Source of the DNA: Pseudomonadota bacterium | Lineage (GTDB): Bacteria; Desulfobacterota; Desulfobulbia; Desulfobulbales; SURF-16 | Direction of reading: 5' to 3' | Assembly: GCA_043809085.1 (NCBI GenBank) | Contig: JAZDEG010000030.1 | Span: forward strand, 21,378 to 85,377 | Length of the DNA: 64,000 bases | Shown here: positions 1 through 64,000 of the stretch, one piece after another | Layout: every line of letters begins with the position of its first letter | Position numbering within the stretch: position 1 is the first letter of the stretch | Notes under the pieces: model-generated | Seen by the model: only the letters and a program-made list of their open reading frames with translations | Databases searched by the model: none | Told to the model about the DNA's origin: nothing | Translations under genes and position numbers: made by a program

Positions 1-212
1 CCCGAACAATCCGCATGGGCGGACATAAGAATGAGGTCGGGGAAATAATGGGCGGCGAGTTCCACCACATGAGCACAATCTTCACAATGAACAACACGAA
101 AGTTCTGATCAAGAAAACTGCGGAGATCAGAGCATAATGGCGAACCGCCGCAACCGAGAAGGATCACCTCCTCTCCGCTATTTGCCAAAGGGTAAGTCAC
201 CTCGTTATTCAT
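1..212 (-). CDS. Receiver-like, probably degenerate (pseudo-receiver), domain protein. Only the N-terminal part is present; the gene leaves the window.
   Basis: The frame is open but absent from the ORF track because it runs off the window. The ATG at 212..210 lies 2 nt after the TAA of the upstream gene. My translation is MNNEVTYPLANSGEEVILLGCGGSPLCSDLRSFLDQNFRVVHCEDCAHVVELAAHYFPDLILMSAHADCS. It has a CheY-like beta-alpha-beta layout, but the acidic pocket residues are replaced (GCGG, LILMS). Confidence 0.3.
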   Translation of the reverse strand, partial: MNNEVTYPLANSGEEVILLGCGGSPLCSDLRSFLDQNFRVVHCEDCAHVVELAAHYFPDLILMSAHADCS

Positions 213-214
213 TA

Positions 215-1228
215 TTAATCCTGGAAAAGTTTCCCAATACCGCCCAACACCGATCCTTCGCCTTGTGATCTGGCACCTGTCTGGGGGGCCGATTCGTGAA
301 TTTTACCGGCCAGACGGGAAAAAGGAAGTGACTGCAGCCAGACATGTCCCGGCCCCTGGAGTCGGGCAAAGAAAAAACCTTCTCCACCGAATATCGCTGA
401 TTTTATTCCGCCTACGGTTTGCAGGTCAAAGCCAACCGAAGAAGTCATGGCCACAAGACAGCCGGTATCCACACGCAGAGACTCGCCATGCTGCAGTTCC
501 TTTTCGATGATGGTTCCGCCGGCATGGACAAAACTGAGACCGTCTCCCTCAAGCTTCTGCATGATGAATCCTTCTCCACCAAATAAAGCGACACCGATTT
601 TTTTCTGAAAATAGAGACCGATGCTGACCCCTTTTGCTGCGCAGAGGAAGGCGTCCTTCTGGCAGATAATAGTGCCATTGTATTGGCGCAGATCAAGGGG
701 GATGATTTTGCCCGGATAAGGCGCGGCGAATGCCACTCTTCTCTTCGCCTGATCACGATTGGTAAAGACAGTGCAGAAAAGACTCTCGCCGGTAATTAAT
801 CTTTTGCCGGCGCCGAGAAATTTTCCCATCAAACCGGCTGATCCGCTCTCGCTGCCGTCGCCGAAAACTGTCTGCATTTCAATGCCGTCTTCCATGTACA
901 TCATGGCGCCGGCTTCAGCAACAGCGCTTTCATGCTGATCAAGCTCAATTTCCACAAACTGCATTTCATGGCCGAAAATTTCAAAATCGATTTCATGGGC
1001 CTTTTGCATTTGTTTCAAGTTTTCCATCGGCGGCGTGGGAATATGCCGGGAACCCGTGCTTCCGGGCCGGAACTCCGGTACGTCGCCCAGAGGTTGCCAT
1101 TTTTCATATCCCTCTTTCCAGATAAATGTCTGCGGAGTATACAGTCCCGCTTCAAGCCCCTCACTGATCTGCTCACCGGTGAATGGCCCACGGGACTTTC
1201 CGTCAACAGCGACAAACCAACCATTCAT
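215..1228 (-). CDS. GYF_2 domain fused to an AIM24/TIGR00266 (DUF124) family domain.
   Basis: 337-aa ORF. The N-terminus WFVAVDGKSRGPFTGEQISEGLEAGLYTPQTFIWKEGYEKWQPLGDVPEF matches the GYF_2 pattern. The remainder (FEIFGHEMQFVEIELD...GGEGFIMQKLEGDG...GGEGFFFARLQGPGHVWLQS) is typical of AIM24/TIGR00266. Confidence 0.6.
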   Translation of the reverse strand: MNGWFVAVDGKSRGPFTGEQISEGLEAGLYTPQTFIWKEGYEKWQPLGDVPEFRPGSTGSRHIPTPPMENLKQMQKAHEIDFEIFGHEMQFVEIELDQHESAVAEAGAMMYMEDGIEMQTVFGDGSESGSAGLMGKFLGAGKRLITGESLFCTVFTNRDQAKRRVAFAAPYPGKIIPLDLRQYNGTIICQKDAFLCAAKGVSIGLYFQKKIGVALFGGEGFIMQKLEGDGLSFVHAGGTIIEKELQHGESLRVDTGCLVAMTSSVGFDLQTVGGIKSAIFGGEGFFFARLQGPGHVWLQSLPFSRLAGKIHESAPQTGARSQGEGSVLGGIGKLFQD

Positions 1229-1299
1229 TTTATTTCTCCTGTCTCGTCAAAAAAATAAAAACATGAAAAAGATGATTCTGGTTACGACTATCCATCATT

Positions 1300-1899
1300 T
1301 TACTTATAAATCCTATGACACTCCTTCGTCAAACGGTTTACAAGGGCGACTTTTTCTCGTGCCGTCGCGAAATCCCCCTTTTTTACGGCCGTCAGACATC
1401 CCTTGATTTCGGCGCTACATTGCCTCCAGGAGTCAAACCATTCCTTGTCTGCGCAGAGATTGTAATCTTCACACTTCTTCGTCAATTCCTGCGCAGACTC
1501 AGGAGAAAGAGCTGTTTCTTCAGCCGCCAGTTTCGTCACCTCTTTCCAGAGCCTGGCGATATCTTTTTTTAGTTTTTTTCCACCCGATACACCGACTTTT
1601 TTCCCTTGTGATGCTTTCTTTGCAGCGGAAACATCATCCACATCCCCCGCCGGAATTTCTTCGTCAGTTGTCAGTCTACTCTGCAGGAAAATTTCACAGG
1701 AGACAACGCCTTTTTTTAACTGTTTTTTTATCGAAAAAGAAAAGGTGTCACCCATGGTCAGCTTTTCTCCACTGATCGTAATTCCCCCCCTGCCAAGTTC
1801 CTCGGCAAGCCTGGTAAGTTCTTCTGCCACTTCACCAGCCGACTGCAATTTACTTTTACGTTTCAGGATTTCTTTCTGAAATTTCATCTTTTCAGACAC
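1300..1899 (-). CDS. Hypothetical protein, possibly an amphi-Trp domain plus a C-terminal XXXCH-type domain.
   Basis: 199-aa ORF with a Lys-rich middle. The C-terminus reads ...NRLTKECHRIYK. From memory, the N-terminal part (GGITISGEKLTMGDTFSFSIKK) resembles amphi-Trp family members. The family assignment was not verified. Confidence 0.4.
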   Translation of the reverse strand: MSEKMKFQKEILKRKSKLQSAGEVAEELTRLAEELGRGGITISGEKLTMGDTFSFSIKKQLKKGVVSCEIFLQSRLTTDEEIPAGDVDDVSAAKKASQGKKVGVSGGKKLKKDIARLWKEVTKLAAEETALSPESAQELTKKCEDYNLCADKEWFDSWRQCSAEIKGCLTAVKKGDFATAREKVALVNRLTKECHRIYK

Positions 1900-2254
1900 T
1901 TACAACTCCTGTGAAAAAAGTTTACTGTTATTCTGATATTGTATCACAAATGAAATGAAAACATGAAAGCGAAATGCCACTTTCACCATGGGCAATCATG
2001 GTAGTTTTTAACCATCATTGTCGGTAATATGACAAAACATTTAAAGAAGACAACAAAAGGAGAGACATCGACAAATATGTCCGGCAGAAACTCATCAGAT
2101 CCAACAAGTTCCTCGTCGGGAAAGAAATGAAGAATATCCCGGCAAGAATAGCCTTACCAAGAATCATCAAGGCGTGAGGAAACGTTACAGGTACTATTCC
2201 TTCTCGGTTAAAAGAATAAAATCGGCAAAAATGTCGCCTGCATCAACAACGAGT

Positions 2255-2303
2255 TTTTAAAAAAAGATGCGCCGGTTCATTGGTTTCCAGCCCAATGAAC
2301 CGG
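2255..2303 (-). terminator. Rho-independent terminator closing the fdhA-hdrA-mvhD transcription unit.
   Basis: A perfect 12-bp stem pairs ccggttcattgg (2272..2283) with ccaatgaaccgg (2292..2303), with an 8-nt loop. On the minus strand it is followed by CGCATC and a run of 7 T (plus-strand A run 2259..2265). It lies 15 nt after the mvhD stop. Confidence 0.75.
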
Positions 2304-2317
2304 TGTGATACAAGAAA

Positions 2318-2917
2318 TTACAGCGCGGATTCAATAGCCTTGCTCAGCTTGGCATCAATAACTTCAACCAGATGAGCCTCACTGTAATCATTGTCTTTAC
2401 GAAGGGTCTTGGTCGTTGTGCCAAAGGCCATGCGCAGTTTCTTACTGTTGACCAACTCAAGTGCCTTATGGAGTCTTTTTTTCATTTCATCAGGCGCGAT
2501 ACCCTCGGCGTGGCCAAGGGGACCAAGCTCACGCACCTTGGCGGTGAACTCGGTGATCAGCTTGACAAAACGAGGAGCCTCAGCGGCGGAAGCCCACTGA
2601 AGATTATAGCGGGCCGGATTTACTCCGATTCCACTTAAAATTTTATGAACAAGAACATCTACACCCATTGCATCGTAATTACCTACCTGGTAATGACATT
2701 CGCCGAGTTGTCAGCCGCCGGTGAATATACCGGCCGCTCCCTCAATAAATCCTTGCAGGATGAAAGAGGGATCGATGCGTCCGGTACACATGACCCGGAT
2801 TGTTCGCATATTGGGGGGATACTGATACCTTGAAACACCAGCAGCATCTGCTGCGGCATAGCAGCACCAGTTGCAGAGAAAACCCAGTATTTTCGGGTTG
2901 AATGCTTCCTTTGTCAT
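2318..2917 (-). CDS. mvhD: MvhD/FlpD-like protein (methyl-viologen-reducing hydrogenase delta subunit family), a selenoprotein with Sec encoded by the TGA at 2711..2713.
   Basis: Track ORFs 2711..2917 and 2318..2668 are in the same frame. Read-through gives ...GAAGIFTGG-U-QLGECHYQVGNYDAMGVDVLV..., so the TGA replaces the first Cys of the MvhD GCxxGxCHY motif. Total length is 199 aa. Confidence 0.85.
2678..2694 (-). promoter_or_regulatory. Candidate bacterial SECIS hairpin for mvhD.
   Basis: On the minus strand, 16 nt after the UGA: AUUACC-AGGUA-GGUAAU. This is a 6-bp stem with a 5-nt loop containing GGU. Confidence 0.5.
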
Positions 2918-3013
2918 TCTGACACCTCTTCGATGTGACGCACTGACGAATCGTCGGTCAGTCCATCGATTGTTTATATATATATCACAAGCTGAAATTA
3001 ATTATGAGCAATG

Positions 3014-6000
3014 TTACAGCTCACCAAATGCCTTTATCTGGGCGTTGATCTGCTCCATGGTAAAGCCGCCCATGGAAATAGCGAATGTGGGACAACGTGA
3101 CGAGCAGATACCACACCCCTTGCAGGAAGCGGAGATGGTGTGCGCTTTCTTTATCTTGCCATCCTTTACCATTTCGATGGCCTGATAAGGACAAAGGCTT
3201 GCACAAATACCGCAACCGATACACTGTTCTTTATCAACATGAGAAACAATCGGTTCAACGGAAACATGTCCTTTGACAAGTGGAATGGCAGCCTTTGCTG
3301 CGGCAGCCTGAGCCTGTACGATGATTTCATCTAGAGGCTTTGGTGAATGCGCCAGTCCGCACACATAGACACCATCCACGGCAAGTTCAACCGGCCGCAA
3401 TTTCACATGGGCTTCCAGATAGAATTTGTTCTCATTGATCGGAATTTTCAACAATTTGCTCAGAGTTTCGGTATCTTCCGGCACAATGCCGACACTCAAG
3501 ACGATGAGATCAGGGTTCAGACTGACCTCTTCCTGGAGCAAGGTGTCAAAGAAAGACACATTCACATTATTGCCTTTTTTTGTCACTTCCGGTTTGCGGT
3601 CAACCTCGTAGGGAATGAAAACAACGCCTTTTCCCCTGGCTTCCAGATACGCATCTTCTGCATATCCATAGGTGCGCATATCCCGGTAGAGAACAATAAC
3701 CTGGGATTTCGGGTTAATCTCTTTTACCTTCAGGGCATTTTTCACTGCGGTATTACAGCAGACCTTGCTACAGTACTTCAGATCATCGCCGCGGGATCCC
3801 GCGCACTGAATCATCACAACCGAGTCCGGCGCGCGATTTTTTGCTTTACCGGCAAGCGTGGTTTCCAGTTCATGCTGAGTGACAACCTTTGTTGACTGTC
3901 CCAGCATATACATATCAGGGCGATGTTCCCTGCCGCCGGTGGCAACAATGATGACCCCATGATCAATGGTCAGCTCGGTTTCCTTCTTGCCTTTAACGGT
4001 TTTAACCACGGAAGAGAAATTACCGACAAAACCATTGACCGCCACCAGTTCACCGCTGGTCAATACCTCGATTTTTTTGTTTTTCTCAACCCTTTTTACC
4101 AGGTCTTTGATCATCTGGGGCGTATTTTCCCCTTTGATGGTGTCCTGCATTTTTGCCGCATGACCGCCGAGATTATCGTTCTTTTCAACCAGATAACATT
4201 GGAAACCCTGGTCGGCCAGATTTTCCGCAGCAGTGAGACCGGCAATACCTCCACCAATGATCAGTGCCTGGGGGGTAACAGGGACAGTCTGTTCCGGAAG
4301 GGGTCGCAAGTGACGTGCCTTGGCAATTCCCATCCGTACCAGGTCTTTTGACTTAAGGGTTGCCGCATCAGGTTCCTGTGCATGAACCCAGGAACACTGA
4401 TCCCGGATATTAACCATTTCAAAAAGAGAACGGTTAAGCCCTGCATCTTTCAAGGTTTCCTGAAAAAGCGGTTCATGGGTACGGGGTGAACAGGCGGCCA
4501 TGACGATCCTGTTCAACTTGTGCTCTTTGATCTTGTTCTTGATGATCTCCTGGGCATCTTGGGAGCAACTGTAAAGGCTGTCACTGAAATAGGTGACATT
4601 TTCCATTCCGCCGGCATAATCAACAACATTCGGCACATCAACCGTAGAGGCGATATTGATACCGCAACGGCAGACAAAAACGCCGATACGAACCTCATCG
4701 TCTTCGTTTACGAGCTGCTCAACAGGATATTCCTTATGAACAATGCCGGTGCCGCGCTGTTGTTTAATGAGCGCTGCGGCGAGGCCTGCTGCGGCACTTG
4801 ACTGGGTGACGCTTTCAGGAATGTCTTTTGGCCCCTGAAAGGCGCCCGCAACAAAGATGCCCTCGCGGCTGGTATTTAAGGGAGCAAAGGTGTCGGTCTT
4901 GCAGAAATCATATTTATTCAATTCAAAGTTACCGATCCTGGCAAGATCCTTGGCGCTTTTTGGCGAGTCGAGACCAACGGACAGAACTACCATGTCAAAG
5001 GCATCAAAATGATGACTTTCGGCAAGGGTTGAATAGGTCAGTTTAAGCTTTTTGCCCCACGGCATGACATCGGCAACTTTGGCGCGAACGAATTTGATGC
5101 CGAACAGTTCCTCCGCCCGGATGCGAGCCGCATCGAAATCCTTGCCCTGGGTCCGCATGTCCATGTAAAAAATGGTGATTTCGCATTCAGGATCATGTTC
5201 CTTGGCAACCATGGCTTCTTTGATAGCATACATGCAGCACACGGAGGAGCAGTATCCATTGTCACAGCCAAGATCACGGGACCCGACACACTGGATAAAG
5301 GCAATTTTTCCTGGGTGGCGTTTATCGGAAAGGCAGCGAACCTCACCCATGAAAGGTCCCGAGGGGTTGAGCAGTCTTTCGAACTCCAGGCTGGTGACAA
5401 CATCGGGATGTTTGCCGTAACTGTATTTGGCGAGGGCCTCGTCCGGCACCTTGCCGAATCCTGGAGCCATGATCACCGCCCCGACATGAAGTTCCCGTTC
5501 AACCGGTTTCTGTGAAAAATCGATGGCATGACTGCGGCAGACCGGTACGCATATCTTGCATGTATCGTGCTTCAGGTGAAGACATGCGTTTGGATCAATA
5601 AAATAGGTGGCCGGTACCGCCTGGGGATAATCAATATGAATCGGTCGGGTAATAGACAGTCCTTCGTTATAGCTGTCCACCATATGGCGCGGACAATATT
5701 GAGTACACAGACCGCAGGCCGTGCATTTATCGGCGTCGATGTAACGGGGGTTCAAGCGGACTTTGGCTTTGAATTCACCAGGTTTTCCATCAAGAGAAAG
5801 AAAATCGGCGTTGCTCAGAATTTCAATATTGGGAGACCGACCGGCCTCAACCAGCTTCGGAGCGAGGATTCAAAGAGAACAGTCGTTGGTGGGAAATGTT
5901 TTATCAAGCTGAGCCATGGCGCCACCCACTGCTGCTGATTTTTCCACCAGATAGACATAATATCCCAGTTCGGTTAGATCGAGGGCGGCCTGCACCCCGG

Positions 6001-6058
6001 CAACACCGCCGCCGACAACCATCACAGATCCGGACCTGTGTTCCATTGCTTTACCCAT
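3014..6058 (-). CDS. hdrA: Large tandem HdrA-like flavoprotein (heterodisulfide reductase subunit A family) with a C-terminal 2x[4Fe-4S] domain. Selenoprotein, with Sec encoded by the TGA at 5870..5872.
   Basis: Track ORFs 5870..6058 and 3014..5755 are in the same frame. Read-through gives ...[30 protein letters not shown]...[18 protein letters not shown]. There are two FAD-binding modules ([14 protein letters not shown] and [14 protein letters not shown]). An HdrA N-terminal-type Cys cluster ([11 protein letters not shown]) lies between them. The C-terminus carries [12 protein letters not shown] and [12 protein letters not shown]. Total length is 1014 aa. Confidence 0.85.
5834..5848 (-). promoter_or_regulatory. 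Candidate bacterial SECIS hairpin for hdrA.
   Basis: On the minus strand, 21 nt after the UGA: GAGGCC-GGUC-GGUCUC. This is a 6-bp stem including one G-U pair, with a GGUC tetraloop. Confidence 0.5.
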
Positions 6059-6129
6059 TTTGTTCTCCAGTTTTATAATAATCTAGCAAGAGTAATATGA
6101 TAAAATTAACAAGAAATTCATTTCTTTTT

Positions 6130-9100
6130 TTAGGCGATTTTTTCTATACGGATCGCACATACCTTGGCCTCGGGGATCTTACACACCGGATCAAGTGCGT
6201 CATTGGTCAACAGGTTTGCCGCCGCTTCCTTATAGTGAAAAGGAATAAAGACGATACCTGGCTCAACCCGGTCTGTGATTCTTGCCGGCAGAGAAATTGA
6301 TCCACGTCGCGAACGAGCCCTGACTTCTTCACCGTCTTTAATTTCCAGTTGTGCGGCTGTATCCGGATGTATCTCGACATAGGGAGAAGGAGCCGAAAGT
6401 TCAAGAATCTGGGACCGTCTGGTCATAGTGCCGGTGTGATACTGATAGAGAACTCTTCCGGTAGTGAGCACCAACGGATACTCGGAGTCGGCTACCTCCT
6501 TTGGTCCTTTCCAGGCGATCTCAGTAAATTTTGCCCTGCCGATGGGAAAGGTATCGACAAACAGTACGGGGGTTCCGGGGTGGTCTTCACTGGGACACGG
6601 CCACTGCAAACCACCTTCTGCATCAAGACGCCTGTGAGACATACCGGCCATATGGGGCCAACTGCGGCAGATCTCGCTGAAAACTTCTTCAGGAAAAGGA
6701 GCAAACGCGCGATACTTGCCTCCACCGTTCAGGTTGAATTGTCTGCCCGGCCTGCTCATCATGCTCTGAACTGTTCCCACCATCCGGGCGGTAACCATGT
6801 GGATAATGGAAAGATCATCCATGGCATGACCTGGTGGGCAGACAGCGCGCCGCACCCGCTGGACCCGTCTTTCGGTGTTGGTAAAAGTTCCGTCTTTTTC
6901 AGCAAAACATGCGGCCGGCAACACGACATCGGCAAGTTCGGCGGTACAGGTCATGAAGATATCCTGTACCACCAGAAAATCAAGTTTTTCCAGTGCTTTG
7001 GTAGCATGTCCGCTGTTCGGATCACTGAGAACGGGGTTCTCTCCCATTATCCACATGCCGGAAATTTTTCCATCCAAAATGGCGGGGATCATTTCCGTTG
7101 CCGTTAAACCCGGATTTTCAGGAACAGGGGTTCCCCAAATTTCTTCAAAATGTTTCCGGGCATTCTCATCGGCGACCGGTCGGTAACCGGGCAAATTCGA
7201 AGGAACGCAACCCATATCGCTTGATCCCTGCACATTGTTTTGGCCGCGCAAGGGATTAAGACCCGCACCGTGTTTGCCGAGATTCCCGGTAAGCAGAGCC
7301 AGATTGGCAAGGGTTCGGACGTTGTCCGTTCCGGATGTGTGCTGGGTTATGCCCATGGTATAGTAAATACCGGCTCGTTCCGCCTTGGCATAAATCCGTG
7401 CCGCTTCTTCAATATCGGCAGATGGGACACCGGTTATTTTTTCAGCCCATTCGGGAGTGCAGTGACTGACGGAATCTCTCATCTTTTCAAAATGTTCCGT
7501 CCGCTCTTCAATATATTTTTTATCATGAAGGTCATCCCGGATAATAACATGACACATTGCATTAATAAGGGCAGCATCACTGCCAGGGCGTTGCCGCAGC
7601 CACACTCGAGCACTTTTGGTCAGCTCAATCTGACGAGGGTCGGCAACAAGGAGTTTTGCCCCCTTTTTAACCGCATGCATCATGCGCACCGCGATGACCG
7701 GATGGGCTTCTGTTGTGTTGGAGCCGATAACCAGCAGCACCTCGTTGTCTTCAATGCCGGCGATCGTGTTGCTCATTGCCCCGGAACCAAGCGTTGTTGC
7801 AAGACCTGCAACCGTGGGAATGTGTCAGTAGCGGGCACAGTGATCGACATTGTTGGTGCCGATCACCGATCTGAAAAATTTCTGGAATGCATAATTTTCT
7901 TCGACCGTGCACCGGGCAGAGGAAAGACCCCCAAGGGAATCAGCCCCCTTCTCAGCCATTATTCGGGCAAATGAACCGGCGATAAAATCAAGGGCATCAT
8001 CCCATCTTGCCGGTTCCAGCGGTCCGCCTGGTCTTCTGCGGATCAGCGGTCTTTTAAGTCTGTCAGGGTGATGAATAAAATTATGGCCGAAACGCCCCTT
8101 AACACAGAGATCCCCATAATTCGGGCCGACTTCGGGATCAGCGGTGACCTCCATGATGGTCTGCCCCTTGACCCTGAGAATTATCTGGCATCCTGTTCCA
8201 CAGTATGGGCAGGTTGTCCTGACATCATGAACCTCTTCAGACTGAATAGGAACGATTCTGTGTTTTTTGTTCAGTGCTCCGGTGGAACAATTGTCCACGC
8301 ATTTTCCGCAGGAAACGCAGTTGTCCTTGAAGCGAATGACAAGTCCGTGCGGCCTGCCCTCTTCATCAACGGATTCGGCTTTCAATTCAAGGGCATCATA
8401 TTCGCAGACCCTCAGACAACGCTGACAGAAGATGCACTTGTTGGGATCAATATCAATGGCTTTATGAGTTGTGTCTATAGGATAAACCGGAATTGTCCCC
8501 ATACCGGTTTTATTGATATTAACATCATAGGCAATGTCGAGTTCCTTGAGGTTACATCTGTCAAATGCAGTGCAGCCGCAGGAGAGGCAACGTTCCGCTT
8601 CACGGCGCACCATTTTTTCGGTAAAGCCGAGTTTTATCTCATCAAAATCCTGTTTGCAGACTTCGGGCGGTCTTTGCGGCATCTTTTCGCGAAGCTTGAC
8701 ATTAATGCCTTCAAAGTTTTTCAGACTGACGTCATCAAAGCCCTTGCCACGGGTAAAATTGAATCGGCTTTCCGCAGCTTCCTTGTCAACACCCATGACA
8801 TAAGAGTGAATGTTTTCTGCGGCACGGCGACCTGTTACAACAGCTTGAATAACGGATTTAACACCGCTTACGGAGTCACCACCGGCAAAAACACCTTCAA
8901 TGTTAGTCTGTGAAGAACGAGGGTTGGCGACTATCATTCCCCTGTCCGACAGCTCAAGGGATGCTTCAAGTTCTCCTCCCGGCATGACACCATCAATGGC
9001 GAATTGCCCTATGGCGCTTATGACGGTATCAACCGGCAGTGCATTTTTGGATTCGGGAATCGGTACGGGTTCTCGTCTGCCGCGGCTGTCAGGTTCGCCA

Positions 9101-10353
9101 AGTTTCATCCTGATAAGATTAAGCATCAGCCGGGTATTTTCGTTGGAGCGGGAGCAGAGATCCACTGGTGACGCCATCAGCAAAAACTGAACGCCTTCAT
9201 GTTCCGCCTCGCGAATGTTACGCTGATTGGCCGGCATTTCTATCTGGGCGCGGGGATAGACAACGGTAACCTCATGCACGCCGAGTCGAAGAAGCGAACG
9301 GGCGACCTCCATAGCAATGTTGTTTCCGCCAATGACAGCAGCTCGGCGGCCCAGATCAAGCTTTCTTCCGTCGTTAACCATGCGCAGAAAACGGGTCGCC
9401 GTATAGACATGATCATAGTTGGCGCATGGAATATCAAGTGGTTGATCAACAGAAGCGCCGATGCCGATAAAAATTGCATCAAACCCTTGATCTTGAAGAT
9501 CCTGCAAGGAAAAATCTTTTCCCCACTGCTGACTGAGACGTATAGAGATCCCCATTTTCAGAATGGAGTTCACTTCATAATCAAGCACATCCTTGGGTAT
9601 TTTGTAATTGAGAAAACCATAGCGCAAAGCACCGCCTAGTTGAGGGGATGCCTCAAAAATAGTGACGTCATGCCCCTTCCGTGTCAGGAAATAGGCCGCG
9701 GTCAAACCGGAAGGGCCGCCACCGATAACCGCCACCCTTTTTCCGGTAGGTTTGTCCTTGGGAATATTGAGTTCAATCTCATGATTCATGCACCAATCGG
9801 CGACAAATCTTTTGAGATGGTTAATGGAAACAGGTTCATCGACCAAGAGACGGCGGCACCGCGTTTCACAAAACCTGGGACAGACACGTCCCACGGAAAA
9901 AGGAAGAGGATTGCGCTCCATTACCAGTCGAAGGGCCTCCTCATACTCTCCCCTGGCAATATGGGCAATATATCCCTGGACATTTATCTGACCGGGGCAG
10001 GTAAGATTGCACGGAGCCTTACAATCACCGAAATGGGTATTGGAAATGTCGGCAAGGCGTTGTTTTCGATGGGTAATTACCGGTTTGGAGTCGGTCTCAA
10101 TTTCCATCCCATCCTTGGCAAAGGTAATGCAGGCACGGAAAAGCCCTTCTGTTGAAAGTGTTGATTTAAGTCTATATTGACTGAAATCTTTTATTTCAAC
10201 AGCACATAAACCGCATGGATTCTCAGAAAGGGTGTTTTTTACGTAGCACAGGGTCGGGATATTAATATCCGAACGTCTGGCAACTTCAAGAATTGTCAAA
10301 CCAGCCTCGGCGACAATCTCCATGCCGTTCATTTTAAGGGTTATCGTCGACAT
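6130..10353 (-). CDS. fdhA: Formate dehydrogenase alpha subunit (Mo/W-bisPGD) fused to an N-terminal 2Fe-2S ferredoxin domain, a GltD/NfnB-like NAD(P)H-FAD oxidoreductase domain and 4Fe-4S domains. Selenoprotein, with Sec encoded by the TGA at 7825..7827.
   Basis: Track ORFs 7825..10353 and 6130..7776 are in the same frame. Read-through gives ...[33 protein letters not shown]..., compared with the E. coli FdhF motif CARVUHGPSVAGL. The N-terminus has a 2Fe-2S motif (PTLCY...NPCGLCAVE) and a GltD-like region (RVAVIGGGPSGLTAAYFL...VFAGGD). It also has CIFCQRCLRVC, CVSCGKCVDNC and TTCPYCGTGC. Total length is 1407 aa. Confidence 0.9.
7796..7812 (-). promoter_or_regulatory. SECIS hairpin for fdhA.
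   Basis: The minus strand reads UGA CAC AUU CCC ACG GUUGCA-GGUCU-UGCAAC. From memory of the E. coli fdhF SECIS (UGACACGGCCCAUCGGUUGCAGGUCUGCAC), the spacing and the GUUGCAGGUCU core are the same. Confidence 0.75.
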
Positions 10354-10407
10354 AATTTCCAGGATGATACATCAATACTGTTTGCGTAATATTTTACCGG
10401 AATTAAA

Positions 10408-10441
10408 GCGGGAAGAAAGCCTGATGTGAACTTTCTCCCGC
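10408..10441 (-). other. Intercistronic stem-loop between acsC and fdhA. It could be a weak terminator, an attenuator or a processing or stability element.
   Basis: gcgggaagaaag (10408..10419) pairs with ctttctcccgc (10431..10441) with one bulged A and an 11-nt loop. On the minus strand it is followed only by UUUAAUU. Confidence 0.35.
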
Positions 10442-10469
10442 ATTGTCATACCCGGCTTTCGTTCCATTT

Positions 10470-11825
10470 TCAGGCTGCTGGCTTCCACTCCTTGAGGAAA
10501 GCAGGAAGATGACCGGCCTCGCGAGGACCGATGGTTATCGTCCATTCGGCAAGCTCTTCTTCAAGTTCTCCCTTGATGCTGGCAAGGTATCCGGGGATAA
10601 TAAGTTCACGATGTTTCACCTTGTCAAGGACGCCGGATTTCTTGATGAACTGCGCGATCATATCTGCGCCGAACTTGCCTGCCGCCCATGCGGTCAGCAC
10701 GGAAAGTCCTTCAGTATCCTTGATCAACAACCAGGAGGGAACCTTGCTGCCTTCGATTTCTCCTGAAACGATGAAATAGGTGAGGGAAAAGTTGCAGGTG
10801 ATGAGGACGGGAGAATTTTCACCCGGGCCATTAATACTGTAAACGTCTTCCTGTACGACCATGGGGCGCTGTGGATCAGTGTAAATATTGAGCTGCTCGA
10901 GCAAGAGAGGAAAGAGAATATCGCCCTGCAAATCGGAAAGCACGACAATGCCGGAATATTTGGCAATAAGGACGGAAGCGATCATTGCCTCCATCATAAT
11001 ATCATCGGTCATCTCACAGGGAAAGGCAATCAACGGAAACCCGAGAGGTTTGAATTTGGTCTTGATTGCGGCTCTTCGGGAAACCACATTATCCTCAAGT
11101 GCTGCTCTCATGGTTCGAGCACCGGTATCGATTACCAAGTCTTTGAGTCCTTCGGTCTGCAGTTTTTCGGAAAGATCTACTGCACCATCAAGATTGGTTC
11201 CTCGCAACCCCAGAGGACAGCCGCTTTCTTTTGCCATAGCAGCCATGGCCGAAGCATTTTCTAATGTTGCGCCATATAAAAGGGGTTTGCGTTCTCCGCA
11301 GATTTTTGCACCTTCCGCAAGATTTTCCGCCTTTTCACTCATAAGAATGAGTGAAGCGGTAACCGCTTCGGCAAGAACTTTTTTGATCAGTGCAGTAAAT
11401 TTGCCCTGATCCCCGTCAGCGTCCTTAATCGCTATCAGATCAGCCTTCATCAGGACGCCGACCCTTTCGTAGCGAAGCTTATTGAAACGCTCTATGCGCC
11501 CGTCAACATCGGCGCCATTCATGGCCGTGCTGACCAGAACAGCGATACCGGTAGGGTTTTCAAAACGTTTCTCATGACGGAACAAGCAGGTTTCGCCACC
11601 AGTGGTAAAGGTGTTCTCGCCGGAACCTATTTTGATCGTTCTGACCGGCGGAGCGGAAGCCTCACCGATTGTCGCCTTGGTTTCCTCGGAAACATAAGGA
11701 CATTTTTCAATTTCAGCCTGCCCGGCGGCAACTTTCATGGCAAAGGCAAGACAGGTTGGAATCCCACACTCCCCGCAGTTCTTTTTGGGGAGCATTTTAA
11801 GGATTTGTATACCAGTAAGAGCCAT
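10470..11825 (-). CDS. acsC: Corrinoid iron-sulfur protein, large subunit (AcsC/CdhE).
   Basis: 451 aa. The N-terminus MALTGIQILKMLPKKNCGECGIPTCLAFAMKVAAGQ...CPYVS is the characteristic AcsC 4Fe-4S motif. Confidence 0.9.
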   Translation of the reverse strand: MALTGIQILKMLPKKNCGECGIPTCLAFAMKVAAGQAEIEKCPYVSEETKATIGEASAPPVRTIKIGSGENTFTTGGETCLFRHEKRFENPTGIAVLVSTAMNGADVDGRIERFNKLRYERVGVLMKADLIAIKDADGDQGKFTALIKKVLAEAVTASLILMSEKAENLAEGAKICGERKPLLYGATLENASAMAAMAKESGCPLGLRGTNLDGAVDLSEKLQTEGLKDLVIDTGARTMRAALEDNVVSRRAAIKTKFKPLGFPLIAFPCEMTDDIMMEAMIASVLIAKYSGIVVLSDLQGDILFPLLLEQLNIYTDPQRPMVVQEDVYSINGPGENSPVLITCNFSLTYFIVSGEIEGSKVPSWLLIKDTEGLSVLTAWAAGKFGADMIAQFIKKSGVLDKVKHRELIIPGYLASIKGELEEELAEWTITIGPREAGHLPAFLKEWKPAA

Positions 11826-11875
11826 TTTTATCTCCTCTTATACATATAAAAAAATAGTAGCAGCCTTGCTTCGGC

Positions 11876-14080
11876 CTACATAACAGTTTCCATTTCAAGG
11901 GCAGGATGTCCTACCTTTTTGAGAAACGCCAGCACCTCTTCTTCGGTTGTGCCCACTTCCTCATCCGCAATCATGTCATACAGCCCGGGCATACCGAGCG
12001 CTTCACAACGTGCGATCAGTTTTTCTCTGAGCTCTTCCTTCAGCATTTTGGGCAGCCAGACAACCCGTTTTAATCCGCCTTCAGCCAAAAACAGCTTTGG
12101 ACTGGTAAGAAAATGCTTGCTGACACCCATGAATCCGGGTGTCTGGGCTCCACCTCCAGCCATACCGGCAAGAGAAGTAAATTTCATACCGCTCGGGGTC
12201 ATCCCCATATAATCGCGGTTAACAACCATGATGCCGTTACACTGAGGGAGCATTGCGGCAATGGCCTCGAAACAACCGCAGGCGGTCATGGGATTATTCA
12301 TCAGGGAGTAACAGCTTACCGCCGGTACCGCGCCGCGTGAAGCCTGGTTGACAAAATCATTGATGCCGATGAAATCACCTAGAACCGGATCCACACATTC
12401 CCCTTTCTGAATGGGCTGATTCGGACCGGTGGGGTTGATCTGGAATGAAGCTTTTCCGTCAAGCCAGTTATAGGCTCCGCACATGCCGACCCTTTCCGGG
12501 GTAATGACGCATACGTGGCTGGGGGCAAAAGACTGACATAGGGTGCATGAGTAGAAAACTTCCTCGGTTTCGTCGGTCATGTTGCCAAGGCGAAGATCCC
12601 TTTCGGCATAGACCTTTTTGGCGAGCTCCTGCACCTCTTCTACCTTATCCTGTTCCGTGTAAATCTTAACCTGGACCTTATCGAGAATAGCGCCGAATTC
12701 CTGGTGCAATTTGCCGTGAAGAACCTTGCCGATATGTTTGAAGGAAAATCCCTTTTCAACAGCAGCCTTGCCGATACGGATCCACATGATGTTCCGCTGA
12801 CCGATGTGCATGATGCCCTGGATATAGTTGATCAGATGATGGAACTGGCGTTCCAGGATCGGCTCAAAATCGGACTGCATCTCACGTCCGGCAACCTCGA
12901 CAAGGATGGCAATGGGCAGATTCTGTCCCTGGCTGATATCGGAAATATCCTTACCCACCAGGATAACTTCGCCATCGGTAACTTCGGACATATCCTTTGA
13001 GATAAGAACCTCGACGCCGCTTGTCCGTCCACCGCCGCATTCCATGAAGAGATCGTCTTTTCTGATTCTCTCCCCCTCAAAAGCAGGACCGAAGGCCATG
13101 GGAATATCGATTTTGGTAACATTGACTTTCAGGCCGCGCACCTCGATCGCCCTCTGTACGATTTCCTCGTGGGGAACATTGCTCACAACGTGTTCGTAAG
13201 TGCAGATACCGGTGGGAAGAACCTGAGGGATATCGTAATCGGAAATGGTCGGGAACCCCCAGTTGATTGCACCGGCGGCATTGGCATACCATTCATCACT
13301 GACCTGACCGAAGGCCATAACAAAAGCAAAAGTCCTGTCCTTGTTGTAAATGAGGTTGCCCCGGTAATCACCGGGTTTTATTCCACCAAAAGCCATGGCG
13401 ACACGGCAGGCGAATCCTATGGCAAAAACCGCGGTGGTATAGCTTTCTCCAAATGGAACCAGACGTGTGCCCCATCCAACCTGGACATTGTTTTTCACGA
13501 GTTGTTCCGCCATCCTGATGCCGTTGGAGTGGTCATGCATGAAGATGTAAAGATTTTTTTCCTGCAACTCGAGTGCGATTTTACTGGCGACCTCCTTGTC
13601 CTCGGGTGAGCCCATGATCGCAGCAAAACCTGGAGCGGTTCCATCAACGAACTCAACACCACGTTTTCTGAAAATAACGTCGTCCGCTGCGCCAAGCCAC
13701 AGGTTGGAACCTGCCGGATCCTCGGTTTTCGTGTAGAAATCAGGCTGTTCAAGATAGCGAATCGCCTCGAACATCTCCTCCGCAAAAAATGTTGCCATCC
13801 CTGCATCCAGGGCGGGGGCAAGATACGGAAGCCAGATATTATCGCTCACCAGTTCAGGCAGAAGTTTCCGGCATTCCTGGAAAATATCCTTCATATCTCC
13901 AAGTTTTTCCACCTTTGCTCCCAGCATACTGTATATAACCGGCAGAAAATATGCTGTATTGGGGAAAGAAACCGCCTGTTCAGGTCCATATTTCTTAATA
14001 GCCGCTTCAAATTTTTCCTCGGCCATATCTACAATTTTGTGGGCGCCTCGGATAGCAGCTGAACAGATTATTTTTGACAT
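11876..14080 (-). CDS. acsB: Acetyl-CoA synthase subunit of CODH/ACS (AcsB/CdhC).
   Basis: 734 aa. It carries the A-cluster region ...CTLCQSFAPSHVCVITPERVGMCGA...NPMTACGCFEAIAAMLPQCNGIM... and is collinear with Moorella AcsB as I remember it. Confidence 0.9.
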   Translation of the reverse strand: MSKIICSAAIRGAHKIVDMAEEKFEAAIKKYGPEQAVSFPNTAYFLPVIYSMLGAKVEKLGDMKDIFQECRKLLPELVSDNIWLPYLAPALDAGMATFFAEEMFEAIRYLEQPDFYTKTEDPAGSNLWLGAADDVIFRKRGVEFVDGTAPGFAAIMGSPEDKEVASKIALELQEKNLYIFMHDHSNGIRMAEQLVKNNVQVGWGTRLVPFGESYTTAVFAIGFACRVAMAFGGIKPGDYRGNLIYNKDRTFAFVMAFGQVSDEWYANAAGAINWGFPTISDYDIPQVLPTGICTYEHVVSNVPHEEIVQRAIEVRGLKVNVTKIDIPMAFGPAFEGERIRKDDLFMECGGGRTSGVEVLISKDMSEVTDGEVILVGKDISDISQGQNLPIAILVEVAGREMQSDFEPILERQFHHLINYIQGIMHIGQRNIMWIRIGKAAVEKGFSFKHIGKVLHGKLHQEFGAILDKVQVKIYTEQDKVEEVQELAKKVYAERDLRLGNMTDETEEVFYSCTLCQSFAPSHVCVITPERVGMCGAYNWLDGKASFQINPTGPNQPIQKGECVDPVLGDFIGINDFVNQASRGAVPAVSCYSLMNNPMTACGCFEAIAAMLPQCNGIMVVNRDYMGMTPSGMKFTSLAGMAGGGAQTPGFMGVSKHFLTSPKLFLAEGGLKRVVWLPKMLKEELREKLIARCEALGMPGLYDMIADEEVGTTEEEVLAFLKKVGHPALEMETVM

Positions 14081-14111
14081 TGAATCGCTCCTCTCAGAAT
14101 ATCTATATAAA

Positions 14112-16760
14112 TTATTTTCCGCTTGTAAGGCTGTTAATCAGAGACTTTGTGAGGTTAACGGCTTTCGGATGTCTCATAATCAGGACCTCACCACCAGAAA
14201 GCAGCATACAGGTAGCGGTTATAGCTTCCATCATGACACCTCGTGTTTCCATATTTCCTATCATGTCATCAGAGGGAAGCCGACATTCTTTCGCCTTCCA
14301 GACCTCCCGTCCGAGATTGCAGATAATCGGCACCTGCAGTTTTTCGTCCTGCTGGGTGAGAGCTGCCAAGCGGATGCGCTCCATGACTGAGTAGGTGTAC
14401 TCGATACCGTAACCAAGGGCGCCGACAGAAGGATCCATCATGACGGAACTAAGGGGTACACCGAGGTTCTGGAGGAGAATATTGAGCTGTTTGGCAAGAT
14501 TGACATCGATGGGGGAAGCTGCTACCAGTGGATTCTGGAATGCCATGGCCGTGGCACCCAGAGAACGATAATTGGCATCGCCCAACGGCGCCAGACAGAC
14601 TTTTTTGTCCCCGGTCAGGGATGTAATCTCGCGCAACGTTTCCGTGTCCTTTTCTGCATTACCGCAACCCCAAACAATAACCGGCACGTCAATGTTGTTG
14701 ATGACATCGGCCGCTGCCTTGGCCGCCTCGGCAGCATTTCTGTTCATACCATTGGGGTCGGTGCTCACAAGGGAAAGACAGATTGCCTCGGCATTGTATT
14801 CATTGATGCACTTTCTTGCCCAGGCAAGAGGGTTATCGAGAACACCCTGATAATGACGGGCAAGGGAATCAGGCCACTCATCCGGTTTGACATCAAGGAC
14901 ATCCAAGGCAATGACCGGCTTGTTGGGCATTGCACCTTCGAAAAGGTGAAACGGCAAAGAAGCTTCTCCGCCGATCTTAAGCGCTTTATCACCGCTTCCC
15001 AGCAGCACCTCTTTAATGGCGCCGGAATAATTTATTTTATAAGAATCCGCAGGGATCTTGGCAGCGCGCTCGACTAGAGTTGTTTTCTCAACCGCCAGCT
15101 CTTGAGCAGCGAGTTCCGCCGGAACAGCTACTGCGGCGGGTGCAGTTTTTGCTTCAGCAGCTTTCTTGGCCTCGTCGGCAGCCTTTGCCTCAGCGACCTT
15201 CTTGGCTTCTGCCTCGGCCTTTGCTTCAGCAGCTTTCTTGGCCTCGTCGGCAGCCTTTGCCTCAGCGACCTTCTTGGCTTCTGCCGCGACTTTTGCTTCA
15301 GCAGCTTTTTGGGCCTCGTCGGCAGCCTTTGCTTCAGCAGCTTTCTTGGCTTCTTCCGCAGCTTTCTCAGCAGCTGCTTTCTGCACAGTATCATCAACTT
15401 TTGCTTCAGTTGTTTTTTTGACCTCTGTAACAGCCGGGCGAGCGGGAGCAGCACCAGCATCCTGCGGCTGACGTTTCAGTACTGCTTCGGCGCTTGCGAA
15501 ACTTGACAGCGCCTCAAACTGATCGTCGGTCAAATTAAAGGCTTTCCTCAGGGCATTAAGGCCCATCTGCACAGATTGCAACGCCATTTGACGTTCTCTT
15601 TCGTTCATCTCATGCTCTCCTGCATCTTCATATTCTGTGGCAAAGCCGGCTGGAGCCGATACGGCCGCGGCAGCGCGCATTTTTTCAACCTCTTGTCGGG
15701 CCTGGGCGATAATTTTTTCAGCCTCAACCCTTGCTTCAGCAAGAAGCTTCTCATGATCAACCGCTTTTGCCGTTTCTGCGGGAGCGGTTACGATTTCTAT
15801 AGGAGTTTCGACCGGTATTTTTGCAACAGCTGCATCTTCTTCAAACACAGGTCTTGGTGCAAGTTTTGCCCGTTTGACTATCTCGGGAACAGCTTCCTCC
15901 CACTCGATAGCCATGATGTGCACTCCGGATACACCTTTTATTTCCTTGACCCGATTGATAATATCAACACAGATGTTGATACCCTCTTCCTGTTTGTCCT
16001 TGGCATCCTTCATCCGACTGAGGACTTCATCAGTCACATCCATACCGGGGACAAAATTTTTCATGTACTTGGCCATGCCAAGGGATTTGGGAGGGGTAAC
16101 ACCGGCGAGAATATACGCCTTTTCATGGATACCCAGATCACATACCATTTCCATGAAGCGAGAGAATTTATCCACATTGTAAATAATCTGGGTCTGAACA
16201 AAGTCAGCGCCGTTAGCTACTTTTTTGCCGAGACGTGGGGCTCTGAATTCAAAAGGATTGGCAAAAGGATTGGCGGCACAGCCAAGGAAAAGGCGAGGCT
16301 CGGCAGATTTAATTTCCTCACCGCACTGAAATTTCTTATCATCACGCATCGCTCGAACCATGCCGAGTAGCTGGATCGAATCCATGTCGAAAACACCTTT
16401 GGATCCGGGATGATTGCCGAATTTCTGATGATCACCGGTCAAACACAACAGATTTTTCAAGCCAAGAGCAGCGGCTCCCAGAATGTCACTCTGCATGCCG
16501 ATTCTGTTGCGGTCACGGCATGTCATCTGAATGACCGGTTCAACCCCTTCCTGAAGCGTGATAAGACCGGCCGCGATACTGGACATGCGGACAATTGCTG
16601 TCTGGCAGTCAGTAATATTGACGGCGTCAACATGACCTTTCAGTATCCGTGCCTTTTTCCTGACAATTTCAGGGTCGCTGCTTTTCGGCGGCCCCAGTTC
16701 CCCGGTTACGGCAAAGCCACCGGAGGTCAGAATTTTCTCTAAACGACTTCCCGATTTCAT
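14112..16760 (-). CDS. metF-acsD: Fusion protein of N-terminal methylenetetrahydrofolate reductase (MetF) and C-terminal corrinoid Fe-S protein small subunit (AcsD/CdhD), joined by a long Ala/Glu/Lys linker.
   Basis: Single 882-aa ORF with no internal stop. The N-terminal ~300 aa look like MetF (VTGELGPPKSSDPE...NITDCQTAIVRMSS...CLTGDHQKFGNHP). The C-terminal ~320 aa look like AcsD (LKIGGEASLPFHLFEG...VPVIVWGCGNAEKD...DPSVGALGYGIEYTYSVMERIRLAAL...LIMRHP). Confidence 0.85.
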   Translation of the reverse strand: MKSGSRLEKILTSGGFAVTGELGPPKSSDPEIVRKKARILKGHVDAVNITDCQTAIVRMSSIAAGLITLQEGVEPVIQMTCRDRNRIGMQSDILGAAALGLKNLLCLTGDHQKFGNHPGSKGVFDMDSIQLLGMVRAMRDDKKFQCGEEIKSAEPRLFLGCAANPFANPFEFRAPRLGKKVANGADFVQTQIIYNVDKFSRFMEMVCDLGIHEKAYILAGVTPPKSLGMAKYMKNFVPGMDVTDEVLSRMKDAKDKQEEGINICVDIINRVKEIKGVSGVHIMAIEWEEAVPEIVKRAKLAPRPVFEEDAAVAKIPVETPIEIVTAPAETAKAVDHEKLLAEARVEAEKIIAQARQEVEKMRAAAAVSAPAGFATEYEDAGEHEMNERERQMALQSVQMGLNALRKAFNLTDDQFEALSSFASAEAVLKRQPQDAGAAPARPAVTEVKKTTEAKVDDTVQKAAAEKAAEEAKKAAEAKAADEAQKAAEAKVAAEAKKVAEAKAADEAKKAAEAKAEAEAKKVAEAKAADEAKKAAEAKTAPAAVAVPAELAAQELAVEKTTLVERAAKIPADSYKINYSGAIKEVLLGSGDKALKIGGEASLPFHLFEGAMPNKPVIALDVLDVKPDEWPDSLARHYQGVLDNPLAWARKCINEYNAEAICLSLVSTDPNGMNRNAAEAAKAAADVINNIDVPVIVWGCGNAEKDTETLREITSLTGDKKVCLAPLGDANYRSLGATAMAFQNPLVAASPIDVNLAKQLNILLQNLGVPLSSVMMDPSVGALGYGIEYTYSVMERIRLAALTQQDEKLQVPIICNLGREVWKAKECRLPSDDMIGNMETRGVMMEAITATCMLLSGGEVLIMRHPKAVNLTKSLINSLTSGK
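15151..15366 (-). repeat. Three tandem 72-nt units (internal 36-nt sub-period) inside the metF-acsD linker. They encode AEAKKAAEAKAADE-type repeats.
   Basis: Units start at 15151, 15223 and 15295. The first 63 nt of units 1 and 2 are identical (gcttcagcagctttcttggcctcgtcggcagcctttgcctcagcgaccttcttggcttctgcc). Unit 3 is diverged. Confidence 0.9.
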
Positions 16761-16824
16761 TCGGATATACCCTTATGTAATTGATGTTAAAAAAATAAGT
16801 CAAATAAACGAGCACCCGGTCATA

Positions 16825-18816
16825 TCAAGCCGGCCCATGACAGCCGACGTCCTTCAAGGGACCGCCGGTGCCAAGGTCGCGACGCATATCCATGTCAAAG
16901 AGTACACGCTCTTTCTTCTTGTTAATGCCGAGAGCGTCACGCTTTGCCTCGATCTTTTCAATCATGATGCGGGCGATCTCCTTGGGATCTTCAGCCACAT
17001 TCCAGTGTGCGCCATAAGTGCCCATCATGTCGTCAAGAAGAAACTTATTGAAACTTTTTGCACCGGAGGTTCCGAGGTTTTGAAAGACGACCTGGGCACC
17101 GCTTGCGACAAAATACTGGCCGATGGCAACAGCTTTTTCACTCATCCAGAGAGGAGCGGTGCCGATGGCGGGCAGGTCGCTGATATCGTCGCCAAGTCCG
17201 CCTTCGCGCACCATCTCGGTGGCGGCGATGAGAATACGGCTGTTATCAACACAGGAACCCATGTGGAGAACCGGCGGCATGCCCACGGTTTCGCATACCT
17301 CCCGAAGTGAATCACCACAGAAGCGTGCGGCCTCAGGATTGACAAGCCCTGCCCGGCCAAGTGAAGTTGCCGCGCAACCGGTGGCAAGGACTAGTATGTT
17401 GTTTTTCAGCAGCTCTCTGACAATTATTTCGTGGCTGTCATCGCCAAGCTTGAAGTTGTCGCAGCCGACAATGGCGGCAACACCACGGATGCGGCCGTTG
17501 ATAATATTGTCGTTAAGGGGGCGGTAGCTGGCCCGGAAACGTCCACCGAGCATGTAGTTGATGGTTTCATGAGAGAAACCGACGACGACATCAAACTTCG
17601 AATCCTTGGGGATGAAAAAATCACCGCGCTTTTTGAAGTTCATAATGGCTTTGGTCAGAATATTCTTGGCAGATTCGATGGCCTTGTGCTCGTCAAACTG
17701 AATATGCACAGCACCGTCCATTTTGGCACGGTAGTTGGTGGTGATAATGTCGGTGTGAAAGCTTTTGGCAACCTCAGCGACCGACTGCATAACACACTGT
17801 ACGTCAACAACCATGGCCTCAACAGCGCCTGTGGAAAGAGCGATTTCCTGCTGAACAAAACCTGCGGCAACCGGAATGCCGCGACGCATGAGAATTTCGT
17901 TACCCGTGCAGCACACACCCGCAAGATTGATTCCCTTGGCGCCCTGCTTGGCGGCAAGTTCAAGCATATCGGGCTCTTGAGCCGCAATACACAGGGATTC
18001 GGCCAAAAGCGGCTCATGGCCGTGTACGGTAATGTTTACCTGATCAGACTTGAGGACGCCGAGGTCGACGATGGATCGTCGAGGAACCGGGGTGCCGAAC
18101 ATGATGTCGGTCAGTTCGGTGGAAAGCATTGATGAGCCCCAACCGTCACTCAGTGCGCAACGTGATGCCTGCAGCATGATGTTGTGATATTCCTGATCCA
18201 CTCCCATATGGGTACGGTGCATCGTTTCCACGACTTCACGATCAATACCGCGCGGTTCTATGCCGAGATTTTTCCAGATGGCCTGTCTTTTCGGAGTGGC
18301 TCTCTTCAACATGGAAAGAGGGGTGTTTTCCTGTTTGCCGAACTCTGCCAGGGCTTTTTCTCCTAGTTCCACGGCAATTTCATTGACCTCACGCCCTTCA
18401 GTGGCAACACCAAATACAGCAGCAAGTTTTTTAAGTTTGTCAACATCCTTAATCTGGTGGGGGCCGTTTCCTTTAGCTGTTTCGATAAAGCCGCGCACCA
18501 TTTCCCGGGCATGGTCGGTATGGGCGGCGGAGCCGGCGGCAATTGTCCTGGCAAAGTTTCGGGCAGCCACGGTGTCGGCGGTTGCGCCACAGATGCCGAT
18601 CATTTCATCCACGCCGTCAATAATCTGGCAGGGACCCATATTACAGTTACGGCAGCAAGTGCCGCCTGATCCGAAAAGACAAGCGGACATGCCGCGCGCC
18701 TTAACCCTGTCATAGGCGGTTATGACATTTTTTGCCAGGTCTTTGGAGAGAACTTCCTTTGTGGAGGTACAGGTAATGTCCGTGCACCCTTCACATCCGT
18801 TACGTGAAATTGCCAT
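16825..18816 (-). CDS. acsA: Ni-dependent carbon monoxide dehydrogenase catalytic subunit (AcsA/CooS).
   Basis: 663 aa. It has the N-terminal B/D-cluster Cys motifs (CLFGSGGTCCRNCNMGPCQI) and typical CODH core motifs (HGHEP, GVCCTGNE). Confidence 0.9.
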   Translation of the reverse strand: MAISRNGCEGCTDITCTSTKEVLSKDLAKNVITAYDRVKARGMSACLFGSGGTCCRNCNMGPCQIIDGVDEMIGICGATADTVAARNFARTIAAGSAAHTDHAREMVRGFIETAKGNGPHQIKDVDKLKKLAAVFGVATEGREVNEIAVELGEKALAEFGKQENTPLSMLKRATPKRQAIWKNLGIEPRGIDREVVETMHRTHMGVDQEYHNIMLQASRCALSDGWGSSMLSTELTDIMFGTPVPRRSIVDLGVLKSDQVNITVHGHEPLLAESLCIAAQEPDMLELAAKQGAKGINLAGVCCTGNEILMRRGIPVAAGFVQQEIALSTGAVEAMVVDVQCVMQSVAEVAKSFHTDIITTNYRAKMDGAVHIQFDEHKAIESAKNILTKAIMNFKKRGDFFIPKDSKFDVVVGFSHETINYMLGGRFRASYRPLNDNIINGRIRGVAAIVGCDNFKLGDDSHEIIVRELLKNNILVLATGCAATSLGRAGLVNPEAARFCGDSLREVCETVGMPPVLHMGSCVDNSRILIAATEMVREGGLGDDISDLPAIGTAPLWMSEKAVAIGQYFVASGAQVVFQNLGTSGAKSFNKFLLDDMMGTYGAHWNVAEDPKEIARIMIEKIEAKRDALGINKKKERVLFDMDMRRDLGTGGPLKDVGCHGPA

Positions 18817-18835
18817 ATTTTTTCTCCTGGAGAGG

Positions 18836-19723
18836 TTATATCAGCCCTGCGGCCTGCTTGGCGGCCTGGACTGTATTTTTCATCAACATGGTAATGGTCA
18901 TGGGGCCGACGCCTCCGGGAACGGGGGTAATGGCGGCAGCCTTATCCTTCACGCCATCAAAGTCAACATCACCGGCAAGAATCGCTTTTCCTTCGGCGGT
19001 CATGCCGATACGATTGACTCCGACATCAATGATGACAACTCCATCCTTGACCATATCAGCTGTGACCATCTTCGGCACACCCACGGCAGCGATGATAATG
19101 TCGGCCCTTCGGCAGTGAGAAGCCATATCCTTGGTGCGGGTATGACAGATAGTGACGGTGGAATTGCCCCCTGCCCTTTTCTGCAGCATCAAATTTGTCA
19201 TAGGTTTGCCGACGATGTTGCTGCGGCCGATGACGACAACCTCGGCGCCGCTTGTTTCGATGCCGGATCGGGTCAGAAGTTCAAGAATGCCATGGGGGGT
19301 ACAGGGGAGAAAGCACTTTTCGCCCAGCACCATCTTGCCCACGTTAACCGGATGAAACCCATCCACATCCTTCTTTGGGTCTATTGCATAAAGCACTTTC
19401 CCCTCATCAATATGCTTTGGCAGGGGAAGCTGAACAAGGATGCCGTTTATCTTATCGTCGTTATTGTATTTATTGATCAGATTCAGTAATTCCTGTTCAC
19501 TGGTGTCGGCGGCGAGTGTTACCTGTTCGGAATGAATGCCGAGAGCATGTGCGGTTTTGTTTTTGGCGCTTACATAAGACTGGGATGCAGGGTCCTCACC
19601 GACAAGTATGGTCACCAATCCTGGAACCACGTTGTGTTTTTCCTTCAACTCAGCAACTTCGACTGTAAGTTCTTCGCGAATTGTTTTGGCGGTTTCGGTT
19701 CCGCTGATAATTTTTGCCGTCAT
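18836..19723 (-). CDS. folD: Bifunctional methylene-THF dehydrogenase / methenyl-THF cyclohydrolase.
   Basis: 295 aa. FolD hallmarks are present: PGLVTILVGEDPASQSYV, GILVQLPLP, VVVIGRSNIVGKP, TPVPGGVGPMT. Confidence 0.95.
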   Translation of the reverse strand: MTAKIISGTETAKTIREELTVEVAELKEKHNVVPGLVTILVGEDPASQSYVSAKNKTAHALGIHSEQVTLAADTSEQELLNLINKYNNDDKINGILVQLPLPKHIDEGKVLYAIDPKKDVDGFHPVNVGKMVLGEKCFLPCTPHGILELLTRSGIETSGAEVVVIGRSNIVGKPMTNLMLQKRAGGNSTVTICHTRTKDMASHCRRADIIIAAVGVPKMVTADMVKDGVVIIDVGVNRIGMTAEGKAILAGDVDFDGVKDKAAAITPVPGGVGPMTITMLMKNTVQAAKQAAGLI

Positions 19724-19838
19724 TATCGCTCCTTATGAATTTAAAACGTATATAAAAAAATGAATATGGAAACTGCGTTGAGGTTACTGCGGGCTGCCTG
19801 AAAAAAAAGCAAAAAAATATTGCAAAACTGAACGAAGT

Positions 19839-19867
19839 ATCATAGTTGACAAAATTTTGTTTTGCAA
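19839..19867 (-). promoter_or_regulatory. Sigma-70-type promoter candidate for the folD-acsA-metF::acsD-acsB-acsC unit, with an embedded palindrome.
   Basis: On the minus strand: TTGCAA (19867..19862), a 17-nt spacer, then TATGAT (19844..19839), about 115 nt upstream of the folD ATG. The spacer contains the perfect 12-bp palindrome ACAAAATTTTGT (19849..19860). Confidence 0.5.
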
Positions 19868-19948
19868 GGTATTTTGGACTTATTGAGGCAGATACTGCAT
19901 GAAAAAAGCTCAGATTACGGATACTTAGGTAGTAGTACCTAGTAACAA

Positions 19949-22162
19949 TTACCTGTTTCTGCCTTCAGCCAACTTGACGATAATATCGTTGGCCTGGCCG
20001 AGTCGAGTGACAAGGGTCTTGAAAAAGTGCTTTGCAACATTCGGATGCTTTTCGATGATCTCCATGATCTTGTCGCCGGGAAAACGCTTGATTGCCGATC
20101 TCCCCTTGGACAGGATTGATGCGGAACGGACGACTCCGGAGATGGCGGACATCTCGCCGAAATATTCATTTGGTTCGGTTATTTCGGCGATTTTCTTGCC
20201 GTCTTTAACCACCATGAGCGCCCCCTGAATAAGTTGAAAAAAATCTATGTCGCTGTTCCCCTGGCGAATGATGACATCCCCATCCTCATACCGTTCAATA
20301 TCAGGGTTAACCAGGTACGCAGGCAGGCTTTCCTCGGTAACGACAGTTTTTTTCATAACCTCATCAAGGCTGGTTACTCCTTGAATTGCCTTGCGGATAG
20401 CCGCATTGCGCAAAGGAATCATGCCTTCTTGAATGGCAACCTTGCGCAGTTGGTCTTCAGGCACCTCGGCGCTGATTGCCTTGGCTACCTCATCCGTAAT
20501 TTCCATCAGTTCAAAAAAACCGACCCTGCCCTTGTAACCACCGCCGCGGCAGACCGGACACCCTTTAGGACCCCAGAGGTTAGTGAGATTCGCCAACTGA
20601 TTTTCACTGAACCCGATACCGAGCAGCTCTTTTTCATCGGGCAAAGGAATCTCGACTTTGCATTCCGGGCACAGACGACGCCCCAGCCTCTGGGACTGAA
20701 CCATGGTAATGGCTGATGCCAGCATATAGGGCGGGATGCCGATATCAACCAGACGACCGATAGTTGCGGCGCAATCATTGGTGTGCAGGGTGGAAAAAAC
20801 CAGATGGCCGGTCATGGCCGCCTTGATGGCGATTTCGGCGGTTTCCATATCGCGGATCTCCCCCACCATGATGATGTCCGGATCCTGCCGGAGAAACGCC
20901 TTAAGGGCCGCGGCAAAGGTCATTCCAACTTCCTGGTGAACGTTGACCTGGTTAATTCCCTTGAAGTTAAACTCAACCGGATCTTCCGCTGTCAGGATTT
21001 TGGTGTCTTCATTGTTCAGCGAGTTCAAAGCGGAATAGAGAGTAACTGTTTTACCGCTACCGGTGGGGCCTGTTACCAGCAGGAGCCCCTGGGGGCGATT
21101 GAGACATCGTTTCAGGGTTTCGAAAACCTCAGGCTCAAAACCGAGTTTGGTCAGGTCGACATTAAGCGAACTTTTGTCCAGAATACGGAGAACGATGCTT
21201 TCGCCAAAAAGGGTGGGCAGGGTGGAAACGCGAAAATCAACCACCTTGTTGCGGCCGATACGCATCTTGATCCTGCCGTCCTGGGGAACGCGGCGTTCGG
21301 TAATATCAAGGTTTGAAAGAATCTTCACCCTGGAATTCAAGGCGTTTTTGATACTCAGGGGAAGATTCATGGATTTGTAAAGAGAGCCGTCAAGACGGTA
21401 ACGCACCTGAAGGGATTTCTCATACGGCTCGATATGGATATCGCTGACTCCGTCCTTGACTGCCTTGATCAGGATACCATTGACCAGTTTGATGATGGGA
21501 GCGTCCGAGGCGGAAAACTCCTCGGCAGTCCCTTCATCCTCTTCGATGGCCATTTCGTCGGCCGCTTCAGAAGCAAGTGACCCGAAGTCGTCGATACTTG
21601 CGACATCTTCTTCTTCCTCAATCTCCTCAGCTGCGCCAAGAAGCTCACGGTACTCTTCATCGGAAATCTTATAGTATTTTTTGTACGCCTCAAGAATATC
21701 CTTTTCCGTTGAAACACAGACAGAAAGAACCATTTTCACTTCTGTCTGCAACTCCTCAACCGCACTGGTATCGGTCGGCTCCGCCATGGTGATCTGCAGA
21801 GTCTTGCCGGTCATGCGCAAGGGCAGGGCACAATATTTTTTGACAATTTTGAAGGGAATGGTTTTAAAAACGTCAGGATTAGGCGGCTCTTTCTTGATAT
21901 CAACGGAGGGGAAATTATGGAGCCGACTCAGGACATTGAGAATAGTCGTATCTTCTATATGTCCGAGCTTGATCAGAATACTGCCCAGGCGCTGGCCGGT
22001 CTTCTTTTGAATGGCAAGCGCTTCATCAAGCTGACTACTGAGGATATGCCCCTCTTTGCGGAGCAATTCGCCAATCTTGACCTTGCCGGCACCGGACTGA
22101 TCTTTTATCGTCGTCCTGAGTGCGGATTTTTTATCGGGAATATTTTTTATTGGTAGCGCCAT
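19949..22162 (-). CDS. GspE/PilB/MshE-family secretion ATPase with an N-terminal MshEN-type domain and a C-terminal cyclic-nucleotide-binding domain.
   Basis: 737 aa. It has Walker A (VTGPTGSGKT), the Asp and His boxes (EDPVEF, GHLVFSTLHTND) and a tetracysteine motif (CPEC...CPVC). The C-terminal ~125 aa carry the cNMP signature (FGEMSAISGVVRSASI). The N-terminus carries two 24-residue MshEN-like motifs. Confidence 0.85.
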   Translation of the reverse strand: MALPIKNIPDKKSALRTTIKDQSGAGKVKIGELLRKEGHILSSQLDEALAIQKKTGQRLGSILIKLGHIEDTTILNVLSRLHNFPSVDIKKEPPNPDVFKTIPFKIVKKYCALPLRMTGKTLQITMAEPTDTSAVEELQTEVKMVLSVCVSTEKDILEAYKKYYKISDEEYRELLGAAEEIEEEEDVASIDDFGSLASEAADEMAIEEDEGTAEEFSASDAPIIKLVNGILIKAVKDGVSDIHIEPYEKSLQVRYRLDGSLYKSMNLPLSIKNALNSRVKILSNLDITERRVPQDGRIKMRIGRNKVVDFRVSTLPTLFGESIVLRILDKSSLNVDLTKLGFEPEVFETLKRCLNRPQGLLLVTGPTGSGKTVTLYSALNSLNNEDTKILTAEDPVEFNFKGINQVNVHQEVGMTFAAALKAFLRQDPDIIMVGEIRDMETAEIAIKAAMTGHLVFSTLHTNDCAATIGRLVDIGIPPYMLASAITMVQSQRLGRRLCPECKVEIPLPDEKELLGIGFSENQLANLTNLWGPKGCPVCRGGGYKGRVGFFELMEITDEVAKAISAEVPEDQLRKVAIQEGMIPLRNAAIRKAIQGVTSLDEVMKKTVVTEESLPAYLVNPDIERYEDGDVIIRQGNSDIDFFQLIQGALMVVKDGKKIAEITEPNEYFGEMSAISGVVRSASILSKGRSAIKRFPGDKIMEIIEKHPNVAKHFFKTLVTRLGQANDIIVKLAEGRNR

Positions 22163-22253
22163 AAGGATAAAAAATGTGTATTCAAAGGTTTAAGGATTTT
22201 TTCATATTAGTCCATTCCCGGCGGGAACTCAACTTTTTCAGCCTTATGTCGGG

Positions 22254-22302
22254 AAAATAAAAAAAGGCGATATCGCAAAGAGCTTGGCTCCCCGGTATCG
22301 CC
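22254..22302 (-). terminator. Rho-independent terminator after fhs. It is flanked by T runs on both strands.
   Basis: ggcgata (22266..22272) pairs with tatcgcc (22296..22302), plus 2 more bp after a mismatch. On the minus strand it is followed by TTTTTTTATTTT (plus-strand A run 22254..22265). On the plus strand it is followed by T7 (22303..22309). Confidence 0.6.
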
Positions 22303-22329
22303 TTTTTTTGCATGATAAAATGGTCGTTT

Positions 22330-24093
22330 TTAGAAAACGCCTTTCACCTTTCCGGTTTCGACATCAACGTCAATACGACGATAGGCCGGGTCAGATGCAG
22401 TGCCCGGCATCAGGCTGATGGCGCCTGCAACCGGAACAACGAATCCCGCACCTTTATAGGTGAGGATATCTTGAATCGGCAGGGTCCAACCCTTGGGCAC
22501 ACCTTTCAGCTTGGGATCGTGGGACAGGGAGAGGTGGGTCTTGACCATACAGGTACCCATTTCCTTCATCTCCGGATCAGCAGCCATCCGTTTCAGTTTG
22601 GCCTGGGCATCGGCGCTGTAGCTGACTCCGTCCGCACCGTACACCTCTTTGGCAATAAGCTCGATACGTTTCTCCAGCGGGGTGTCCAGTTCGTAGAGGA
22701 ACTTGAAGTCATTTGGCTCTTCACAGGCATCGACAACCGCATCGGCGAATTCAAGAGCGCCGTCGCCGCCATGCTCCCAGTGGCGTGAAAGGGCAACCCG
22801 CGCGCCGGCAGATTCACAGAGCCTGCGGACCGCCTTGATCTCGTTGTCGGAATCAGTATAGAAGGCGTTGATACAGACCACCGGATTGATGCCCGCCTTC
22901 TTGACCGTTTCGATATGGTGCAGAAGGTTCTTGCATCCTTCTTCGACCCAGCCGACATTCTCTTTCTTGTACTCTTCCGGCATGGGCTTACCCGGCACCG
23001 GAATCGGGGCGCCGCCATGGCACTTGAGGGCACGGATTGTGGCAACGACAACGGCACAGTTCGGCTTCAGCCCGGAATAGCGGCACTTGAGGTTCCAGAA
23101 CTTCTCAAAGCCGATATCCGCGCCGAAACCGGATTCTGTAACATTGTAATCGGCAAGCTTTAGAGCTACACGATCAGCGATGACCGAAGACTGGCCGATG
23201 GCGATATTGGCGAAAGGACCGGCATGGACGATGACCGGCTGGCCTTCAATAGTCTGCAGCATATTGGGATTTAAGGCCTCAACCATCCAGGCGGTCATGG
23301 CGCCGGCCACATCGAGATCCGTGGTGGTGACGGGTCGATCCTGGCGGTCATAGGCCACGACGATCTTGCCGATCCGTTCGCGCATGTCCTTCAGGTCCCT
23401 GGCAACGGACAGAATGGCCATGATCTCGGAGCTGACGGCGATGGCGAATTTGGACTGCATGGTATAGCCGTCCATCTTGCCGCCAATGCCGATGGTGATA
23501 TTGCGCAGGGCCTGGGCGCAGAAGTCGATGATCCAGCCGAACTCAACTTTTTTCGGATGGATGTCGAGACGACGGAGATTTCGCATGGCCAGCTGCTCAT
23601 CCGTATAATTTGCCTCATGCTGCATGCGGGAAGTAAGAGCTACCATGCCGAGATTGTGGGCATTCATGATGGCGTTGATGTCGCCGGTAAGACCAAGGGA
23701 GAAGGGAGTCAAAGGGATACACTGAGCAAGACCTCCGCCTGCGGCGCTGCCTTTGATATTCATGGTGGGACCGCCGGAAGGCTGGCGAATTGCACCGATA
23801 ACACTTTTGTTTCTTTTGCCGAGTCCCTGCACCAGGCCCATGGCACAGGTGCTCTTCCCTTCACCGAGAGGAGTGGGGCTGATGGCCGTTACATCGACAT
23901 ATTTTCCGTCGGGACGATCTTTCAGGCGATCAAGGATTTTACGGTAATCAAGTTTGGCAACATAATGGCCGTGGGGCAAGAGCTCTTCCTTTTCCAGGCC
24001 GAGCTTTTCAGCAAGCTCATAAACAGTTTTCATGTTTTTTTCTGAATCTTCCGCAATTTCCCAATCTGCATGTTTGGTCGGGTCAAGAACCAT
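22330..24093 (-). CDS. fhs: Formate-tetrahydrofolate ligase.
   Basis: 587 aa. The sequence is collinear with Fhs ([33 protein letters not shown]). A strong RBS, AAAGAGGAGGAAG, precedes the ATG. Confidence 0.95.
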
Positions 24094-24386
24094 TACTTCC
24101 TCCTCTTTAATCGTTATTAAATGAAGTATGTTGAATTGTCGTTTTCAGCATCTATTGCTCACCAAAAGCTTCCCGCACACACCTTCACGGACAATCAGGA
24201 GAGACACCATTTTCTCTTAATTCTGCGGGGGCGTCATGGGGTGAAACAAAAAAAAATCATGACGAAGGATTGTTTCGTGATTACCGATGTCCAAGATGTG
24301 AAAATCAAGGCGCAGGTGTCCGCAATGGATGAAAAAATCTATCTTTCTTAACCCATTCTCAACAACAAAACAATCGGCAAAATTAC

Positions 24387-25352
24387 TTATTTTTCGGGAG
24401 AAAGATGTCCAAAAACAAAGGGAAAGAGTTTTTTGAAATCTTCAAGCAAGGGAATCATGACTTCACGCATGGAAGGATCCGCGCCTTTTGAGGTGCGCAA
24501 CTTGAACATGTGCAGCCATTGGAGAAGGTTGGCGTAGACAATAAGTTCCGTTTTGCATGAATTGGGCAGAACCGTGCGCGCCGCCTGGGGAGTGGAAGTC
24601 TCAAGTAACTGAATATAAAGCCGCTCAGTCTCCTTCATGGCGGATTCCCAAATCCCGTATTCTACGCTGCTTTCCTCATAAAAAAGAGGCTTGATAAAGG
24701 TAACCTGGTTTCCGAATTTACTGTCGCTGTAACGACAGTATCTCTGGCTCTCCTGGAGGAATCCGCAGGGTCTGTGCCGCACCATTTCGTGGGTGACCGC
24801 ACGGTTGACGATAAACTTTACGGCAATAAATCGATGTTTGACAAAAAGATCGGCAGGCAAGGCATCGACCTCTGAAAGAGAAATCTTTTCAACCAGAACT
24901 CCTTCTTGGGGAAGCAGACCACGCTTGGGAAGAATATCCTCGAAAAATAGAGGGTGTTTTCCGGAAAGATGATGGGTAATACCCTTGACTATTTTCAGGT
25001 TGCCGTTGCCTTGAAAAAGCTCCCGGAAAGCTCGCACCGAACCTGTGATGACCAATGATTTTTTCTCCGGCCTGTCGATTTGCAGATATTTGGGCAGTAC
25101 TGCAAAAAGCTGGGCAACAAGAGAATCGCTGTCGACATCAACTTTTACCGTTATTACGGCCATTTCCGCAACAGAGTTGTGACCGTGCTTTAATATTCTG
25201 CGAATAAAGGGAGGAGCTGAATCAGCGGTAATCTTATCCTCACTTTTATAGCAGAGTCGACCACATATCTCGATACGGACCGCCAAGCCCTGTTGGTCAA
25301 GATCACTTAATATTTCATAGGAGGGAGAAATTACCTTCATGGGTCCAAGCAC
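24387..25352 (-). CDS. thyX: FAD-dependent thymidylate synthase, ThyX-like (long form).
   Basis: 321 aa. It carries the ThyX signature HEMVRHRPCGFLQESQRYCRY (RHR...SQRY), the upstream HGHNSVAEM and the downstream AARTVLPN. Confidence 0.75.
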   Translation of the reverse strand: MLGPMKVISPSYEILSDLDQQGLAVRIEICGRLCYKSEDKITADSAPPFIRRILKHGHNSVAEMAVITVKVDVDSDSLVAQLFAVLPKYLQIDRPEKKSLVITGSVRAFRELFQGNGNLKIVKGITHHLSGKHPLFFEDILPKRGLLPQEGVLVEKISLSEVDALPADLFVKHRFIAVKFIVNRAVTHEMVRHRPCGFLQESQRYCRYSDSKFGNQVTFIKPLFYEESSVEYGIWESAMKETERLYIQLLETSTPQAARTVLPNSCKTELIVYANLLQWLHMFKLRTSKGADPSMREVMIPLLEDFKKLFPFVFGHLSPEK

Positions 25353-25519
25353 CTCTATTTCATCATTAATTCGTAACTATTCAGCAACATTGAGTCAAGA
25401 GCCGGAACAGCAATCACCTTCTCCCCTTGCCTCTTGTTTCGAGCAACTTTCGTGGTTCGCAGGAAAAACTTCACGTTCGTTGTTCACTTAACAACGTGAT
25501 TCCTTCTGGATAAATATCG

Positions 25520-26701
25520 TTATCTGTTCTGCCAGAAAGGTGACATCTCCCGAAGATTTGCAATGATTCCCGGCATTTTATCGAGAACGAAATCAACCTC
25601 ATCCTCTGTGTTATAGACACTGAGACTGAAACGAATGGAACCGTGGGCCGCGGTAAAGGGAACCCCCATTGCGCGCAGTACGTGGGAAGGCTCAAGCGAA
25701 CCGGAAGTGCAGGCAGAACCGGAGGAAGCGCATATACCGAACCTGTCCATGTGGAGCAGGATCGCCTCTCCTTCAACATATTCGAAGCTGACATTGCTGG
25801 TGTTGGGCAGTCTCTCGGTTTTATGACCGTTTAAAATCGAATTTGGTATTTTGGCAAGCAGTCCGTTTTCCAACTTGTCCCGTAACGCTTTTACCGTCGT
25901 ATTTTCCTTGGTGATATGACGGCGCGCTATTTCGCAGGCCTTACCGAGTCCGATAACGGAAGAGACATTTTCAGTTCCTCCCCGTCGTCCGTGTTCCTGG
26001 TGGCCACCGATAAGAAAAGGCACAAAGGGTGTTCTCTTTCTGACATAAAGAACTCCCACGCCTTTTGGCGCATGAAGTTTGTGTCCGGATATGGAGAGAA
26101 AATCAACAGGCACCTGTCCGACATCAATGGGGATTTTCCCCACTGCCTGGACGGCGTCGGTGTGAAAAAGAATACCCCGGCTCTTGGCTATTTTGGCCAT
26201 TTCTCCAATGGGAAAAACAACCCCGGTTTCGTTGTTTGCCCACATGACGCTGACAATGGCGGTTTCATCGGTCAGGCTGTTTTCGTAGCGCTCCAAGTCA
26301 ATGGTGCCGTCGCTTTCCACCGGAAGTTCCGTGATCCTGTGTTTGTGACCGGTGAGAGAATCAAGGCTCCGGCACAGGTTCTTCACCGCCGGATGCTCAA
26401 CCCGGGTTGTAACAATATGCCTCTTTTCCGGCTGGGCCTGAAGGGCAGCGAGAATAGCCGTAGAATCGCTTTCAGTACCACAGCTGGTGAAAATGATTTC
26501 ATCCGCATCGGCGTTTATGATCGCAGCAACCTGCTCTCGGGCGTTTCTGATCGATTTTTCCACCTGGCCGCCGAAGGTATGCATGCTTGAAGGATTGCCA
26601 TACAATTTGGAAAAATAGGGCATCATGGATTCGAGGACTTCAGGGGCAACCATGGTGGTTGCATTGTTGTCCATATAGATTACTTTTTCTGATTCGCTCA
26701 T
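25520..26701 (-). CDS. nifS: Cysteine desulfurase, NifS type.
   Basis: 393 aa. It has the PLP site (SISGHKLHAPKG) and the active-site loop (ASSGSACTSG). Confidence 0.9.
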   Translation of the reverse strand: MSESEKVIYMDNNATTMVAPEVLESMMPYFSKLYGNPSSMHTFGGQVEKSIRNAREQVAAIINADADEIIFTSCGTESDSTAILAALQAQPEKRHIVTTRVEHPAVKNLCRSLDSLTGHKHRITELPVESDGTIDLERYENSLTDETAIVSVMWANNETGVVFPIGEMAKIAKSRGILFHTDAVQAVGKIPIDVGQVPVDFLSISGHKLHAPKGVGVLYVRKRTPFVPFLIGGHQEHGRRGGTENVSSVIGLGKACEIARRHITKENTTVKALRDKLENGLLAKIPNSILNGHKTERLPNTSNVSFEYVEGEAILLHMDRFGICASSGSACTSGSLEPSHVLRAMGVPFTAAHGSIRFSLSVYNTEDEVDFVLDKMPGIIANLREMSPFWQNR

Positions 26702-27540
26702 GCCTTGCTCTCCTCGACAATCAGGGAATCAAGAACCTGTTCCCTGAGCTTCTTCTCAACATATTCCTTCAATGTGGTCTGGGATTTAGCGCAGCTCACA
26801 CATGAGCCCCGCAGGGAAACAATGACAAAATCCCCATCCACGTCAATAAGTTCGATATCGCCGCCATCCTTTTTCAAGGTGGGCCGAACTTCCCTTTCAA
26901 AAACATCCTCGATCATTTTAATTTTCTGGATGTTGGTCATCCGTGGAGGGCCGCTCATGGGGATAATGCGTGGTTTGCCGGTCTTTCGCACCTCGTCAAG
27001 AAGCTCCTGAATGCGATCTTCGCATTTACCGCAACCGCCCCCCGCCTTGGTGAAGTTGGTCACCTCTTCCACCGTGCGCAGATGGCTTTCCTCAATGGCC
27101 CGTTTGATCTCAAGATCGGTTACCCCGAAACATTCGCAGACAACCTCGCCTTCCGCCATGGGCAGAGCCACTCCGCGATAATCGGCAATTGCTGCTTCAA
27201 GTGCCTCTCGCCCCATCACCGAACAATGCATTTTCTCCTTGGGCAGGCTGCCGAGGTATTTTGCTATATCCTCGTTGGTGACCTTGGATGCCTCCTCCAG
27301 GGTCAATCCCTTGATCATTTCCGTCAGTGCGGAAGAAGAGGCAATGGCGCTGGCGCACCCGAACGTTTTGAATTTGGCCTCGACAATCCTTACCTTTTTC
27401 TCGTCCAGCTTAAAGGTGAGTTTCAGCGCATCACCACAGGCCAGGGATCCGACCTCGCCGACGCCGTCAGGGTTTTCCACCTCGCCGACGTTGCGCGGGT
27501 TCAAAAAATGCTCTTTAACCTTGTCTGTGTATTCCCACAT
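26698..27540 (-). CDS. nifU: NifU Fe-S cluster scaffold protein.
   Basis: I start it at the ATG at 27540 (MWEYTDKVKEHFLNPRNVGEV), which is typical of NifU/IscU. It has the central (CGKCEDRI) and C-terminal NifU (GSCVSCAKSQTTLK) domains. The 39 upstream codons in the track ORF look non-coding. The gene overlaps nifS by 4 nt. Confidence 0.85.
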   Translation of the reverse strand: MWEYTDKVKEHFLNPRNVGEVENPDGVGEVGSLACGDALKLTFKLDEKKVRIVEAKFKTFGCASAIASSSALTEMIKGLTLEEASKVTNEDIAKYLGSLPKEKMHCSVMGREALEAAIADYRGVALPMAEGEVVCECFGVTDLEIKRAIEESHLRTVEEVTNFTKAGGGCGKCEDRIQELLDEVRKTGKPRIIPMSGPPRMTNIQKIKMIEDVFEREVRPTLKKDGGDIELIDVDGDFVIVSLRGSCVSCAKSQTTLKEYVEKKLREQVLDSLIVEESKA

Positions 27541-27818
27541 AGTGCACGTATTCCTTTGAAAAAAATATATTAAAAAAAACTCATGCCTGATATCAGAAGA
27601 ACAAAAAAAATACCCGATTAAAAAAGTTGCGGCCAACGATGTTACGTCACCTGTCATTATACAATTGCAAAATGCGAAGGCACGCTTTCTTGTTGGCGGA
27701 AATCGACACGTTTCACATCGGACAATTTTCCCACGAATATTATTATTTCGACTATTTATGAATTTTTAAAACATAGTGATTTAACCACCAAAAAGCAACA
27801 ATAATATGGTGTTTCGGG

Positions 27819-29654
27819 TCAGGGTTCCATTTGGAGAAAATCGTGTATGGCACAGGCAAGTGACGTACTGATGCCGGGTATCTTGGAGAGTTCCTCCACC
27901 GAGGCTTTTTTTACCCCCGCAAGACTGCCGAAAGCGGTAAGCAGTTTCTTTTTTCTCTCCGGACCAACCCCGGGAATAGTGTCGATGGACGAAGTAAAAG
28001 CCTCTTTCTGGCGCAGTTTACGGTGAAAGGTGATGCCATACCTGTGAGCCTCGTCACGAATTTTCATCAAAAAAAGGAGCGGAGGTGCGTGACGAGGTAA
28101 CAGAATGGCATTTTTTCGACCCGGCCGGTAAAGCTTTTCTCCTTCATTTCCTTTTTCCTTGGCAATTCCTGCGAGCTCGATTTTGTCATCAAGTCCGAAA
28201 TCTCTTACCAGATTTACGGCAATATTGAGTTGTCCCTTGCCGCCGTCGACCATGAAGAGATCCGGTAAATTGTTTTCAGTCAATCCTCTTTCCAGCCTGC
28301 GCGTGATGACTTCAGCCATCATTCGGTAATCATCAGGTTCATCTCCGCTTTTGATCCGGTAATGGCGATAACCTGCCCCGAATTTCTCTCCTTTTTGAAA
28401 ACAGACCAGTGAGCCGACAGCCTGTCTTCCGCTGATATTTGATATGTCGAGGCACTCTATGCGTTCAGGCCGCCTGTTGAGATGCAATACCTTGGCGAGC
28501 TGATCCGCCAGGACAGACCATGTCTTTTCCCTTTTATCTCGTTCTGAAAAGACTTGGGACGCGTTGGCCTGTGCCATTCCAACCAGTCGAAGCTTGTCGC
28601 CGCGAAGAGGGACCCGGAGAGTCACTGTTCCGTTTCTCATTTCCGACAGCCATTCAGTCAGGAGATCCAGATCATCCGGCAAAAAGGGAAAAATGACCTC
28701 TCTGGCGACAAAATCCGCCTCGATGTAATATCTCCTAATAACTTCAGCCAGGATTTCCCCTTCCCCACCTACAGGTTCCGCAAGAAAAAAAGCCTGCTGG
28801 CCCAGCACTCTCCCCTCCCGCACGGAAAGAACCGACACTGCGACAGAAGGCCCCTTTCGTTCATAGCCGAAAACATCAAGCTCAAGACTGATCCCCCCTG
28901 CCACAATCTGTTTTTCCAGCGTATCGTTCAGGGCAGCAAGCTGGTCGCGGAAGAGTGCCGCATCTTCAAACCGAAACAAAAACGCGGCATTGTGCATTTT
29001 TTCCTTCAACCTGTTTGCCAGTTCCCTGTTTTTTCCCTCAAGCACCATGATGACGTCACGCACCATGTCCCGGTATCGATCAGGGTCGGCCTTGCCCACG
29101 CAGGGGCCGAGACATTTTTTCATCTGAAAGTTAAGGCAGGGCCGTGATCTCTCCTTGACATCCGTACCTTTGCAGCGTCTGAGCGGAAAGAGTGAATGAA
29201 GTAACCGGATGGTGGCCCACATCGCCCCGATTGAACTGAAAGGTCCGAAGTAACGCGCCTTGTCCTTTGACCTGCGCCGAGTCATGACAATACGTGGCCA
29301 GGTTTCATTAACCGTGATCTTGATGAACGGATAATTCTTGTCGTCCCGCAGGATAACGTTATATTTGGGCCGGTATTTTTTTATGAGAGAGGCCTCAAGG
29401 ATGAGCGCCTCCTTTTCCGACAGAGTAAGAATCGTTTCCACCCCGGCAATACGGCTGACGAGAACCCTAGTCTTACTGTGCTCTTCACCCTGAAAGCGGG
29501 CATAGGAGGAGAGTCGTTTGCGCAGATCCTTTGCCTTGCCGACATAAACAACCTTGCCGGTACTGTTTTTCATGAGATAAACGCCGGGATTGTTCGGTAC
29601 GGACTGGAGAAAACTGGGAGTAAGAATTTTATGATGTTCTTTTCTTTCCGGCAT
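27819..29654 (-). CDS. uvrC: Excinuclease ABC subunit C.
   Basis: 611 aa. It has a GIY-YIG N-terminus (GVYLMKNSTGKVVYVGKAKDLRKR), a UVR domain, an endonuclease domain and a C-terminal HhH. Confidence 0.95.
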   Translation of the reverse strand: MPERKEHHKILTPSFLQSVPNNPGVYLMKNSTGKVVYVGKAKDLRKRLSSYARFQGEEHSKTRVLVSRIAGVETILTLSEKEALILEASLIKKYRPKYNVILRDDKNYPFIKITVNETWPRIVMTRRRSKDKARYFGPFSSIGAMWATIRLLHSLFPLRRCKGTDVKERSRPCLNFQMKKCLGPCVGKADPDRYRDMVRDVIMVLEGKNRELANRLKEKMHNAAFLFRFEDAALFRDQLAALNDTLEKQIVAGGISLELDVFGYERKGPSVAVSVLSVREGRVLGQQAFFLAEPVGGEGEILAEVIRRYYIEADFVAREVIFPFLPDDLDLLTEWLSEMRNGTVTLRVPLRGDKLRLVGMAQANASQVFSERDKREKTWSVLADQLAKVLHLNRRPERIECLDISNISGRQAVGSLVCFQKGEKFGAGYRHYRIKSGDEPDDYRMMAEVITRRLERGLTENNLPDLFMVDGGKGQLNIAVNLVRDFGLDDKIELAGIAKEKGNEGEKLYRPGRKNAILLPRHAPPLLFLMKIRDEAHRYGITFHRKLRQKEAFTSSIDTIPGVGPERKKKLLTAFGSLAGVKKASVEELSKIPGISTSLACAIHDFLQMEP

Positions 29655-29884
29655 GGGTTTCTTCTGGGCTACTGAATCTGTGAAAATCTATCCGTTTACC
29701 GAAATGACTTTACCGCCCCTGCGGAAAAAAGCCGAGGCTTTTTCCCTTCAACGCCTCTATTCCGCAAAGAACAAACGAGGGGGAATACAATCGTTGTTTC
29801 GCTTCAGGACAACATTTTCGAGTTGATTGATGGGGTTCAGCAGGATGATGAGACTGTACCCGGAAGGGGATAACGCGAAATCGT

Positions 29885-31990
29885 TCAATTCAGATCAAAA
29901 ACTCTTCTGATTGCATGCGCCATATCATTTCTTTCAAGTGGCTTGTGGATATACTCACGAATACCGAATTTCTTTGCCTGCTCTTCATTCATTTTTTCCG
30001 TATAGCCCGTGCAGAGAATAACAGGCATATTCGGCTCCAACTCCATGATTTTCCGTGCCAGTTCATCACCCGTCAGAGACGGCATCGTCATGTCTGTTAT
30101 GACGAGATTGAATTTTTTTCTCTCATTTTGAAAAACTTGCAGTGCTTCAAGGCTGCAACTCCGCGCGGTAACGGTATAACCGAGAGATTCCAGCATCTGT
30201 TTTTCCATGCGAAGCACGGCCTCTTCATCATCAACTATCAAAATATGTTCGTCGCCACGTGGAGGAGAGTAATTTTCATCATTGATCAACGCAGCGCTGA
30301 TATCCTGCGTTGTTTGTAGTAATGGAAAATAAAGCTGGAACGTCGTTCCTTCGCCCACCTCACTCCGCACTTCGATAACACCGCCATAACTTGTAATGAT
30401 ACCATGAATAACTGCAAGACCAAGCCCTGTGCCTTTTCCTGTTTCTTTGGTCGTAAAATATGGTTCGAAAATCTTATCGATGATTTCTTTTTTCATGCCG
30501 GGTCCTGTATCGCGAACTTCAAGTTTGGCATAATGCCTCAAGGAAATCGCCTTCTTTTGCAGATGCGTCGGTAGGTCGTGAACCTGAGCGAGGGAAATTG
30601 ACATGGTGCCGCCCTTGTCCTGCTGCATTGCATGATAGGCATTGGTGCAGAGATTCATGACAACCTGGTGTATCTCTGTCGGGTCGGCCATAACTGAGCC
30701 GCATTCCAGGTCTATGCTGCAGTTGATATGGATTGAGGCGGGAATGGTCGCTTTGATCAATTTCAAACTTTCCTTGATGATGGTCTGAATTTTCATGGGC
30801 TGCAGTTTCTGATCGGAGCGTCGGCTGAAGCGGAGAATCTGCTGGATAAGGTCTTTTGCCCTTTTGGCCGCCTTGAGTATTTCGTGGATATCTTCATGGG
30901 TTGACGATTCAGGAGGGGTTTCAAGCTTTGCCATTTCCGCGTAGCCAATGATTGGAGTCAGTATGTTGTTGAAATCATGGGCTATTCCACCGGCAAGGGT
31001 GCCAAGGGCTTCCATTTTGTGTGCTTGCCGGAGAAGGGATTCTGTCTTTTTCATTTCGAGCTGGATGGTTTTTCTTTCAATGATCTCAAGCTGGAGTTCA
31101 TTGTTCATTTCTTTCAGGTTTTTCGTTCGCTCAGCAACAAGAATTTCCAGAAAGTCTCTATGTTTTTTGAGATCATTCTGTGTTCTCTCCAAATCCCTGA
31201 CCATGCTGTTTACAGTTTCGGCCAGATCGCCAATTTCATCTTTTGATTCTACTGAGACGCGAACTCCCAGATCGCCAGCGCCTATTTTTTTGGCGACATC
31301 AACTAACTGCATGATCGGTTTTGCAATGAGCCGTGACATGAGAATGGACATGCTGATTGAAACGGTGATGATAACCAGGGTGAGGAGCAGAATTTTCTTG
31401 AGACTTGCTTCAAGATACAGATTAATGACCTTGTTTCTCTCGTCAATAAAGCTTCTCTTCAAGGTAATCTGTTCGTCTATCAGGCTCAGATAGTTATTCT
31501 CCGCCTTTTCCAGTTTTTCTTTGAGTTCCAGTATTTTTTCGCCGAAAATATTATCTTTTTTCAGTTGAACCAGCATGTCGCTTATCTGCATTAAAGAATT
31601 GCCCGCCTGAAGAATTGCCGTCACATTTTCTTCGTCAGCCGGAAAATAGCTCGTAACGAGACTCTTGTATTCCCTTAATTTTTCAGCAAATAAATTTTTG
31701 CCCTGCTGGATGAGATTTTCTTCCTCTCCTTCACCGTTTTCAAGGTCGATATCATGATTGAGTGTCTTTTTTTCCGCTTGAATAAACCCGAATTCACTTG
31801 TCGAGGAAACTATACGTAAACCGGCAAATCGCAAATCCTCCAGAGCCGTGATCACAGGCAGGGTTTGATAAGAAATGTCACGATAATCCTGGCGCACGAC
31901 TTGACAGGCAAGTGTCGTTATATAAACAGCAACCAGAATGAGTGACGAAACAAGGACATAACCAAGACTTATTTTATTTTTAATCTTCAT
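29885..31990 (-). CDS. Hybrid sensor histidine kinase with TM, sensor, HAMP, HisKA, HATPase and receiver domains.
   Basis: 701 aa. It has an N-terminal TM segment, HAMP ([19 protein letters not shown]), an H-box ([11 protein letters not shown]), G-boxes (DTGPGM, GTGLGL) and a C-terminal REC domain ([10 protein letters not shown]...VITDMTMP). Confidence 0.85.
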
Positions 31991-32131
31991 TTATTTTGGC
32001 ACAATAATAGTTGTTCCATGCAAGTACAGTATTCAATTCAATTGGATGAAAGCAAAAATTTTTTATAAAGCATAAAATACGCCACAAAAAACACATCGAT
32101 TGCTGTTATTCCGGTTTCAGGAAAAAATTTA

Positions 32132-32145
32132 TAATTCCAGATTGT
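32132..32145 (+). repeat. Copy 1 of an exact 14-nt direct repeat, taattccagattgt, in the long intergenic region.
   Basis: An identical 14-mer recurs at 32424..32437. A second 11-mer, ttccggtttca, also occurs twice (32109..32119 and 32526..32536). Confidence 0.8.
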
Positions 32146-32423
32146 TACAGATAGAATACGGGTTTTCCCCTGCAAGAAAATATTCCCTGTTGACGAAACC
32201 GGTCATTTTCTGGTGACTTGGTTATCAGTTTCTGAGGAGCTCCATTTCAGTGAGGTGATTCATATTGCTCGAAGGAGAAAAACGTCTCCATTCAAACAGC
32301 AAACAGTTGAAATTTACGGAGCCGAATTACCTTCATCATGGCCAAATTCATCTACACTTTTTTGCAAATTCCGTTATAGTGGTCTTTTTTTATAATCTGA
32401 AAGCCCATAATGCTTTGTGGATT

Positions 32424-32437
32424 TAATTCCAGATTGT
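32424..32437 (+). repeat. Copy 2 of the 14-nt direct repeat taattccagattgt.
   Basis: Exact match to 32132..32145. It lies 118 nt upstream of the symporter ATG. Confidence 0.8.
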
Positions 32438-32554
32438 AGGCATGACGGCATTCTTTGGAAAGACGGCAAGGGACATGACGCTCTTTCGCTCTGGTGCATC
32501 CGGATCATGCCGGAACGCCCACTGTTTCCGGTTTCATAATAAAATGGAATTTCT

Positions 32555-35771
<3,217 letters not shown>

Positions 35772-35777
35772 AGTTGC

Positions 35778-36869
35778 ATGCCACATATTGATAAACAATT
35801 CACAGCCCTGCTCCTCGCCTGGTTTGAACAGAACCAGCGTCCCCTGCCCTGGAGAAAAACCTACAGCCCCTATCATGTCTGGATTTCGGAGATCATGCTG
35901 CAGCAGACCCAGATGGAGCGTGTTATCTCCTATTTCAACCGCTGGATCGAACGTTTTCCGGATATACCCAGCCTGGCAGCAGCAAATGAAGATGAGATAC
36001 TCGCTCTCTGGGAAGGATTAGGCTACTACTCCCGGGCGAAAAATCTCCTTCAGGCAGCCAGAGTGCTTGCCGAAAACGGAAACGCTCTTCCTGATAGTTA
36101 CGAGGACTTGCTCGCCTTGCCGGGAATCGGTACCTATACAGCAGGCGCAATTATGAGTATTGCCTTTAATCGTGATTACCCGGTGGTTGACGCCAACATT
36201 GAACGTATTTTTGCCCGACTTTTCAATCTCGATTCCCCGGTAAAAACAACGGGAAACAAAAAAATTATATGGAATCAGGCCAAAGAAATGCTCCCCTCCG
36301 GGCAATCCCGCTCTTTCAATCAGGCCCTCATGGAGCTGGGTGCCCTGGTTTGCCTGCCAAAAAACACAATTTGCCCATCCTGCCCTATTTCCGAGTACTG
36401 TCAGGCCAAAAAACTCAATCTGGTTGATAAGCGACCGGTCCTTTCGCCAAAAAAGCAAAGCGTCGTCATTGAAATGGCCACGGGAATTCTTCTGAGAAAT
36501 AACAAAGTACTCATTCAGAAAAGACGGACAGGTGACGTCTGGGCTGACCTGTGGGAGTTTCCGGGCGGGAGGCTCAAGGCTGGTGAGTCTGCCGGACAGG
36601 CCGTTATCAGGGAGTTTAAGGAAGAAACAGGGCTCAGAATAAAGCAGGCGAAAAAAATCACCAGCGTCAAACACAGCTATATGCATTACCGCGTCACGCT
36701 TCATGGGTTTTTCTGCAAAACCGCGCAGGAGGATACAACAGAGCCGGCTCTTCATGCCGCACAGGAAAACAGATGGGTCTCACTGATGGAATTAAATGAT
36801 TTTGCCTTCCCGGCAGGACACCGGAAACTGATTGATTTTTTACAGCGGGAAATGACTGGGGTGTACTAA
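35778..36869 (+). CDS. mutY: A/G-specific adenine DNA glycosylase.
   Basis: 363 aa. It has an HhH-GPD region (SEIMLQQTQ, LPGIGTYTAGAI), a 4Fe-4S loop (C..C..C.....C) and a C-terminal NUDIX-like domain. Confidence 0.9.
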   Translation: MPHIDKQFTALLLAWFEQNQRPLPWRKTYSPYHVWISEIMLQQTQMERVISYFNRWIERFPDIPSLAAANEDEILALWEGLGYYSRAKNLLQAARVLAENGNALPDSYEDLLALPGIGTYTAGAIMSIAFNRDYPVVDANIERIFARLFNLDSPVKTTGNKKIIWNQAKEMLPSGQSRSFNQALMELGALVCLPKNTICPSCPISEYCQAKKLNLVDKRPVLSPKKQSVVIEMATGILLRNNKVLIQKRRTGDVWADLWEFPGGRLKAGESAGQAVIREFKEETGLRIKQAKKITSVKHSYMHYRVTLHGFFCKTAQEDTTEPALHAAQENRWVSLMELNDFAFPAGHRKLIDFLQREMTGVY

Positions 36870-37276
36870 AAGGAATAGGAGACAACCAGCCCGAGTTTCT
36901 TGATCTGATCGAGCAGATGATTCATCTTGACGGGTTTGGTCATATAGGCCTCACAGCGACCTTCCACATGGGCTTTCATGATATTTTCCGGATCATTGAG
37001 GGCGGTTATCATGATCACCTTGACCTGATACTCAGGGATGACACCCATGTCTTCTTCAATTTTTCGAATCTGGACCAGAGCCTCCTGTCCATTTATTTCA
37101 GGCATCATGATATCGAGACAAACGAGATCAAAAGGATCCTTCTCATTAAGTGCCTGGGTGAAAACTTCAAGCGCCTCCCTGCCGTTTTCAACCCCATGGG
37201 TGGTTCCCACTTCAGACAGCATCTCCTGCAGTATCACCCTGGTCATGACGTCATCTTCGGCAATAAGAATTTTCAC
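36866..37276 (-). CDS. Single-domain CheY-like response regulator.
   Basis: 136 aa (MKILIAEDDVMTR...DLVCLDIMMPEING...ALNDP...KP). Its stop overlaps the mutY stop in a convergent CTAA. Confidence 0.85.
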   Translation of the reverse strand: MKILIAEDDVMTRVILQEMLSEVGTTHGVENGREALEVFTQALNEKDPFDLVCLDIMMPEINGQEALVQIRKIEEDMGVIPEYQVKVIMITALNDPENIMKAHVEGRCEAYMTKPVKMNHLLDQIKKLGLVVSYSF

Positions 37277-37365
37277 GAACCCTCTCCTCTTTTAGATTTT
37301 CACATTAACTTTGGTTCCTTACCAGTTTTTCAGGCATTGTTCACCTGTTTTTTTTCTTCCTGTTT

Positions 37366-38511
37366 TCAGGATGTTACTCTGTGGGACAGGGAGATTGCAA
37401 TTTCTGCCGCCCTGCGGGACGCACCTCCTTTTCCCAGTTTTTCCCTCACCTCCGAAAGTTCGCGCAGCACCTGATCTCTTTTTTTGCAACCGGGCCAGAT
37501 TTCCTCCATGGCCGCGCAGAGATTATCCGTTGTCGCATCTTTCTGAAGCAGTTCCCGCACCACCTCTTTCCCGGCAACAAGATTGACAAGAGAGGCAAAA
37601 TCCACATCAACCAGCATATTGCCGATAAACCAGGTCAAAGGAGACACTTTGTAAGAAACAACGGAGGGCACATCAAGTATGGCAAGCTCAAGTGTAACCG
37701 TTCCCGAAGTGGCCAGAGCAAGATCACAGGCCCCCATCAGGTCGTAACGATTGTCGATGATGACCCTGATAGCGGCAGAATCCCGGTCAAGGCCGCATTC
37801 ATACAAGTCTTCCACGGAAAGAGTAAGCGCCAGGGGAAGAAGGACGGTCATTTTTTCATGCAGTGTTTGAAGTTTCGTTATCGTCTGCAGAAAAACAGGC
37901 AGCATGGAACGTATTTCCTTTTTTCTACTGCCTGGAAGAAGTCCCACCAGGACATGATCTGCGGCGATGCCGTGAACCTCACAGAACTTATCTCTGCTCA
38001 AGGTTTTTTTCACCGAATCAAGCAGGGGATGACCGACATAATCAACCTCAACCCCTTTTTTCCGGTAAAACTCTTTTTCAAAAGGCAGAATAACCGCCAT
38101 CCGGTCGACAAGTCGCCCGATTTTTTTCACGCGACCACTCCGCCACGCCCAAACCTGAGGGCTGATATAATAAAAAATGGGGATGTCGAGCTTTCTGGCC
38201 TTGGCTGCCAGCAATAGGTTAAAGTCGGGATAATCGATAAGGATCAACAAATCGGGGGGATTGGCGCGCAGTTCCTGTTCCAGAATTTTCTGCGCCTTGC
38301 GGATATCGCTGAGATGGGCCAGGACTTCTACGAGTCCGACAACGGCCATCCTGGCGGCATCGTAGAGTATTTCAACACCCTGTCCGCGCAGTTCCTTGCC
38401 GCCCATGCCGCAGACGGAAAGATCGGGGATCATTTCTTTCAAGGCAGCCACCAGGTGAGCGCCGTGCAGGTCGCCGGACGCCTCGCCGGTGACAATCATC
38501 ACCCGATGCAT
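37366..38511 (-). CDS. lpxB: Lipid-A-disaccharide synthase.
   Basis: 381 aa. The N-terminus VTGEASGDLHGAHLVAAL and overall collinearity match LpxB. Confidence 0.9.
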   Translation of the reverse strand: MHRVMIVTGEASGDLHGAHLVAALKEMIPDLSVCGMGGKELRGQGVEILYDAARMAVVGLVEVLAHLSDIRKAQKILEQELRANPPDLLILIDYPDFNLLLAAKARKLDIPIFYYISPQVWAWRSGRVKKIGRLVDRMAVILPFEKEFYRKKGVEVDYVGHPLLDSVKKTLSRDKFCEVHGIAADHVLVGLLPGSRKKEIRSMLPVFLQTITKLQTLHEKMTVLLPLALTLSVEDLYECGLDRDSAAIRVIIDNRYDLMGACDLALATSGTVTLELAILDVPSVVSYKVSPLTWFIGNMLVDVDFASLVNLVAGKEVVRELLQKDATTDNLCAAMEEIWPGCKKRDQVLRELSEVREKLGKGGASRRAAEIAISLSHRVTS

Positions 38512-39470
38512 AAGGAGTCTTTGTGCCGGTCATAATGTTCCCGGATCTGACGGATAATGCGAAGCGCTACTTCGAGCGCTTGCCGCCCTTCCCGGCCGGA
38601 AACCATCGGTTTTCGTCTTGCCCGTACATTGGCAATGAAATCGGTCAATTCAGCCTGGAGCGCATCTTTTTCAGTAAAACAGAAATGGATGACTTCTTCT
38701 TTCGGGTAACCTTCCGCCGTCAAAACGGACTGTCTCTCGATTACGGTAATTTCCTTGGTGGCATAGTTTACCGTCAGTGAACTTCCCGGCTGATAGATGC
38801 GCAGGCTGCGCACATTGTCGTGGGCGACGCGGCTCACTGTTACATTGGCGGCGCAGCCGTTTTCAAAGATAAGATGGGCAGTTGCGACATCTGTTCCCTT
38901 CGTCACCACAGGAGCGCCGATTGTATCGATTGATTTCAACGGAGAAGGCACAACATGGAGAATAATATCAATGTCGTGGATCATCAGATCAAGAACAACA
39001 TCGACATCAGCGCCCCGAGGCTTGAAGGAATGAACGCGCTGGGATTCAATGAAAAGAGGGCAAGTCAGGTAATCCTGCATGGCGACGATTGCCGGATTGA
39101 ACCTTTCCAGATGTCCGACCTGAAGTATCCGGCTGCCTTTTTCCGCTTTGTCGATAAGATCGTCCGCCTCTTCAAGAGTCACTGTCATGGGTTTTTCCAG
39201 CAGGACATCAACGCCTGCGCCAAAACACTCACTTGTCACCCGATGATGCATAGGGGTGGGAACGACAACACTGACCGCGTCAACCAGGAGAAGCAGTTTT
39301 CGATAATCGTCAAAAGCTTGCGTTCCGCAGGCATCGGCCACCTGACAGGCTGTACTCATGGCAACATCGGCAACCCCCACCAGTTCGACATTTTCCATGG
39401 CCGCATACTTCTGCGCATGAAACTTGCCAAGATAACCGACTCCGATGACACCTATTTTTATTTTTCGCAT
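38499..39470 (-). CDS. Gfo/Idh/MocA-family NAD(P)-dependent oxidoreductase associated with lpxB.
   Basis: 323 aa with a Rossmann N-terminus (KIGVIGVGYLGKFH). It overlaps lpxB by 13 nt. The specific function (for example GnnA-like) cannot be decided from the sequence alone. Confidence 0.75.
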   Translation of the reverse strand: MRKIKIGVIGVGYLGKFHAQKYAAMENVELVGVADVAMSTACQVADACGTQAFDDYRKLLLLVDAVSVVVPTPMHHRVTSECFGAGVDVLLEKPMTVTLEEADDLIDKAEKGSRILQVGHLERFNPAIVAMQDYLTCPLFIESQRVHSFKPRGADVDVVLDLMIHDIDIILHVVPSPLKSIDTIGAPVVTKGTDVATAHLIFENGCAANVTVSRVAHDNVRSLRIYQPGSSLTVNYATKEITVIERQSVLTAEGYPKEEVIHFCFTEKDALQAELTDFIANVRARRKPMVSGREGRQALEVALRIIRQIREHYDRHKDSLCIG

Positions 39471-39529
39471 ATTTTTTTTAAAGAGTTAATCAACCCAGAA
39501 AATTGGTCGATGGAGACATCAATAATTTA

Positions 39530-40066
39530 TCAACCGGCAAAATAGCGCATGGATTTTTCAAAAAGATCTGCCAGAAGATCATCAAGAAGGTGTCGGATCG
39601 GAGATGATTCCGAAACCGGCCCATCAAGTACATTGGTTAAAAAGCCTTCTCCCAGACGGGGAAAGGAAAGTTGAATACCGTTTTCACCCTGGCCGATATC
39701 AGACTGGAAGAATTCCCGGTAATCGGAAAATCGGTCAACAAAAACACCGGTGATAGTCTCGCCAAGGGAGTTGACGTATTCGTCATCGATATCGTCATCC
39801 TGACCAGCGACAATCCTGTCAATTATGGAGACAATAACGGATCTGCTGAAATTTTCAATATCCGGAATGGCGGGTGTCGGGGTGCTGCGCAGATAACAGG
39901 TGGTTACCCAGAAAGCACAGAATACATCAAATTCGTTCGCCTTGACACCATACCCGTTGAAATTTCCTTCTTTGAGAAAATTCGTTAACTGTTCCGATGT
40001 GACACGGTAAAGGGCAAAAATTTTATCGCAAATATTAACAGACTCGTTTGGCACGGTTGTTCCCAT
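39530..40066 (-). CDS. Hypothetical acidic protein.
   Basis: 178-aa ORF. Its ATG lies 2 nt after the TGA of the upstream NSS transporter gene. I recognise no motif. Confidence 0.5.
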   Translation of the reverse strand: MGTTVPNESVNICDKIFALYRVTSEQLTNFLKEGNFNGYGVKANEFDVFCAFWVTTCYLRSTPTPAIPDIENFSRSVIVSIIDRIVAGQDDDIDDEYVNSLGETITGVFVDRFSDYREFFQSDIGQGENGIQLSFPRLGEGFLTNVLDGPVSESSPIRHLLDDLLADLFEKSMRYFAG

Positions 40067-40068
40067 AA

Positions 40069-41628
40069 TCAGACTAAAAGTTGATCTTCCTGAACACGAT
40101 GTTTTTTCTTGATTTTTTCAGGCTTCCACGGATAAAAGGTGAAACAGACTGAAACCACAATGGTCAGAAGCAGCCAGTCAACACCAAAAAGGATAAGCGC
40201 ATCCGTGGAATACCCCCCATACGCTTTGCGTAGCTCAGCCATGAAGGACTGCCCCACTATGACAACAAGAATAAGGGGGGTGAAATAGCGCACACAAACG
40301 TCCCACAACAAGGACAGGCGCAAACCGCCCGCACGGTTGACATGCTCCCGCGCCACCCGTGTTTTAAGTATCCAGCCGACCAGATAACACTCAATAATCC
40401 CGCCTATAATCAAACCGTAATTGGTAATGAAATGGTCAGTAATGTCAAGAATAAGCAATCCGGCACGGGTGGTGAAAACAATGCTGCCCAGAAAGCCAAG
40501 CAGGCAGGTTGCGCTTACCACAACCTTGCGCGACCAGGAAAATTTATCGAGTATCGAGCAGGTCAAGGCCTCTATCAGGGAAATACCTGATGAGAGACCG
40601 GCGACAATCAGAACAAGAAAAAACATGGCGCCAAAAATTGACTGTCCCATGGGAAGCTGCCTTATGGCCTCGGGGTAGACAACAAAGGCAAGCTGCGGCC
40701 CCCCCTTGATCACCTCACTGAAACCGACCCCCTTGACATGAGCCATGAATCCGACAATGCCGAATACGGCAAAACCGGCAATAAAGGAATAGGTGCAGTT
40801 GATGACAGCCGTCCAGATCGCATTGCCGACGATATCTGTTTTTTTTGGCAGATAACTGGCATAGGTGATCATGATGCCGAAACCAAGCGACAGTGTGAAA
40901 AAAATCTGACCAAAGGCAGCGGTCCATACGGACCAGACCTCCGGATTGTCAAAATTTTTGAAAATATTAATTTTATCCCAATCAGCGGAGAGATAAAAAT
41001 TGCGAATTCCGTCGGTTGCCCCGTCAAGGGTCAGAGTCCACCCAACGAGAATAAATGTAAGCAGAAAAAGAATCGGCATGAAAATGGTACACGCCTTTTC
41101 AATACCATGATTGACCTCACGGTAACAGATAATCCAACAGAGAAACCAGACGACAAAGGTTGAAGAAAGGATGGGAATTCTGATCCCGCCGAGATGAAAA
41201 GGTGAATCGGTCACCTGGAGGAAAGAGTTGAAGAAAAAAGCCTGCGGATCCGCCCCCCAGGCAAGATTGAAAGAAAAGAAAAAGTAGTTGATGCACCAAC
41301 CGATTATCACCGAATAATAGAGCATGATGCCGAACATGGCAACAGTCGGCATCCACCAGCCGGCCCACTCCCATCTGGAAGACACACGAGAAAAAGCCAG
41401 CGGAGATGAACCTTTTTCCTTGTGTCCCAAAGCATACTCAAGAATCATCAAAGGAATGCCGGCCAGCAGCAGGGCGCAGACATAAGGGATCAGAAAGGCG
41501 CCGCCGCCATATTCATAGGCCATATAACTGAAACGCCATATGTTGCCGAGCCCGATGGCAGAACCGATGGCTGCCAGCAAAAAGCCTATTTTGCTGCCCC
41601 AGAGAGCCCGATGCGCAGATTCAGTCAT
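40069..41628 (-). CDS. Sodium-dependent transporter, neurotransmitter:sodium symporter (NSS/SNF) family.
   Basis: 519 aa. It has the NSS signature GFLLAAIGSAIGLGNIWRFSYMAYEYGGGAFLIPY and a polytopic profile. Confidence 0.9.
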   Translation of the reverse strand: MTESAHRALWGSKIGFLLAAIGSAIGLGNIWRFSYMAYEYGGGAFLIPYVCALLLAGIPLMILEYALGHKEKGSSPLAFSRVSSRWEWAGWWMPTVAMFGIMLYYSVIIGWCINYFFFSFNLAWGADPQAFFFNSFLQVTDSPFHLGGIRIPILSSTFVVWFLCWIICYREVNHGIEKACTIFMPILFLLTFILVGWTLTLDGATDGIRNFYLSADWDKINIFKNFDNPEVWSVWTAAFGQIFFTLSLGFGIMITYASYLPKKTDIVGNAIWTAVINCTYSFIAGFAVFGIVGFMAHVKGVGFSEVIKGGPQLAFVVYPEAIRQLPMGQSIFGAMFFLVLIVAGLSSGISLIEALTCSILDKFSWSRKVVVSATCLLGFLGSIVFTTRAGLLILDITDHFITNYGLIIGGIIECYLVGWILKTRVAREHVNRAGGLRLSLLWDVCVRYFTPLILVVIVGQSFMAELRKAYGGYSTDALILFGVDWLLLTIVVSVCFTFYPWKPEKIKKKHRVQEDQLLV

Positions 41629-41729
41629 TTATACCCTCACTGATTTGAGTGCCGAATAATGCCAGTACCTTTTTTTTCAGCTGAAATGTTCATATATCGG
41701 TAAAAGCCACTCTAAATGAAAATAAATCT

Positions 41730-41759
41730 TTGTCAATACAGTATGGAATCAGGTAATAT
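41730..41759 (+). promoter_or_regulatory. Sigma-70-type promoter candidate for the YhdH/AcuI-like gene.
   Basis: TTGTCA (41730..41735), an 18-nt spacer, then TAATAT (41754..41759), about 55 nt upstream of the ORF start. Confidence 0.3.
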
Positions 41760-41812
41760 GATTTGATAGAACATCTTAACCGCATTGTTTTACTGACAAA
41801 AGAGGTATATGT

Positions 41813-42826
41813 TTGACAGTTATGTTACAAGAAAATTTTCAAGCCCTGGTTGTCAGGGAAGAACCTGATAATGTTTTTACCAGGAAGATTGAGACGAGAA
41901 ATATCTCCGACCTGCCTGATTACGATGTTCTGATCAAGGTTCATTTTTCCTCACTGAATTACAAGGACGCCCTGTCCGCCTCGGGCAACAAAGCTGTTAC
42001 AAGGCGCTATCCGCACACGCCGGGAGTTGACGCTTCAGGTACTGTTGTTGAAAGCAAATCGAGTCTCTATAAACCCGGCGATGAGGTTATCGTCACAAGC
42101 TTTGACCTCGGCACCAAAATTCCGGGTGGCTTTGGCCAGTATATCCGTGTTCCCGCGGAATGGATCGTACCACTGCCAAAAGGATTAAGTCTTTTTGATG
42201 CCATGGTCTACGGGACTGCCGGATTCACCGCAGCCCAGTCGGTACTTAAAATTGTTGGGCATGGCGTTCAAACGGAAGACGGCAAGATACTGGTCAGCGG
42301 AGCAACCGGAGGAGTTGGGAGCATTTCGGTAGCAATCTTGGCCAAACTGGGTTTTGAGGTCACAGCCGTGACCGGCAAGAGTGAAGAGCATGATCTGCTC
42401 CGGCAACTCGGTGCAGTTCACATTCTTTCACGCCGGGAAGCGACGGACGGCACCGGCCGGCTTTTGCTGCGGGAAAAATGGGCCGCGGCCATCGATACCG
42501 TGGGCGGGGAGATACTTGCCACGACTATCAAGTCCACTTGTTATGGGGGAATCGTCACCTGCTGCGGCAATGTCGCCTCTCCTGATCTTGCAACGTCGGT
42601 TTATCCTTTTATTCTTCGCGGGGTAACCTTGTGCGGGATTGATTCAGCCAGTTGTCCTTTATCCATTCGTTCCACGGTGTGGTCGAAACTTGCCGGAGAG
42701 TGGAAGCTCAATCTGCCGCAAGTCGCCATAAAAAATATCGACTTAAGTCAATTAAACAATGAGATAGAAAGCATACTTAAAGGAAAAACAAAAGGTAGAG
42801 TCGTTGTCAGTTTACATCAGAGCTGA
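41813..42826 (+). CDS. Zn-independent MDR-family quinone/enoyl reductase, YhdH/AcuI type.
   Basis: 337 aa. The pattern VLIKVHFSSLNYKDALSASGN...YPHTPGVDASGTV...VSGATGGVGS matches the YhdH family. The start is uncertain: TTG at 41813 or ATG at 41822. Confidence 0.75.
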   Translation: MTVMLQENFQALVVREEPDNVFTRKIETRNISDLPDYDVLIKVHFSSLNYKDALSASGNKAVTRRYPHTPGVDASGTVVESKSSLYKPGDEVIVTSFDLGTKIPGGFGQYIRVPAEWIVPLPKGLSLFDAMVYGTAGFTAAQSVLKIVGHGVQTEDGKILVSGATGGVGSISVAILAKLGFEVTAVTGKSEEHDLLRQLGAVHILSRREATDGTGRLLLREKWAAAIDTVGGEILATTIKSTCYGGIVTCCGNVASPDLATSVYPFILRGVTLCGIDSASCPLSIRSTVWSKLAGEWKLNLPQVAIKNIDLSQLNNEIESILKGKTKGRVVVSLHQS

Positions 42827-42891
42827 TTGGTGTTTAGGCTTGATGGAAACAAACCATAAATTGCCCAACCCGGCATTTCTGCATAAATAAA

Positions 42892-43749
42892 ATGGAAGCT
42901 GAAAAAAAATATATTCAAAATATCGACAAACTGATCCCCCGTCCCGATATTGCCCTGGATGTTCTGCAGATGGCCCATGATGAACAGGGGAACATCCAGG
43001 AAATGGCAAAAAAAATCGAGATAGACCCGAGCCTGACCGCCAACATGCTGCGGCTTGCCAACTCCGCGTATTTCGGCCACATGCGGGAAATCACGTCGGT
43101 GAAGGACATCATCATCCGCCTCGGGCTGGAAACCGTGAAAATCATAGCCATTACCGGGGCTTCCGTCGGTCTGATGAAATCACCGCAGCAGGCTTACAAC
43201 CTTGAAACGGGGTCTCTATGGCAGCACAGCCACGCCACCGCAGTCCTTTCCACCGTGATCGCCAAATATGCGGAAATTGAAGATTCCAGCAGTATTTATA
43301 CCGCGTCACTGCTCCATGATGTCGGCAAGGCAATTTTAAACAGGCCGCTGCAGATAGCCATCAGCAACAATAAAAATATGGGAAAAAAATTCCGCACATT
43401 GATTGAGCTTGAGATGTATCTGCTCGGTACCGATCACGCCAAGGTCGGCATGGCTCTGCTGCAGAAGTGGGGGCTTCCCGAGGAAATCTACCTGCCGGTT
43501 GGCTTTCATCATTTCCAGAAACATGCCAAGGAAGAACAACTGCTTCACGTGAAGATCGTCAGCCTCGCCAATTTTCTGGTGGAAAGCATCGGCATCCGTT
43601 CACTGATACCGGAAAACTTCAACTTTGATGTGCAGGAATTCATCGACCAGAATCAGGAATTGCCCGATGTGCCGAATTTCCAGGAAAACATGGAGAAAAT
43701 TATCAACAAATTCTTTTATCAGTACACCGAGACAACAAAATTGATTTGA
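42892..43749 (+). CDS. HDOD domain signalling protein.
   Basis: 285 aa. The HDOD pattern is present (MLRLANSAYFG...IIRLGLETV...LLHDVGKAIL...DHAKVGMALLQKWGLPEEI). Confidence 0.8.
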   Translation: MEAEKKYIQNIDKLIPRPDIALDVLQMAHDEQGNIQEMAKKIEIDPSLTANMLRLANSAYFGHMREITSVKDIIIRLGLETVKIIAITGASVGLMKSPQQAYNLETGSLWQHSHATAVLSTVIAKYAEIEDSSSIYTASLLHDVGKAILNRPLQIAISNNKNMGKKFRTLIELEMYLLGTDHAKVGMALLQKWGLPEEIYLPVGFHHFQKHAKEEQLLHVKIVSLANFLVESIGIRSLIPENFNFDVQEFIDQNQELPDVPNFQENMEKIINKFFYQYTETTKLI

Positions 43750-43782
43750 AAGAGAAGTGAAACAAATTAAATTTTCTTGGCA

Positions 43783-44844
43783 TCACTGAAGATCACGCTG
43801 ACGGAGCAATGTCACCCGGTTTCCTCCTTCCCGTTTTGCCAGATGCAGGGCTTTATCGGCCAGGGAGAAAAAATCTTCATAATTTTTGCTGTTATCATGG
43901 CTGTTTGCCGCGAGACCGATACTGATGGATACCTGACGGCTGATCTTGCCGTCATTAAAAACAAACTGACTCATCTGGGTATGAATATCCCTGGCGACTA
44001 TCTCCCCTTCCTGGCAGTCGGCATCCGGCAGCAGAACTCCGAATTCATCACCGCCTATCCGGCCGCAGATATCGGTACTTCGCACCTTTTCCACCAGTAT
44101 TTCGGAAACTTCACTCAACAGATAATCACCGAACTTTCTGCCGCAGGAATGGTTGATTTCCTTGAATTTATCGATGGCGATAAGCAGCAACACCAGCCCG
44201 CTGCCACGACGCTCAGCCAATCGGTATTCTCGTCCAAGCACCTCAATGAAGTGACGACGATTGATGAGTCCGGTAAGATCATCCTTGATCTCAAGCTCAC
44301 TGAGCTTGGTCAACATTTTTTTGCAGTCGGTGATATCCCGGCAGACGATAAGACATTGCCAGACAAAACCGAACTCATCCTTGATGGGATAGGCGGAAAT
44401 GGAATACCATCTTCCTCCCAGTCTCGGTTCGTTTCTTTCAAGATGAAAAGATTTCCCTGAATGAAAAACCTTACAGGCCGGGCAGTGGGATGCAGGATTA
44501 TCCTGTCCGTGAAACAGATGAAAACATTTTTTCCCGGAAAGATCTTCTTCGTAACCAAGGATCTCGCTGGTGGCCTTGTTGGCCCTGACAATATTGAATT
44601 CCCGGTCCACGATGTACAAAAGATCATCAAGGACATTAAACGTTTCCTGCCAGAGCCGGTGGGGATCAAGATATCTCCCCAGGCTTTTCGACGTATTTAC
44701 GCCATTTCCAGAGGATTCAAGTTCCTCTATCTTCCTGCGCAGTCTGGCCACATCCTCGGCCAACTCCTCGCGCGATTTATTACAATATTTCATGACAGCT
44801 TGTCCCCTTCCTGCAAAGCTGTTAAGAATAAAATAAAAGAACAA
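43783..44844 (-). CDS. PAS-GGDEF diguanylate cyclase.
   Basis: 353-aa ORF. It has a PAS-like N-terminal half and a GGDEF domain with an intact motif (RIGGDEFGVLLPD) and an RxxD-like I-site region. The true start may be the internal MKYCNK. Confidence 0.85.
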   Translation of the reverse strand: MFFYFILNSFAGRGQAVMKYCNKSREELAEDVARLRRKIEELESSGNGVNTSKSLGRYLDPHRLWQETFNVLDDLLYIVDREFNIVRANKATSEILGYEEDLSGKKCFHLFHGQDNPASHCPACKVFHSGKSFHLERNEPRLGGRWYSISAYPIKDEFGFVWQCLIVCRDITDCKKMLTKLSELEIKDDLTGLINRRHFIEVLGREYRLAERRGSGLVLLLIAIDKFKEINHSCGRKFGDYLLSEVSEILVEKVRSTDICGRIGGDEFGVLLPDADCQEGEIVARDIHTQMSQFVFNDGKISRQVSISIGLAANSHDNSKNYEDFFSLADKALHLAKREGGNRVTLLRQRDLQ

Positions 44845-44939
44845 CTGACGGAAATTGCCAACAGCTATTCCGTCAAAATTTTTGCATTTTATATCAACCT
44901 GCTGGAAAATTCCAGTAATAAATTTATATTCTTATCTTC

Positions 44940-45629
44940 ATGAAACAAAAAAGAGAATGTCAGAGATGCGGCACCTGCTGCAGGAAAGGCGGACCAGCTC
45001 TGCATAAAGAGGACAGAGAGCTGATTGAAAACGGTACGATTTCCCTCAGTCATCTGGTGACTGTCAGACAGGGAGAACCGGCGTTTAATCCCTTCAAGGA
45101 ACAGGTTGAGCCTGCCCGGCACGAGTTCATCAAAATCGGCGGCAAAAAGGGAAGCTGGGAATGTCTTTTTTTTGACGGGGTCAAGTCGGCATGTACCATC
45201 CACCAAAACAGACCACTGGAATGCCGACTGCTGGAATGCTGGGATACGGATGCAGTGGGTGAAATTACGGGAAGGGACTGCTTATGCCGTTTTGATATCA
45301 TGCCGGACAACGTGCACATGAAGGACTTCATTGTCCGGCACGAAGAAACCTGTTCGATGAGCCGGGTATGCTCACTGCTCGACGAACTCCTGGCAGACGA
45401 GACGCAACAGGAAATCCATGAACGGCTAACCGGGATAATGCAAAAGGATCTGCAAATACGCAGCAGCGCTGTTGCCAGATTTCATCTCAGCCTGGAAGAG
45501 GAGCTGTTCTATTTTGGTCGTCCACTCTTTCATGCCCTTCACCATCCGCGCCTACATATTGATTTCAAAGGCGGGACAATCCGTTTGTCAATCCTCCCTG
45601 ACGCCACAAAGGGCTCATGTTCACGCTGA
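44940..45629 (+). CDS. YkgJ-family (UPF0153) Cys-cluster protein.
   Basis: 229 aa. The N-terminal CQRCGTCCRKGGP motif and the later C..C..C residues are typical of YkgJ. It ends 1 nt before the convergent pgm stop. Confidence 0.65.
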   Translation: MKQKRECQRCGTCCRKGGPALHKEDRELIENGTISLSHLVTVRQGEPAFNPFKEQVEPARHEFIKIGGKKGSWECLFFDGVKSACTIHQNRPLECRLLECWDTDAVGEITGRDCLCRFDIMPDNVHMKDFIVRHEETCSMSRVCSLLDELLADETQQEIHERLTGIMQKDLQIRSSAVARFHLSLEEELFYFGRPLFHALHHPRLHIDFKGGTIRLSILPDATKGSCSR

Positions 45630-45630
45630 C

Positions 45631-47283
45631 TTACAATCCCGCCTTGGCAAAGGAGGCAGTCACTATCTCCTTTGCTTCCTGCTGGATCTGCTTGAGATGA
45701 TCCCTACCCCTGAAACTTTCGGTGTAAATTTTGTAGATATCCTCGGTGCCGGAGGGACGTGCGGCAAACCAACCGTTTTCCGTCACCACCTTGAGCCCGC
45801 CGATGGCGGCATTGTTGCCCGGGGCGTGGGTCAGTTTGGCGACAACAGGTTCTCCGGCAAGAGTATGCGCCTCCACATCATCAGGGGATAGGTTGGACAG
45901 AACGTTCTTCTGCTTTGACGTTGCCTGTGCTTCAAGCCTCTCGTAAACAGGAGAACCGTATTTTTTCTCCAGTTCCTGATAATGGTATCCGGGATCTTTT
46001 CCCGTCACAGCGGTGATTTCAGCGGCTAGGAGCGCCATGATGAATCCATCCTTGTCAGTGGTCCACACGGTGCCGTCTTTGCGGAGAAAAGTTGCCCCAG
46101 CGCTTTCTTCACCAGCAAATCCGAACTCTCCGGTGAAAAGCCCCTGCACAAACCACTTGAAGCCCACCGGCACTTCCTTGACGGTTCGCGTGATGCCCGT
46201 CGAAACCCGATCAATCATGGAACTTGACACCAGGGTTTTGCCCACGGCAATATCAGCTTTCCATTCTGGACGATGGGTATACAGATAGTTTATCGCCACC
46301 GCCAGATAATGGTTGGGATTCAACAAACCGGAATTCCGGGTGACAATACCGTGCCGGTCATAATCCGGATCATTGCCAACCGCGATATCGAAATGGTCTT
46401 TCAGGGCGATGAGGGAGGCCATGGCGTAAGGAGAAGAGCAATCCATACGAATCTTGCCGTCCTTGTCCAGGGTCATGAAGGAAAAAGAAGGGTCAACCCG
46501 GTTATTGACCACCTCTAAATTAAGGCCGTAGGTTCGGGCGATAACGGGCCAGAAGTCGATGCCGGAACCGCCCAGCGGGTCAACTCCGATCTTGATGCCC
46601 GAACGGCGAATAGCCTCCATGTCAAGGACATTGGCCAGATCATCCACATAGGGCTGGATATAATCGAAGGCGAGCGCCAGTGGCGAGGAGAGAGCCTGCG
46701 CGAAAGAAATCCGCTTCACCCCCTTGAGCCCGTCAGCCAGAAAACCATTGGCCCTTTTTTCAATGACCTTGGTCGCGTCGCTGTCCGCCGGCCCTCCATG
46801 GGGCGGATTGTATTTAAAACCACCGTCTTCCGGCGGATTATGGGAGGGCGTGATGACCACACCGTCAGCCGGGTTGTCGGGATGCAGTCGGTTCCAGCAG
46901 AGAATGGCATGGGAAATCACCGGAGTTGGGGTGTATCCCCTGCCCTGCTGGTAGCGGACCGCAACATCATTGGCGACAAACACTTCAAGGGCTGTGGCAA
47001 AAGCCGGTTCGGACAGAGCGTGGGTATCCATGCCGACAAAAAGCGGGCCGGTTATCTTCTGCTCCCGACGATACTCGACAATGGCCTGGGACACTGCCAG
47101 GATATGATGTTCATTAAAGCTTTTTTTCAGGGAACTTCCGCGATGTCCTGAGGTGCCGAAGCTCACCTTCTGGCTGCTTTGGCTGACATCGGGGGAATAT
47201 TGATAATATTCGGCAACGAGCCGGGGAATATTGCATAAATTTTCCTGCAACGCGGGCTTTCCCGCCCTGGGGTGAAGAGCCAT
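45631..47283 (-). CDS. pgm: Phosphoglucomutase, alpha-D-glucose-phosphate specific.
   Basis: 550 aa. It has the active-site loop ([15 protein letters not shown]), the metal site ([10 protein letters not shown]) and a sugar-binding loop (GEESAG). Confidence 0.9.
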
Positions 47284-47571
47284 GAATTCCTCCTGTGGAT
47301 ATCATTTGCCACATGCAAAAAATTTGTATTACTTTCATACAGCCTGCTACATCTCCATCCAAAAGTCAATAGAATTGACAACAATATCAAGAAGAAAGAC
47401 ATCATGGACAGGAAATCACGGACCAGGCGTCCGACCAGTTGTTTCCGGATGAATCATTATTACTACTCTCCCGCTATGCTGTATTAAATATTTGTGATAT
47501 GTTTTGTATGTGAACAGGGTGTAACAACCCATTAATTACTCCCCAAAAAGAAAACCAGGGACCACTTTCAT

Positions 47572-48009
47572 ATGAAAATACTGACAACTCCGCGCATGGA
47601 GCGCTGCATAGGCTGCCATTCCTGCTCCCTGGCCTGTGCTCGGCTTGTCCATAAAAAAATATCATGGCAGACTGCGGGAATCAGGATTCATTCCTCCGGG
47701 GGGCTTTCAACCGGTTTTATCGCTAAAAACTGCCTTGCCTGTGATCCGCCACCCTGCGCTGCGGCCTGCCCCACCTCCGCCTTTTCTCCGCGAAAAGGCG
47801 GAGGCATTATTGTCAAAAAAAATCTGTGCATCCGTTGCGGGGAATGCGCTCCCGCCTGTCCGGTGGACGCGGTTTTCCTTGACGGGAACGGAGACCCCTA
47901 TGTCTGCATTCACTGCGGCCGATGCACGTCCTTCTGCCCCCATGACTGCCTGGAAATGAAGGAACTTGAACAAACCTCAGCGGAAGCGGAAAAGGAGGAA
48001 AAGGCATGA
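47572..48009 (+). CDS. 4Fe-4S dicluster ferredoxin-like protein, AOR-associated.
   Basis: 145 aa with four Cys clusters (CIGCHSCSLAC, CLACDPPPCAAACP, CIRCGECAPACP, CIHCGRCTSFCP). It overlaps the next gene by 4 nt (ATGA). Confidence 0.8.
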   Translation: MKILTTPRMERCIGCHSCSLACARLVHKKISWQTAGIRIHSSGGLSTGFIAKNCLACDPPPCAAACPTSAFSPRKGGGIIVKKNLCIRCGECAPACPVDAVFLDGNGDPYVCIHCGRCTSFCPHDCLEMKELEQTSAEAEKEEKA

Positions 48010-49757
48010 TCAGAGACCACTTCAGGGTTATGGTTGTCGACCTTTCCGCAAGCAGGGGGAAGGTAGTCAACGTTGACGGACGCGACAGCGAGATCGGCGG
48101 CAGCGGCTTGGCCGCCCTGCTTTTCACCAAATACGGCAAAGCCGGCAAACCATGGAACGACGAGGAGCAGCCGATTATTTTCGCCATCGGCCCACTGACC
48201 GGTTATTTTCCCCTGATGAGCAAGACGGTATGCGCCTTCAAATCGCCCTATCATAACCAGTATACGGAAAGCCATGCAGGAGGGCGCACCGCCTACTCCC
48301 TGCGCTTTGCCGATATTGACGCCCTCGTTATCACCGGCAGGGCGCCTGTGCTTTCCTGTATTGCCGTCGGTTCCCGACTTATGGAAATAAAAAAGGCCGA
48401 TTTCATGCAGGGCATGGATGTGGTGGAGAGCGGAAAACTGCTCCGCCGCATGTTCAAGAAAGGTTCAGGACACCGAAGCATCATGCGAATCGGACCTGCG
48501 GGGGAAAACGGCGCCGCCATGGCGTGCATCAACGCCGACACCTATCGCCATTTCGGCAGATACGGCGGGGGCGCCGCCATGGGCGCCAAAAACCTCAAGG
48601 CCATTGTTATTCAGGGTGACGCCATCTTTCCTTCTCCGGCGGAAAAAGAGTACCCCGATCTTTTTCAGGAGGTTCACACCCGGCTGACCTCAACCGACAT
48701 GATGAAAAAATATCACAACCTTGGGACTCCGGCAAACCTCAAGACCCTTAACAAGATAGAGTCTCTTCCCTGGCGCAACCTTCAGGCAACTTCAGATCCT
48801 GCCATAAACGGTATCACCGGCGAAGCATTTGCCGATAACGCCCTGTTGCGCAACAGTTCCTGTTCCGGTTGCCCGGTTGGATGCATACATATTGGTTTTG
48901 TCAGGGAAAAATTCATGGAGGACAACCGCTATCTCTACCGCCAGGTGGCCTATGATTACGAACCGATTTTTTCCTGCGGGTCCATGCTGGGAGTGACCGA
49001 CACCTTTTCCGTTCTGACCATTATGGATGAAATGGAAAAAACAGGTCTTGATGTGATGTCCGGCGGTGTTGCCTTGGCCTGGGCCACCGAAGCTTTTGAA
49101 AAAGGCCTTATTAGTGAAAAGGAAACCGTTGTTCCCCTGAAATTCGGCAATGCGGAAAATTATAAAAAGGCCGCCGGATTCCTTGGTCGCGGTGAAAATG
49201 ATTTTTATCGGCTCCTCGCCCAAGGAACCATCAAGGCGGCGGAGCATTACGGCGGCGAGGATTTTGCCTGCGTGCTCGGTCAGGAGATGGCGGGTTACGC
49301 CACGGGCGAGGTCTTCTTTGCCTCTCAGTCCCTGAGCTTCCGCCACTCACATCTTGACACCGGCGGCTACACTTATGACCAACAGCATGAAGACCGGGTT
49401 GTCGAGAATGCGGTTGATTTCCTGATGGAAGACGAACTGGGTCGCATCGGTCTGACCTGCATGGTCGCCTGCCTCTTTGCCAGGGGAGTCTATACCGACG
49501 AACTTGTGGCGCGATGCCTTGACTCCGTCGGCTACGGCAGTCTTGCCGCAAATATTGACAACGCAACCCGTCATGTCCAAAAACTCCGCTGGCGCACCCG
49601 TTTTTCCACGGGCTACGACATTGATTCCGTCACTATCCCGAAACGGTTTTTCAAAATAAAAACATGGAAGGGTCCCATCGACGGTCCATATCTTGATGCG
49701 TTAAAAAAAAGATATGCTGAACGGATTGTCGCGCTGGTCAATGAGGAAAACAGATGA
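48006..49757 (+). CDS. Aldehyde:ferredoxin oxidoreductase (AOR) family tungsto/molybdopterin enzyme.
   Basis: 583 aa. It has an AOR N-terminal domain (GGSGLAALLF, GPLTG), HFGRYGGGAAMGAKNLKAIVIQG and the C..C..C Fe-S ligand region. Confidence 0.85.
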   Translation: MIRDHFRVMVVDLSASRGKVVNVDGRDSEIGGSGLAALLFTKYGKAGKPWNDEEQPIIFAIGPLTGYFPLMSKTVCAFKSPYHNQYTESHAGGRTAYSLRFADIDALVITGRAPVLSCIAVGSRLMEIKKADFMQGMDVVESGKLLRRMFKKGSGHRSIMRIGPAGENGAAMACINADTYRHFGRYGGGAAMGAKNLKAIVIQGDAIFPSPAEKEYPDLFQEVHTRLTSTDMMKKYHNLGTPANLKTLNKIESLPWRNLQATSDPAINGITGEAFADNALLRNSSCSGCPVGCIHIGFVREKFMEDNRYLYRQVAYDYEPIFSCGSMLGVTDTFSVLTIMDEMEKTGLDVMSGGVALAWATEAFEKGLISEKETVVPLKFGNAENYKKAAGFLGRGENDFYRLLAQGTIKAAEHYGGEDFACVLGQEMAGYATGEVFFASQSLSFRHSHLDTGGYTYDQQHEDRVVENAVDFLMEDELGRIGLTCMVACLFARGVYTDELVARCLDSVGYGSLAANIDNATRHVQKLRWRTRFSTGYDIDSVTIPKRFFKIKTWKGPIDGPYLDALKKRYAERIVALVNEENR

Positions 49758-51838
49758 ACCAATATCAGGTCAGCCGGGGCCGTCGCTCGCCCCCCGGAGC
49801 ACTCTATGACGGAAAAGGAACCAATTTCTGCCTCTTTTCCCGCTATGCAGAGACGATGGAGCTTCTCCTCTACCGTGACCCCTTCACCACCACCCCTTTT
49901 CAGGTGGTGACTCTTGACCGCCGGCATAACCAGACATTCTTTTTCTGGCATGTCTACCTGGAGGATCTCCCCCCCGGCATCTGGTACACATGGAGGGCGA
50001 ACGGTCCAAAGGACACCTCTGCATCAGGAAACTGTTTCAATCCCGATAAAGAATTGATCGACCCCTGGGCCAGGGTTGTGGTGGATAATCTGTGGAACCG
50101 CAGCCTGGCCTGCCAACCCGGTCCAAGCAACGGCAGAAGCATGAGGGCCATGGTTGTCGGCGGAGATGATTATGATTGGGAAGGCGACGAGCCACTACGA
50201 CATCGGCCTGAAGACACCATCATCTACGAACTGCATGTGGGCGGGTTTACAAAGCATCATTCCGCGGGCGTCTCCCATCCCGGCACCTATGCAGGCCTTA
50301 TTGAAAAAATACCGTATCTCAAGGAACTTGGCATTACTGCTGTCGAACTGTTACCGGTTATGGCTTTTGACGAACAGGATCTTCCGGAAGGAACAAGACG
50401 ACGTGGACTCAAAAATTACTGGGGATACAGCACCCACAGCTTTTTCAGCCCCCATCCCCACTTTTGCACGAATCCCTTTGCCGGCGACCATATCAGGGAA
50501 TTCAAGGATATGGTCAAGGCGTTGCACAAGGCCGATATCGCCGTGGTTCTCGATGTGGTGTTCAATCATACATCCGAGGGAGGAGCGAACGGCCCGCTCA
50601 TCAACTTCAAGGGTTTGGCCAACAATGCCTTTTATCATTTAGAACCCCACGACCGCAGTCTTTACCGGGACTATTCCGGCTGCGGCAATACGGTAAACTG
50701 CAACCATCCGCTGGTATCGCGATTTATTGTCGAATGTCTTGAATACTGGGTGCAGGAAATGCACATCGACGCATTCCGTTTTGACCTGGCAAGTATTCTG
50801 GCCCGGGGGATGGATGGACAACCTGACCACTTTGCCCCGGTGATATGGAGCATTGAATTTTCCAGCATACTGGCTCGCATCGGCCTTATCGCCGAGGCAT
50901 GGGACGCGGGCGGACTCTACCAGGTCGGCGGTTTTCCAGGTTTTCGCTGGGCGGAATGGAACGGCAGGTATCGTGATGTCATCCGCCAGTTCGTCAGAGG
51001 CGATGAGGGAATGGTCGGTGAAATGGCCACCCGTTTCTGCGGCAGCAGCGATCTCTATCAACCCTCGGGACGCATGCCTATTAACAGCATTAATTTCGTT
51101 ACCTGTCATGACGGTTTTACCCTTTGGGATCTTGTCAGCTATAACGAAAAGCATAACGAAGCGAACGGCGAAAAAAACAGGGACGGTTGCAGCAACAACC
51201 TGAGCTGGAACTGTGGTCATGAAGGTGAAACAAAAAAAGAGAATATTCTTGGCCTGCGCCGGAAGCAGGCCAAGAATATCATGGCGATTTTGCTGCTCAG
51301 TCATGGACTGCCCATGCTTCTTGCCGGAGACGAAGTGCTGCGGAGCCAATCGGGCAACAACAACTGCTATTGCCAGGACAACGAGCTCGGCTGGTTTGAC
51401 TGGGACCGGATTGAGAAGAACAACGATATGCTGCGATTCACCAAGGAGATGATCGCCTTCCGGAAAAGACATCGCTGTCTCATGCGGCGCCATTTCGTTA
51501 CCGGCAGGAAAGACCCTGCCGACCGTTTGCCTGAAATCAGCTGGCACGGCAGGAAAGTCAATGAGCCGCCCTGGGATGACCCGGATGCCACTCTGCTGGC
51601 CCTGACCCTGGCCGGCTGCGACCCGGGTGAAGAGGATCTGCACATCATATTCAACATGGGTGAAAAAGCGGCAATTGTGGAACTGCCAGAAATCGGCCTC
51701 CGGGAGTGGTACAAGGCAATTGACACATCAGCCCCAAGTTCTGATGATATCAAGAAACCGGACAGACAGAAACGGACCGGGAAAAAGTTCTGCAAAGTGC
51801 AGCCACGGAGCGTTGTCGTCTTTGAAAGCAGGGAGTGA
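49754..51838 (+). CDS. glgX: Glycogen debranching enzyme (GlgX, GH13).
   Basis: 694 aa. GH13 catalytic regions are present (VVLDVVFNHT, DAFRFDLASIL, GLIAEAWD, FVTCHDGFTL). The start overlaps the AOR stop (ATGA). Confidence 0.9.
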   Translation: MNQYQVSRGRRSPPGALYDGKGTNFCLFSRYAETMELLLYRDPFTTTPFQVVTLDRRHNQTFFFWHVYLEDLPPGIWYTWRANGPKDTSASGNCFNPDKELIDPWARVVVDNLWNRSLACQPGPSNGRSMRAMVVGGDDYDWEGDEPLRHRPEDTIIYELHVGGFTKHHSAGVSHPGTYAGLIEKIPYLKELGITAVELLPVMAFDEQDLPEGTRRRGLKNYWGYSTHSFFSPHPHFCTNPFAGDHIREFKDMVKALHKADIAVVLDVVFNHTSEGGANGPLINFKGLANNAFYHLEPHDRSLYRDYSGCGNTVNCNHPLVSRFIVECLEYWVQEMHIDAFRFDLASILARGMDGQPDHFAPVIWSIEFSSILARIGLIAEAWDAGGLYQVGGFPGFRWAEWNGRYRDVIRQFVRGDEGMVGEMATRFCGSSDLYQPSGRMPINSINFVTCHDGFTLWDLVSYNEKHNEANGEKNRDGCSNNLSWNCGHEGETKKENILGLRRKQAKNIMAILLLSHGLPMLLAGDEVLRSQSGNNNCYCQDNELGWFDWDRIEKNNDMLRFTKEMIAFRKRHRCLMRRHFVTGRKDPADRLPEISWHGRKVNEPPWDDPDATLLALTLAGCDPGEEDLHIIFNMGEKAAIVELPEIGLREWYKAIDTSAPSSDDIKKPDRQKRTGKKFCKVQPRSVVVFESRE

Positions 51839-51899
51839 AATTCAGCGCATTTTGCGTGTTTCCATCGTCAGTTGGAACATAATTGCAGACACACGTGAC

Positions 51900-52406
51900 T
51901 TAGCGATGCCCATCCTCATGACAGACATTACATTGATAATCGAGTTTATGATGGCGGTTTGTGCCCGATCTCCGGGGAGGACCGGACACGGTCTCAGGGG
52001 CATGACAATCCAGACAGTCTCGATAAAGAGAGATGGAGTTGAGTGAAATTTCAGAATTCCAGACCAGGGGATGACAGGACATGCATTCGTATGTGTCTGT
52101 AAGAATCGCAGACGGTGGCGCAGTAGGCAATATGGCAGGCAAACCTACCAGCAGATGATGCTTATCGGGATTTAATTGCCCGAGAGAAGGGAATCGAACC
52201 AGATCCTCATGACACGCCCGGCACTGAGCTTCTTCGGGAGAAGCCATACCGTGGCCCATTCCTTGAGCTTGGGCTGTTCCTTCAGACAGCAGAGAATATG
52301 TGCCGGTCATGGCAAAGAGAACCGCTGCAATAACATGTGTGCCGTATTTGGAATTTCTTTTCACTTGAAAGTTGTCTGACTTGAAAGCCAAAAGAGTGCT
52401 CTTCAT
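51900..52406 (-). CDS. Small secreted tetraheme c-type cytochrome.
   Basis: 168-aa ORF with a signal-peptide-like segment (VIAAVLFAMTG...AQAQG) and four CxxCH motifs (CRACH, CMSCH, CLDCH, CNVCH). Confidence 0.7.
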   Translation of the reverse strand: MKSTLLAFKSDNFQVKRNSKYGTHVIAAVLFAMTGTYSLLSEGTAQAQGMGHGMASPEEAQCRACHEDLVRFPSLGQLNPDKHHLLVGLPAILPTAPPSAILTDTYECMSCHPLVWNSEISLNSISLYRDCLDCHAPETVSGPPRRSGTNRHHKLDYQCNVCHEDGHR

Positions 52407-52575
52407 TTTATTCCCCTCTTCATTTAAATGATGGTTACTGATCTTCCTTCATGGGAATTCTTTTGTTTCAATACCATAATGATGCAAAAATTCCATCTAT
52501 AAATGGCATAATGTTATCAAAATCCAGACAGAAACGCCTTTCCCCATGGATGAAACACGAGTCACTCCGCAAGTG

Positions 52576-53148
52576 TTATAGATTTTTTATTTCAGCATAC
52601 CGAAAACATGTCTCAATGTGATCGTTTACCATTCCAACAGCCTGCATAAAAGCGTAGCAAATGGTTGGCCCGACAAATTTAAATCCATTCCTTTTTAACT
52701 CTTTGCTCATTTTTTCTGATTCTTTCGTTGACACAGGGATTTCGGTCGGTGATTTCCATGAATTTTTTACAGGAACCCCGTTAACGAACGACCATATAAA
52801 GCTATTAAAGCTTCCATATTCCCCGGCAACCTTCAAATAGGCTATTGCATTTGATTTTGCTGCGTTTATTTTTAGCCTATTTCGTATTATCCCGGGATTA
52901 TTCAACAATTGTTCTATTTTATCGGAATTCCATTTCGCTATTTTGATCGGATCAAAATCATCATACGCATTTCGATAGTTTTCTCGCTTCCTTAGAATGG
53001 TAATCCAGCTTAAACCTGCCTGAGCACCTTCCAGGATTAGCATTTCGAACAATTTTTTGTCATCATGGACAGGAACGGCCCATTCCTTATCATGATATTC
53101 AACATACATTTCGTCATTTACAGCCCATTCACATCTTTTCATTAACAA
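52576..53148 (-). CDS. tag: DNA-3-methyladenine glycosylase I.
   Basis: 190 aa. The Tag pattern is present (RCEWAVNDEMYVEYHDKEWAVPVHDDKKLFEMLILEGAQAGLSWITIL...). Confidence 0.9.
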   Translation of the reverse strand: MLMKRCEWAVNDEMYVEYHDKEWAVPVHDDKKLFEMLILEGAQAGLSWITILRKRENYRNAYDDFDPIKIAKWNSDKIEQLLNNPGIIRNRLKINAAKSNAIAYLKVAGEYGSFNSFIWSFVNGVPVKNSWKSPTEIPVSTKESEKMSKELKRNGFKFVGPTICYAFMQAVGMVNDHIETCFRYAEIKNL

Positions 53149-53225
53149 GTTCTCGCACAGGCGATTTATTCAATATGAACGAATTCCAGCGGACACGACG
53201 CTGCGGCATCTCCAGCGCAGCCCTT

Positions 53226-53930
53226 TTATTTTTTACCGATTCCGGTCGGTGTCTGTCGAACGGCATAATTCTTCCTGACATTGGCGCTCATATCCACGTC
53301 TTTCCCTGATTCCACTATTGACAATCTGTCTATGGCTTTGACCGATTCCGACAACAGAGTCTTGTAGTCGTGTTGATTTGTGAAAAAATCAACAGCGTTA
53401 ACCTGCAAAAGGGCTTTTATGTCAGGCATTCCAACAGAAAGGGAAATAGTCTTGTCCGGCACCTTGATCTTTGCGCCGATCTTGTCGACGGTATCCGTAT
53501 CAGAACGTAATAGGAAAAAGTCGTTATCCACGAGGTAGACTTTGTCATTGATCACATCCACAACAAATTTCGCCCGGCCTTTGTCAAAGTCAACCAGTAC
53601 TTGATCTATGGCATCTTTTATGTCACCTGCCGTATTGCTGCCCACCTGAAACATATCAGAAAGCCGCCTGCACAAATCGCATGCGACGCTTGATAATTCT
53701 AGAGCTTCCACCGATGCCGTATCCCACAGTTCGGCGATCTTTTTTTCGACGCTGATGTCGAATTTTCCCTGATTCAAATATTCTCTGATATAAAAAAATG
53801 TTTCCCTTCTGGCAGCCAGTATCGCACTGTAAAAAATTCGCCTGGCAATTTTGTTTCCCTTTATAAAATTTATTACATGTTGAATTGCGTCAAGTTCGGC
53901 AATCCAGGATATTATTGTACCAAGATCCAT
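53226..53930 (-). CDS. Hypothetical protein.
   Basis: 234-aa ORF beginning 14 nt after the stop of the HPF-CSD gene. I recognise no motif. Confidence 0.5.
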   Translation of the reverse strand: MDLGTIISWIAELDAIQHVINFIKGNKIARRIFYSAILAARRETFFYIREYLNQGKFDISVEKKIAELWDTASVEALELSSVACDLCRRLSDMFQVGSNTAGDIKDAIDQVLVDFDKGRAKFVVDVINDKVYLVDNDFFLLRSDTDTVDKIGAKIKVPDKTISLSVGMPDIKALLQVNAVDFFTNQHDYKTLLSESVKAIDRLSIVESGKDVDMSANVRKNYAVRQTPTGIGKK

Positions 53931-53944
53931 GAACTCATCCTCCC

Positions 53945-54496
53945 TTATCCTTCCACCCTGACGGTGCTCGCCTGTGGGCCGTTATTACCCTCCTCCTCAT
54001 GGAAGCGGACTTTCATGCCGATTTCAAGTGTATCGAAATCCGCATGAAGAACACTGTTTCTATGGAAGTAAATTTCGCGATTGTCCGTGGTGGTAATCAG
54101 GCCGTAGTCTTCAATCGGTGAAAGATGAGTTATTTTGCCGGACGGCGCTTCTTCGTGAATCTTGACATCCCCTTTTCGCCTGCTTCTGTATTGATCAAGC
54201 TGGCGGTCGGCGGCATTGAAAGAGTCACGGAGCGCCACGTAAACATCACCGTGAGCCTTGTTCTGGGCGGCGTGTTCCTTGTTCACCGACACTTTGCCGT
54301 CAGGGCAGGTGATGTCTATTCTCACCTTGAAAAGCCCTCCTTTACGCCGGTGCTGCGGAGGCGCATCAACAACGATCCGGCAACTGACGACTTCACCATG
54401 TTTCTGGGATAATTTATCAACCCGTTTACGGATTTCAACATCAATAGCCTCTGATGCATCCATGTTGCGATAGGTTACCCTCAATGGAACTTGCAT
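53945..54496 (-). CDS. HPF/RaiA (YfiA, sigma-54 modulation protein family) ribosome-associated domain fused to a C-terminal cold-shock-like OB domain.
   Basis: I start it at the ATG at 54496 (MQVPLRVTYRNMDASEAIDVEIRKRVDKL...DVYVALRDSFNAADRQLDQYRSRRKG), which fits the YfiA/HPF pattern. The C-terminal ~65 aa (GKITHLSPIEDYGLITTTDNREIYFHRNSV...GMKVRFHEEEGNNGPQASTVRV) follow the CspA-like pattern. The 54 upstream codons of the track ORF look non-coding. Confidence 0.65.
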   Translation of the reverse strand: MQVPLRVTYRNMDASEAIDVEIRKRVDKLSQKHGEVVSCRIVVDAPPQHRRKGGLFKVRIDITCPDGKVSVNKEHAAQNKAHGDVYVALRDSFNAADRQLDQYRSRRKGDVKIHEEAPSGKITHLSPIEDYGLITTTDNREIYFHRNSVLHADFDTLEIGMKVRFHEEEGNNGPQASTVRVEG

Positions 54497-54978
54497 GATA
54501 ATGACCCTCTCCGCGATATGCTTTTCAATTGATACATCTGAAATCTTCACCCATACATCCTGACACACTGATTGATGACAAACGAAACAAAAGAAACAGG
54601 TAGTATATCCTGGTGACAAAACCGTCCTCCATTTTGATTGTTTCCAGAAAGCATTCAAGTTCTCTTGTCAGCGTAACCACACCCCTCTCTTCATTTTGAA
54701 TTTTATATCGGGATTAAGGAAAGAAGCAACTGATTGTATCAGCTTCAACAATAAGACATTTTGCATTTTCACTTCGTCCTTGTTTTTCAAAATATCTTTT
54801 CCCCTTTCCTTTCTTCATTTATGCTAAAATAAAAAAGCATTTTCTGACGGAGGAATCCGCCATGGCAATCCCTGATTTTCCACGCAGTCCGTTTGTTTTT
54901 TTCTTTCCTTTCTTCTGATTCAACCGTTGCTTCCCCTTTCCGCCAAATTTCTCCAAAGGAGGAAAGAAAAAAGAAAAC

Positions 54979-55362
54979 ATGACTCACACTATTGTCGCTG
55001 ACATTGTTGTCGTTATCCACCTTCTTTTTATCGTCTTTGTTGTTGCCGGCGGCCTGCTCATCTTCCGCCGACGCTGGATGCTTTTTCTCCATCTCCCGGC
55101 TGCGCTTTGGGGCGCCTTGATCGAATTTTCCGGCTGGATATGCCCATTGACCCCTTTGGAACAACAATTGCGGCGTGCCGCCTCGACATCACCCTATCAG
55201 GGAAGTTTTGTCGAACACTATATTCTGCCGATCATCTATCCATCAGGACTTACGCGGGAATTACAGATATTTTTCGGCATTACGGTGATTTGTATCAATC
55301 TCGTCATCTACGGATGCTTTCTTCGCAGGGCTTTCATGGCGGAAAAGAAAATTCCGTCTTGA
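54979..55362 (+). CDS. DUF2784-family small membrane protein.
   Basis: 127 aa with three or four hydrophobic segments. The motif LWGALIEFSGWICPLTPLE is, as I remember it, typical of DUF2784. Confidence 0.6.
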   Translation: MTHTIVADIVVVIHLLFIVFVVAGGLLIFRRRWMLFLHLPAALWGALIEFSGWICPLTPLEQQLRRAASTSPYQGSFVEHYILPIIYPSGLTRELQIFFGITVICINLVIYGCFLRRAFMAEKKIPS

Positions 55363-55430
55363 ATTTTTTTCAAAAAAATATGAATAAATTGAGGCCTGCA
55401 ACAAAATTCCCCCTGAACAACTGAAGATGG

Positions 55431-56558
55431 TCACCGGCTTCGATGTCGAAACAGCCAGGCTGCGGGCGGCAGAAAGAGAACAGCCATGATGCACATCGGC
55501 CAGAGCTGGGGCCACACCATTGCCAGACCGGCTCCTTCGAGAAAAATCCGGCGCAACGCCATGACAACAAAACGCATGGGGTTGGCCAGAGTGGCAACCT
55601 GCAGCCAACCTGGCATATTCGCAACAGGGGTGGTGAATCCGGAAAGAATGACAGCCGGCATGATGAAACTGAAGGACCCGAGAAGAGCCTGTTGCATGGT
55701 GGTCGACAATGAGGATATGAAAAGCCCCAAACCGACAATGGACAGCATGAAAACAAACAGGGTGACAACCAGGGCGAGGATGCTGCCGCGAAAAGGCACT
55801 CCGAACCACCAGACACCGGCTGCAGCGAGAATCAGCGAATCAAACAGCCCGAAAGTGATGCCGGGGATTGCCTTTGCCAGCAAAATTTCACCCGGCGTGA
55901 AAGGAGCCACAAGCAGCTGGTCAAAAGTCCCGAACTCTCGTTCCCTGGCAACTGAAAGACTGGTGAGGATCATCACCACCACCATGCTGATGGTTCCGCC
56001 GAGAGCGGCAACTATGTACCAGCGGCTGAGCAGATTGGCGTTGAACCAGGCACGATCCATAATCTGAGGAACAGCGGCAACTTCCTGCCCTGCCCTGCCT
56101 GTCGTCAAGGTGCTGTTGAACCGCTGAACAATGGCCGAAATGTAACCAAGTGCCACCGAGGCAACATTGGAATTACGCCCGTCTACGATAACCTGAAGCG
56201 GAGCCGATTCACCAGACAGCAGCTTTCTACTGAAATCAGAGCCGAAATGCAGAACCATTCTGGCCTCCTGATTGTTGATGACTTCATCGATCTGCCTGTC
56301 CGAGGTGAGGGTTCGCACAAGCCGGAAAGTCTCAGACCCTTCGATGTCAGCCGACAGTTGACGGGATTCCGGGGTGCGTGCCTCATCAAGAATCGCATAG
56401 CGCACGTTGATGACATCAAAAGTTGCTGCATAGCCGAAAAGAAAAAATTGGATCACCGGCGGGACGATGACCACAAAACGACTCTTTGGATCACGCAGAA
56501 TGGTGATGAATTCCTTCAGGATAAGGGCAATGACGCGACGCAGGACAATCATGTTCAC
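55431..56558 (-). CDS. ABC-2 type transporter permease (YbhR/YhhJ-like).
   Basis: 375 aa. It has an N-terminal TM segment, a large periplasmic loop and a C-terminal ABC-2 membrane domain. It overlaps the upstream gene by 4 nt. Confidence 0.85.
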   Translation of the reverse strand: MNMIVLRRVIALILKEFITILRDPKSRFVVIVPPVIQFFLFGYAATFDVINVRYAILDEARTPESRQLSADIEGSETFRLVRTLTSDRQIDEVINNQEARMVLHFGSDFSRKLLSGESAPLQVIVDGRNSNVASVALGYISAIVQRFNSTLTTGRAGQEVAAVPQIMDRAWFNANLLSRWYIVAALGGTISMVVVMILTSLSVAREREFGTFDQLLVAPFTPGEILLAKAIPGITFGLFDSLILAAAGVWWFGVPFRGSILALVVTLFVFMLSIVGLGLFISSLSTTMQQALLGSFSFIMPAVILSGFTTPVANMPGWLQVATLANPMRFVVMALRRIFLEGAGLAMVWPQLWPMCIMAVLFLPPAAWLFRHRSR

Positions 56559-57685
56559 TCCAGACGTTTACTGAGCTTGCGACGGACCATGGCAAAAAAG
56601 ACAACAGCCATCAAAATAAGTGGGAGGGCGGCAGGCACGAGAACGCTGCCCACGTTGCCGACGAGAAACAGTGTGTGACAGATTTCCACGAAATAACGAG
56701 CCGGTATGAGATGACTGATGATTTGAATCGGCTTCGGTGTGCTTTCCAGATCAAAAAGAAGACCGGAAAGAAAAAAAGCCGGCAGGAATCCGGCGATAAT
56801 TGAAATCTGAGCCGCCACAAACTGTACCCGCATGGCCGCGGAAATGGCCAGACCAAAGCCGAGAGCGGCCATCAGAAAAACAGCGGAGAGAAGAACGAGC
56901 AGCAACAGCGAGCCACGCAGCGGCACATTGAAAATCAAGATACCGCCGGACAACGCAAGTCCCATACCGAGCATCCCCAGTGCAAAATAGGGCAGCGTTT
57001 TGCCCACCAGAAGTTCGCCCACCCGCACCGGTGTAACCAGAATCGCCTCCATGGTGCCGCGTTCCCATTCCCGGGCGATGACAAGCGCGGTAAGCAGGGT
57101 GCCGATGAGAGTCATGATCAAGACGATCAAGCCGGGCACAAGAAAATTACGGCTCTCACTTGTTTCGTTGAACCAGATCCGCGGCTTGACGACAACCGAC
57201 GGTCCTGCGTCAATCTCTCCCCTGCTCTGCTGCAATTCAGTCCATTTCTGCACAATACCGAGGGCATAGTTCTGGATAAGCCGGGCCCGGTTGGCATCGA
57301 CTCCGTTGATAATCACCTGCACCGGCGCCACGCCACCCTGAAGGAGATCAGCAGTGAAATTCGTCTTCACATGGATAACGGCATCCACATCCCCCATTTG
57401 AAGCAATTCCTCGGCATGATGCATGGTATCGACATAAACCGGGGAAAAATATGGGGAGAGTTCAAAGCGGGAGGTCAACTGGCGGGCAGCGTTGCTGTGA
57501 TCGTCAGCAACAATTGCCACCGGCACAAGGGTCGGGTTAAGCGAAACACCGTACCCGAAGAGAAAAAGCAGAATCACCGGCATGACAAGAGCCAGAAGGA
57601 TGCTGCTCGGGTCGCGCATGATCTGCAGAATCTCTTTACGCAGCAGACCGCGCATCCTCATCAAGGAGGCAATCGTGCCTGTCAT
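56555..57685 (-). CDS. ABC-2 type transporter permease (YbhS-like).
   Basis: 376 aa and paralogous in architecture to 55431..56558. It overlaps the ATPase gene by 4 nt. Confidence 0.85.
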   Translation of the reverse strand: MTGTIASLMRMRGLLRKEILQIMRDPSSILLALVMPVILLFLFGYGVSLNPTLVPVAIVADDHSNAARQLTSRFELSPYFSPVYVDTMHHAEELLQMGDVDAVIHVKTNFTADLLQGGVAPVQVIINGVDANRARLIQNYALGIVQKWTELQQSRGEIDAGPSVVVKPRIWFNETSESRNFLVPGLIVLIMTLIGTLLTALVIAREWERGTMEAILVTPVRVGELLVGKTLPYFALGMLGMGLALSGGILIFNVPLRGSLLLLVLLSAVFLMAALGFGLAISAAMRVQFVAAQISIIAGFLPAFFLSGLLFDLESTPKPIQIISHLIPARYFVEICHTLFLVGNVGSVLVPAALPLILMAVVFFAMVRRKLSKRLE

Positions 57686-59463
57686 TTCAATTCTCCCCGG
57701 TCAACAGATCGGCCAGGCTGCACCCTGCCTTCAGCCAGGGCGATAAAGGCATCCTCCACCGTCGGATCAGGGTTGTTTTTGCTTCTGGCCAGGCGGCGGA
57801 TGTCAGCAGGTGTGCCCTGGGCCAGCGCTGTTCCGTGCGACATGATCAGCATCCGGTCGCAATACTCGGCCTCCTCCATGAAATGGGTGGTTACAATAAC
57901 CGTCACTCCCTGTCGGGCGAATCCGTTGATGCGCAGCCAGAATTCACGCCGTGCCAGGGGATCGGCGCCGGAGGTGGGCTCATCGAGAAAAAGAATGGCC
58001 GGTTCATGGAGCAGTGCAGCAGCCATGGCCAGACGCTGCCGGAAACCTCCGGGTAAAATACCCGCCGGCACATCTTCCTTGCCGCGCAGATGAAACTCAT
58101 CCAAGGCCCAGTCGATACGTCGGCGCAAGCGGTCACCGTGAAGGCCGTACGCCCGCCCGTAAAATTCCAGGTTGGTCCGCACCGGCAGCTGCCGGTAGAG
58201 TGAAAAGACCTGTGCCATGTATCCCAGCCGTGAGCGGGCGCGGGAACCGGCGCGGCGCAGATCGTATCCGGCAACGTCAACCTCTCCGTCGCTGACCTTG
58301 AGCAGGCCGCACAGCATACGGAAGGTGGTGCTCTTCCCTGCGCCGTTCGGACCGAGAAGTCCAAATATTTCGCCGCCACGAACCTCGAAGTTAATGTTGC
58401 TCACCGCCACAAAATCACCAAAAACTTTAGTAAGATTTCGGGCCGAAACCACGACTTCGTTCCCAGTTAAGGTTTTTCCGATTTCGTGAACGGCCGCAGG
58501 CGAATCATGAAACGATAGTCCCGACTGCGGCAGAATGGACAGAAAGGAATCCTCGAAATTCGGCTCAACCGATTCGATATGACCGAAACTTTCAGGAGGG
58601 AAAAGAGCTGGATCGTACTGATCCGATTTTTCCCCAATAACGCAGCGCACCCGCCCTGAACGGATCATCACGTCGATCATGCCCGACCTCCCGGCAAGCT
58701 GTGCCTGGAGATGCCGGGCGCCTCCCTCCTGATTTGGCGTGAGGGTAAAGACCCGGCCTTGAACCTGTTTTCTGAAATCAGCCGGAGTGCCTTCCGCAAG
58801 TATGCTTCCTTCATGAAGGACGACGAGTCGGCTGCAGCGGTCGGCTTCGTCGAGATAGGAGGTGGTCATCAACACACCGATACCTTCTTTTTCAACGAGT
58901 TGATACACAATTTGCCACAGGTCGCGCCGAGAGACGGGGTCAACACCCACGGTCGGCTCATCGAGCAGAAGCATCCGGGGAGACTTGATAAGCGAACAGG
59001 CCAGTCCGAGCTTCTGTTTCATTCCGCCTGAAAGAGCGTCAGCACGGCGACCGGTGAAGTCGCCGAGTCCCGTCATCTGCATCAGACCGGCAAATCGTGC
59101 CCGTCGTTCAGAATGCGGCACCGCCTGCAGGTCAGCGTAAAGATCAAGATTCTCCTGTACGGTCAAATCCTGATACAGTCCGAACTGTTGAGGCATATAG
59201 CCGACCCGGCTCTGGATTTCAATTGACTCCTTGACGCTGTCCAGACCAAGCACCGTGACCGTGCCTGTATCAGGTATCAGCAGTCCAGCAGCAACGCGCA
59301 GAAAGGTCGTCTTGCCCGCCCCGTCAGGGCCGACAAGCCCAGTGACCTCGCCCGGCCGTGCAGTGAGCGATACCGAGTCAAGCGCTGTTACCGGCGGCTT
59401 GCCCTTTATTCTAAATTGCTTGGTCAGGCCGATCGCCTGCAGAACCACCTCATTTCCTTCCAC
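57682..59463 (-). CDS. ABC transporter ATP-binding protein with two tandem ATPase cassettes (YbhF-like).
   Basis: 593 aa. It has two Walker A motifs (GPDGAGKTT, GPNGAGKST), two signature motifs (LSGGMKQKL, LPGGFRQRL) and two Walker B motifs (LLLDEPT, LFLDEPT). Confidence 0.9.
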   Translation of the reverse strand: MEGNEVVLQAIGLTKQFRIKGKPPVTALDSVSLTARPGEVTGLVGPDGAGKTTFLRVAAGLLIPDTGTVTVLGLDSVKESIEIQSRVGYMPQQFGLYQDLTVQENLDLYADLQAVPHSERRARFAGLMQMTGLGDFTGRRADALSGGMKQKLGLACSLIKSPRMLLLDEPTVGVDPVSRRDLWQIVYQLVEKEGIGVLMTTSYLDEADRCSRLVVLHEGSILAEGTPADFRKQVQGRVFTLTPNQEGGARHLQAQLAGRSGMIDVMIRSGRVRCVIGEKSDQYDPALFPPESFGHIESVEPNFEDSFLSILPQSGLSFHDSPAAVHEIGKTLTGNEVVVSARNLTKVFGDFVAVSNINFEVRGGEIFGLLGPNGAGKSTTFRMLCGLLKVSDGEVDVAGYDLRRAGSRARSRLGYMAQVFSLYRQLPVRTNLEFYGRAYGLHGDRLRRRIDWALDEFHLRGKEDVPAGILPGGFRQRLAMAAALLHEPAILFLDEPTSGADPLARREFWLRINGFARQGVTVIVTTHFMEEAEYCDRMLIMSHGTALAQGTPADIRRLARSKNNPDPTVEDAFIALAEGRVQPGRSVDRGELK

Positions 59464-59485
59464 TGACGGCGCCTCCTGCTCAGAC

Positions 59486-60538
59486 TCAGTCTGTTACAGA
59501 ACGCGGCGAGATCAACTGGGCGATCTCCACGGTAACCGGCATCCCCAGTTTGAGCTGGTTATCCGGATCATGGACAAGAATCCGCACTTCGTAAACCAGT
59601 TTCGTGCGCAGGTCGGTGGTTTCCACTGTTTTGGGAGTGAATTCGGCCACCGGGGAAATGAAACCGACCTGTCCGTTAAAGCTGCGATCAGGCCGGGAAT
59701 CACTGGTAACGGCGGCGACAGCGCCTTGTACCAGACGGCCCAGATCAGGTTCCGGAACATAGGCCCGCACCCATTTCGGATTAGTCAGAGCCAAAATAAA
59801 GACCGGTCGTGAAGGACCGGCCATCTCGCCGGGCTCCAGAATACGACTCTGGATGATGCCGTCTGATGGTGACTTAAGAATCGTGTCCTCAAGTCGATGG
59901 AGCAGCAGGGAAATTTCCGCCTCTTTTGCCTGTAACCGTGCCTCGGCCTCGCCAATATCCTCACGGCGCGGTCCTTCCAGGGCAAGATCAAGCGCCTGCC
60001 GCCGAACTTTGAGTTGCGCTTCCTCGTCGTCAAGGCGGGCCTTGGCGTTGTCAAGGGTCTGTTTGCTGCTGGCCCCGACCGGAACGGTTTTCTGTAATCT
60101 CTCCAAGTTCAGACGAGCATTGTTTGCTCTTACTCTGGCCGCCTCCACTTCGCTGCGCGCCTGCTCGATCTCCTGCCGTCGGGTACCGGTCTTCAATCGC
60201 TGTACCACCTGGCGCTGGGCCTCAAGGTTGGCTCGTGCTGCAGTGAGCTGATCCTGCATACGGACGGAACGCAACCTTGCCAGGATTTGACCTGATGCAA
60301 TCGTGTCGCCTTCCTCCACCATCACCTGTTCAAGAATTTCTTCTTCATTGAAAACCAGCCTGGCATCGCGGATTTCGATATTGCCGCAAAGGGTCAGACT
60401 GCCGTTTTCCTTGCTGTGCACCTGCGGCCACAACCACGTTTTTCCAACACCGACGATAACGGCAATCAAAATCAGGATAACAATAAAAAGAAGGGGACGT
60501 TTCATAAAATTACTCCCTTTATTAAACGGAAGGTTCAT
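59486..60538 (-). CDS. HlyD-family membrane fusion / periplasmic adaptor protein (YbhG-like).
   Basis: 350-aa ORF with a TM anchor (MKRPLLFIVILILIAVIV), a long coiled coil and a beta-barrel C-terminus. The true start is probably the ATG at 60505. Confidence 0.85.
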   Translation of the reverse strand: MNLPFNKGSNFMKRPLLFIVILILIAVIVGVGKTWLWPQVHSKENGSLTLCGNIEIRDARLVFNEEEILEQVMVEEGDTIASGQILARLRSVRMQDQLTAARANLEAQRQVVQRLKTGTRRQEIEQARSEVEAARVRANNARLNLERLQKTVPVGASSKQTLDNAKARLDDEEAQLKVRRQALDLALEGPRREDIGEAEARLQAKEAEISLLLHRLEDTILKSPSDGIIQSRILEPGEMAGPSRPVFILALTNPKWVRAYVPEPDLGRLVQGAVAAVTSDSRPDRSFNGQVGFISPVAEFTPKTVETTDLRTKLVYEVRILVHDPDNQLKLGMPVTVEIAQLISPRSVTD

Positions 60539-60783
60539 GAGAGAAAGGATTCAGGGTTTGAAAAACAACTTTTCCGGCTTTTTAAACCTTTTTTATTCTT
60601 CTATAGTGTATTTCCAGTTGATCATCACCTTTTTTAAGCTGGAGCCGTAATACATGTGGGCACTTTCTGTAAAATGCAGGACGATGGCAAAATTTTGTTT
60701 TCCTTTTTGTGACAATGCACGAAAAAAATGTGTACTATATAGAAAATATATTATTTCCGTGAACAAGAGACAGGAGGGGGATT

Positions 60784-62664
60784 ATGACTGTTTTTTTCCG
60801 CACGATTCTTGTTTTTATCTTTGTCGTTCTCGTTCTGCCGCAAGACGATGTCTCCGCCCATTCCGTTGAAGATCCGCCGGAAATGAGCTACAGTGATTTC
60901 CTGTCAAAAATTTACCGTGACGAAGTTGCTGAAATCACTGAAATCCGCCTCCAGGGCGGCACCGTTTATCTGACAGATACTACGGGCAACAAATTCACGA
61001 CTTTTTCCCCTGACGTCCCCGGGCTTCTCCCCAAATTACTCGAAAAAAAGATCATCATCCGGGCTCAAACCGAAAAACAGTATTACCACACGGAAATATT
61101 CTCTCTCGTCTTGTCCCTTACTATCTTTATACTTGCCTGGTTCACTCTGAAAAAAATAAGGAGCAGGCACAAAAAAAAGAATGAAAAATTCGGTCAGGAA
61201 AAGGCCATAAAATTTCAAAAAGGAGGGAAACAGGTCACATTCAAGGATGTCGCGGGTATTCCCGAGGCAAAAGAGGAGCTGCGCGAGATCGTCGAATTTC
61301 TGCAAAAACCTGAAAAATTCAGTCGGCTTGGCGCAAACATACCGAAAGGTATTCTCTTCCAGGGCCCCCCTGGAACCGGAAAAACCCTCCTGGCCCGTGC
61401 CGTTGCCGGTGAAGCAGGAGTTCCGTTTTACAGTATCAGCGGATCGGATTTTGTCGAAATGTTTGTTGGTGTCGGCGCGTCCCGGGTGCGGGATCTTTTC
61501 AGTGAAGCCAAAAAGAGCGCACCTTGCATTATCTTTATCGATGAAATCGACGCGGTGGGCGGGCATCGTGGCGCAGGCGGCGGCAGCGCCGGTCAGGAGG
61601 AACGGGGCCAGACCCTGAACGCCCTGCTGGTTGAGATGGATGGTTTCAGTTCAGATGAGACAATCATCCTGCTTGCCGCAACGAACCGACCGGACATCCT
61701 TGACCCCGCACTGCTCCGGTCCGGCCGTTTTGACCGGCAGATCAACATGTTGCCCCCGGACGTCAAAGGACGATTAAAGATACTCAACGTTCATATCAAA
61801 AAAATTCCACTTTCACAGGATGTGGAGCTGGATAAAATTGCCCGCTCCACTCCTGGATTTACCGGAGCTGAACTGGCGGCTCTGGTGAACGAAGCGGCAA
61901 TCATTGCCGGACGACAGGGGAAAACGTCGGTAGGGACGAATGATTTCGAGACTGCCCGCGACAGAATCATGATGGGAATTGAACGCAAGGGCCTGATCAT
62001 CAGTGACAAAGATCGCAGAACCATGGCCTTCCATGAAGCGGGTCATGCCATTGTCGCCAGATTTGTTCCCGAAGCCGATCCCATTCATAAAATTTCCATT
62101 ATTCCCAGAGGTAGAGCGTTGGGACACACCCTGCAACTCCCCCTGGCCGACCGCCACGCCTATTCCAAGGAATATCTTCACAGCAAAATCGCCATTTTCA
62201 TGGGGGGACGGGCAGCAGAAGAAATCTGCTTCAACCAGCAGACCACCGGCGCTGAAGATGATCTCCATCAGGCAGTACAGATCGCCAACAAAATGGTATG
62301 TCGCTGGGGTATGAATCCTGTGATCGGTGCAGTTTCCTACTCAAGGGATAATGGCGGCTTTCTTGGTGAGCGAAGAGCGGTAAGCTCCGCATACAGCGAG
62401 GAAACAGCCCGCAATATTGACCGGGAAGTGAAAAAAATCATTGATGAATGTTACTATGAGGCGACGCAAATTCTCGAAATGGAAAAAGATTTCCTCACCC
62501 ACCTGGCGGAGATGCTGCTGGTGAATGAAACCCTGGACCAGGAAGAGATGGAAATTGTTCACACCTGTATTAAAAAGAAACGAATGGAAGCGGCAAAATC
62601 AACGGAATTCGACAATGATTCCTGTCAGACCAGAACAGATGGAAAATCCGCGTCTGTTGACTGA
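60784..62664 (+). CDS. ftsH: ATP-dependent zinc metalloprotease FtsH.
   Basis: 626 aa. It has two TM segments, AAA+ motifs ([20 protein letters not shown]), the SRH and the HEAGH zinc site. Confidence 0.95.
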
Positions 62665-62818
62665 TTCGAAAAAACCTTGAAACGCATTCTCGCTGAACAA
62701 CCCCACCTGCTTCGCCTGAAACATTTTCCAGGGGTGTTGCCCTCTCTTGTCGTGCTATGGTATATCATGGCATAACAACCTGACAACTTTAATGAATCCG
62801 CTTCTTGAGGAGAATGTG

Positions 62819-64000
62819 ATGAACGATATGAAATTAAAAAAAATTCCGGGTTTTCATGACGTGCCAGGTCCCTTGGTCATGGTAATCATGGACGGGGTCG
62901 GCATCGGCAAGCAGGATGAAAGCGACGGTGTTTTCATGGCCTACACTCCAACCCTGGACGAACTGTTCAAGGAACCTCTTTTCACCCGGCTCAAGGCCCA
63001 TGGGAAAGCGGTTGGAATGCCTTCAGACGACGACATGGGCAATTCAGAAGTGGGTCACAATGCCCTGGGCGCCGGCCGCATCTTTTTTCAGGGGGCGAAG
63101 CTTGTCAGTGAAGCGATCGCATCCGGCAATATTTTTCACAGCAAAGCCTGGTCTGAAATACAAAACCGTTGCGCCCAGGGAGGAACACTTCATCTCATCG
63201 GCATGGTTTCCGACGGCAACGTCCACAGCCACATTGATCACCTCTATGCCATTCTGTCACAATGCGCGGCTGATGGATTCAAAGAGGTTCGGGTTCACGG
63301 TCTGCTCGACGGCAGGGATGTCGGAGAAAAAAGCGGACTGACCTATTTCTCCCCTTTGGAGGAAAAACTCGCCCAACTGTCTACTGGAGGCAGGCATTAC
63401 TGTATCGCTTCCGGCGGAGGAAGGATGATCACCACCATGGACCGCTATAATGCCGACTGGAGCGTGGTGGAAAGGGGCTGGAAGGCTCACGTGCTGGGCG
63501 AAGGTCGTCTCTTCTCTTCCGCCACCGAGGCAATCCGCACCTATTATGAAGAAAATTCCGACATGACCGACCAGTACATGGAAAGTTTTGTCATCGCTGA
63601 AAACGGAAATCCGGTGGGGACGATACGGGACGGTGATGCTGTTGTTCTTTTCAACTTCAGGGGCGACCGGGCCATTGAACTGTCACGGGCCTTTGAAGAA
63701 AAGGATTTTTCCGAGTTTGACCGTAAGCGGTTTCCTGATGTTTTTTATGCCGGTATGATGGAGTATGACGGCGACTCCCATATTCCCAGGAACTATCTGG
63801 TTGAACCACCGGCCATCGATCTCACCCTGGGAGAATATCTCTGCGCCACCTCGATCCCCTCTTTTGCCATTTCCGAAACCCAGAAATACGGACATGTCAC
63901 ATATTTCTGGAACGGCAACAACTCGGGCTACATTGACGAAAAACTGGAAAAATACGTGGAGATTCTTTCCGATAAGCTGGCCTTTAACCTGCGTCCCTGG
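62819..64000 (+). CDS. gpmI: 2,3-bisphosphoglycerate-independent phosphoglycerate mutase, N-terminal ~394 aa. The gene continues beyond the window end.
   Basis: The frame is open from the ATG at 62819 to the window end and is absent from the ORF track because it has no stop. RBS GAGGAG lies 6 nt upstream. My translation contains MDGVGIG, MGNSEVGHNALGAGR, HLIGMVSDGNVHSH, GGRMITTMDRYNADW and SETQKYGHVTYFWNG. Confidence 0.85.
   Translation, partial: MNDMKLKKIPGFHDVPGPLVMVIMDGVGIGKQDESDGVFMAYTPTLDELFKEPLFTRLKAHGKAVGMPSDDDMGNSEVGHNALGAGRIFFQGAKLVSEAIASGNIFHSKAWSEIQNRCAQGGTLHLIGMVSDGNVHSHIDHLYAILSQCAADGFKEVRVHGLLDGRDVGEKSGLTYFSPLEEKLAQLSTGGRHYCIASGGGRMITTMDRYNADWSVVERGWKAHVLGEGRLFSSATEAIRTYYEENSDMTDQYMESFVIAENGNPVGTIRDGDAVVLFNFRGDRAIELSRAFEEKDFSEFDRKRFPDVFYAGMMEYDGDSHIPRNYLVEPPAIDLTLGEYLCATSIPSFAISETQKYGHVTYFWNGNNSGYIDEKLEKYVEILSDKLAFNLRPW

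Follow-up and report, generated by a model that had tools for sequence, protein, structure and literature searches.

The gene mvhD in the 64-kb window (the whole stretch of DNA that was analysed, 64,000 nucleotides) appears as two open reading frames separated by a TGA codon, and our results suggest that this separation is only apparent. It is very likely that the UGA, codon 69 of the joined gene, is decoded as selenocysteine (Sec) through SelB and Sec-tRNA(Sec) recruited by a 17-nt hairpin, and that the product is a single MvhD adaptor passing electrons from a [2Fe-2S] cluster to an HdrA-like flavin. The hairpin, located inside the coding sequence 16 nt past the UGA, would act as a SECIS element; Sec would be brought to the ribosome while the UGA is in the A site, and translation would go on past this codon. 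We infer these recoding steps, including SelB binding and selenium incorporation, from the established bacterial mechanism. By analogy with homologues, MvhD would hand electrons one at a time to the HdrA-like protein, at its bifurcating flavin, both its [2Fe-2S] binding and its electron transfer to HdrA being extrapolated from relatives with solved structures (5ODC and others). Its partner is probably the product of the gene preceding hdrA, an NAD(P)H module fused to FdhA, and the setting is a cluster of Wood-Ljungdahl genes.

A single MvhD domain across an in-frame UGA

The complete coding sequence of mvhD (FlpD family) occupies 2318..2917 on the minus strand and consists of 199 codons followed by a TAA stop, with the putative Sec codon at 2711..2713. 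Inspection of the upstream sequence revealed a Shine-Dalgarno-like AGAGG at 2925..2929 (minus strand), 7 nt 5' of the ATG. According to the original prediction, the two minus-strand ORFs (2711..2917 and 2318..2668) are in frame with each other, with 14 open codons between them. Translation bears this out: the TGA at 2713..2711 is the sole separator, and the 14 codons from the UGA to an internal ATG (2669..2710, minus strand) read QLGECHYQVGNYDA. The Cys74-His-Tyr motif and the larger part of the SECIS hairpin fall within these codons, whose amino acids are kept in all orthologues. The proposed read-through, GIFTGG-U-QLGECHYQVGNYDAMGVDVLVHK, yields a joined, full-length MvhD protein of 199 residues. 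When Cys was written at codon 69 of the query, residues 10-132 matched PF02662 (FlpD/MvhD) over the full profile (1-123 of 123) with an E-value of 7.6e-46 and a score of 155.6 bits, the cut-off being 22.3. The NCBIfam VhuD/HdrA2 MvhD-domain models also match across the UGA site, and MvhD chains from solved Mvh-Hdr complexes of methanogens align without gaps to residues 6-135 (5ODC_D, E 5.6e-44). As these matches show, 2318..2917 encodes a single contiguous MvhD domain that spans the UGA.

The TGA falls on the Cys of the family motif GGC-x-x-G-[DE]-C-H-Y, codon 69 being paired with Cys67 of the archaeal MvhD motif GGC-H-L-G-D-C-H-Y. That the TGA would replace a motif Cys of MvhD/VhuD proteins had been predicted, and alignment of the joined product to its homologues agrees with this fully, revealing an alternation of Cys and UGA at codon 69. 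Among the 120 closest database proteins, this column is C in 115 and W in four, the remaining entry being a 116-aa C-terminal fragment; among 150 diverse representatives of the PF02662 family, it is C in 149. Altogether, five columns (15, 18, 44, 69 and 74) are occupied by Cys in 146-150 of the 150 representatives, with the C-H-Y motif present. In the mvhD product four of these columns are Cys as well, and the fifth, column 69, is the UGA. The expectation that gene callers would misannotate such a gene is likewise borne out by the databases. The 116-aa fragment (P0110) is 95% identical to the C-terminal part of the product, the W of the four homologues is a TGA translated as Trp, and neither mvhD fragment is found in the protein collection, although proteins of neighbouring genes on the same contig, such as AcsB (MFH1216922.1), are present.

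The UGA is by no means peculiar to this genome. A scan limited to one genome per species provided the closest 80 loci, with 54-89% protein identity to the mvhD product, from Desulfobulbaceae, Desulfurivibrionaceae, Desulfocapsaceae, relatives of cable bacteria and other Desulfobacterota. Codon 69 is TGA in 78 of these loci and TGC in only two (L042 and L077). Since paralogous Cys-form mvhD genes inside the species loci were too few and too distant to serve as a control, metagenomes were scanned instead, with Cys-form proteins as seeds; this provided another 80 loci, 53 with TGA and 27 with TGC or TGT at this codon. The protein sequence is kept on both flanks of the TGA, indicating purifying selection on either side. 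Taken together, these comparisons show that the presumed Sec codon is conserved as UGA and alternates with Cys codons.

RNA-level constraint on the hairpin downstream of the UGA

In searches of the bSECISearch type, a bacterial SECIS element is expected to have its apical loop 16-37 nt after the UGA, with G or GU in the loop. The 17-nt mvhD hairpin (2678..2694, minus strand) has just this geometry, being a stem-loop that follows the UGA immediately and carries GU in its apical loop. It is formed by the 5' arm AUUACC (2694..2689), the loop AGGUA (2688..2684) and the 3' arm GGUAAU (2683..2678), so that the 6-bp hairpin AUUACC-AGGUA-GGUAAU, proposed to lie 16 nt downstream of the TGA, is indeed there. 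Counting from the U of the UGA, the hairpin begins at +19 and its loop covers +25..+29, with the loop GU at a distance of 27-28 nt. It shares with known bacterial SECIS elements, such as those of the E. coli fdhF type and of Rfam SECIS_2 to SECIS_5, the location within the gene just past the UGA and the apical GU; it differs from them in its A/U-rich 6-bp stem. Its length of 17 nt is similar to that of the minimal SelB-binding hairpin of fdhF.

In the single mvhD sequence the hairpin does not stand out beyond chance; it is the comparison with relatives that lifts it above. Folded in isolation, this short and weak hairpin has an energy of -4.1 kcal/mol (z -2.8), which 2 of 200 shuffled sequences equal. 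In a 45-nt context it is part of the minimum-energy fold, but with a z-score of only -0.77 (42 of 200 shuffles), and in a 67-nt context (z -1.4) it is absent from that fold. A very different picture emerges when 126 distinct TGA-form and 26 Cys-form sequences are stacked in register. Residues His75-Tyr76-Gln77-X78-Gly79-Asn80 are encoded as CAT-TAC-CAG-NNN-GGT-AAT in all 126 TGA forms, whereas among the 26 Cys forms the same codons are used far less consistently (CAT in 16, TAC in 12, GGT in 5 and AAT in 15). The Fisher p-values for these differences in codon use range from 4e-9 to 2e-21 with related sequences counted as independent. Out of 84 conserved degenerate codons of mvhD, only the five hairpin codons have zero synonymous entropy, while the adjacent codons for Cys74, Tyr81 and Asp82 vary almost maximally at synonymous positions. 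The 17-mer folds at -4.1 or -4.5 kcal/mol in every TGA form, whereas the hairpin is possible in just one of the 26 Cys forms. This restriction of nucleotide conservation to the TGA forms (126/126 versus 1/26) supports the proposal that the hairpin is a bacterial SECIS element. All six stem pairs are invariant across the 126 sequences and offer no compensatory change for or against pairing; the support for the hairpin therefore comes from invariance and from the contrast with Cys forms, not from covariation. What these alignments show is selection that acts on the hairpin at the RNA level and is limited to the UGA forms.

The hairpin also leaves an imprint on the protein. Residue 78 is Val, Phe or Leu (NUN codons) in 125 of the 126 Sec forms, Val (GUN) alone accounting for 119, and a NUN codon at this position keeps GU in the hairpin loop. 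Indeed, the loop GU is present in every TGA form. In most Cys forms, by contrast, residue 78 is Asp; the choice of this amino acid is therefore imposed by the RNA element. In most relatives codon 78 is GUU, making a seventh, A-U, pair possible and leaving a GGU triloop, whereas GUA in the mvhD of the window results in a five-base loop. A slight novelty may lie in the breadth and absolute invariance of the SECIS element in this clade and in its effect on residue 78. The Sec and Cys forms offer a clean natural comparison of the constraint that an intragenic SECIS imposes on codons and on one amino acid. In addition, the invariant 17-nt hairpin combined with the GG-TGA-CA context provides a simple and specific marker for rescuing mvhD genes.

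Searches with Rfam SECIS models at permissive thresholds (region 2300..10400) detected the fdhA element only and left the mvhD hairpin unmatched at E <= 10, and Rfam gave no match of any kind at gathering thresholds over the whole 64-kb window. We take this to mean that the models represent elements of other gene families rather than that the hairpin is inactive. We also considered a longer lower helix (pairs 10-12/41-43 and 15-17/37-39) and rejected it. Most of its positions pair with about equal frequency in Sec and Cys forms, pair 17/37 is mismatched in 55% of the Sec forms, and only pair 15/39 separates the two.

Neighbouring selenoprotein genes and other readings of the UGA

Two more genes with an in-frame TGA precede mvhD on the minus strand. 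The nearest one is an hdrA-like gene of 1014 codons (3014..6058), which ends 96 nt upstream of mvhD and is of double length, with two flavin-binding regions; the hdrA-mvhD adjacency is also found in 68 related loci. Its putative Sec UGA (5870..5872, minus strand; motif DCSL-U-ILAPK) is TGA in 67 of 68 related loci and is followed by the hairpin GAGGCC-GGUC-GGUCUC (5833..5848, minus strand), identical in 66 of 67 loci. The UGA occupies the Cys-pair position of HdrA that corresponds to Sec197 in M. maripaludis HdrA (PMC13518236). Before hdrA lies a gene of 1407 codons (6130..10353, minus strand) encoding a fusion of an NAD(P)H module (2Fe-2S/GltD-like) with the formate dehydrogenase FdhA. Here the Sec UGA (7825..7827, minus strand) is found in HCARY-U-H, the classical HCAR-x-U-H site, and is TGA in 45 of 48 related loci. 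The fdhA hairpin GUUGCA-GGUCU-UGCAAC (7796..7812, minus strand) is a SECIS of the fdhF type, whose stem covaries among loci through compensatory changes (GUGGCC/GGCCAC, GUGACC/GGUCAC and GUUGCA/UGCAAC). The element (7772..7830) is matched by Rfam SECIS_3 with 41.1 bits and E 8.3e-7, a score below the gathering score of 63. Relative to the U of the UGA, the loop GU is at +22/23 in fdhA, +27/28 in mvhD and +31/32 in hdrA. The mvhD loop GU is 5 nt farther from the UGA than that of fdhA. The mvhD spacing is thus inside the range used by the same organism.

Downstream, 15 nt past the mvhD stop, a terminator scan identified a strong hairpin resembling an intrinsic terminator (2272..2303, minus strand), with a 12-bp stem followed by a T run. 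Probably, mvhD is the last gene of an fdhA-hdrA-mvhD transcription unit. Upstream on the same strand are acsC/cdhD, acsB, a MetF-AcsD fusion, cooS, folD, a gene for a PilB-like ATPase and fhs, representing a Wood-Ljungdahl cluster. None of selA, selB and selD was detected among the 36 window ORFs scanned with NCBIfam (a search confined to the 64-kb window), and ARAGORN, run on the window and on 60 related loci, found no tRNA and hence no tRNA-Sec; this means only that the Sec machinery would be encoded elsewhere. The conserved TGAs and hairpins of hdrA and fdhA provide strong indirect evidence that the organism uses Sec. A further scan of the window for reading frames interrupted by a single TGA recovered mvhD and hdrA but missed fdhA; all but one of the other candidates overlap confident genes, the non-overlapping one being the minus-strand segment 43339..44931.

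These neighbours bear directly on the question of whether the UGA might be read through as something other than Sec, either because TGA is reassigned to Trp or Gly or because a near-cognate tRNA brings in Trp or Cys, with the hairpin being merely stimulatory. Four database homologues are indeed translated with W at the site, and the inserted amino acid is not deducible from sequence alone. However, TGA is the ordinary stop of 18 of the 34 confident genes in the window, which implies the standard genetic code. Only three confident genes (mvhD, hdrA and fdhA) have in-frame TGAs, and all three TGAs are located at reported Sec sites of their families and are aligned with Cys in homologues (PMC1794560, PMC13518236). 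At the mvhD site, homologues show Cys and never Trp or Gly, save where the TGA itself was translated, and the neighbouring fdhA has a canonical, covarying SECIS recognized by Rfam. Of the alternatives to Sec this is the strongest, but we still consider it very unlikely.

Even less probable is a truly split gene, in which translation would stop at the UGA and restart at the internal ATG (2668), and the resulting polypeptides of 68 and 116 residues would assemble into MvhD. Such an ATG is present 14 codons past the UGA, and the gene does appear in two pieces in ORF lists and in some databases, P0110 being an example. In this case, though, the 14 intervening codons would go untranslated, and yet their amino acids are conserved, including the near-invariant Cys74-His-Tyr. 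Moreover, ATG 2668 has no Shine-Dalgarno site at the normal distance, residue 84 is I or L instead of Met in some orthologue loci, and both the Cys-form homologues and the solved structures are single chains. Finally, that the gene is broken, the TGA being a nonsense mutation or a TGC/TGT miscalled during sequencing or assembly, is hardly credible: a single base does separate TGA from TGC/TGT, and TGC is present in L042 and L077, but an error, a pseudogene or a recent mutation is excluded by the identical TGA in 78 of 80 independent genomes, each of a different species, and in 53 contigs from metagenomes, the flanks are kept at the protein level with synonymous sites elsewhere saturated, the hairpin is conserved in TGA forms only, and a systematic error common to assemblies from independent projects and platforms is implausible.

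In this clade, mvhD, hdrA and fdhA are all prone to annotation as fragments or pseudogenes. As a result of such misannotation, the formate/HdrA module linked to the Wood-Ljungdahl pathway would wrongly seem defective in Desulfobulbales-like genomes.

Relation to known MvhD proteins and the position of the Sec

The case of mvhD is a correct identification within a protein family already known to use Sec, and it leaves the current understanding of Sec decoding unchanged. Sec-containing FrhD/MvhD encoded next to Sec-containing HdrA has been described in Deltaproteobacteria since 2006 (PMC1794560). At that time, the FrhD family was third by the number of bacterial selenoproteins, with 19 members, including one from the Desulfobulbales species Desulfotalea psychrophila (PMC1794560). 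Three studies (PMC1794560, PMC1976440, PMC2702500) place Sec FrhD/MvhD among the commonest known bacterial selenoprotein families, and in the delta-symbionts of Olavius it was the most abundant one (PMC1976440). Desulfobacterium autotrophicum has four Sec mvhD genes, each behind hdrA or hdrL (PMC2702500), and current reviews include the family (PMC9312934, PMC13188914). The mvhD of the window resembles the Sec-containing FrhD/MvhD/VhuD proteins (COG1908, PF02662) of Deltaproteobacteria, Clostridia and methanogens in the substitution of UGA for a conserved Cys, in the existence of Cys paralogues and in a Sec-hdrA directly before it. The setting is different. The papers on Sec-FrhD stress a glpC-hdrA-frhD-frhG-frhA hydrogenase operon, whereas the mvhD of the window, a gene of uncultured Desulfobulbales-like bacteria, is part of an fdhA(Sec)-hdrA(Sec)-mvhD(Sec) unit located next to genes of the Wood-Ljungdahl pathway. 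This three-selenoprotein FdhA-HdrA-MvhD unit may be slightly new, as may the likely location of Sec at a ligand position. The Sec-MvhD arrangement has become fixed in over 120 Desulfobulbales-like lineages, relatives of cable bacteria among them, and the set of more than 120 sequences represents a large coherent addition to the known selenoprotein family.

Where in the protein the Sec is located may be of chemical importance. In M. marburgensis MvhD, Cys16 is reported to be an additional, non-ligand Cys positioned between cluster and flavin (PMC13580544). Given five conserved Cys columns, of which the N-terminal one corresponding to Cys16 is not a ligand, the U69 column should by elimination be one of the four [2Fe-2S] ligands, so that U69 probably replaces a cluster ligand. 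A useful reference is BamF of the class II benzoyl-CoA reductase of Geobacter metallireducens. This bacterial homologue of MvhD, which carries a single Sec and a [2Fe-2S] cluster, feeds a fused double HdrA-type bifurcating flavoprotein (bioRxiv 10.64898/2026.04.10.717634); the hdrA of the window is of double length too. The Sec of BamF is residue 19, which we take to be the same position as Cys16 of M. marburgensis. In the MvhD of the window this position is occupied by Cys18, and the Sec is located 51 residues later, at GG-U-x-x-G-E-C-H-Y. We see an even chance that, of the four ligands of the MvhD cluster, one is supplied by the Sec of this clade, which would then not correspond to the redox-active 'extra' Cys (BamF Sec19/CxxU). 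In that case a natural selenium-ligated cluster would be present where electrons enter a bifurcating module of the HdrA type. A Sec at this probable ligand position of an Fe-S cluster would be of spectroscopic interest. The idea of a ligand-position Sec may be partly implicit already in archaeal VhuD with two Sec residues: according to PMC1976440, archaeal members of the family carry two Sec residues, and bacterial members just one of these two.

Cys forms of MvhD from methanogens (Methanothermococcus thermolithotrophicus and Methanothermobacter marburgensis; 5ODC, 9SW2) share with the window protein the same five Cys columns, apart from Cys67 being replaced by Sec69, and the CHY motif. The methanogen protein is a [2Fe-2S] relay to HdrA, and on the grounds of homology the same role may be assigned to MvhD of the window. 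Three further differences are apparent. His68 and Asp71, discussed for the methanogen protein as lying near an unknown ligand (PMC13580544), correspond to Gln70 and Glu73. The hydrogenase subunits MvhA/G are not encoded near the mvhD of the window, and its product carries a C-terminal extension of 65 residues relative to methanogen MvhD.

In-frame TGA codons in the two genes upstream of mvhD

mvhD is not the only gene of the window split in this way: an in-frame TGA (5870..5872), placed within DCSL-U-ILAPK, also splits the HdrA-like gene upstream of it (3014..6058, minus strand). Located 21 nt 3′ of this codon is a hairpin, GAGGCC-GGUC-GGUCUC (5833..5848), whose first stem base is at +24 from the U. 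Both elements are conserved among related loci, the TGA being kept in 67 of 68 and the hairpin sequence unchanged in 66 of 67. With its 1014 codons, the HdrA-like gene encodes a protein of double length, recalling BamE and other fused HdrA dimers. In HdrA chain 9sfi_A of PDB entry 9SFI, the residue aligned with the HdrA Sec position is given as X (camXilapk), and this suggests that the PDB sequence copy denotes Sec by X. The score of 9sfi_K, the counterpart VhuD chain, is far below those of other MvhD chains, which would fit the presence of X at conserved Cys positions.

The second upstream gene (6130..10353, minus strand; 1407 codons) encodes FdhA fused to a 2Fe-2S/GltD-like NAD(P)H module, and features the classical Sec codon (TGA at 7825..7827) together with an fdhF-type SECIS (hairpin at 7796..7812). 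At 41.1 bits, the match of this SECIS to Rfam SECIS_3 falls short of the gathering score (63); the stem of the hairpin shows covariation among related loci.

Codon bias and TGC forms in mvhD

Within mvhD, codons 68, 70 and 73, which flank the UGA (2699..2716, minus strand), display strongly biased usage in the Sec forms: Gly68 is GGC in 120 of 126 sequences, Gln70 is CAA in 108 of 115, and Glu73 is GAA in 123 of 126. The codons for Gly67, Gly72 and Cys74, also close to the UGA, are variable. This bias might come from the context of the UGA, or these codons might belong to an unpaired part of the SECIS.

At two related loci (L042 at 10205 and L077 at 9935, in locus coordinates) the mvhD codon is TGC rather than TGA, yet in both the hairpin stem is retained. 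At L077, the hdrA codon is likewise not TGA (it is TGT), and the mvhD hairpin loop has become AGCUC, losing its GU. In both mvhD genes, Sec seems to have reverted to Cys, leaving a fossil SECIS behind. At L042, where both hdrA and fdhA still have TGA, a base-call error is a possible alternative to reversion.

Other ORFs in the window

Immediately downstream of the mvhD terminator is a Lys/Glu-rich ORF of 199 codons (1300..1899, minus strand) with no match in Pfam. Elsewhere, four successive plus-strand ORFs (42892..45629), having no NCBIfam matches, overlap a 353-codon minus-strand ORF (43783..44844); in this region, the read-through scan flagged the minus strand, with a long frame containing two TGAs.

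The Wood-Ljungdahl cluster includes a single 882-codon ORF (14112..16760, minus strand) in which residues 4-300 form an N-terminal MetF-like methylene-tetrahydrofolate reductase, fused to the corrinoid protein subunit AcsD/CdhD at residues 516-880. Also amid Wood-Ljungdahl genes, flanked by folD and fhs, is a gene for a PilB/MshE-type type IV pilus ATPase (19949..22162, minus strand) with a c-di-GMP-binding domain at its N-terminal end.

Follow-up and report, generated by a model that had tools for sequence, protein, structure and literature searches.

A predicted single-chain selenocysteine formate dehydrogenase with an internal GltD-type flavin module and an altered nucleotide-binding signature

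Introduction

Does a single gene in the Wood-Ljungdahl cluster of a Desulfobulbales bacterium (SURF-16) encode both a complete formate dehydrogenase (FDH) and a flavin/Fe-S electron-transfer module, and with which partner would such an enzyme exchange electrons? We addressed this question computationally in a stretch of 64,000 nucleotides (contig JAZDEG010000030.1), hereafter the window. The fusion is not new: annotations and a description exist for related bacteria, the NCBI product name for such proteins is formate dehydrogenase subunit alpha, and characterised NADP-dependent FDHs of the GltD type are known from Moorella and Thermococcus. The literature contains no enzymology for any member of the fused-FDH clade.

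Results

Translation of the gene yields a single frame whose only internal stop is a TGA at codon 843, at which the mechanical list of open reading frames breaks it in two (7825..10353, 842 aa, and 6130..7776). The gene lies on the minus strand; the earlier note on this DNA named none.

6130..10353, minus strand: fdhA fusion gene, 1407 codons plus stop, selenocysteine (Sec) at codon 843 (single frame; Pfam and NCBIfam domain calls)
7825..7827, minus strand: UGA selenocysteine codon 843 (translation; homolog products)
7772..7830, minus strand: SECIS element (Rfam SECIS_3 match; 13 nt shared with the E. coli fdhF SECIS)

The 13 nucleotides CGGUUGCAGGUCU, located at +14 to +26 from the U of the UGA, match those of the E. 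coli fdhF SECIS exactly and make the apical hairpin (GUUGCA-GGUCU-UGCAAC, window 7796-7812). Rfam SECIS_3 matches over its full length (window 7830-7772, minus strand; 41.1 bits, E=8.8e-7), with a score under the gathering score of 63. Given this fdhF-identical core and the Rfam match, we read the TGA as Sec, and the placement of Sec at residue 843 by the earlier note holds, with the sole in-frame TGA at this codon and the SECIS downstream. At the corresponding position, 92 homolog products stop exactly and 28 carry Cys. The maintenance of both Sec and SECIS implies selection for catalysis.

All Pfam domain calls on the product exceed their gathering scores. The N-terminal part comprises Fer2_4 (residues 3-89), Fer4_20 (111-192), Pyr_redox_2 (206-506) and Fer4_7 (639-693), and the C-terminal part Molybdop_Fe4S4 (711-762), Molybdopterin (765-1187) and Molydop_binding (1294-1400). 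NCBIfam TIGR01591 (Fdh-alpha) covers residues 713-1403 with 815.8 bits (cutoff 666.25), while PRK12814 ("putative NADPH-dependent glutamate synthase small subunit") aligns end-to-end with residues 1-655 at 566 bits, short of the equivalog cutoff (916).

10087..10347, minus strand: NuoG/HydA-type [2Fe-2S] domain, residues 3-89, ligands C36, C47, C50 and C75 (PF13510 Fer2_4)
8794..10035, minus strand: GltD/NfnB-like module, residues 107-520 (PF14691, PF07992, PDB matches, StnC residue mapping, fold search)
8554..8589, minus strand: junction Cys motif C589-x2-C592-x-C594-x5-C600, predicted [4Fe-4S], equivalent of StnC cluster C5 (conservation)
8272..8454, minus strand: ferredoxin-type 2x[4Fe-4S] domain, C640/643/646/650 and C679/682/685/689 (PF12838 Fer4_7, 639-693)
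8068..8223, minus strand: molybdopterin-oxidoreductase Fe4S4 domain, C715/718/722/750, pterin-proximal cluster (PF04879; ligands invariant)
6793..8061, minus strand: Mo/W-bisPGD catalytic domain, Sec843-His844 and Arg1036 (GLNPLRGQNNVQG) (PF00384; TIGR01591 above cutoff)
6154..6474, minus strand: C-terminal Molydop_binding domain, residues 1294-1400 (PF01568)

The GltD module carries [4Fe-4S] sites at H107/C111/C115/C119 and at C158/C162/C166 plus K181, a FAD Rossmann motif (GGGPSG, 211-216) and a second Rossmann domain; its PDB relatives include 4YLF_B, 5JCA_L and 6S6S_G. The catalytic domain is nearest to FdhF-type enzymes in the PDB search, with 7QV7_S FdhF (E=1e-209), 9T1S_L, 7VW6_A, 6TG9_A and 1AA6_A as its best relatives, and all 27 full-length homologs retain His844, Arg1036 and Sec or Cys at 843. 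Each of the Fe-S ligands is present in 118 or more of the 121 sequences: those of the [2Fe-2S] domain, which aligns with the StnC 2Fe-2S domain, in 119, and the junction and ferredoxin-type Cys ligands (C589/C592/C594/C600; C640-C689) in all 121. Conservation reaches 120/121, or nearly so, for the FAD motif GGGP[AS]G, for Lys181 as a ligand and for the two GltD clusters.

HMM annotation of the joined protein therefore supports the GltD-like module (Fer4_20, Pyr_redox_2), and Pfam, NCBIfam, PDB and fold searches agree with the proposed one-chain fusion of 2Fe-2S, GltD/NfnB-like FAD, Fe-S and Sec-containing Mo/W-bisPGD FDH domains. The motifs quoted earlier also lie where they had been placed (TTCPYCGTGC at residue 713, VIGGGPSGLTAA at 209, VIGGNNIAMEVA at 340). 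The 2Fe-2S and two ferredoxin-type clusters previously listed are present, but the total had been undercounted: by homology to StnC, the chain should hold one [2Fe-2S] and six [4Fe-4S] clusters.

StnC of Sporomusa ovata StnABC (8OH5) and NfnA of Bfu-type NfnABC (9BOV, 9N5U) have the same scaffold, with a common order of parts: 2Fe-2S, GltD/NfnB-like FAD with two clusters, CxxCxC, ferredoxin-type clusters and Fe4S4 domain. Residues 1-698 align with 8OH5_C and 9BOV_A at E~1e-142, and the modelled N-terminal 842 aa superimpose on the StnC and NfnA structures with TM 0.62-0.64 over ~830 columns. The HxxxCxxxCxxxCP and CxxCxCx5C junction motifs of StnC, the latter type described for NsoC/StnC (PMC7483475), are present, and the Lys ligand K170 corresponds to K181, whereas StnC C114 is replaced by Val125. 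Insertion of a GltD module into a NuoG-type FdhA, on the StnC/NfnA scaffold, describes the layout better than a head-to-tail joining of parts. The Fdh-like domain of StnC and NfnA is inactive, an "evolutionary remnant" with an incomplete pterin site; the window protein has Sec-His-Arg and the C-terminal domain complete. Mean Molydop_binding coverage is 0.94 in full fused FDHs versus 0.15 in a 900-1300 aa StnC-like class.

An earlier description of the flavin module as complete, with two dinucleotide-binding motifs, stands for the FAD motif, which is canonical, but not for the second.

9313..9330, minus strand: non-canonical second dinucleotide loop, G342-G343-N344-N345-I346-A347 (StnC alignment and residue mapping)
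9250..9258, minus strand: Y366-P367-R368 at the beta2 end, replacing the NADP 2'-phosphate-binding YRR pair (residue mapping, homolog comparison)

Where StnC and NfnA have a canonical GGGNTA/YRR/Arg NADPH site, the window protein has GGNNIA/YPR/Lys, with Lys replacing Arg near FAD N5. Asn thus stands in place of the middle Gly of GxGxxA, a Gly found in ~95% of the superfamily; the GGGNTA loop likewise occurs in ~95% of the wider superfamily, and a GGNN[IT]A-type loop in ~97/121 close homologs, across which the GGNNIA/YPR pocket shows strong conservation and no decay. The RR pair has a role in binding the NADP 2'-phosphate (PMC8965080). Specificity for NADPH appears doubtful, because Asn occupies the middle Gly position of the second motif and Pro-Arg replaces Arg-Arg. 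With the NADP-specific Arg-Arg signature gone and a changed glycine loop, NAD(H) or a relaxed specificity seems more likely than a strict use of NADPH. Asn at this pyrophosphate-contacting position might also impair binding of any dinucleotide, making the pyridine-nucleotide site plausible rather than established.

The gene follows AcsC in a Wood-Ljungdahl operon context ordered Fhs, FolD, CooS, MetF:AcsD, AcsB, AcsC and FDH, which is shared by loci L083 and L004. The earlier statement that the neighbourhood encodes no separate beta or gamma subunit did not survive, as Sec-containing hdrA-like and mvhD-like genes follow directly (gaps of 71 bp from the FDH stop to the hdrA-like start and 96 bp between the two).

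10470..11825, minus strand: acsC, CODH/ACS gamma subunit, directly upstream of FDH (NF003195, 597.8 bits, above cutoff)
3014..6058, minus strand: hdrA-like flavoprotein gene, 1014 aa, Sec at TGA 5870-5872, candidate partner (orthologs beside fused FDH elsewhere)
2318..2917, minus strand: mvhD/FlpD-like gene, 199 aa, Sec at TGA 2711-2713, candidate partner (PF02662; frame and TGA context)

Orthologs of the hdrA-like gene adjoin fused FDHs in L082, L083, L085 and L003, and those of the mvhD-like gene in the first three, where full-length orthologs of both (56%/49% and 73%/68% identity) flank the FDH. In L082 and L085 the gene order differs, start and stop codons overlap, and no MetF or Acs genes lie within 8-10 kb; the trio thus recurs in two gene orders, even outside Wood-Ljungdahl clusters. 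An adjacent HdrA-like gene is missing in 4/10 clade contexts (L084, L086, L092, L093), and HdrA/MvhD-like neighbours were found at 0/4 sampled fused FDHs with a canonical NADPH site. The contrast for HdrA-like neighbours (6/10 vs 0/4; Fisher p=0.085) is not significant, and the loci are not independent. Fused FDHs that keep a canonical NADPH site are found as stand-alone genes, so a single chain of this design can be sufficient by itself.

Discussion

On balance, we consider it probable that the product is a cytoplasmic Sec-containing Mo- or W-bisPGD formate dehydrogenase/CO2 reductase, flavin-linked to pyridine nucleotide. Judged by its residues, the FDH end is intact on the StnC/NfnA scaffold and not vestigial as it is there. 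In one chain, the protein corresponds to FdhAB enzymes of two subunits, among them the NADP-dependent FDH of Moorella thermoacetica, an alpha2beta2 enzyme whose beta subunit is sfrB2 and whose alpha subunit is sfrA2 plus fdhF3; SfrB is one of the listed GltD/NfnB-like NADPH-binding subunits (PMC7483475). Both enzymes are cytoplasmic, contain Sec and belong to the Wood-Ljungdahl pathway, with an SfrB-type beta as electron-transfer partner in Moorella, a likeness drawn by gene assignment rather than sequence; the Moorella enzyme differs in its two subunits and its biochemically shown NADPH dependence. Stand-alone beta-like proteins of 658-706 aa match window residues 1-700. Fdh3 of Thermococcus onnurineus likewise combines an FDH with a flavin subunit modelled on the NfnI structure and catalyses reversible formate/NADP and CO2/NADPH reactions with a preference for NADP (PMC8965080). 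It differs in containing W, four separate subunits (Fdh3A, NfnB-like Fdh3B and two Fe-S subunits) and a Cys active site, and it retains Arg204-Arg205 for the NADP 2'-phosphate, a pair that the window protein lacks.

On the model of the homologous StnC and NfnA structures, the Sec843/His844/Arg1036 pterin site would oxidise formate or reduce CO2. Electrons would pass from the Fe4S4-domain cluster through the two ferredoxin-type clusters, the [2Fe-2S] and the CxxCxCx5C cluster to the two GltD clusters, of which the flavin-adjacent one would be Lys181-ligated, and FAD would receive them and exchange hydride with the pyridine nucleotide. The MvhD-like and HdrA-like selenoproteins probably draw on the same Fe-S chain as accessory partners. 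The earlier proposal of a pyridine-nucleotide and a CO2-reducing site on one chain is borne out for the catalytic domain, which is complete, and the nucleotide site, with its altered motifs, is plausible only. Potentials quoted in the Moorella FDH literature make CO2 reduction with NAD(H) alone thermodynamically unfavourable, so a simple NADH-linked enzyme would fit the oxidative direction only.

The conserved HdrA-MvhD neighbours, with genes overlapping in L082 and L085, hint that the true redox partner may not be free pyridine nucleotide. It is conceivable, though we think it distinctly less probable, that the fused FDH oxidises the substrate within a three-protein assembly of FdhA-, MvhD- and HdrA-like subunits that carries out flavin-based electron bifurcation or confurcation. 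In that case the GltD pocket, remodelled as it is, would have ceased to act as a free NADPH site. MvhD would relay formate electrons to the flavin of HdrA, which would send some to ferredoxin and the others to an acceptor of higher potential, for example NAD(P)+; in the reverse direction, CO2 reduction would be driven by reduced ferredoxin together with NAD(P)H. The closely spaced downstream genes, their recurrence beside other fused FDHs and their absence from all four sampled canonical-site enzymes suit this reading. In Desulfurivibrio dismutans, a fused "FdhAB" (RS08735) ends the Wood-Ljungdahl cluster and is followed by HdrA/HdrL (RS08730) and MvhD (RS08725), and the entire cluster is co-expressed (PMC12142623, 2025); the Desulfurivibrionaceae locus L003 shares this order, with HdrA downstream of FDH. 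That report, which rests on genomics and proteomics, interprets the ortholog as FdhAB in fused form, serving CO2 reduction with NAD(P)H, and is silent on altered nucleotide motifs and the StnC relationship; we liken the proteins by description and gene order. In StnC and NfnA, a separate bifurcating module docks on the shared scaffold, and the partners are NuoE/F-like in contrast to the HdrA/MvhD-like neighbours here. In the methanogen Fdh-MvhD-HdrABC supercomplexes, whose structures are solved (7BKB family), FDH is tied to MvhD and HdrA, both genetically and physically, in flavin-based bifurcation, and the methanogen FdhA (7BKB_D) is a sequence relative of the window protein (E=4e-176). However, those complexes use an F420-type FdhB, HdrBC and a heterodisulfide acceptor, whereas the window protein has a GltD-type flavin module, HdrBC genes are not among the annotated ORFs of the window, and coupling is hypothetical. 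The linkage is also not universal, the neighbour contrast is not significant, and the strong conservation of the GGNNIA/YPR pocket suits a site that still binds something. In the acs operons of acetogens and syntrophs, moreover, HdrA/MvhD genes are as a rule attributed to methylene-THF reductase, and the window's cluster encodes a MetF domain. We regard HdrA-MvhD coupling to FDH as possible.

A ferredoxin-linked FDH, with a structural or regulatory flavin module and electrons entering or leaving at the Fe-S chain (e.g. at the 2Fe-2S or ferredoxin-type clusters), strikes us as improbable. Reduced ferredoxin is a thermodynamically suitable donor for CO2 reduction, T. onnurineus Fdh3A by itself reduces ferredoxin, and the nucleotide motifs are non-canonical; yet the near-invariance of GGGP[AS]G, Lys181 and both GltD clusters is hard to square with a purely structural module, and simpler ferredoxin-dependent FDHs lack GltD modules altogether. 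The reading as a mis-annotated StnC/NfnA-type transhydrogenase subunit with a catalytically dead Fdh-like domain draws on an identity of ~40% to StnC and NfnA over the N-terminal 700 residues and on the annotation of StnC itself as a formate dehydrogenase. We regard it as very improbable and already refuted on sequence grounds: TIGR01591 exceeds its equivalog cutoff, Sec-His, Arg1036 and Molydop_binding are present where the StnC-like class lacks active-site residues, Sec and SECIS are maintained, and NuoE/NuoF-like StnAB genes are not among the annotated ORFs of the 64-kb window. Although automated gene callers break the gene at the TGA, an artefactual fusion by frameshift, chimeric assembly or a misread TGA joining two genes deserves practically no credence and is refuted by conservation, as the architecture recurs in more than 100 independent protein clusters (NCBI, JGI, ENA and Logan assemblies), is common to ~30 full-length Cys-type homologs, unbroken ORFs that translate exactly from their own contigs, and to ~90 products ending exactly at the Sec codon, the identical 842-aa product up to the TGA is present in a second assembly, and the GltD module is internal, between NuoG-type parts, leaving no simple gene junction.

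What stands out in this fused FDH is the altered NADPH-binding signature, together with the usual HdrA/MvhD-type partner genes beside it. In the predicted enzyme, the CO2-to-formate step of the Wood-Ljungdahl pathway would be joined on one chain to a flavin/Fe-S electron-transfer module.

A selenocysteine-type formate dehydrogenase on one chain

The fdhA gene lies at 6130..10353, as the earlier note had it, and runs on the minus strand as a single frame of 1407 codons plus stop; the only internal stop is the TGA of codon 843 (7825-7827), and the plus strand of the same interval is full of stops. A mechanical ORF list cuts this frame in two, yielding products of 842 aa and 548 aa. The three peptide motifs quoted in the earlier note fall at residues 713, 209 and 340, and its reading of the gene as a one-chain domain fusion is borne out by the single frame and by the Pfam and NCBIfam domains.

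Pfam domains of the window protein
Residues 3-89: Fer2_4
Residues 111-192: Fer4_20 (PF14691)
Residues 206-506: Pyr_redox_2 (PF07992)
Residues 639-693: Fer4_7
Residues 711-762: Molybdop_Fe4S4 (PF04879)
Residues 765-1187: Molybdopterin
Residues 1294-1400: Molydop_binding (PF01568)

HMM annotation, proposed in the earlier note as a check on the GltD-like FAD module, supports that module through PF14691 and PF07992. It is of the GltD/NfnB/SfrB kind (4YLF_B, E=4e-88; 5JCA_L, E=7e-83), with fold matches to NfnB, GltD and DPD, and residues 1-655 give an end-to-end alignment to the GltD-like 'NAD(P)-binding' family PRK12814, at a score under that model's own cutoff.

The catalytic part, residues 713-1403, matches the complete Fdh-alpha model of NCBIfam (TIGR01591, positions 1-672 of 672) with 815.8 bits, compared to a curated equivalog cutoff of 666.25. 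Its active site comprises U843-H844 and R1036, the arginine located in GLNPLRGQNNVQG; His844 and Arg1036 are kept in 27 of 27 full-length homologs, and a Sec/Cys-His-Arg triad has been reported for other formate dehydrogenases (FDHs) as well (PMC8965080). As in enzymes of the FdhF/FdhH type, an Fe4S4 domain with four invariant cysteines (C715/718/722/750) is combined with a C-terminal Molydop_binding domain. The catalytic domain was placed by ranked PDB and profile scores, and its closest solved relatives are FdhF of the T. kivui HDCR (7QV7_S, E=1e-209), 9T1S_L, 7VW6_A, 6TG9_A, and E. coli FdhH (1AA6). We assign the window protein as a cytoplasmic Mo/W-bisPGD formate dehydrogenase alpha of the FdhF/FdhH type (TIGR01591). 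Of 12 aligned sequences, only the window protein and P0001, its closest full-length homolog, share an insertion of ~21 residues in the catalytic domain (residues ~1193-1215, around VGTVQSMMSRPGRQFNLNGGGKYRAF).

Judged from its context, the TGA at codon 843 encodes selenocysteine. At this position, 92 homologous products end exactly after CAR[YL] and 28 have Cys. Directly downstream of the UGA, CGGUUGCAGGUCU (+14 to +26 from the U of UGA) shows a 13-nt identity to the SECIS core of E. coli fdhF, and its region forms a 6-bp hairpin with the loop GGUCU. The Rfam model SECIS_3 is matched at all 59 positions (41.1 bits, E=8.8e-7), which we take as supporting evidence only, since the score is below the gathering score of 63. 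The minimum free energy fold of the 60 nt following the UGA is no better than shuffles (z=-1.37) and does not show the canonical SECIS hairpin; the hairpin emerges only when shorter stretches are folded and when the sequence is compared with that of E. coli.

Conservation of the fused architecture

A search of 5.8 billion proteins recovered ~30 full-length homologs of 1360-1392 aa, named 'formate dehydrogenase subunit alpha' at NCBI and originating from Thermodesulfobacteriota, Dissulfuribacter and Dissulfurimicrobium, together with ~90 clusters of 829-846 aa that end at the Sec codon and come from NCBI, JGI, ENA and Logan assemblies. The Cys-type homologs translate without interruption from their own contigs (L082-L086), and a second assembly, GCA_964542105.1, carries the identical 842-aa product. 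The predicted cluster ligands are likewise conserved.

Predicted cluster ligands, each set kept in at least 118 of 121 sequences
C36/47/50/75
H107/C111/C115/C119
C158/162/166 and K181
C589/592/594/600
Two CxxCxxCxxxC motifs
C715/718/722/750

Given that the architecture is conserved in homologs, a frameshift or assembly error, which the earlier note had named as grounds for refuting the fusion, is highly improbable.

The wider distribution was determined by an exhaustive HMMER search with the 842-aa query in 1.84 billion representatives at 50% identity, which returned 4794 proteins at E<=1e-30. Nearly all of the best 150 of these cover most of the query.

Length classes among the best 150 of the 4794 proteins
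<720 aa: 8; beta-like, matching residues 1-700
~800-900 aa: 13; about half end right after CAR[LV] (Sec-truncated fused FDHs)
900-1300 aa: 121; StnC/NfnA-like, without the active site (CAR-C/U-H), mean coverage of the C-terminal domain 0.15
>1300 aa: 8 full fused FDHs, with CAR[LV]CH and [PV]LRGQ[NS]N

A ninth representative above 1300 aa, P0229, is without the active site. A Dehalococcoidales protein of 1251 aa (L014, 3030-6785) shares the N-terminal scaffold and contains a Molybdopterin domain, but it has no Molydop_binding domain and is only 32% identical in the catalytic part; a StnC/NfnA-like or an intermediate form is possible.

A scan of genome contigs, in which the generic LRGQNNVQ pattern prevailed, returned mostly ordinary NuoG-type fdhA genes, as well as four fusions of the same order, from Desulfobacterales, Desulfobia, Desulfurivibrionaceae and another deltaproteobacterial MAG. 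Other loci encode a fusion of a NuoF-like protein (FMN, NADH_4Fe-4S) with a C-terminal GltD part directly upstream of a NuoG-type fdhA, namely those of a deltaproteobacterial MAG (L012, 6375-9437), a Dehalococcoidia member (L023, 6330-9416) and an Anaerolineales member (L032, 6255-9425), with an in-frame TGA in the fdhA of L012 and L032. A shorter GltD protein without the FMN domain precedes fdhA in a Lachnospiraceae locus (L079, 7500-9431), and a GltD-then-fdhA layout was seen by tblastn only in two Pirellulales loci (L025, L028). By their gene arrangement, we regard these layouts as a different way of pairing GltD with FDH. The idea that an HdrA-GltD fusion upstream of fdhA in other phyla could serve as a 'Rosetta stone' for an HdrA partnership was rejected, because the upstream protein is the NuoF-like (FMN) plus GltD fusion.

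The scaffold of StnC and NfnA with a complete Fdh domain

Over its first 700 residues, the window protein aligns at E~1e-142 with solved large subunits of Bfu-type transhydrogenases, namely StnC of StnABC from Sporomusa ovata (8OH5) and NfnA of NfnABC from Caldicellulosiruptor (9BOV) and Thermococcus sibiricus (9N5U). A model of the 842-aa N-terminal part (mean pLDDT 74.6; high in the 2Fe-2S and GltD parts, low in the cofactor-free Fe-S loops) superimposes on 9BOV_A and 8OH5_C with TM scores of 0.62-0.64 over ~830 columns, while NfnB, GltD and DPD match only its flavin module. StnC has been described as a GltD domain integrated in a NuoG-like protein, in which the junction motifs HxxxCxxxCxxxCP and CxxCxCxxxxC remain (PMC7483475). 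Both are present and invariant in the window protein (H107/C111/C115/C119-P120 and C589/592/594/600), and K181 corresponds to K170 of StnC, the Lys ligand of the FAD-proximal cluster.

StnC holds six [4Fe-4S] clusters and one [2Fe-2S] cluster. Electrons pass from FAD via C7, C6, C5, C4 (2Fe-2S) and C3 to the partner subunits, whereas C2 and C1 lead to an inactive FdhF-like domain that was termed a non-functional evolutionary remnant; the A2-A4-A5 branch of NfnA, with its incomplete pterin site, was likewise considered a remnant. The window protein differs in that its catalytic domain is complete. No NuoE-like or NuoF-like genes of the StnAB or NfnBC type are present among the annotated ORFs of the 64-kb window, and together with the complete catalytic domain this makes a dead StnC-like protein very unlikely. 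Since the Fdh branch ends in a complete domain whose nearest structures are true FDHs, the window protein is best seen as a predicted catalytically intact form of the StnC/NfnA scaffold or, equivalently, as a one-chain version of the FdhAB-type enzymes. The latter, NADP-dependent type (Moorella FdhAB, T. onnurineus Fdh3; EC 1.17.1.10) has separate alpha/beta(/gamma) subunits, whereas the window protein is encoded in one continuous frame. It offers an intact reference with which the dead Fdh branch of the solved StnC/NfnA structures can be compared.

Remodelling of the putative pyridine-nucleotide site

The earlier note had assigned two dinucleotide-binding motifs. The first, for FAD (GGGPSG), is canonical; the second, when mapped on StnC, reads GGNNIA and is non-canonical.

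Nucleotide-site residues of StnC and their counterparts in the window protein
GGGNTA: G342-G343-N344-N345-I346-A347
Y-R-R: Y366-P367-R368
R239 (NfnB R201): K251
C114: V125
K170: K181, retained

GxGxxA is the proposed NADP(H) motif (PMC7483475), and an Arg-Arg pair stabilises the 2'-phosphate of NADP in NfnI and in the NADP-preferring Fdh3B of T. onnurineus (PMC8965080). The window protein has neither element of this signature of the NADP-dependent FdhAB enzymes. The Arg near FAD N5 is required for full activity in StnC and for bifurcation in NfnB, and the FAD-proximal ligand is Lys in the non-bifurcating StnC, as opposed to Glu in NfnB.

The canonical set (GGGNTA, YRR and Arg) is found in ~95% of the superfamily representatives, including most other fused active FDHs. 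Among the close homologs, a GGNN[IT]A-type loop occurs in ~97 of 121 sequences and [YF]-P-R in ~106 of 121, and this wide retention argues that the substitutions are not random decay. The whole clade at least 46% identical to the window protein is without the RR pair, with the variants YPR, YER, YQR, HDR and HSS, and Glu or Asp occupies this position in three of eight tabulated members. In Rossmann folds, Glu or Asp at that position is a classical hallmark of NAD over NADP preference. The residue pattern suggests that the window protein probably retains a dinucleotide site, with specificity for NADPH unlikely; canonical binding of any dinucleotide is itself uncertain in the GGNNIA sub-clade.

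HdrA-like and MvhD-like selenoprotein genes next to fdhA

On the minus strand, the gene order of the window is fhs, PilB-like, folD, cooS, MTHFR:AcsD fusion, acsB, acsC, fdhA, hdrA-like and mvhD/FlpD-like. The statement in the earlier note that no further subunits are encoded nearby has to be corrected, as two candidate partner genes adjoin fdhA on its 3' side and the trio recurs elsewhere.

Genes 3' of fdhA
3014..6058, minus strand: hdrA-like selenoprotein gene, 1014 aa, ATG at 6058, in-frame TGA 5872-5870 in TNDCSL-U-ILAPK
2318..2917, minus strand: mvhD/FlpD-like gene, 199 aa, in-frame TGA 2713-2711 in FTGG-U-QLGECHY

Three selenoprotein genes thus stand in a row: fdhA, hdrA and mvhD. The hdrA-like product, whose start ORF callers place at TTG 5755, has a second Rossmann domain of the FAD/NAD type and a 2x[4Fe-4S] domain at its C terminus, and the mvhD-like TGA is followed by the hairpin AUUACC-AGGUA-GGUAAU. 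The rest of the window holds no NuoE/F-like, FdhD or selenium-machinery genes, and neither HdrB nor HdrC was found in the annotated ORFs of the window or in loci L082 and L085.

Adjacent, co-oriented hdrA and mvhD genes are found in the window, in L082, L083 and L085, in the Desulfurivibrionaceae locus L003 (hdrA) and in the literature. L083, from a groundwater deltaproteobacterium, has a gene order identical to that of the window. Dissulfuribacter thermophilus (L082) and another MAG (L085) have the trio in the arrangement hdrA-like, mvhD, fdhA, and stop codons overlap with start codons; these neighbours are full-length orthologs of the window hdrA-like and mvhD-like genes (56% and 49% identity), and no MetF or Acs genes lie within 8-10 kb. 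A SelB gene (14247-16232) follows the fused FDH of L082, though the D. thermophilus enzyme has Cys, not Sec. For Desulfurivibrio dismutans, a 2025 paper (PMC12142623) places 'a fused FdhAB protein' and, after it, HdrA/HdrL and MvhD at the end of the WLP cluster, with which they are co-expressed, and proposes NAD(P)H-dependent CO2 reduction with electrons fed by HdrL.

The linkage is not universal, being absent in L084, L086, L092 and L093. In L084 the FDH gene follows acsE, with no HdrA-like gene in view. In one sub-clade of the Cys-type enzymes, a C_GCAxxG_C_C protein of 256-260 aa is encoded directly upstream of the fused FDH, as seen in L086 (7139-7909), L092 (7215-7997) and L093 (7132-7914), all three without HdrA/MvhD, and FdhD lies directly downstream of the FDH in L092 and L093. 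The four sampled fused FDHs with a canonical nucleotide site all stand alone, without redox neighbours, while in the remodelled-site clade HdrA-like genes, usually with MvhD, are adjacent in 6 of 10 contexts. An association between site remodelling and HdrA/MvhD adjacency is suggestive only: the contrast of 6/10 to 0/4 comes from a small sample of phylogenetically non-independent loci and is not significant (Fisher p=0.085).

Several other genes in the window deserve mention. The gene at 14112..16760 (minus strand) encodes an 882-aa fusion of methylene-THF reductase (PF02219, 6-298) and CODH/ACS delta (PF03599, 584-830); this MTHFR:AcsD fusion is also present in L083 (842 aa) and L004, while L084 has separate genes. 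A Pterin_bind/AcsE gene, which L084 has between acsC and fdhA, was not seen in the cluster of the window. Between fhs and folD, within the Wood-Ljungdahl (WL) gene region, a PilB-type type IV pilus ATPase is encoded (19949..22162, minus strand), with a c-di-GMP-binding domain of the MshE-like kind at its N terminus and a CRP-like stretch at its C terminus. At 48006..49757 (plus strand) lies a gene for an aldehyde:ferredoxin oxidoreductase (AFOR_N and AFOR_C) of the tungsten-enzyme family, which would be compatible with tungsten use by the organism and says nothing decisive on the FDH metal.

Discussion

We propose that the window enzyme serves as the cytoplasmic, Sec-containing Mo/W formate dehydrogenase or CO2 reductase of the WL methyl branch. 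Its homology with StnC and NfnA suggests that electrons run between the pterin site and FAD via seven Fe-S clusters and that FAD exchanges them with a pyridine nucleotide, as in T. onnurineus Fdh3 and in Moorella FdhAB, the beta subunit of which is encoded by sfrB2. The docking point of StnAB on StnC, beside the 2Fe-2S and ferredoxin-type clusters, could provide a natural tap for MvhD/HdrA-like proteins or for ferredoxin; an enzyme linked to ferredoxin only is given little probability. On balance, we moderately favour a pyridine-nucleotide-linked FDH to which HdrA and MvhD would be accessory.

An obligatory bifurcating complex of FdhA, MvhD and HdrA seems doubtful. The adjacency in L082 and L085 points to a linkage with FDH, and we argue that HdrA/MvhD may belong at least partly to the FDH itself because these two loci have both genes without MetF. 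However, in acetogens and syntrophs the usual assignment of the HdrA/MvhD genes of acs operons is to methylene-THF reductase, the WL cluster of the window includes an MTHFR domain, and the contrast in gene adjacency is not significant (6/10 to 0/4, p=0.085). The GltD-in-FdhA scaffold of the Desulfobacterota clade might have swapped the NuoE/F-type partner of StnABC/NfnABC for HdrA-like/MvhD-like selenoproteins and remodelled its NADPH pocket (G344N, R367P, R251K), giving an uncharacterised bifurcating FDH/CO2 reductase that would connect formate/CO2 to ferredoxin and pyridine nucleotide, as an active counterpart of the remnant Fdh domain of StnC/NfnA; we regard this as possible and rather unlikely. 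In the literature, we found no measured electron acceptor of a Desulfobacterota WL formate dehydrogenase, no paper on the coenzyme of the fused FDH in complete-oxidising sulfate reducers or sulfur disproportionators, and no biochemical data for the fused-FDH clade, including NADP(H)-dependent activity.

The fusion as such is already known: it is annotated in public databases, has been published, along with the neighbouring HdrA/MvhD genes, for a related organism (PMC12142623), and is anchored by solved scaffold structures and by characterised GltD-type NADP-dependent FDHs. At the level of sequence comparison, we add the explicit link to StnC/NfnA, with the window-type FDH as the putative active counterpart of the 'remnant' domain, the clade-specific remodelling of the NADPH pocket, and the observation that the FDH, HdrA-like and MvhD-like genes travel together independently of the WL cluster. 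Scaffold link, pocket remodelling and gene linkage form a testable hypothesis, the novelty of which is not demonstrated.

The CO2/formate step is the thermodynamic bottleneck of the WL pathway, and the choice of reductant or acceptor sets the energy yield. If simply NAD(P)-linked, the window enzyme would be an ordinary, compact member of the FdhAB kind and an attractive one-polypeptide CO2 reductase for engineering. Should the HdrA-like and MvhD-like selenoproteins be its working partners instead, the enzyme would represent a new module combination in flavin-based electron bifurcation, and such coupling would explain the reversible WL pathway in these organisms.

What the first reader, a model, noticed from the sequence alone, without database searches (positions are those of the whole stretch)
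14112..16760. MetF is fused to the corrinoid Fe-S protein small subunit AcsD in one 882-aa polypeptide
Seen in the sequence: one uninterrupted ORF. Its first ~300 aa are MetF-like and its last ~320 aa are AcsD-like. A ~260-aa low-complexity, helix-prone Ala/Glu/Lys segment joins them.

Established knowledge: MetF produces methyl-THF. AcsE then methylates the AcsC/AcsD corrinoid protein, which feeds ACS.

Inference: the fusion tethers the last methyl-branch reductase to the methyl acceptor, skipping over the methyltransferase step. This suggests a scaffolded super-complex or a means of co-regulating stoichiometry. No metV-like small subunit is encoded here, so the electron donor for this MetF is open; HdrA/MvhD downstream are candidates.
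Basis: partly seen in the sequence, partly recalled or inferred. Interest (0 to 1): 0.7.

Follow-up and report, generated by a model that had tools for sequence, protein, structure and literature searches.

The report
Known MetF–AcsD fusion, Wood-Ljungdahl operon
The 882-residue protein joining methylene-tetrahydrofolate reductase to the small subunit of the corrinoid iron-sulfur protein is real and conserved in hundreds of sulfur-cycling bacteria, but the fusion was already noted in genome papers in 2008 and 2016 and its function has never been tested.

Summary
Window 14112-16760 (-) is one 882-aa ORF with a complete MTHFR domain (aa 6-298) and a complete AcsD domain (aa 572-880).

It is not an artefact. 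At least 120 database proteins and 39 full-length genomic loci share the architecture, including the finished Desulfurivibrio alkaliphilus AHT2 chromosome.

It is not new. Melton et al. 2016 list a "mthfr/acsD ... fusion" for D. alkaliphilus, following Pierce et al. 2008.

- All fusions form one clade, nested among MetFs that sit in hdrA-mvhD-metV-metF modules.
- The ancestral operon keeps MetV directly upstream of the fusion and AcsE downstream, and has TPR repeats in the linker.
- The window's Desulfobulbales type has moved AcsE elsewhere, and probably MetV too, and replaced the TPRs with an AEAKK-repeat helix.
- A roughly 50-aa helical island in the linker is as conserved as the enzymes and is found only in these fusions.
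- No internal start codon precedes AcsD.

Most likely function (inferred, untested): a long tether that holds an Hdr/MvhD-linked MTHFR on the corrinoid protein.

The parts
14112..16760 (-). metF::acsD fusion CDS, 882 aa (ATG at 16760, TAA at 14112-14114)
   Evidence: ORF list; Pfam MTHFR + CdhD; 100% match to NCBI MAG protein P0001
15846..16760 (-). MetF (MTHFR) domain, aa 1-305. Catalytic Glu21 (GELGPP), Asp110 (LTGD) and Gln191 (TQ) motifs are present
   Evidence: PF02219 1e-37; alignments to human and T. thermophilus MTHFR; 76-98% identity across type-A fusions; E21, D110, Q191 invariant
15048..15845 (-). Inter-domain linker, aa 306-571, with no Cys residues
   Evidence: Type-A linkers are 250-312 aa with 0-1 Cys and type-B linkers 384-452 aa with 0-3 Cys; low AF2 confidence
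15465..15755 (-). Conserved, fusion-specific helical island, aa 336-432 (core GEHEMNERERxxALxSVxxGLxALKKAxxLTDDQFEALxxFAxAEAxL)
   Evidence: 62-80% identity across type A. Its HMM hits all type-B fusions (E 1e-13 to 4e-9) and nothing else in 79 loci. The only real hits among 1.84e9 representatives are fragments of the same fusion. Predicted helices at 336-367, 382-408 and 412-421
15126..15410 (-). Ala/Glu/Lys repeat (AEAKKAAEAKAADE-like), aa ~451-545, predicted as one long alpha-helix. The DNA is a 36/72-nt tandem repeat
   Evidence: TRF array 15148-15375, period 72, 3.2 copies, 89% matches; composition A 44%, K 22%, E 17%; AF2 helix 463-533 at low pLDDT
14112..15047 (-). AcsD domain (CFeSP small subunit), aa 572-882, plus the stop codon
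   Evidence: 2H9A_B E 6e-81, 4DJD_D E 1e-79; NCBIfam delta-subunit models cover 572-880
16825..18816 (-). CODH catalytic subunit (AcsA/CooS), directly upstream
   Evidence: Prismane PF03063; TIGR01702 E 3e-180
11876..14080 (-). Acetyl-CoA synthase AcsB, directly downstream
   Evidence: NF040764 at 1078 bits
10470..11825 (-). AcsC, CFeSP large subunit, the partner of the AcsD domain
   Evidence: NF003195 E 1.3e-179; PF04060 + PF03599
6130..10353 (-). Formate dehydrogenase fused to an NfnB/GltD-like N-terminal module, 1407 aa, with in-frame TGA (Sec) at 7825-7827
3014..6058 (-). HdrA-like flavoprotein, 1014 aa, with in-frame TGA (Sec) at 5870-5872. Candidate electron-input partner of the MetF domain
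   Evidence: NF040770 HdrA2; motif NDCSL*IL versus NDCSICIL in L086; synteny with MetF in all relatives
2318..2917 (-). MvhD/FlpD, with in-frame TGA (Sec) at 2711-2713
   Evidence: PF02662 split over two ORFs; read-through motif FTGG*QLGECH
18836..19723 (-). FolD
22330..24093 (-). Formate-THF ligase Fhs
   Evidence: PF01268 E 1.6e-230

Best explanation
This is the Desulfobulbales-type ortholog of the already recorded 'mthfr/acsD' fusion.

What is shown:
- It is a single bifunctional polypeptide.
- The N-terminal domain is a catalytically intact methylene-THF reductase. It belongs to the clade that normally works with MetV, HdrA and MvhD.
- The C-terminal domain is a complete small subunit of the corrinoid iron-sulfur protein, encoded next to its partner AcsC.
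- The linker contains a conserved, fusion-specific helical island followed by a long AEAKK-repeat helix.

What is inferred:
- The AcsD end pairs with AcsC, so the reductase is held on a tether of roughly 10 nm or more at the CFeSP.
- CH3-THF would then be made next to the AcsE/CFeSP methyl-transfer site, in fixed 1:1 stoichiometry.
- The island (and the TPR repeats in the ancestral type) would serve as a docking site for another pathway component.
- Electrons for the reductase would come through HdrA-MvhD, probably via a MetV encoded elsewhere in the genome.
For: Identity and integrity:
- Both domains are confirmed.
- The MetF domain is 80-94% identical across type-A fusions, with E21, D110 and Q191 invariant.
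- The frame is kept in 39 full-length fusions despite 250-452-aa linkers.
- There is no in-frame ATG, GTG or TTG in the 80 codons before the AcsD domain in the window, and no conserved start with an SD elsewhere.
- The finished D. alkaliphilus genome has the same gene and the same synteny.
- The literature names the fusion.

Single origin and selection:
- The fusions form one clade in an NJ tree of MetF domains.
- All of them share the island, which occurs in no other protein context.

Electron input:
- Standalone homologs and ancestral-type fusions always follow hdrA-mvhD(-fd-mvhD2)-metV.
- HdrA and MvhD are in this operon.
- A detached Fd-MvhD2-MetV module exists in Desulfurivibrio.

Pathway completeness and function:
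- AcsE exists elsewhere in type-A genomes.
- Desulfocapsa sulfexigens grows autotrophically by this pathway, and Desulfocapsa MAGs carry type-A fusions.

Spacer character of the linker:
- AEAKK tandem repeat and a predicted 71-residue helix.
Against: - I found no proteomic or biochemical evidence that the full-length ~96-kDa protein persists in cells.
- The AF2 model is of low confidence (pLDDT 62, pTM 0.43) and shows no reliable inter-domain or island docking.
- In the window's lineage AcsE, and probably MetV, are unlinked from the operon. That fits poorly with a tightly co-assembled complex.
- CH3-THF is freely diffusible, and most Wood-Ljungdahl organisms manage without a fusion, so any kinetic benefit is unproven.
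- A MetV was not demonstrated in this genome or in strain AHT2, and one Desulfobulbaceae draft genome is reported to lack it.
Confidence: 0.6

Rival explanations
1. Co-expression only. The gene fusion merely guarantees equal synthesis. The exposed, largely disordered linker is then cut by proteases, and MetF and AcsD work as separate proteins as in other acetogens.
For: The linker is long, poorly conserved over most of its length (25-50% identity) and predicted with low confidence. AcsE and MetV are unlinked in this lineage. No proteomic evidence for the full-length protein was found.
Against: A cleaved spacer would not need a ~50-aa island conserved at 74-80%, shared by both operon types and unique to the fusions. 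It would also not need TPR repeats. The fusion has persisted across a range of Thermodesulfobacteriota lineages as one clade.
Confidence: 0.15
2. Internal translation. AcsD is made separately from an in-frame internal start, so the cell contains both the fusion and free AcsD.
For: Such internal initiation is known for other multi-subunit systems (a CRISPR type I-D paper surfaced).
Against: The window has no ATG, GTG or TTG in frame in the 80 codons upstream of the AcsD domain. Other loci show no positionally conserved start codon with a Shine-Dalgarno.
Confidence: 0.03
3. The MTHFR-like domain is not a reductase. It is a methyl-THF-binding module that replaces AcsE as methyl donor to the corrinoid, since AcsE is missing from the operon.
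For: There is no Pterin_bind/AcsE gene in the 64-kb window or within 10 kb of any type-A fusion.
Against: AcsE orthologs exist elsewhere in D. alkaliphilus, D. dismutans and Desulfobulbaceae MAGs, and acsE is highly transcribed in a Desulfobulbaceae epibiont. In the ancestral operon AcsE and the fusion coexist. The catalytic Glu, Asp and Gln of MTHFR are invariant. The domain is 57-74% identical to standalone MetFs in metV-metF modules.
Confidence: 0.03
4. Assembly or sequencing artefact: a missed stop or frameshift in the repetitive linker joins two separate genes.
For: The linker contains a 36/72-nt tandem repeat, and this kind of sequence is prone to misassembly.
Against: At least 120 database proteins and 39 complete loci from independent projects show the same architecture. 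So do a finished isolate genome and 16 contigs in the collection that carry its exact protein, including a separate assembly of run SRR019227.
Confidence: 0.01

Closest known systems
'mthfr/acsD' fusion of Desulfurivibrio alkaliphilus AHT2 (ADH85530.1 / UniProt D6Z1V5, 897 aa) and delta proteobacterium MLMS-1 (Melton et al. 2016, PMC5016858; figure after Pierce et al. 2008)
   Same: Same domain order, the same A/E/K linker with the conserved island, about 73% identity, and identical synteny: PilB-FolD-CODH-fusion-AcsB-AcsC-FDH(Sec)-HdrA(Sec).
   Different: Only sequence divergence and a few residues of linker length. This window is a further member of the same orthologous group.
Ancestral-type MetF::AcsD fusions (Seep-SRB2, Thermodesulfobacteriaceae, 'Desulfobacterales' and other Thermodesulfobacteriota MAGs; loci L022-L028, L032-L037, L041, L044, L047, L050, L086/87)
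   Same: The same two domains and the same conserved island. MetF domains are 77-84% identical to the window's and fall in one clade with it.
   Different: Size is 840-1091 aa. The linker carries TPR repeats and Pro/Glu/Lys-rich segments instead of the AEAKK helix. MetV, a 2x[4Fe-4S] protein, a second MvhD and HdrA-MvhD lie directly upstream, and AcsE follows AcsC.
HdrCBA-MvhD-MetVF methylene-THF reductase complex of Moorella thermoacetica (Mock et al. 2014; recalled from my own knowledge, not re-read here) and the hdrA-mvhD-metV-metF modules seen in loci L051-L079
   Same: The MetF domain is 57-74% identical to the standalone MetFs of such modules. HdrA and MvhD are encoded in the same operon.
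   Different: Here MetF is covalently joined to AcsD. MetV is not adjacent and not in the window. HdrA-MvhD sit after the formate dehydrogenase rather than before MetF.
Corrinoid iron-sulfur protein AcsC/AcsD of Carboxydothermus hydrogenoformans (2H9A, 2YCL) and M. thermoacetica (4DJD-4DJF, in complex with the methyltransferase)
   Same: The C-terminal 310 residues align over the whole small subunit (E 6e-81 and 1e-79). AcsC is encoded nearby, after acsB.
   Different: Canonical AcsD is a free-standing ~310-aa protein. Here it carries a 570-residue N-terminal extension.
YitJ-type bifunctional homocysteine S-methyltransferase/MTHFR (NCBIfam NF006396)
   Same: It is the best NCBIfam match for the MetF domain (222 bits, aa 4-284). 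It is also a natural precedent for fusing this kind of MTHFR to a downstream methyl-handling module.
   Different: The fusion partner is different (a homocysteine methyltransferase domain), the domain order is different (MTHFR is C-terminal), and the pathway is methionine synthesis.

Membership tests
Methylenetetrahydrofolate reductase (Pfam PF02219) | Full-length profile match above the gathering score | tested here: met
   130.5 bits against a cutoff of 24; profile positions 1-286 of 287
Methylenetetrahydrofolate reductase (Pfam PF02219) | Catalytic Glu (E. coli E28), folate-binding Asp (D120) and Gln (Q183). The E. coli numbering comes from my own knowledge | tested here: met
   The GELGPP, LTGD and TQ motifs align with the corresponding motifs of T. 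thermophilus and human MTHFR. E21, D110 and Q191 are invariant in 31 fusions
Methylenetetrahydrofolate reductase (Pfam PF02219) | Flavin binding and CH2-THF reduction activity | not testable with these tools
   Needs purified protein
Hdr/MvhD/MetV-linked MTHFR (MetFV type) | Sequence falls among MetFs that are encoded in hdrA-mvhD-metV-metF modules | tested here: met
   57-74% identity to 22 standalone MetFs. 20 of them have MetV detected directly upstream; the exceptions, L054 and L055, gave no MetV hit
Hdr/MvhD/MetV-linked MTHFR (MetFV type) | metV gene adjacent to metF | tested here: not met
   No PF12225/MetV in the window or within 10 kb of any type-A fusion. It is met in ancestral-type fusions. 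A detached MetV module exists in Desulfurivibrio
Hdr/MvhD/MetV-linked MTHFR (MetFV type) | hdrA and mvhD in the same gene cluster | tested here: met
   HdrA at 3014-6058 and MvhD at 2318-2917 on the same strand, downstream of FDH
CFeSP small subunit AcsD / CdhD-delta | Complete TIM-barrel small-subunit sequence | tested here: met
   Aligns to 2H9A_B residues 7-302 of 310, E 6e-81. NF003376 scores 372.6 bits against a cutoff of 280
CFeSP small subunit AcsD / CdhD-delta | Partner large subunit AcsC and acetyl-CoA synthase encoded alongside | tested here: met
   AcsB at 11876-14080 and AcsC at 10470-11825
CFeSP small subunit AcsD / CdhD-delta | Forms a heterodimer with AcsC and supports methyl transfer | not testable with these tools
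   Needs biochemistry or structure determination
Published mthfr/acsD fusion (Pierce 2008; Melton 2016) | MTHFR N-terminal and AcsD C-terminal in one ORF, located between CODH and AcsB, with a pulE/pilB gene in the cluster | tested here: met
   Window gene order is identical to D. alkaliphilus locus L089. The abbreviation list of PMC5016858 names both the fusion and pulE

The most novel reading that the evidence does not exclude
The fusion is the covalent backbone of a Wood-Ljungdahl super-complex in Thermodesulfobacteriota. The fusion-specific linker island (plus TPRs in the ancestral form) would dock AcsE, ACS or the Hdr-MvhD-MetV module. A flavin-based electron-bifurcating methylene-THF reductase would then be physically coupled to methylation of the corrinoid protein, and methyl-THF would be handed over without entering the bulk pool.
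Probability: 0.2. Interest if true: 0.6.

Novelty: already known. Interest (0 to 1): 0.3.

Why it matters
As a discovery it adds little. The fusion has been drawn in operon figures since 2008 and sits in public databases with both domains annotated.

It still matters in three practical ways:
- Annotation pipelines name the gene either 'MTHFR' or 'ACS delta subunit', and they name AcsE 'dihydropteroate synthase'. Pathway reconstructions for Desulfobulbales (possibly including cable bacteria) can therefore wrongly score AcsD, MetF or AcsE as missing.
- The electron donor and energetics of methylene-THF reduction remain an open question in Wood-Ljungdahl bioenergetics. A natural fusion that pins this reductase to the CFeSP, in cultured organisms such as D. 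alkaliphilus and D. sulfexigens, offers a handle for pulling down the native complex.
- The conserved linker island is a concrete, testable candidate docking element.

Tried and rejected
1. Assembly artefact or frameshift: rejected by 39 complete loci and a finished genome.
2. Internal start for a separate AcsD: rejected. There is no in-frame start codon in the 80 codons upstream in the window (two earlier script attempts failed on a bad motif).
3. AcsE replaced by the MetF domain: rejected, because AcsE orthologs exist in type-A genomes.
4. 'MetV lost in type A': I first concluded this, then had to soften it after finding the detached Fd-MvhD2-MetV module in Desulfurivibrio. I could not link that module to strain AHT2 or to this genome.
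5. ORF 1300-1899 as a MetV substitute: no Pfam hit, and it is not MetV-like.
6. The island in other protein contexts: only fusion fragments and spurious repeat proteins were found.
7. The AF2 model, to find docking of the island: confidence too low to use beyond secondary structure. No fold search was run for that reason.
8. Literature: ten full-text searches found no functional study, only one passing mention. Pierce 2008 and Kjeldsen 2019 are not held. Thorup 2017 does not discuss the pathway.
9. An exact look-up of P0067 returned nothing. Its cluster mate P0370 worked.
Full report
OBSERVATION.
The window holds one uninterrupted 882-aa ORF at 14112..16760 on the minus strand.
- Pfam places an essentially full-length MTHFR domain at aa 6-298 (E 1e-37) and a CdhD-family domain at aa 584-830 (E 7.6e-43).
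- NCBIfam ACS-delta/AcsD models cover aa 572-880. The best MTHFR-type model is the C-terminal half of YitJ-type bifunctional enzymes.
- The C-terminal part aligns over the whole solved CFeSP small subunit (2H9A_B residues 7-302 of 310, E 6e-81; M. thermoacetica 4DJD_D, E 1e-79).
- The N-terminal part aligns with human and T. thermophilus MTHFR and keeps the GELGPP, LTGD and TQ motifs. From my own knowledge these motifs contain the catalytic Glu, the folate-binding Asp and the Gln of E. coli MetF. E21, D110 and Q191 are invariant in 31 aligned fusions.
- The ATG at 16760 has a weak SD. The TAA stop is at 14112-14114, and acsB follows 31 nt later behind a GGAGG.

CONTEXT.
On the same strand the order is ThyX, Fhs, a PilB-like ATPase, FolD, CODH, the fusion, AcsB, AcsC, a 1407-aa NfnB-like::FdhA formate dehydrogenase, HdrA and MvhD. 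The last three each carry one in-frame TGA inside a classic Cys/Sec motif. None of the ORFs of at least 150 aa that I scanned across the 64 kb, nor the small ORFs near HdrA, encodes AcsE (Pterin_bind) or MetV (PF12225). A tblastn of the whole window with AcsE and MetV queries found neither.

NOT AN ARTEFACT AND NOT RARE.
- A search of 5.8 billion proteins returned 803 hits with E <= 1e-10. The best 120 are all 849-918 aa with both Pfam domains. They come mostly from Desulfobulbaceae and Desulfurivibrionaceae MAGs, plus Desulfurivibrio alkaliphilus.
- A scan of one genome per species gave 79 loci. Of these, 39 contain a complete fusion ORF whose linker length ranges from 250 to 452 aa, always in frame.
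- The finished D. alkaliphilus AHT2 chromosome (CP001940) has an 897-aa ortholog (ADH85530.1 / D6Z1V5) in the same synteny. That exact protein is carried by 16 contigs in the collection, including a separate assembly of sequencing run SRR019227.

ALREADY DESCRIBED.
The D. alkaliphilus genome paper (Melton et al. [quoted passage not shown] The paper states that the figure follows the clusters defined for delta proteobacterium MLMS-1 in Pierce et al. 2008. Pierce et al. is not held here, so the 2008 date rests on that citation and on my recollection of its operon figure.

Ten full-text searches found no functional, proteomic or structural study of the fusion.

Other genome papers on relatives do not mention it:
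- The 'Ca. Desulfobulbus rimicarensis' paper reports 'two copies of metF', no metV, acsABC, and a highly transcribed acsE.
- The D. sulfexigens paper labels the gene next to CODH simply as acetyl-CoA decarbonylase/synthase.

From the gene order in L089, the fusion should be DaAHT2_0826 and CODH DaAHT2_0827, which is the reverse of the text of PMC5016858. This is an inference from gene order, not a checked locus tag.

TWO OPERON TYPES, ONE ORIGIN.
Annotating all loci with the window's proteins showed two layouts.

Type A (the window; Desulfobulbaceae, Desulfurivibrionaceae and Desulfocapsa MAGs):
- FolD-CODH-fusion (863-926 aa)-AcsB-AcsC-FDH-HdrA-MvhD.
- No MetV or AcsE within 10 kb.

Type B (Seep-SRB2, Thermodesulfobacteriaceae and other Thermodesulfobacteriota MAGs):
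- (RACo)-Fhs-FolD-CODH-HdrA-MvhD-[2x4Fe-4S protein]-[second MvhD]-MetV-fusion (840-1091 aa)-AcsB-AcsC-AcsE-...-FDH.
- The linker contains TPR repeats.

Standalone homologs of the MetF domain (57-74% identical; Actinomycetota, Thermoleophilia, Dehalococcoidia, Elusimicrobiota, Bacillota, Desulfarculia) lie in HdrA-MvhD-MetV-MetF modules. MetV was detected directly upstream in 20 of the 22; L054 and L055 gave no MetV hit.

An NJ tree of MetF domains (no support values) puts all fusions in one clade inside these standalone MetFs. Type A is monophyletic and type B is basal. This points to one fusion event. Afterwards the window's lineage lost the TPR segment, gained the AEAKK repeat, and dispersed MetV and AcsE.

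THE LINKER.
- Across 25 type-A fusions the enzyme domains are 49-98% identical per 20-residue block, while most of the linker is 25-50% identical.
- The exceptions are aa 341-360 (62%) and aa 381-430 (74-80%), which are conserved at enzyme-like levels.
- An HMM of this island hits every type-B fusion (E 1e-13 to 4e-9) and no other ORF in 79 loci.
- A phmmer search of 1.84 billion representatives with the 55-aa core found only fragments of the same fusion and spurious repeat proteins.
- Window residues 451-545 are 44% Ala, 22% Lys and 17% Glu. They are encoded by a 36/72-nt tandem repeat.
- AF2 draws residues 463-533 as one 71-residue helix, but with low confidence (mean pLDDT 62, pTM 0.43). 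I therefore use only the secondary structure from the model.
- From my own knowledge, such A/E/K repeats resemble engineered A(EAAAK)n rigid spacers and TolA domain II. At 1.5 A per residue the helix would span about 105 A.
- Linkers contain 0-3 Cys, so no Fe-S cluster is expected there.

WHERE AcsE AND MetV WENT.
- AcsE orthologs (65-67% identical to the type-B copy, labelled 'dihydropteroate synthase' by NCBI) exist in D. alkaliphilus, D. dismutans and Desulfobulbaceae MAGs.
- In AHT2 the AcsE gene lies at about 2.31 Mb, roughly 1.3 Mb from the operon, near RACo and an FeS/DUF3786 gene.
- MetV homologs (55%) occur in a MAG labelled D. alkaliphilus and in a RefSeq Desulfurivibrio sp. genome. 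There they lie in a detached three-gene module, Fd-MvhD2-MetV, with no MetF nearby.
- That module is orthologous to the trio that precedes type-B fusions (Fd 47-53%, MetV 55-61% identical).
- I could not show that AHT2 or the window's own genome has this module. A MetV for this particular fusion is therefore likely but unproven.

MECHANISM.
Shown:
- One polypeptide, both domains intact, single origin, strong conservation.
- No internal start.
- Operon-level linkage to HdrA-MvhD and to AcsC/AcsB.

Inferred:
- The AcsD end assembles with AcsC, so the reductase is tethered to the CFeSP. CH3-THF is then produced next to the AcsE/CFeSP methyl-transfer site, in 1:1 stoichiometry.
- The island and the TPRs are docking elements.
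- Electrons arrive via HdrA-MvhD, with MetV if it is present.

Physiological plausibility: D. sulfexigens fixes CO2 by this pathway, and Desulfocapsa MAGs carry type-A fusions.

Rivals, in decreasing order of likelihood:
- Post-translational cleavage, so that the fusion serves co-expression only. The conserved island argues against it, but it is not excluded.
- Internal translation of AcsD (not supported).
- The MetF domain as a surrogate for AcsE (refuted by the presence of AcsE and by intact MTHFR catalytic residues).
- Artefact (refuted).

VERDICT.
The window is another member of a recorded orthologous group. The modest new content is:
- the single origin of the fusions and the two operon types;
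- the fusion-specific conserved island;
- the relocation rather than loss of AcsE, and probably of MetV.

Interest 0.3.

Noticed in passing
window 7825-7827, 5870-5872, 2711-2713 (minus strand): Three in-frame TGA codons sit inside Cys/Sec motifs of consecutive genes: FDH (HCARY*HIPT), HdrA (NDCSL*ILAPK; relative L086 has Cys at this position) and MvhD (FTGG*QLGECH). This suggests three selenoproteins in one operon. ORF callers split each gene in two.
   Followed up: partly
window 19949-22162 (-): A PilB/GspE-type ATPase with an MshEN (c-di-GMP-binding) domain and a C-terminal cNMP-binding domain sits between fhs and folD inside the Wood-Ljungdahl cluster. It is conserved at this position in many type-A loci and in D. 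alkaliphilus, where the 2016 paper calls it 'pulE'. Its role there is unexplained.
   Followed up: partly
window 6130-10353 (-): The formate dehydrogenase alpha subunit is fused to an N-terminal 2Fe-2S + NfnB/GltD-like NAD(P)H-flavin module (1407 aa with Sec). HdrA-MvhD follow it directly in type-A operons. In this lineage HdrA-MvhD may therefore serve FDH as well as, or instead of, MetF.
   Followed up: no
L025:9938-13168, L032:9881-12988 (type-B fusions): The linker of ancestral-type MetF::AcsD fusions contains two TPR-like repeats (about aa 530-660) flanked by Pro/Glu/Lys-rich segments. Type A has an AEAKK-repeat helix at that position instead.
   Followed up: partly
L083:8998-10669; L084, L085: A detached three-gene module (188-aa 2x[4Fe-4S] protein, 139-aa FlpD/MvhD, 222-aa MetV) is present in Desulfurivibrio genomes, far from any MetF. 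It lies between a SIS-CBS gene and a nitroreductase-ferredoxin gene.
   Followed up: partly
P0205, P0224, P0226, P0237; L080:8001-8891: NCBI names the AcsE methyltransferase of these bacteria 'dihydropteroate synthase', and JGI often names it 'cobalamin-dependent methionine synthase I'. The fusion is named either MTHFR or ACS delta subunit. Automated pathway calls for Desulfobulbales could therefore miss AcsE, AcsD or MetF.
   Followed up: no
L043:3181-3858 and L046:360-1037: In one 'Deltaproteobacteria' MAG, the reading frame (226 codons, stop to stop) that holds the C-terminal part of MvhD also matches the C-terminal third of MetV (residues ~153-221), just upstream of the MetF domain. This may be an MvhD::MetV fusion or a remnant.
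   Followed up: no
window 1300-1899 and 215-1228 (-): Downstream of MvhD lie a Lys-rich 199-aa ORF with a weak 'GAK system XXXCH' domain match and a GYF_2 + AIM24-family protein. Any relation to the operon is unknown.
   Followed up: no
L089 (D. alkaliphilus CP001940, 979924-1002617) versus PMC5016858: Gene order implies that the fusion is DaAHT2_0826 and CODH is DaAHT2_0827. The text of the 2016 genome paper assigns MTHFR to 0827 and CODH to 0826. This looks like a label swap, but I inferred it from order only.
   Followed up: no

Follow-up and report, generated by a model that had tools for sequence, protein, structure and literature searches.

A PilB-family ATPase of Desulfobulbia with a conserved C-terminal cyclic-nucleotide-binding domain, a possible receptor of two nucleotide messengers

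Why should a gene for a pilus-type motor ATPase, joined at its two ends to modules for nucleotide messengers, stand alone among the genes of the Wood-Ljungdahl (WL) pathway? The question is raised by a 64-kb stretch of DNA (the window) in which such a gene occupies positions 19949..22162 of the minus strand (ATG start, 737 aa, stop codon at 19949-19951), flanked by fhs (22330..24093) and folD (18836..19723); the entire WL cluster is read from that strand as well. An initial annotation had described the product as an orphan ATPase with tandem MshEN c-di-GMP motifs at the N-terminus and a cyclic-nucleotide-binding (CNB) domain at the C-terminus, had suggested that it could integrate two second messengers, and had left its place between fhs and folD unexplained.

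The reading frame and the sub-coordinates first assigned to it proved right (residues 29-81 at nt 21920..22078, residues ~611-737 at nt 19952..20330), and the three-domain architecture was confirmed with Pfam and NCBIfam profiles, whose scores exceeded the cut-offs. From the N-terminus, and always on the minus strand, the product contains an MshEN_N c-di-GMP module (residues 29-81, 21920..22078) made of two 24-residue motifs and a 5-residue spacer, which is recognized at residues 29-80 by the NCBIfam model NF053729 'c-di-GMP_motif' (54.8 bits, cut-off 38); an MshEN C-terminal subdomain of GSPII fold (residues 83-168, 21659..21916; PF05157, 51 bits, cut-off 23) modelled with a pLDDT of ~87-92; an acidic, disordered linker (residues 169-217, 21512..21658) whose pLDDT falls below 50 at 177-189 and 206-216; the T2SSE ATPase core, comprising N2D and CTD (residues 218-603, 20354..21511; PF00437, 449 bits); and a complete CNB domain (residues ~612-737, 19952..20329; PF00027) with its beta-barrel, cassette and alphaB/alphaC helices. 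The AF2 model of the full product has a mean pLDDT of 86, with most of the core above 90. Among the NCBIfam equivalogs, the PilB model TIGR02538 matches residues 29-607 with 760 bits (cut-off 675.65), whereas the GspE model stays under its own cut-off for the same product (572 against 630). The nearest named relative of the protein, 97% identical, comes from 'Desulfobulbaceae bacterium DB1'. We consider it likely that the gene comes from a member of the Desulfobulbia and encodes its PilB, the assembly ATPase of type IVa pili, provided with a CNB tail, and we call it pilB below.

The ATPase core is intact, as had been noticed from the beginning. It carries a Walker A motif (GPTGSGKT, residues 365-372, 21047..21070, minus strand), an Asp box (ILTAEDPVE, 389-397), a Walker B motif read off the sequence (DPDIIMVGEIRD), a His box (TGHLVFSTLHT, 451-461) and a tetracysteine zinc site running from CPEC (498-501) to CPVC (535-538) at 20549..20671 of the minus strand. 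The four cysteines (C498, C501, C535 and C538) are invariant in an alignment of 65 sequences, and so are the key Arg, Glu and Gly residues of the core. The top solved relatives of the product are the PilB proteins of M. xanthus and Geobacter (E ~1e-159), and the confident structure model also bears out a PilB core, superposing on G. metallireducens PilB (5TSG) with a TM score of 0.98 and an rmsd of 1.2 A at 53% identity (Foldseek). The PilB proteins of G. metallireducens, G. sulfurreducens and M. xanthus (5TSG, 5TSH, 5ZFR, 3JC8) share with the window protein the N-terminal MshEN/GSPII region, the N2D and CTD core, the Walker A/B motifs, the Asp and His boxes and the zinc site, and all of them fall within the TIGR02538 equivalog. 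They stop, however, at ~565-590 aa, whereas the window PilB runs ~130 residues further, into the CNB domain. The window gene is also solitary, unlike Geobacter pilB, which adjoins pilT and pilC.

The C-terminal extension had been assigned to the CAP/PKA type, and this assignment stands. The PF00027 match at residues 623-706 (45.4 bits, cut-off 27.5, E = 8e-12) spans profile positions 2-89 of 89 and includes the phosphate-binding cassette FGEMSAISGVVRSA (residues 668-681, 20120..20161, minus strand). In the AF2 model, strands are distributed across 621-694 around a cassette helix at 670-675, followed by helices at 696-705 (alphaB) and 707-736 (alphaC). The barrel is modelled with a pLDDT of 85-95, the final helices with one of 72-80. 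When the domain alone was used as a query, the top solved relatives were the CNB domains of PKG and PKA (E = 8e-19); Plasmodium PKG CNB-D (4RZ7/5DYK) and PKA RI-alpha have in common with it the barrel, the cassette FGE-x8-R[S/T]A and the alphaB/alphaC helices. Unlike these PKA/PKG-type domains, whose output is a kinase, a channel, a GEF or an HTH, the window CNB sits at the C-terminal side of a secretion-family ATPase. A homologue search with the CNB only returned fragments of the same PilB family and no free-standing CNB relatives, and we found no published description of a CNB domain on a PilB, GspE or T2SSE ATPase.

The fusion is lineage-wide and strongly conserved, not a one-off. It is present in all 80 of the species-level Desulfobulbia genomes fetched, the best 120 matches in a search of 5.8 billion proteins all have the same three domains, and a fragment from the cable bacterium Ca. 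Electrothrix spans the junction between T2SSE and the cNMP domain. In an alignment of the window protein with its counterparts from 79 genome loci (80 sequences in all), F668, G669, E670, M671, R679 and A681 are 100% conserved, and 76 sequences carry Ser or Thr at position 680. In PKA, PKG and CAP, the Gly, Glu, Arg and Ala of the cassette contact the ribose-phosphate. Directly after the cassette Arg, one subclade has Ser where the other has Thr; the sequence does not discriminate between cAMP and cGMP as the ligand. In the same alignment, mean column identity reaches 0.87 in the ATPase core and 0.81 in the CNB domain, then drops to 0.71 in the MshEN motifs and 0.60 in the linker, the least conserved segment.

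At the N-terminus, the two 24-residue motifs (I, residues 29-52; II, residues 58-81) are separated by exactly five residues, KKTGQ, just as first described. We scored each of them at 11 constrained positions with the strict and relaxed patterns of PMC5013675. Motif I fits 7 of the 11 positions under the strict pattern and 9 under the relaxed one, motif II fits 8 and 9, and neither matches the full published pattern in its strict or its relaxed form; the 'few deviations' from the consensus reported earlier are thus a fair description. Over both motifs, 13 of 14 relaxed key positions fit in the window protein, and not one family member fits at all 14. Window residues 29-81 align residue for residue with residues 8-61 of Vibrio cholerae MshE (5HTL), and motif I begins with a Lys, as in the high-affinity GSPII-B domain of Thermus PilF (8PKZ/8PQU), where this residue is compatible with nanomolar binding (PMC11731258). 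The window protein departs from the MshEN receptors in having His at two hydrophobic positions past the central Gly and in the end of motif II: the terminal Gln is kept in motif I (Q52) but is replaced by Leu (L81) in motif II. In MshE the Gln at that place forms hydrogen bonds with the ribose and the phosphate of c-di-GMP, and most of the window's subclade has a hydrophobic residue there. The motif is degraded further in other members of the PilB-CNB family, one subclade showing three non-conservative changes in it; the members with glycosyltransferases downstream of pilB have K49, L52 and E67, and are predicted to bind c-di-GMP more weakly or not at all. By its motifs, the window MshEN module probably still binds c-di-GMP, whereas some family members seem to have a weaker c-di-GMP input or none. 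On this sequence evidence c-di-GMP is the weaker half of the two-messenger reading, and, since not all of the family has kept the MshEN motif in good shape, the input that appears to be conserved is cNMP. The GGDEF and HDOD proteins mentioned in the initial annotation are present in the window, as a PAS-GGDEF gene (43783..44844, minus strand) and an HDOD gene (42892..43749, plus strand), but they lie ~20 kb away and nothing links them to pilB.

The absence of pilus genes from the surroundings, which had earned the gene the name of orphan, was confirmed: no T2SSE paralogue, GspF/PilC, GspG-like pilin or secretin is encoded in the 64-kb window, and pilus genes are found within 10 kb of pilB neither there nor in any of 81 related loci. 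According to the published account of the cultured relative Desulfurivibrio alkaliphilus (PMC12545173), its type IVa pilus genes are distributed over seven loci, one of them a lone pilB; this sole pilB (DA_837, WP_013163063.1) measures 2229 nt and encodes 742 aa, the length of the fusion, and is expressed at an unchanged level in all five conditions tested. The 81 loci without nearby pilus genes, together with the D. alkaliphilus layout, make the 'orphan' state normal for the lineage. The gene does stand alone, as claimed, but its solitude does not imply a role outside the pilus, since in D. alkaliphilus the pil genes are simply at other loci. By analogy with these relatives, the cognate pilC, pilT, pilMNOP, pilQ, pilA and others are predicted to lie elsewhere in the genome. 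Cognate pilus genes elsewhere and an ordinary PilB role had been named as findings that would speak against the first interpretation, and the D. alkaliphilus layout comes close to that situation.

The position between fhs and folD, in turn, can be accounted for by gene order. Across the 80 related genomes pilB belongs to a conserved block, nifU-nifS-thyX-(fhs)-pilB, and two contexts alternate downstream of it: folD-cooS-acsB-acsC in ~31 loci and, in 36 of the 80, an Elm1-like gene (PF06258) followed by a double GT4 glycosyltransferase on the same strand. The order fhs-ATPase-folD, whose conservation had been left to be established, recurs in ~24 related loci, but the 36 loci have glycosyltransferases instead of WL genes. 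We also considered a simple insertion of the WL genes between pilB and the glycosyltransferases, but it finds no support, since neither the window nor the WL-context loci contain the Elm1-like and GT4 genes. Upstream of pilB, fhs ends in an intrinsic terminator (22254..22309, minus strand; hairpin and U-run, dG -26.9 kcal/mol, z = -3.58), the long stem of which was found by folding and missed by a consensus promoter/terminator scan. Of the 35 loci with fhs directly before pilB, 29 have a terminator-like hairpin at this place too, equivalent in function but not in sequence. The fhs terminator probably insulates pilB, which would thus start its own transcript; a sigma-70 scan upstream of the start codon gave no clear promoter, and no clear Shine-Dalgarno sequence was seen there. 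The pilB-folD spacer (19724..19948, minus strand) is 225 nt long in the window, against a median of ~360 nt in relatives, and contains a promoter-like site, TTGCAA-17-TATGAT (19867..19839, minus strand), and a weak hairpin with U6 that is not significant (z = -1.56), so that some read-through from pilB into folD may occur. Compared with Rfam under its gathering thresholds, the window as a whole yielded no riboswitch or other RNA family, and hence no regulatory RNA that would account for the gaps around pilB. The conserved block and the fhs terminator explain a position that had seemed puzzling; as read from gene order, it is a conserved arrangement incidental to the WL pathway, and a false lead is removed, for the place of pilB in the WL cluster is no sign of a link between pili and autotrophy.

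The same observations bear on what else this protein might do. That the gene works with the WL pathway, for example as a co-regulated component of autotrophy or in the assembly or secretion of a pathway-related factor, would find support in the location of pilB between fhs and folD on the strand of the WL cluster, in the recurrence of fhs-pilB-folD and in the folD gene that follows pilB in ~31 loci. We hold it to be extremely unlikely: 36 related genomes have nifU-nifS-thyX-pilB without WL genes downstream, a strong terminator closes fhs in the window as in most loci of that type, the gap to folD is long, and the expression of D. alkaliphilus pilB is flat over five growth conditions. The two alternative downstream contexts and the conserved fhs terminator argue against such a tie. 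The glycosyltransferase context points in another direction, namely that PilB-CNB is mainly a signalling ATPase for polysaccharide synthesis or glycosylation and not for pilus extension. In those loci the median gap to pilB is only ~120 nt and a terminator-like hairpin occurs in 0 of 36, which fits co-transcription, and a precedent exists in M. xanthus, where PilB is reported to regulate exopolysaccharide production (PMC5544727). The Elm1-like and GT4 glycosyltransferases are missing, however, from the window and from ~31 WL-context loci, the protein passes the PilB equivalog TIGR02538, the sole pilB of D. alkaliphilus exists beside a full set of type IVa pilus genes, and in M. xanthus the pilus and exopolysaccharide roles coexist, all of which makes a mainly signalling role of this kind quite unlikely.

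Turning to the CNB domain, it might bind another small molecule, or be a module for protein-protein contact or oligomerisation, as in several CNBs of the CRP/FNR family. Bacterial CNB folds do take other ligands, haem in CooA and 2-oxoglutarate in NtcA; the cassette is degraded (FFCE...HTA) in P0126, a distant fusion; and the 64-kb window showed no cyclase gene. Against this we set the cassette, whose Gly, Glu, Arg and Ala do not vary in any of the 80 sequences aligned, and the fact that PKG and PKA, which supply the nearest relatives of solved structure, have genuine cNMP-binding domains, and we regard a different ligand or function as unlikely. Finally, PilB-CNB could power type II secretion or another type IV filament (for instance a secretory pseudopilus such as has been proposed for Geobacter PilA-N/C) and not a surface pilus. 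In one protein, P0149, a GspE N1E domain and a T2SSE core are followed by a cNMP_binding domain that is 41% identical to the window CNB and has linker motifs in common with it, and the gene lies within a complete gspC-D-E-F-G-H-I-J-K-L-M operon; judged by its domains and operon, P0149 is the same CNB fusion on a working system. A role in secretion has been proposed for Geobacter pili (cited in PMC10580974). P0149 differs from the window PilB precisely in its GspE N1E N-terminus and its full T2SS operon; the window protein has MshEN and not N1E at its N-terminus, scores below the cut-off of the GspE equivalog and above that of PilB, and a role as secretion motor appears very unlikely.

The most far-reaching reading, advanced tentatively and at slightly less than even odds, is that PilB of Desulfobulbia, cable bacteria and Desulfurivibrio included, is a receptor for a cyclic mononucleotide and, in the window's subclade, for c-di-GMP as well, the two messengers gating extension at the motor itself. 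For the window protein, a motor sensing two nucleotide messengers is a reasonable hypothesis in view of its domains. In the mechanism that we infer, an ATP-fuelled PilB hexamer would drive the polymerisation of pilin through the PilC platform, with the CNB domain tethered to the PilB C-terminus by a short flexible linker. Binding of cAMP, or possibly cGMP, at the phosphate-binding cassette would reposition the alphaB/alphaC helices, and this shift would alter the dynamics of the hexamer or its docking at the pilus base, so that extension would be gated post-translationally. Judging from PKA, Epac and HCN, the ligand would most likely release the ATPase ring from an autoinhibitory contact. The MshEN module could provide a second input, through c-di-GMP, in the window protein.

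Such a mechanism would add to the ways in which PilB is known to be controlled, which include c-di-GMP (through MshEN and the FimX/PilZ partners), inhibitor peptides of phage or host, and transcription (cAMP-Vfr); a 2024 review of PilB control does not mention a cNMP sensor on the motor. In the Pil-Chp/CyaB/Vfr system of P. aeruginosa, cAMP controls type IV pili transcriptionally, via Vfr (PMC11656802). The link between a cyclic mononucleotide and the pilus is alike in both cases, but here the sensor is built into the motor protein, so that control would be direct and post-translational. That the only PilB of an entire class should have a strictly conserved CNB domain hints at a direct, so far unstudied, route of regulation; if real, it would be the first instance of a type IV filament ATPase controlled directly by a cNMP. 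Through pilus extension it would affect surface attachment, gliding or twitching and possibly a pilus-dependent export tied to extracellular electron transfer. The class, one of sulfur-cycling bacteria, covers the cable bacteria, in which PilA is reported to be the most abundant protein and its role unresolved (PMC10580974), and also Desulfurivibrio, which can be cultivated, so that the hypothesis is testable with DA_837.

Sensor modules have been joined to T2SSE ATPases elsewhere too. On GspE, the CNB module of P0149 would carry the same control to type II secretion, if the proposal is correct. Another protein, P0193, is a PilB-REC fusion with a phospho-receiver domain in place of the CNB, and in both P0149 and P0193 the sensor module comes after the ATPase CTD, as it does in the window PilB. 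Matches of ~1000 aa obtained in a representative search were suspected to be longer sensor fusions, and turned out to be tandem double T2SSE ATPases.

The minus-strand ORF at 19949..22162 (ATG start, 737 aa) encodes a PilB-type motor whose catalytic apparatus is intact. The protein scores 760 bits against the PilB equivalog model TIGR02538, over its curated cut-off of 675.65, and 572 bits against the GspE model, under its cut-off of 630 (NCBIfam). Pfam places MshEN (PF05157, 51 bits) at residues 83-168, T2SSE (449 bits) at residues 218-603 and cNMP_binding (45 bits against a cut-off of 27.5) at residues 623-706. The three-domain architecture proposed in the initial annotation is thus supported by both Pfam and NCBIfam HMMs, and the nucleotide sub-coordinates assigned there to the domains are correct. 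The ATPase core had also been described as intact, and we find the Walker A, Asp box, Walker B and His box motifs as well as the CPEC...CPVC zinc site all preserved. In an AlphaFold2 model built from a 65-sequence alignment (mean pLDDT 86), the core matches G. metallireducens PilB (5TSG) with a TM score of 0.98 and an rmsd of 1.2 Å at 53% identity.

The C-terminal cyclic-nucleotide-binding (CNB) domain is canonical and strongly constrained. In the model, residues 670-675 make up a short cassette helix within a beta-barrel fold, and the domain ends in two helices spanning 696-705 and 707-736; pLDDT values are 85-95 across the barrel and 72-80 in the final helices. Before it, near residues 610-620, lies a tether modelled with low confidence, from which we consider a flexible attachment to the ATPase core probable. 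When the CNB domain alone was used as query, the solved domains closest in sequence were those that bind cNMP in apicomplexan PKG (E = 8e-19) and in PKA RI. An alignment of 80 sequences (79 related loci plus the window protein) shows invariance of F668, G669, E670, M671, R679 and A681 in the phosphate-binding cassette (residues 668-681), with Ser or Thr at position 680 in 76 of them. Mean column identity is 0.81 in the CNB domain, near that of the ATPase core (0.87) and above that of the MshEN motif region (0.71). Residue 680, which follows the cassette Arg, divides by subclade: RSA is found in 27/31 members whose pilB lies in a Wood-Ljungdahl (WL) context and RTA in 32/36 members in a glycosyltransferase context, a split that may reflect a difference in ligand preference. 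The sequence does not decide between cAMP and cGMP as ligand.

At the N-terminus, the MshEN module is largely intact. The 53-residue NCBIfam model NF053729 ('c-di-GMP_motif') matches residues 29-80 with 54.8 bits against a cut-off of 38. Using the strict and relaxed patterns of PMC5013675, with 11 constrained positions per motif, we counted 7 strict and 9 relaxed matches in motif I, and 8 strict and 9 relaxed in motif II. The tandem motifs reported initially are therefore present with their exact 5-residue spacer, but they are imperfect, since neither published regular expression is matched in full by the window protein. When 14 key positions were scored across the family under the relaxed definition, the window protein satisfied 13; the sole failure is L81, which aligns with Q61 of V. 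cholerae MshE (5HTL), and none of the members scored satisfied all 14. In the WL-context subclade (n=31) motif I is kept, while in motif II Ser replaces the Gly of RLG in 23/31 and the terminal Gln is usually hydrophobic. All 36 members of the glycosyltransferase-context subclade carry L49K, Q52L/V/M and G67E/D. Some deviations are tolerated, as in Thermus PilF GSPII-B, whose motif I has Lys as its first residue and whose Kd is 6 nM; the degenerate second motif of GSPII-A abolishes binding (PMC11731258). Judged by the key-position scores and these precedents, the window protein probably binds c-di-GMP, but in part of the family such binding is doubtful.

Among 5.8 billion proteins searched, all of the best 120 matches (73-100% identity) combine MshEN, T2SSE and cNMP_binding; their named sources are Desulfobulbaceae, Desulfurivibrionaceae, Desulfobia, Thiovibrio and relatives, and public pipelines label these proteins plain PilB. 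Scanning one genome per species, we recovered 80 Desulfobulbia loci with near-full-length matches reaching the last CNB residues, in genera including Desulfurivibrio, Desulfopila, Desulfofustis, Desulfocapsa, Desulforhopalus, Desulfobulbus (sp. Tol-SR) and Hydrosulfovibrio, and the T2SSE-cNMP junction was also seen in a fragment from Ca. Electrothrix. When 1.84 billion cluster representatives were searched exhaustively, some 17,000 family members scored E <= 1e-30, and only 5 of the best 150 reach into the CNB region. Taken together, the fusion is rare overall yet fixed within the class Desulfobulbia.

The minus-strand WL cluster of the window runs Sec-containing formate dehydrogenase fusion, acsC, acsB, MetF-AcsD fusion, cooS, folD, pilB and fhs, with thyX, nifS, nifU and uvrC beyond fhs. 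The initial annotation had described the ATPase as an orphan embedded in the WL cluster; reading it as a lone motor with a functional link to the WL pathway does not hold. About 31 of the 80 loci, those nearest to the window, share the order nifU-nifS-thyX-fhs-pilB-folD-cooS-...-acsB-acsC, but 36 have nifU-nifS-thyX-(fhs)-pilB-Elm1-like-double GT4-(glgB)-(algH) with no WL genes downstream and with fhs sometimes inverted or absent. What stays constant is that pilB adjoins the nifUS-thyX block, with the WL genes forming one of the two alternative contexts. In loci lacking adjoining WL genes (L035-L080), the Elm1-like gene (PF06258) and the double GT4 glycosyltransferase follow pilB on the same strand, for example at 12360..15634 in L074 and 12310..15572 in L054.

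Transcription signals were also compared. In the fhs-pilB gap of the window, a long hairpin leads into a U-run (dG -26.9 kcal/mol; z = -3.58 relative to shuffled sequences). Among the loci where fhs directly precedes pilB, a hairpin at least as stable as -12 kcal/mol with a T-run behind it occurs in 29/35, most of these hairpins lying at -16 to -32 kcal/mol. As the stem sequences differ among loci, it is the function of the hairpin and not its sequence that is conserved. In the 225-nt pilB-folD spacer the only hairpin is weak (z = -1.56), and the spacer also contains a promoter-like site; no Rfam family was found in the window. In the glycosyltransferase arrangement the gap from pilB to the next gene is about 120 nt, with a terminator in 0/36 loci, and co-transcription of these genes with pilB is therefore possible; together they may form an operon.

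That no pilus or secretion genes lie nearby was borne out across the whole 64 kb, and in none of the related loci could we detect a secondary T2SSE ATPase, GspF/PilC, GspG-like pilin or secretin within 10 kb. A lone pilB is nevertheless the normal arrangement in this lineage. In the close relative D. alkaliphilus the type IVa pilus genes occupy seven separate loci, namely pilB (DA_837, 996035-998263, 2229 nt), pilC (DA_872), pilT (DA_1080), pilY1-X-V-W-fimT-pilA (DA_2309-2314), pilPONM (DA_2341-2344), pilD (DA_2361) and pilQ (DA_2418), according to the supplementary tables of a 2025 Nature paper (PMC12545173). What the initial annotation named as counting against its reading, cognate pilus genes encoded elsewhere alongside a PilB of ordinary role, thus applies in this relative. 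The 742 aa of this PilB correspond to the fusion and not to the usual ~570 aa, and its gene is expressed at 124-195 RPKM under five growth conditions without significant change (PMC12545173). Cable bacteria, too, are stated to encode the type IVa system, pilA being placed in a cluster of its own (PMC10580974). The adjacent genes at 42892..44844, for an HDOD protein (+) and a PAS-GGDEF diguanylate cyclase (-), are convergent and lie some 20 kb away from pilB, to which we found no link.

We propose that a cyclic mononucleotide occupying the cassette would move the hinge and lid helices, which could alter contact with the ATPase ring or pilus base and so tune pilus extension. If the domain behaves as in PKA, Epac and HCN, the effect might be to relieve autoinhibition. 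A 2024 review of PilB regulation has cAMP acting just on transcription, through Vfr, and does not mention a cNMP domain on PilB, and a full-text search of the literature joining PilB, GspE or T2SSE with cNMP returned no description of such a fusion.

Sensor domains also occur on more distant T2SSE ATPases. P0149 (L082, 10001..11938), a distant representative with GspE N1E, T2SSE and a C-terminal cNMP_binding domain, is encoded within a complete gspC-D-E-F-G-H-I-J-K-L-M operon. The CNB domains of P0149 and the window protein show 41% identity and have in common the LPAYL.NPD motif at the junction, the FYQLI.G strand and the cassette, similarities that favour a shared origin for the ATPase-CNB junction. 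P0149 would offer independent support for the CNB module regulating working filament ATPases. A PilZ-domain gene lies near this operon. In the PilB-like P0193 (MshEN and T2SSE), a response-regulator receiver domain takes the place of the CNB domain, which makes the motor C-terminus a recurrent site of sensor fusion. P0126 (L081, 10001..12004), a distant orphan PilB-CNB of 47% identity, has a degraded cassette (FFCE...HTA) and keeps the MshEN C-terminal subdomain alone, without the c-di-GMP motif module; its gene adjoins clpB, in surroundings that include ATP sulfurylase and Hdr/FlpD-like genes and resemble those of sulfate reducers. A further family of ~1000 aa (P0124, P0125, P0128, P0130, P0136 and others) carries two complete T2SSE domains in tandem, with an additional N-terminal T2SSF (PilC/GspF-like) domain in P0124.

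The adjacent ORFs 7825..10353 and 6130..7776 are one formate dehydrogenase gene (6130..10353, minus strand). The in-frame TGA that separates them, at 7825-7827, falls in CARY-[TGA]-HIPTVAG, at the position where catalytic subunits of formate dehydrogenase carry selenocysteine; in the N-terminal part of the gene product, Fer2_4, GltD-like Pyr_redox_2 and Fer4 modules are fused to the molybdopterin domain. In the MetF-AcsD fusion (14112..16760, minus strand, 882 aa), residues 6-298 are a MetF-like methylenetetrahydrofolate reductase and residues 584-830 a CdhD/AcsD domain, connected by a long linker of Ala/Glu/Lys-rich repeats (AAEAKKVAEAKAADEAKKAAEAK...).
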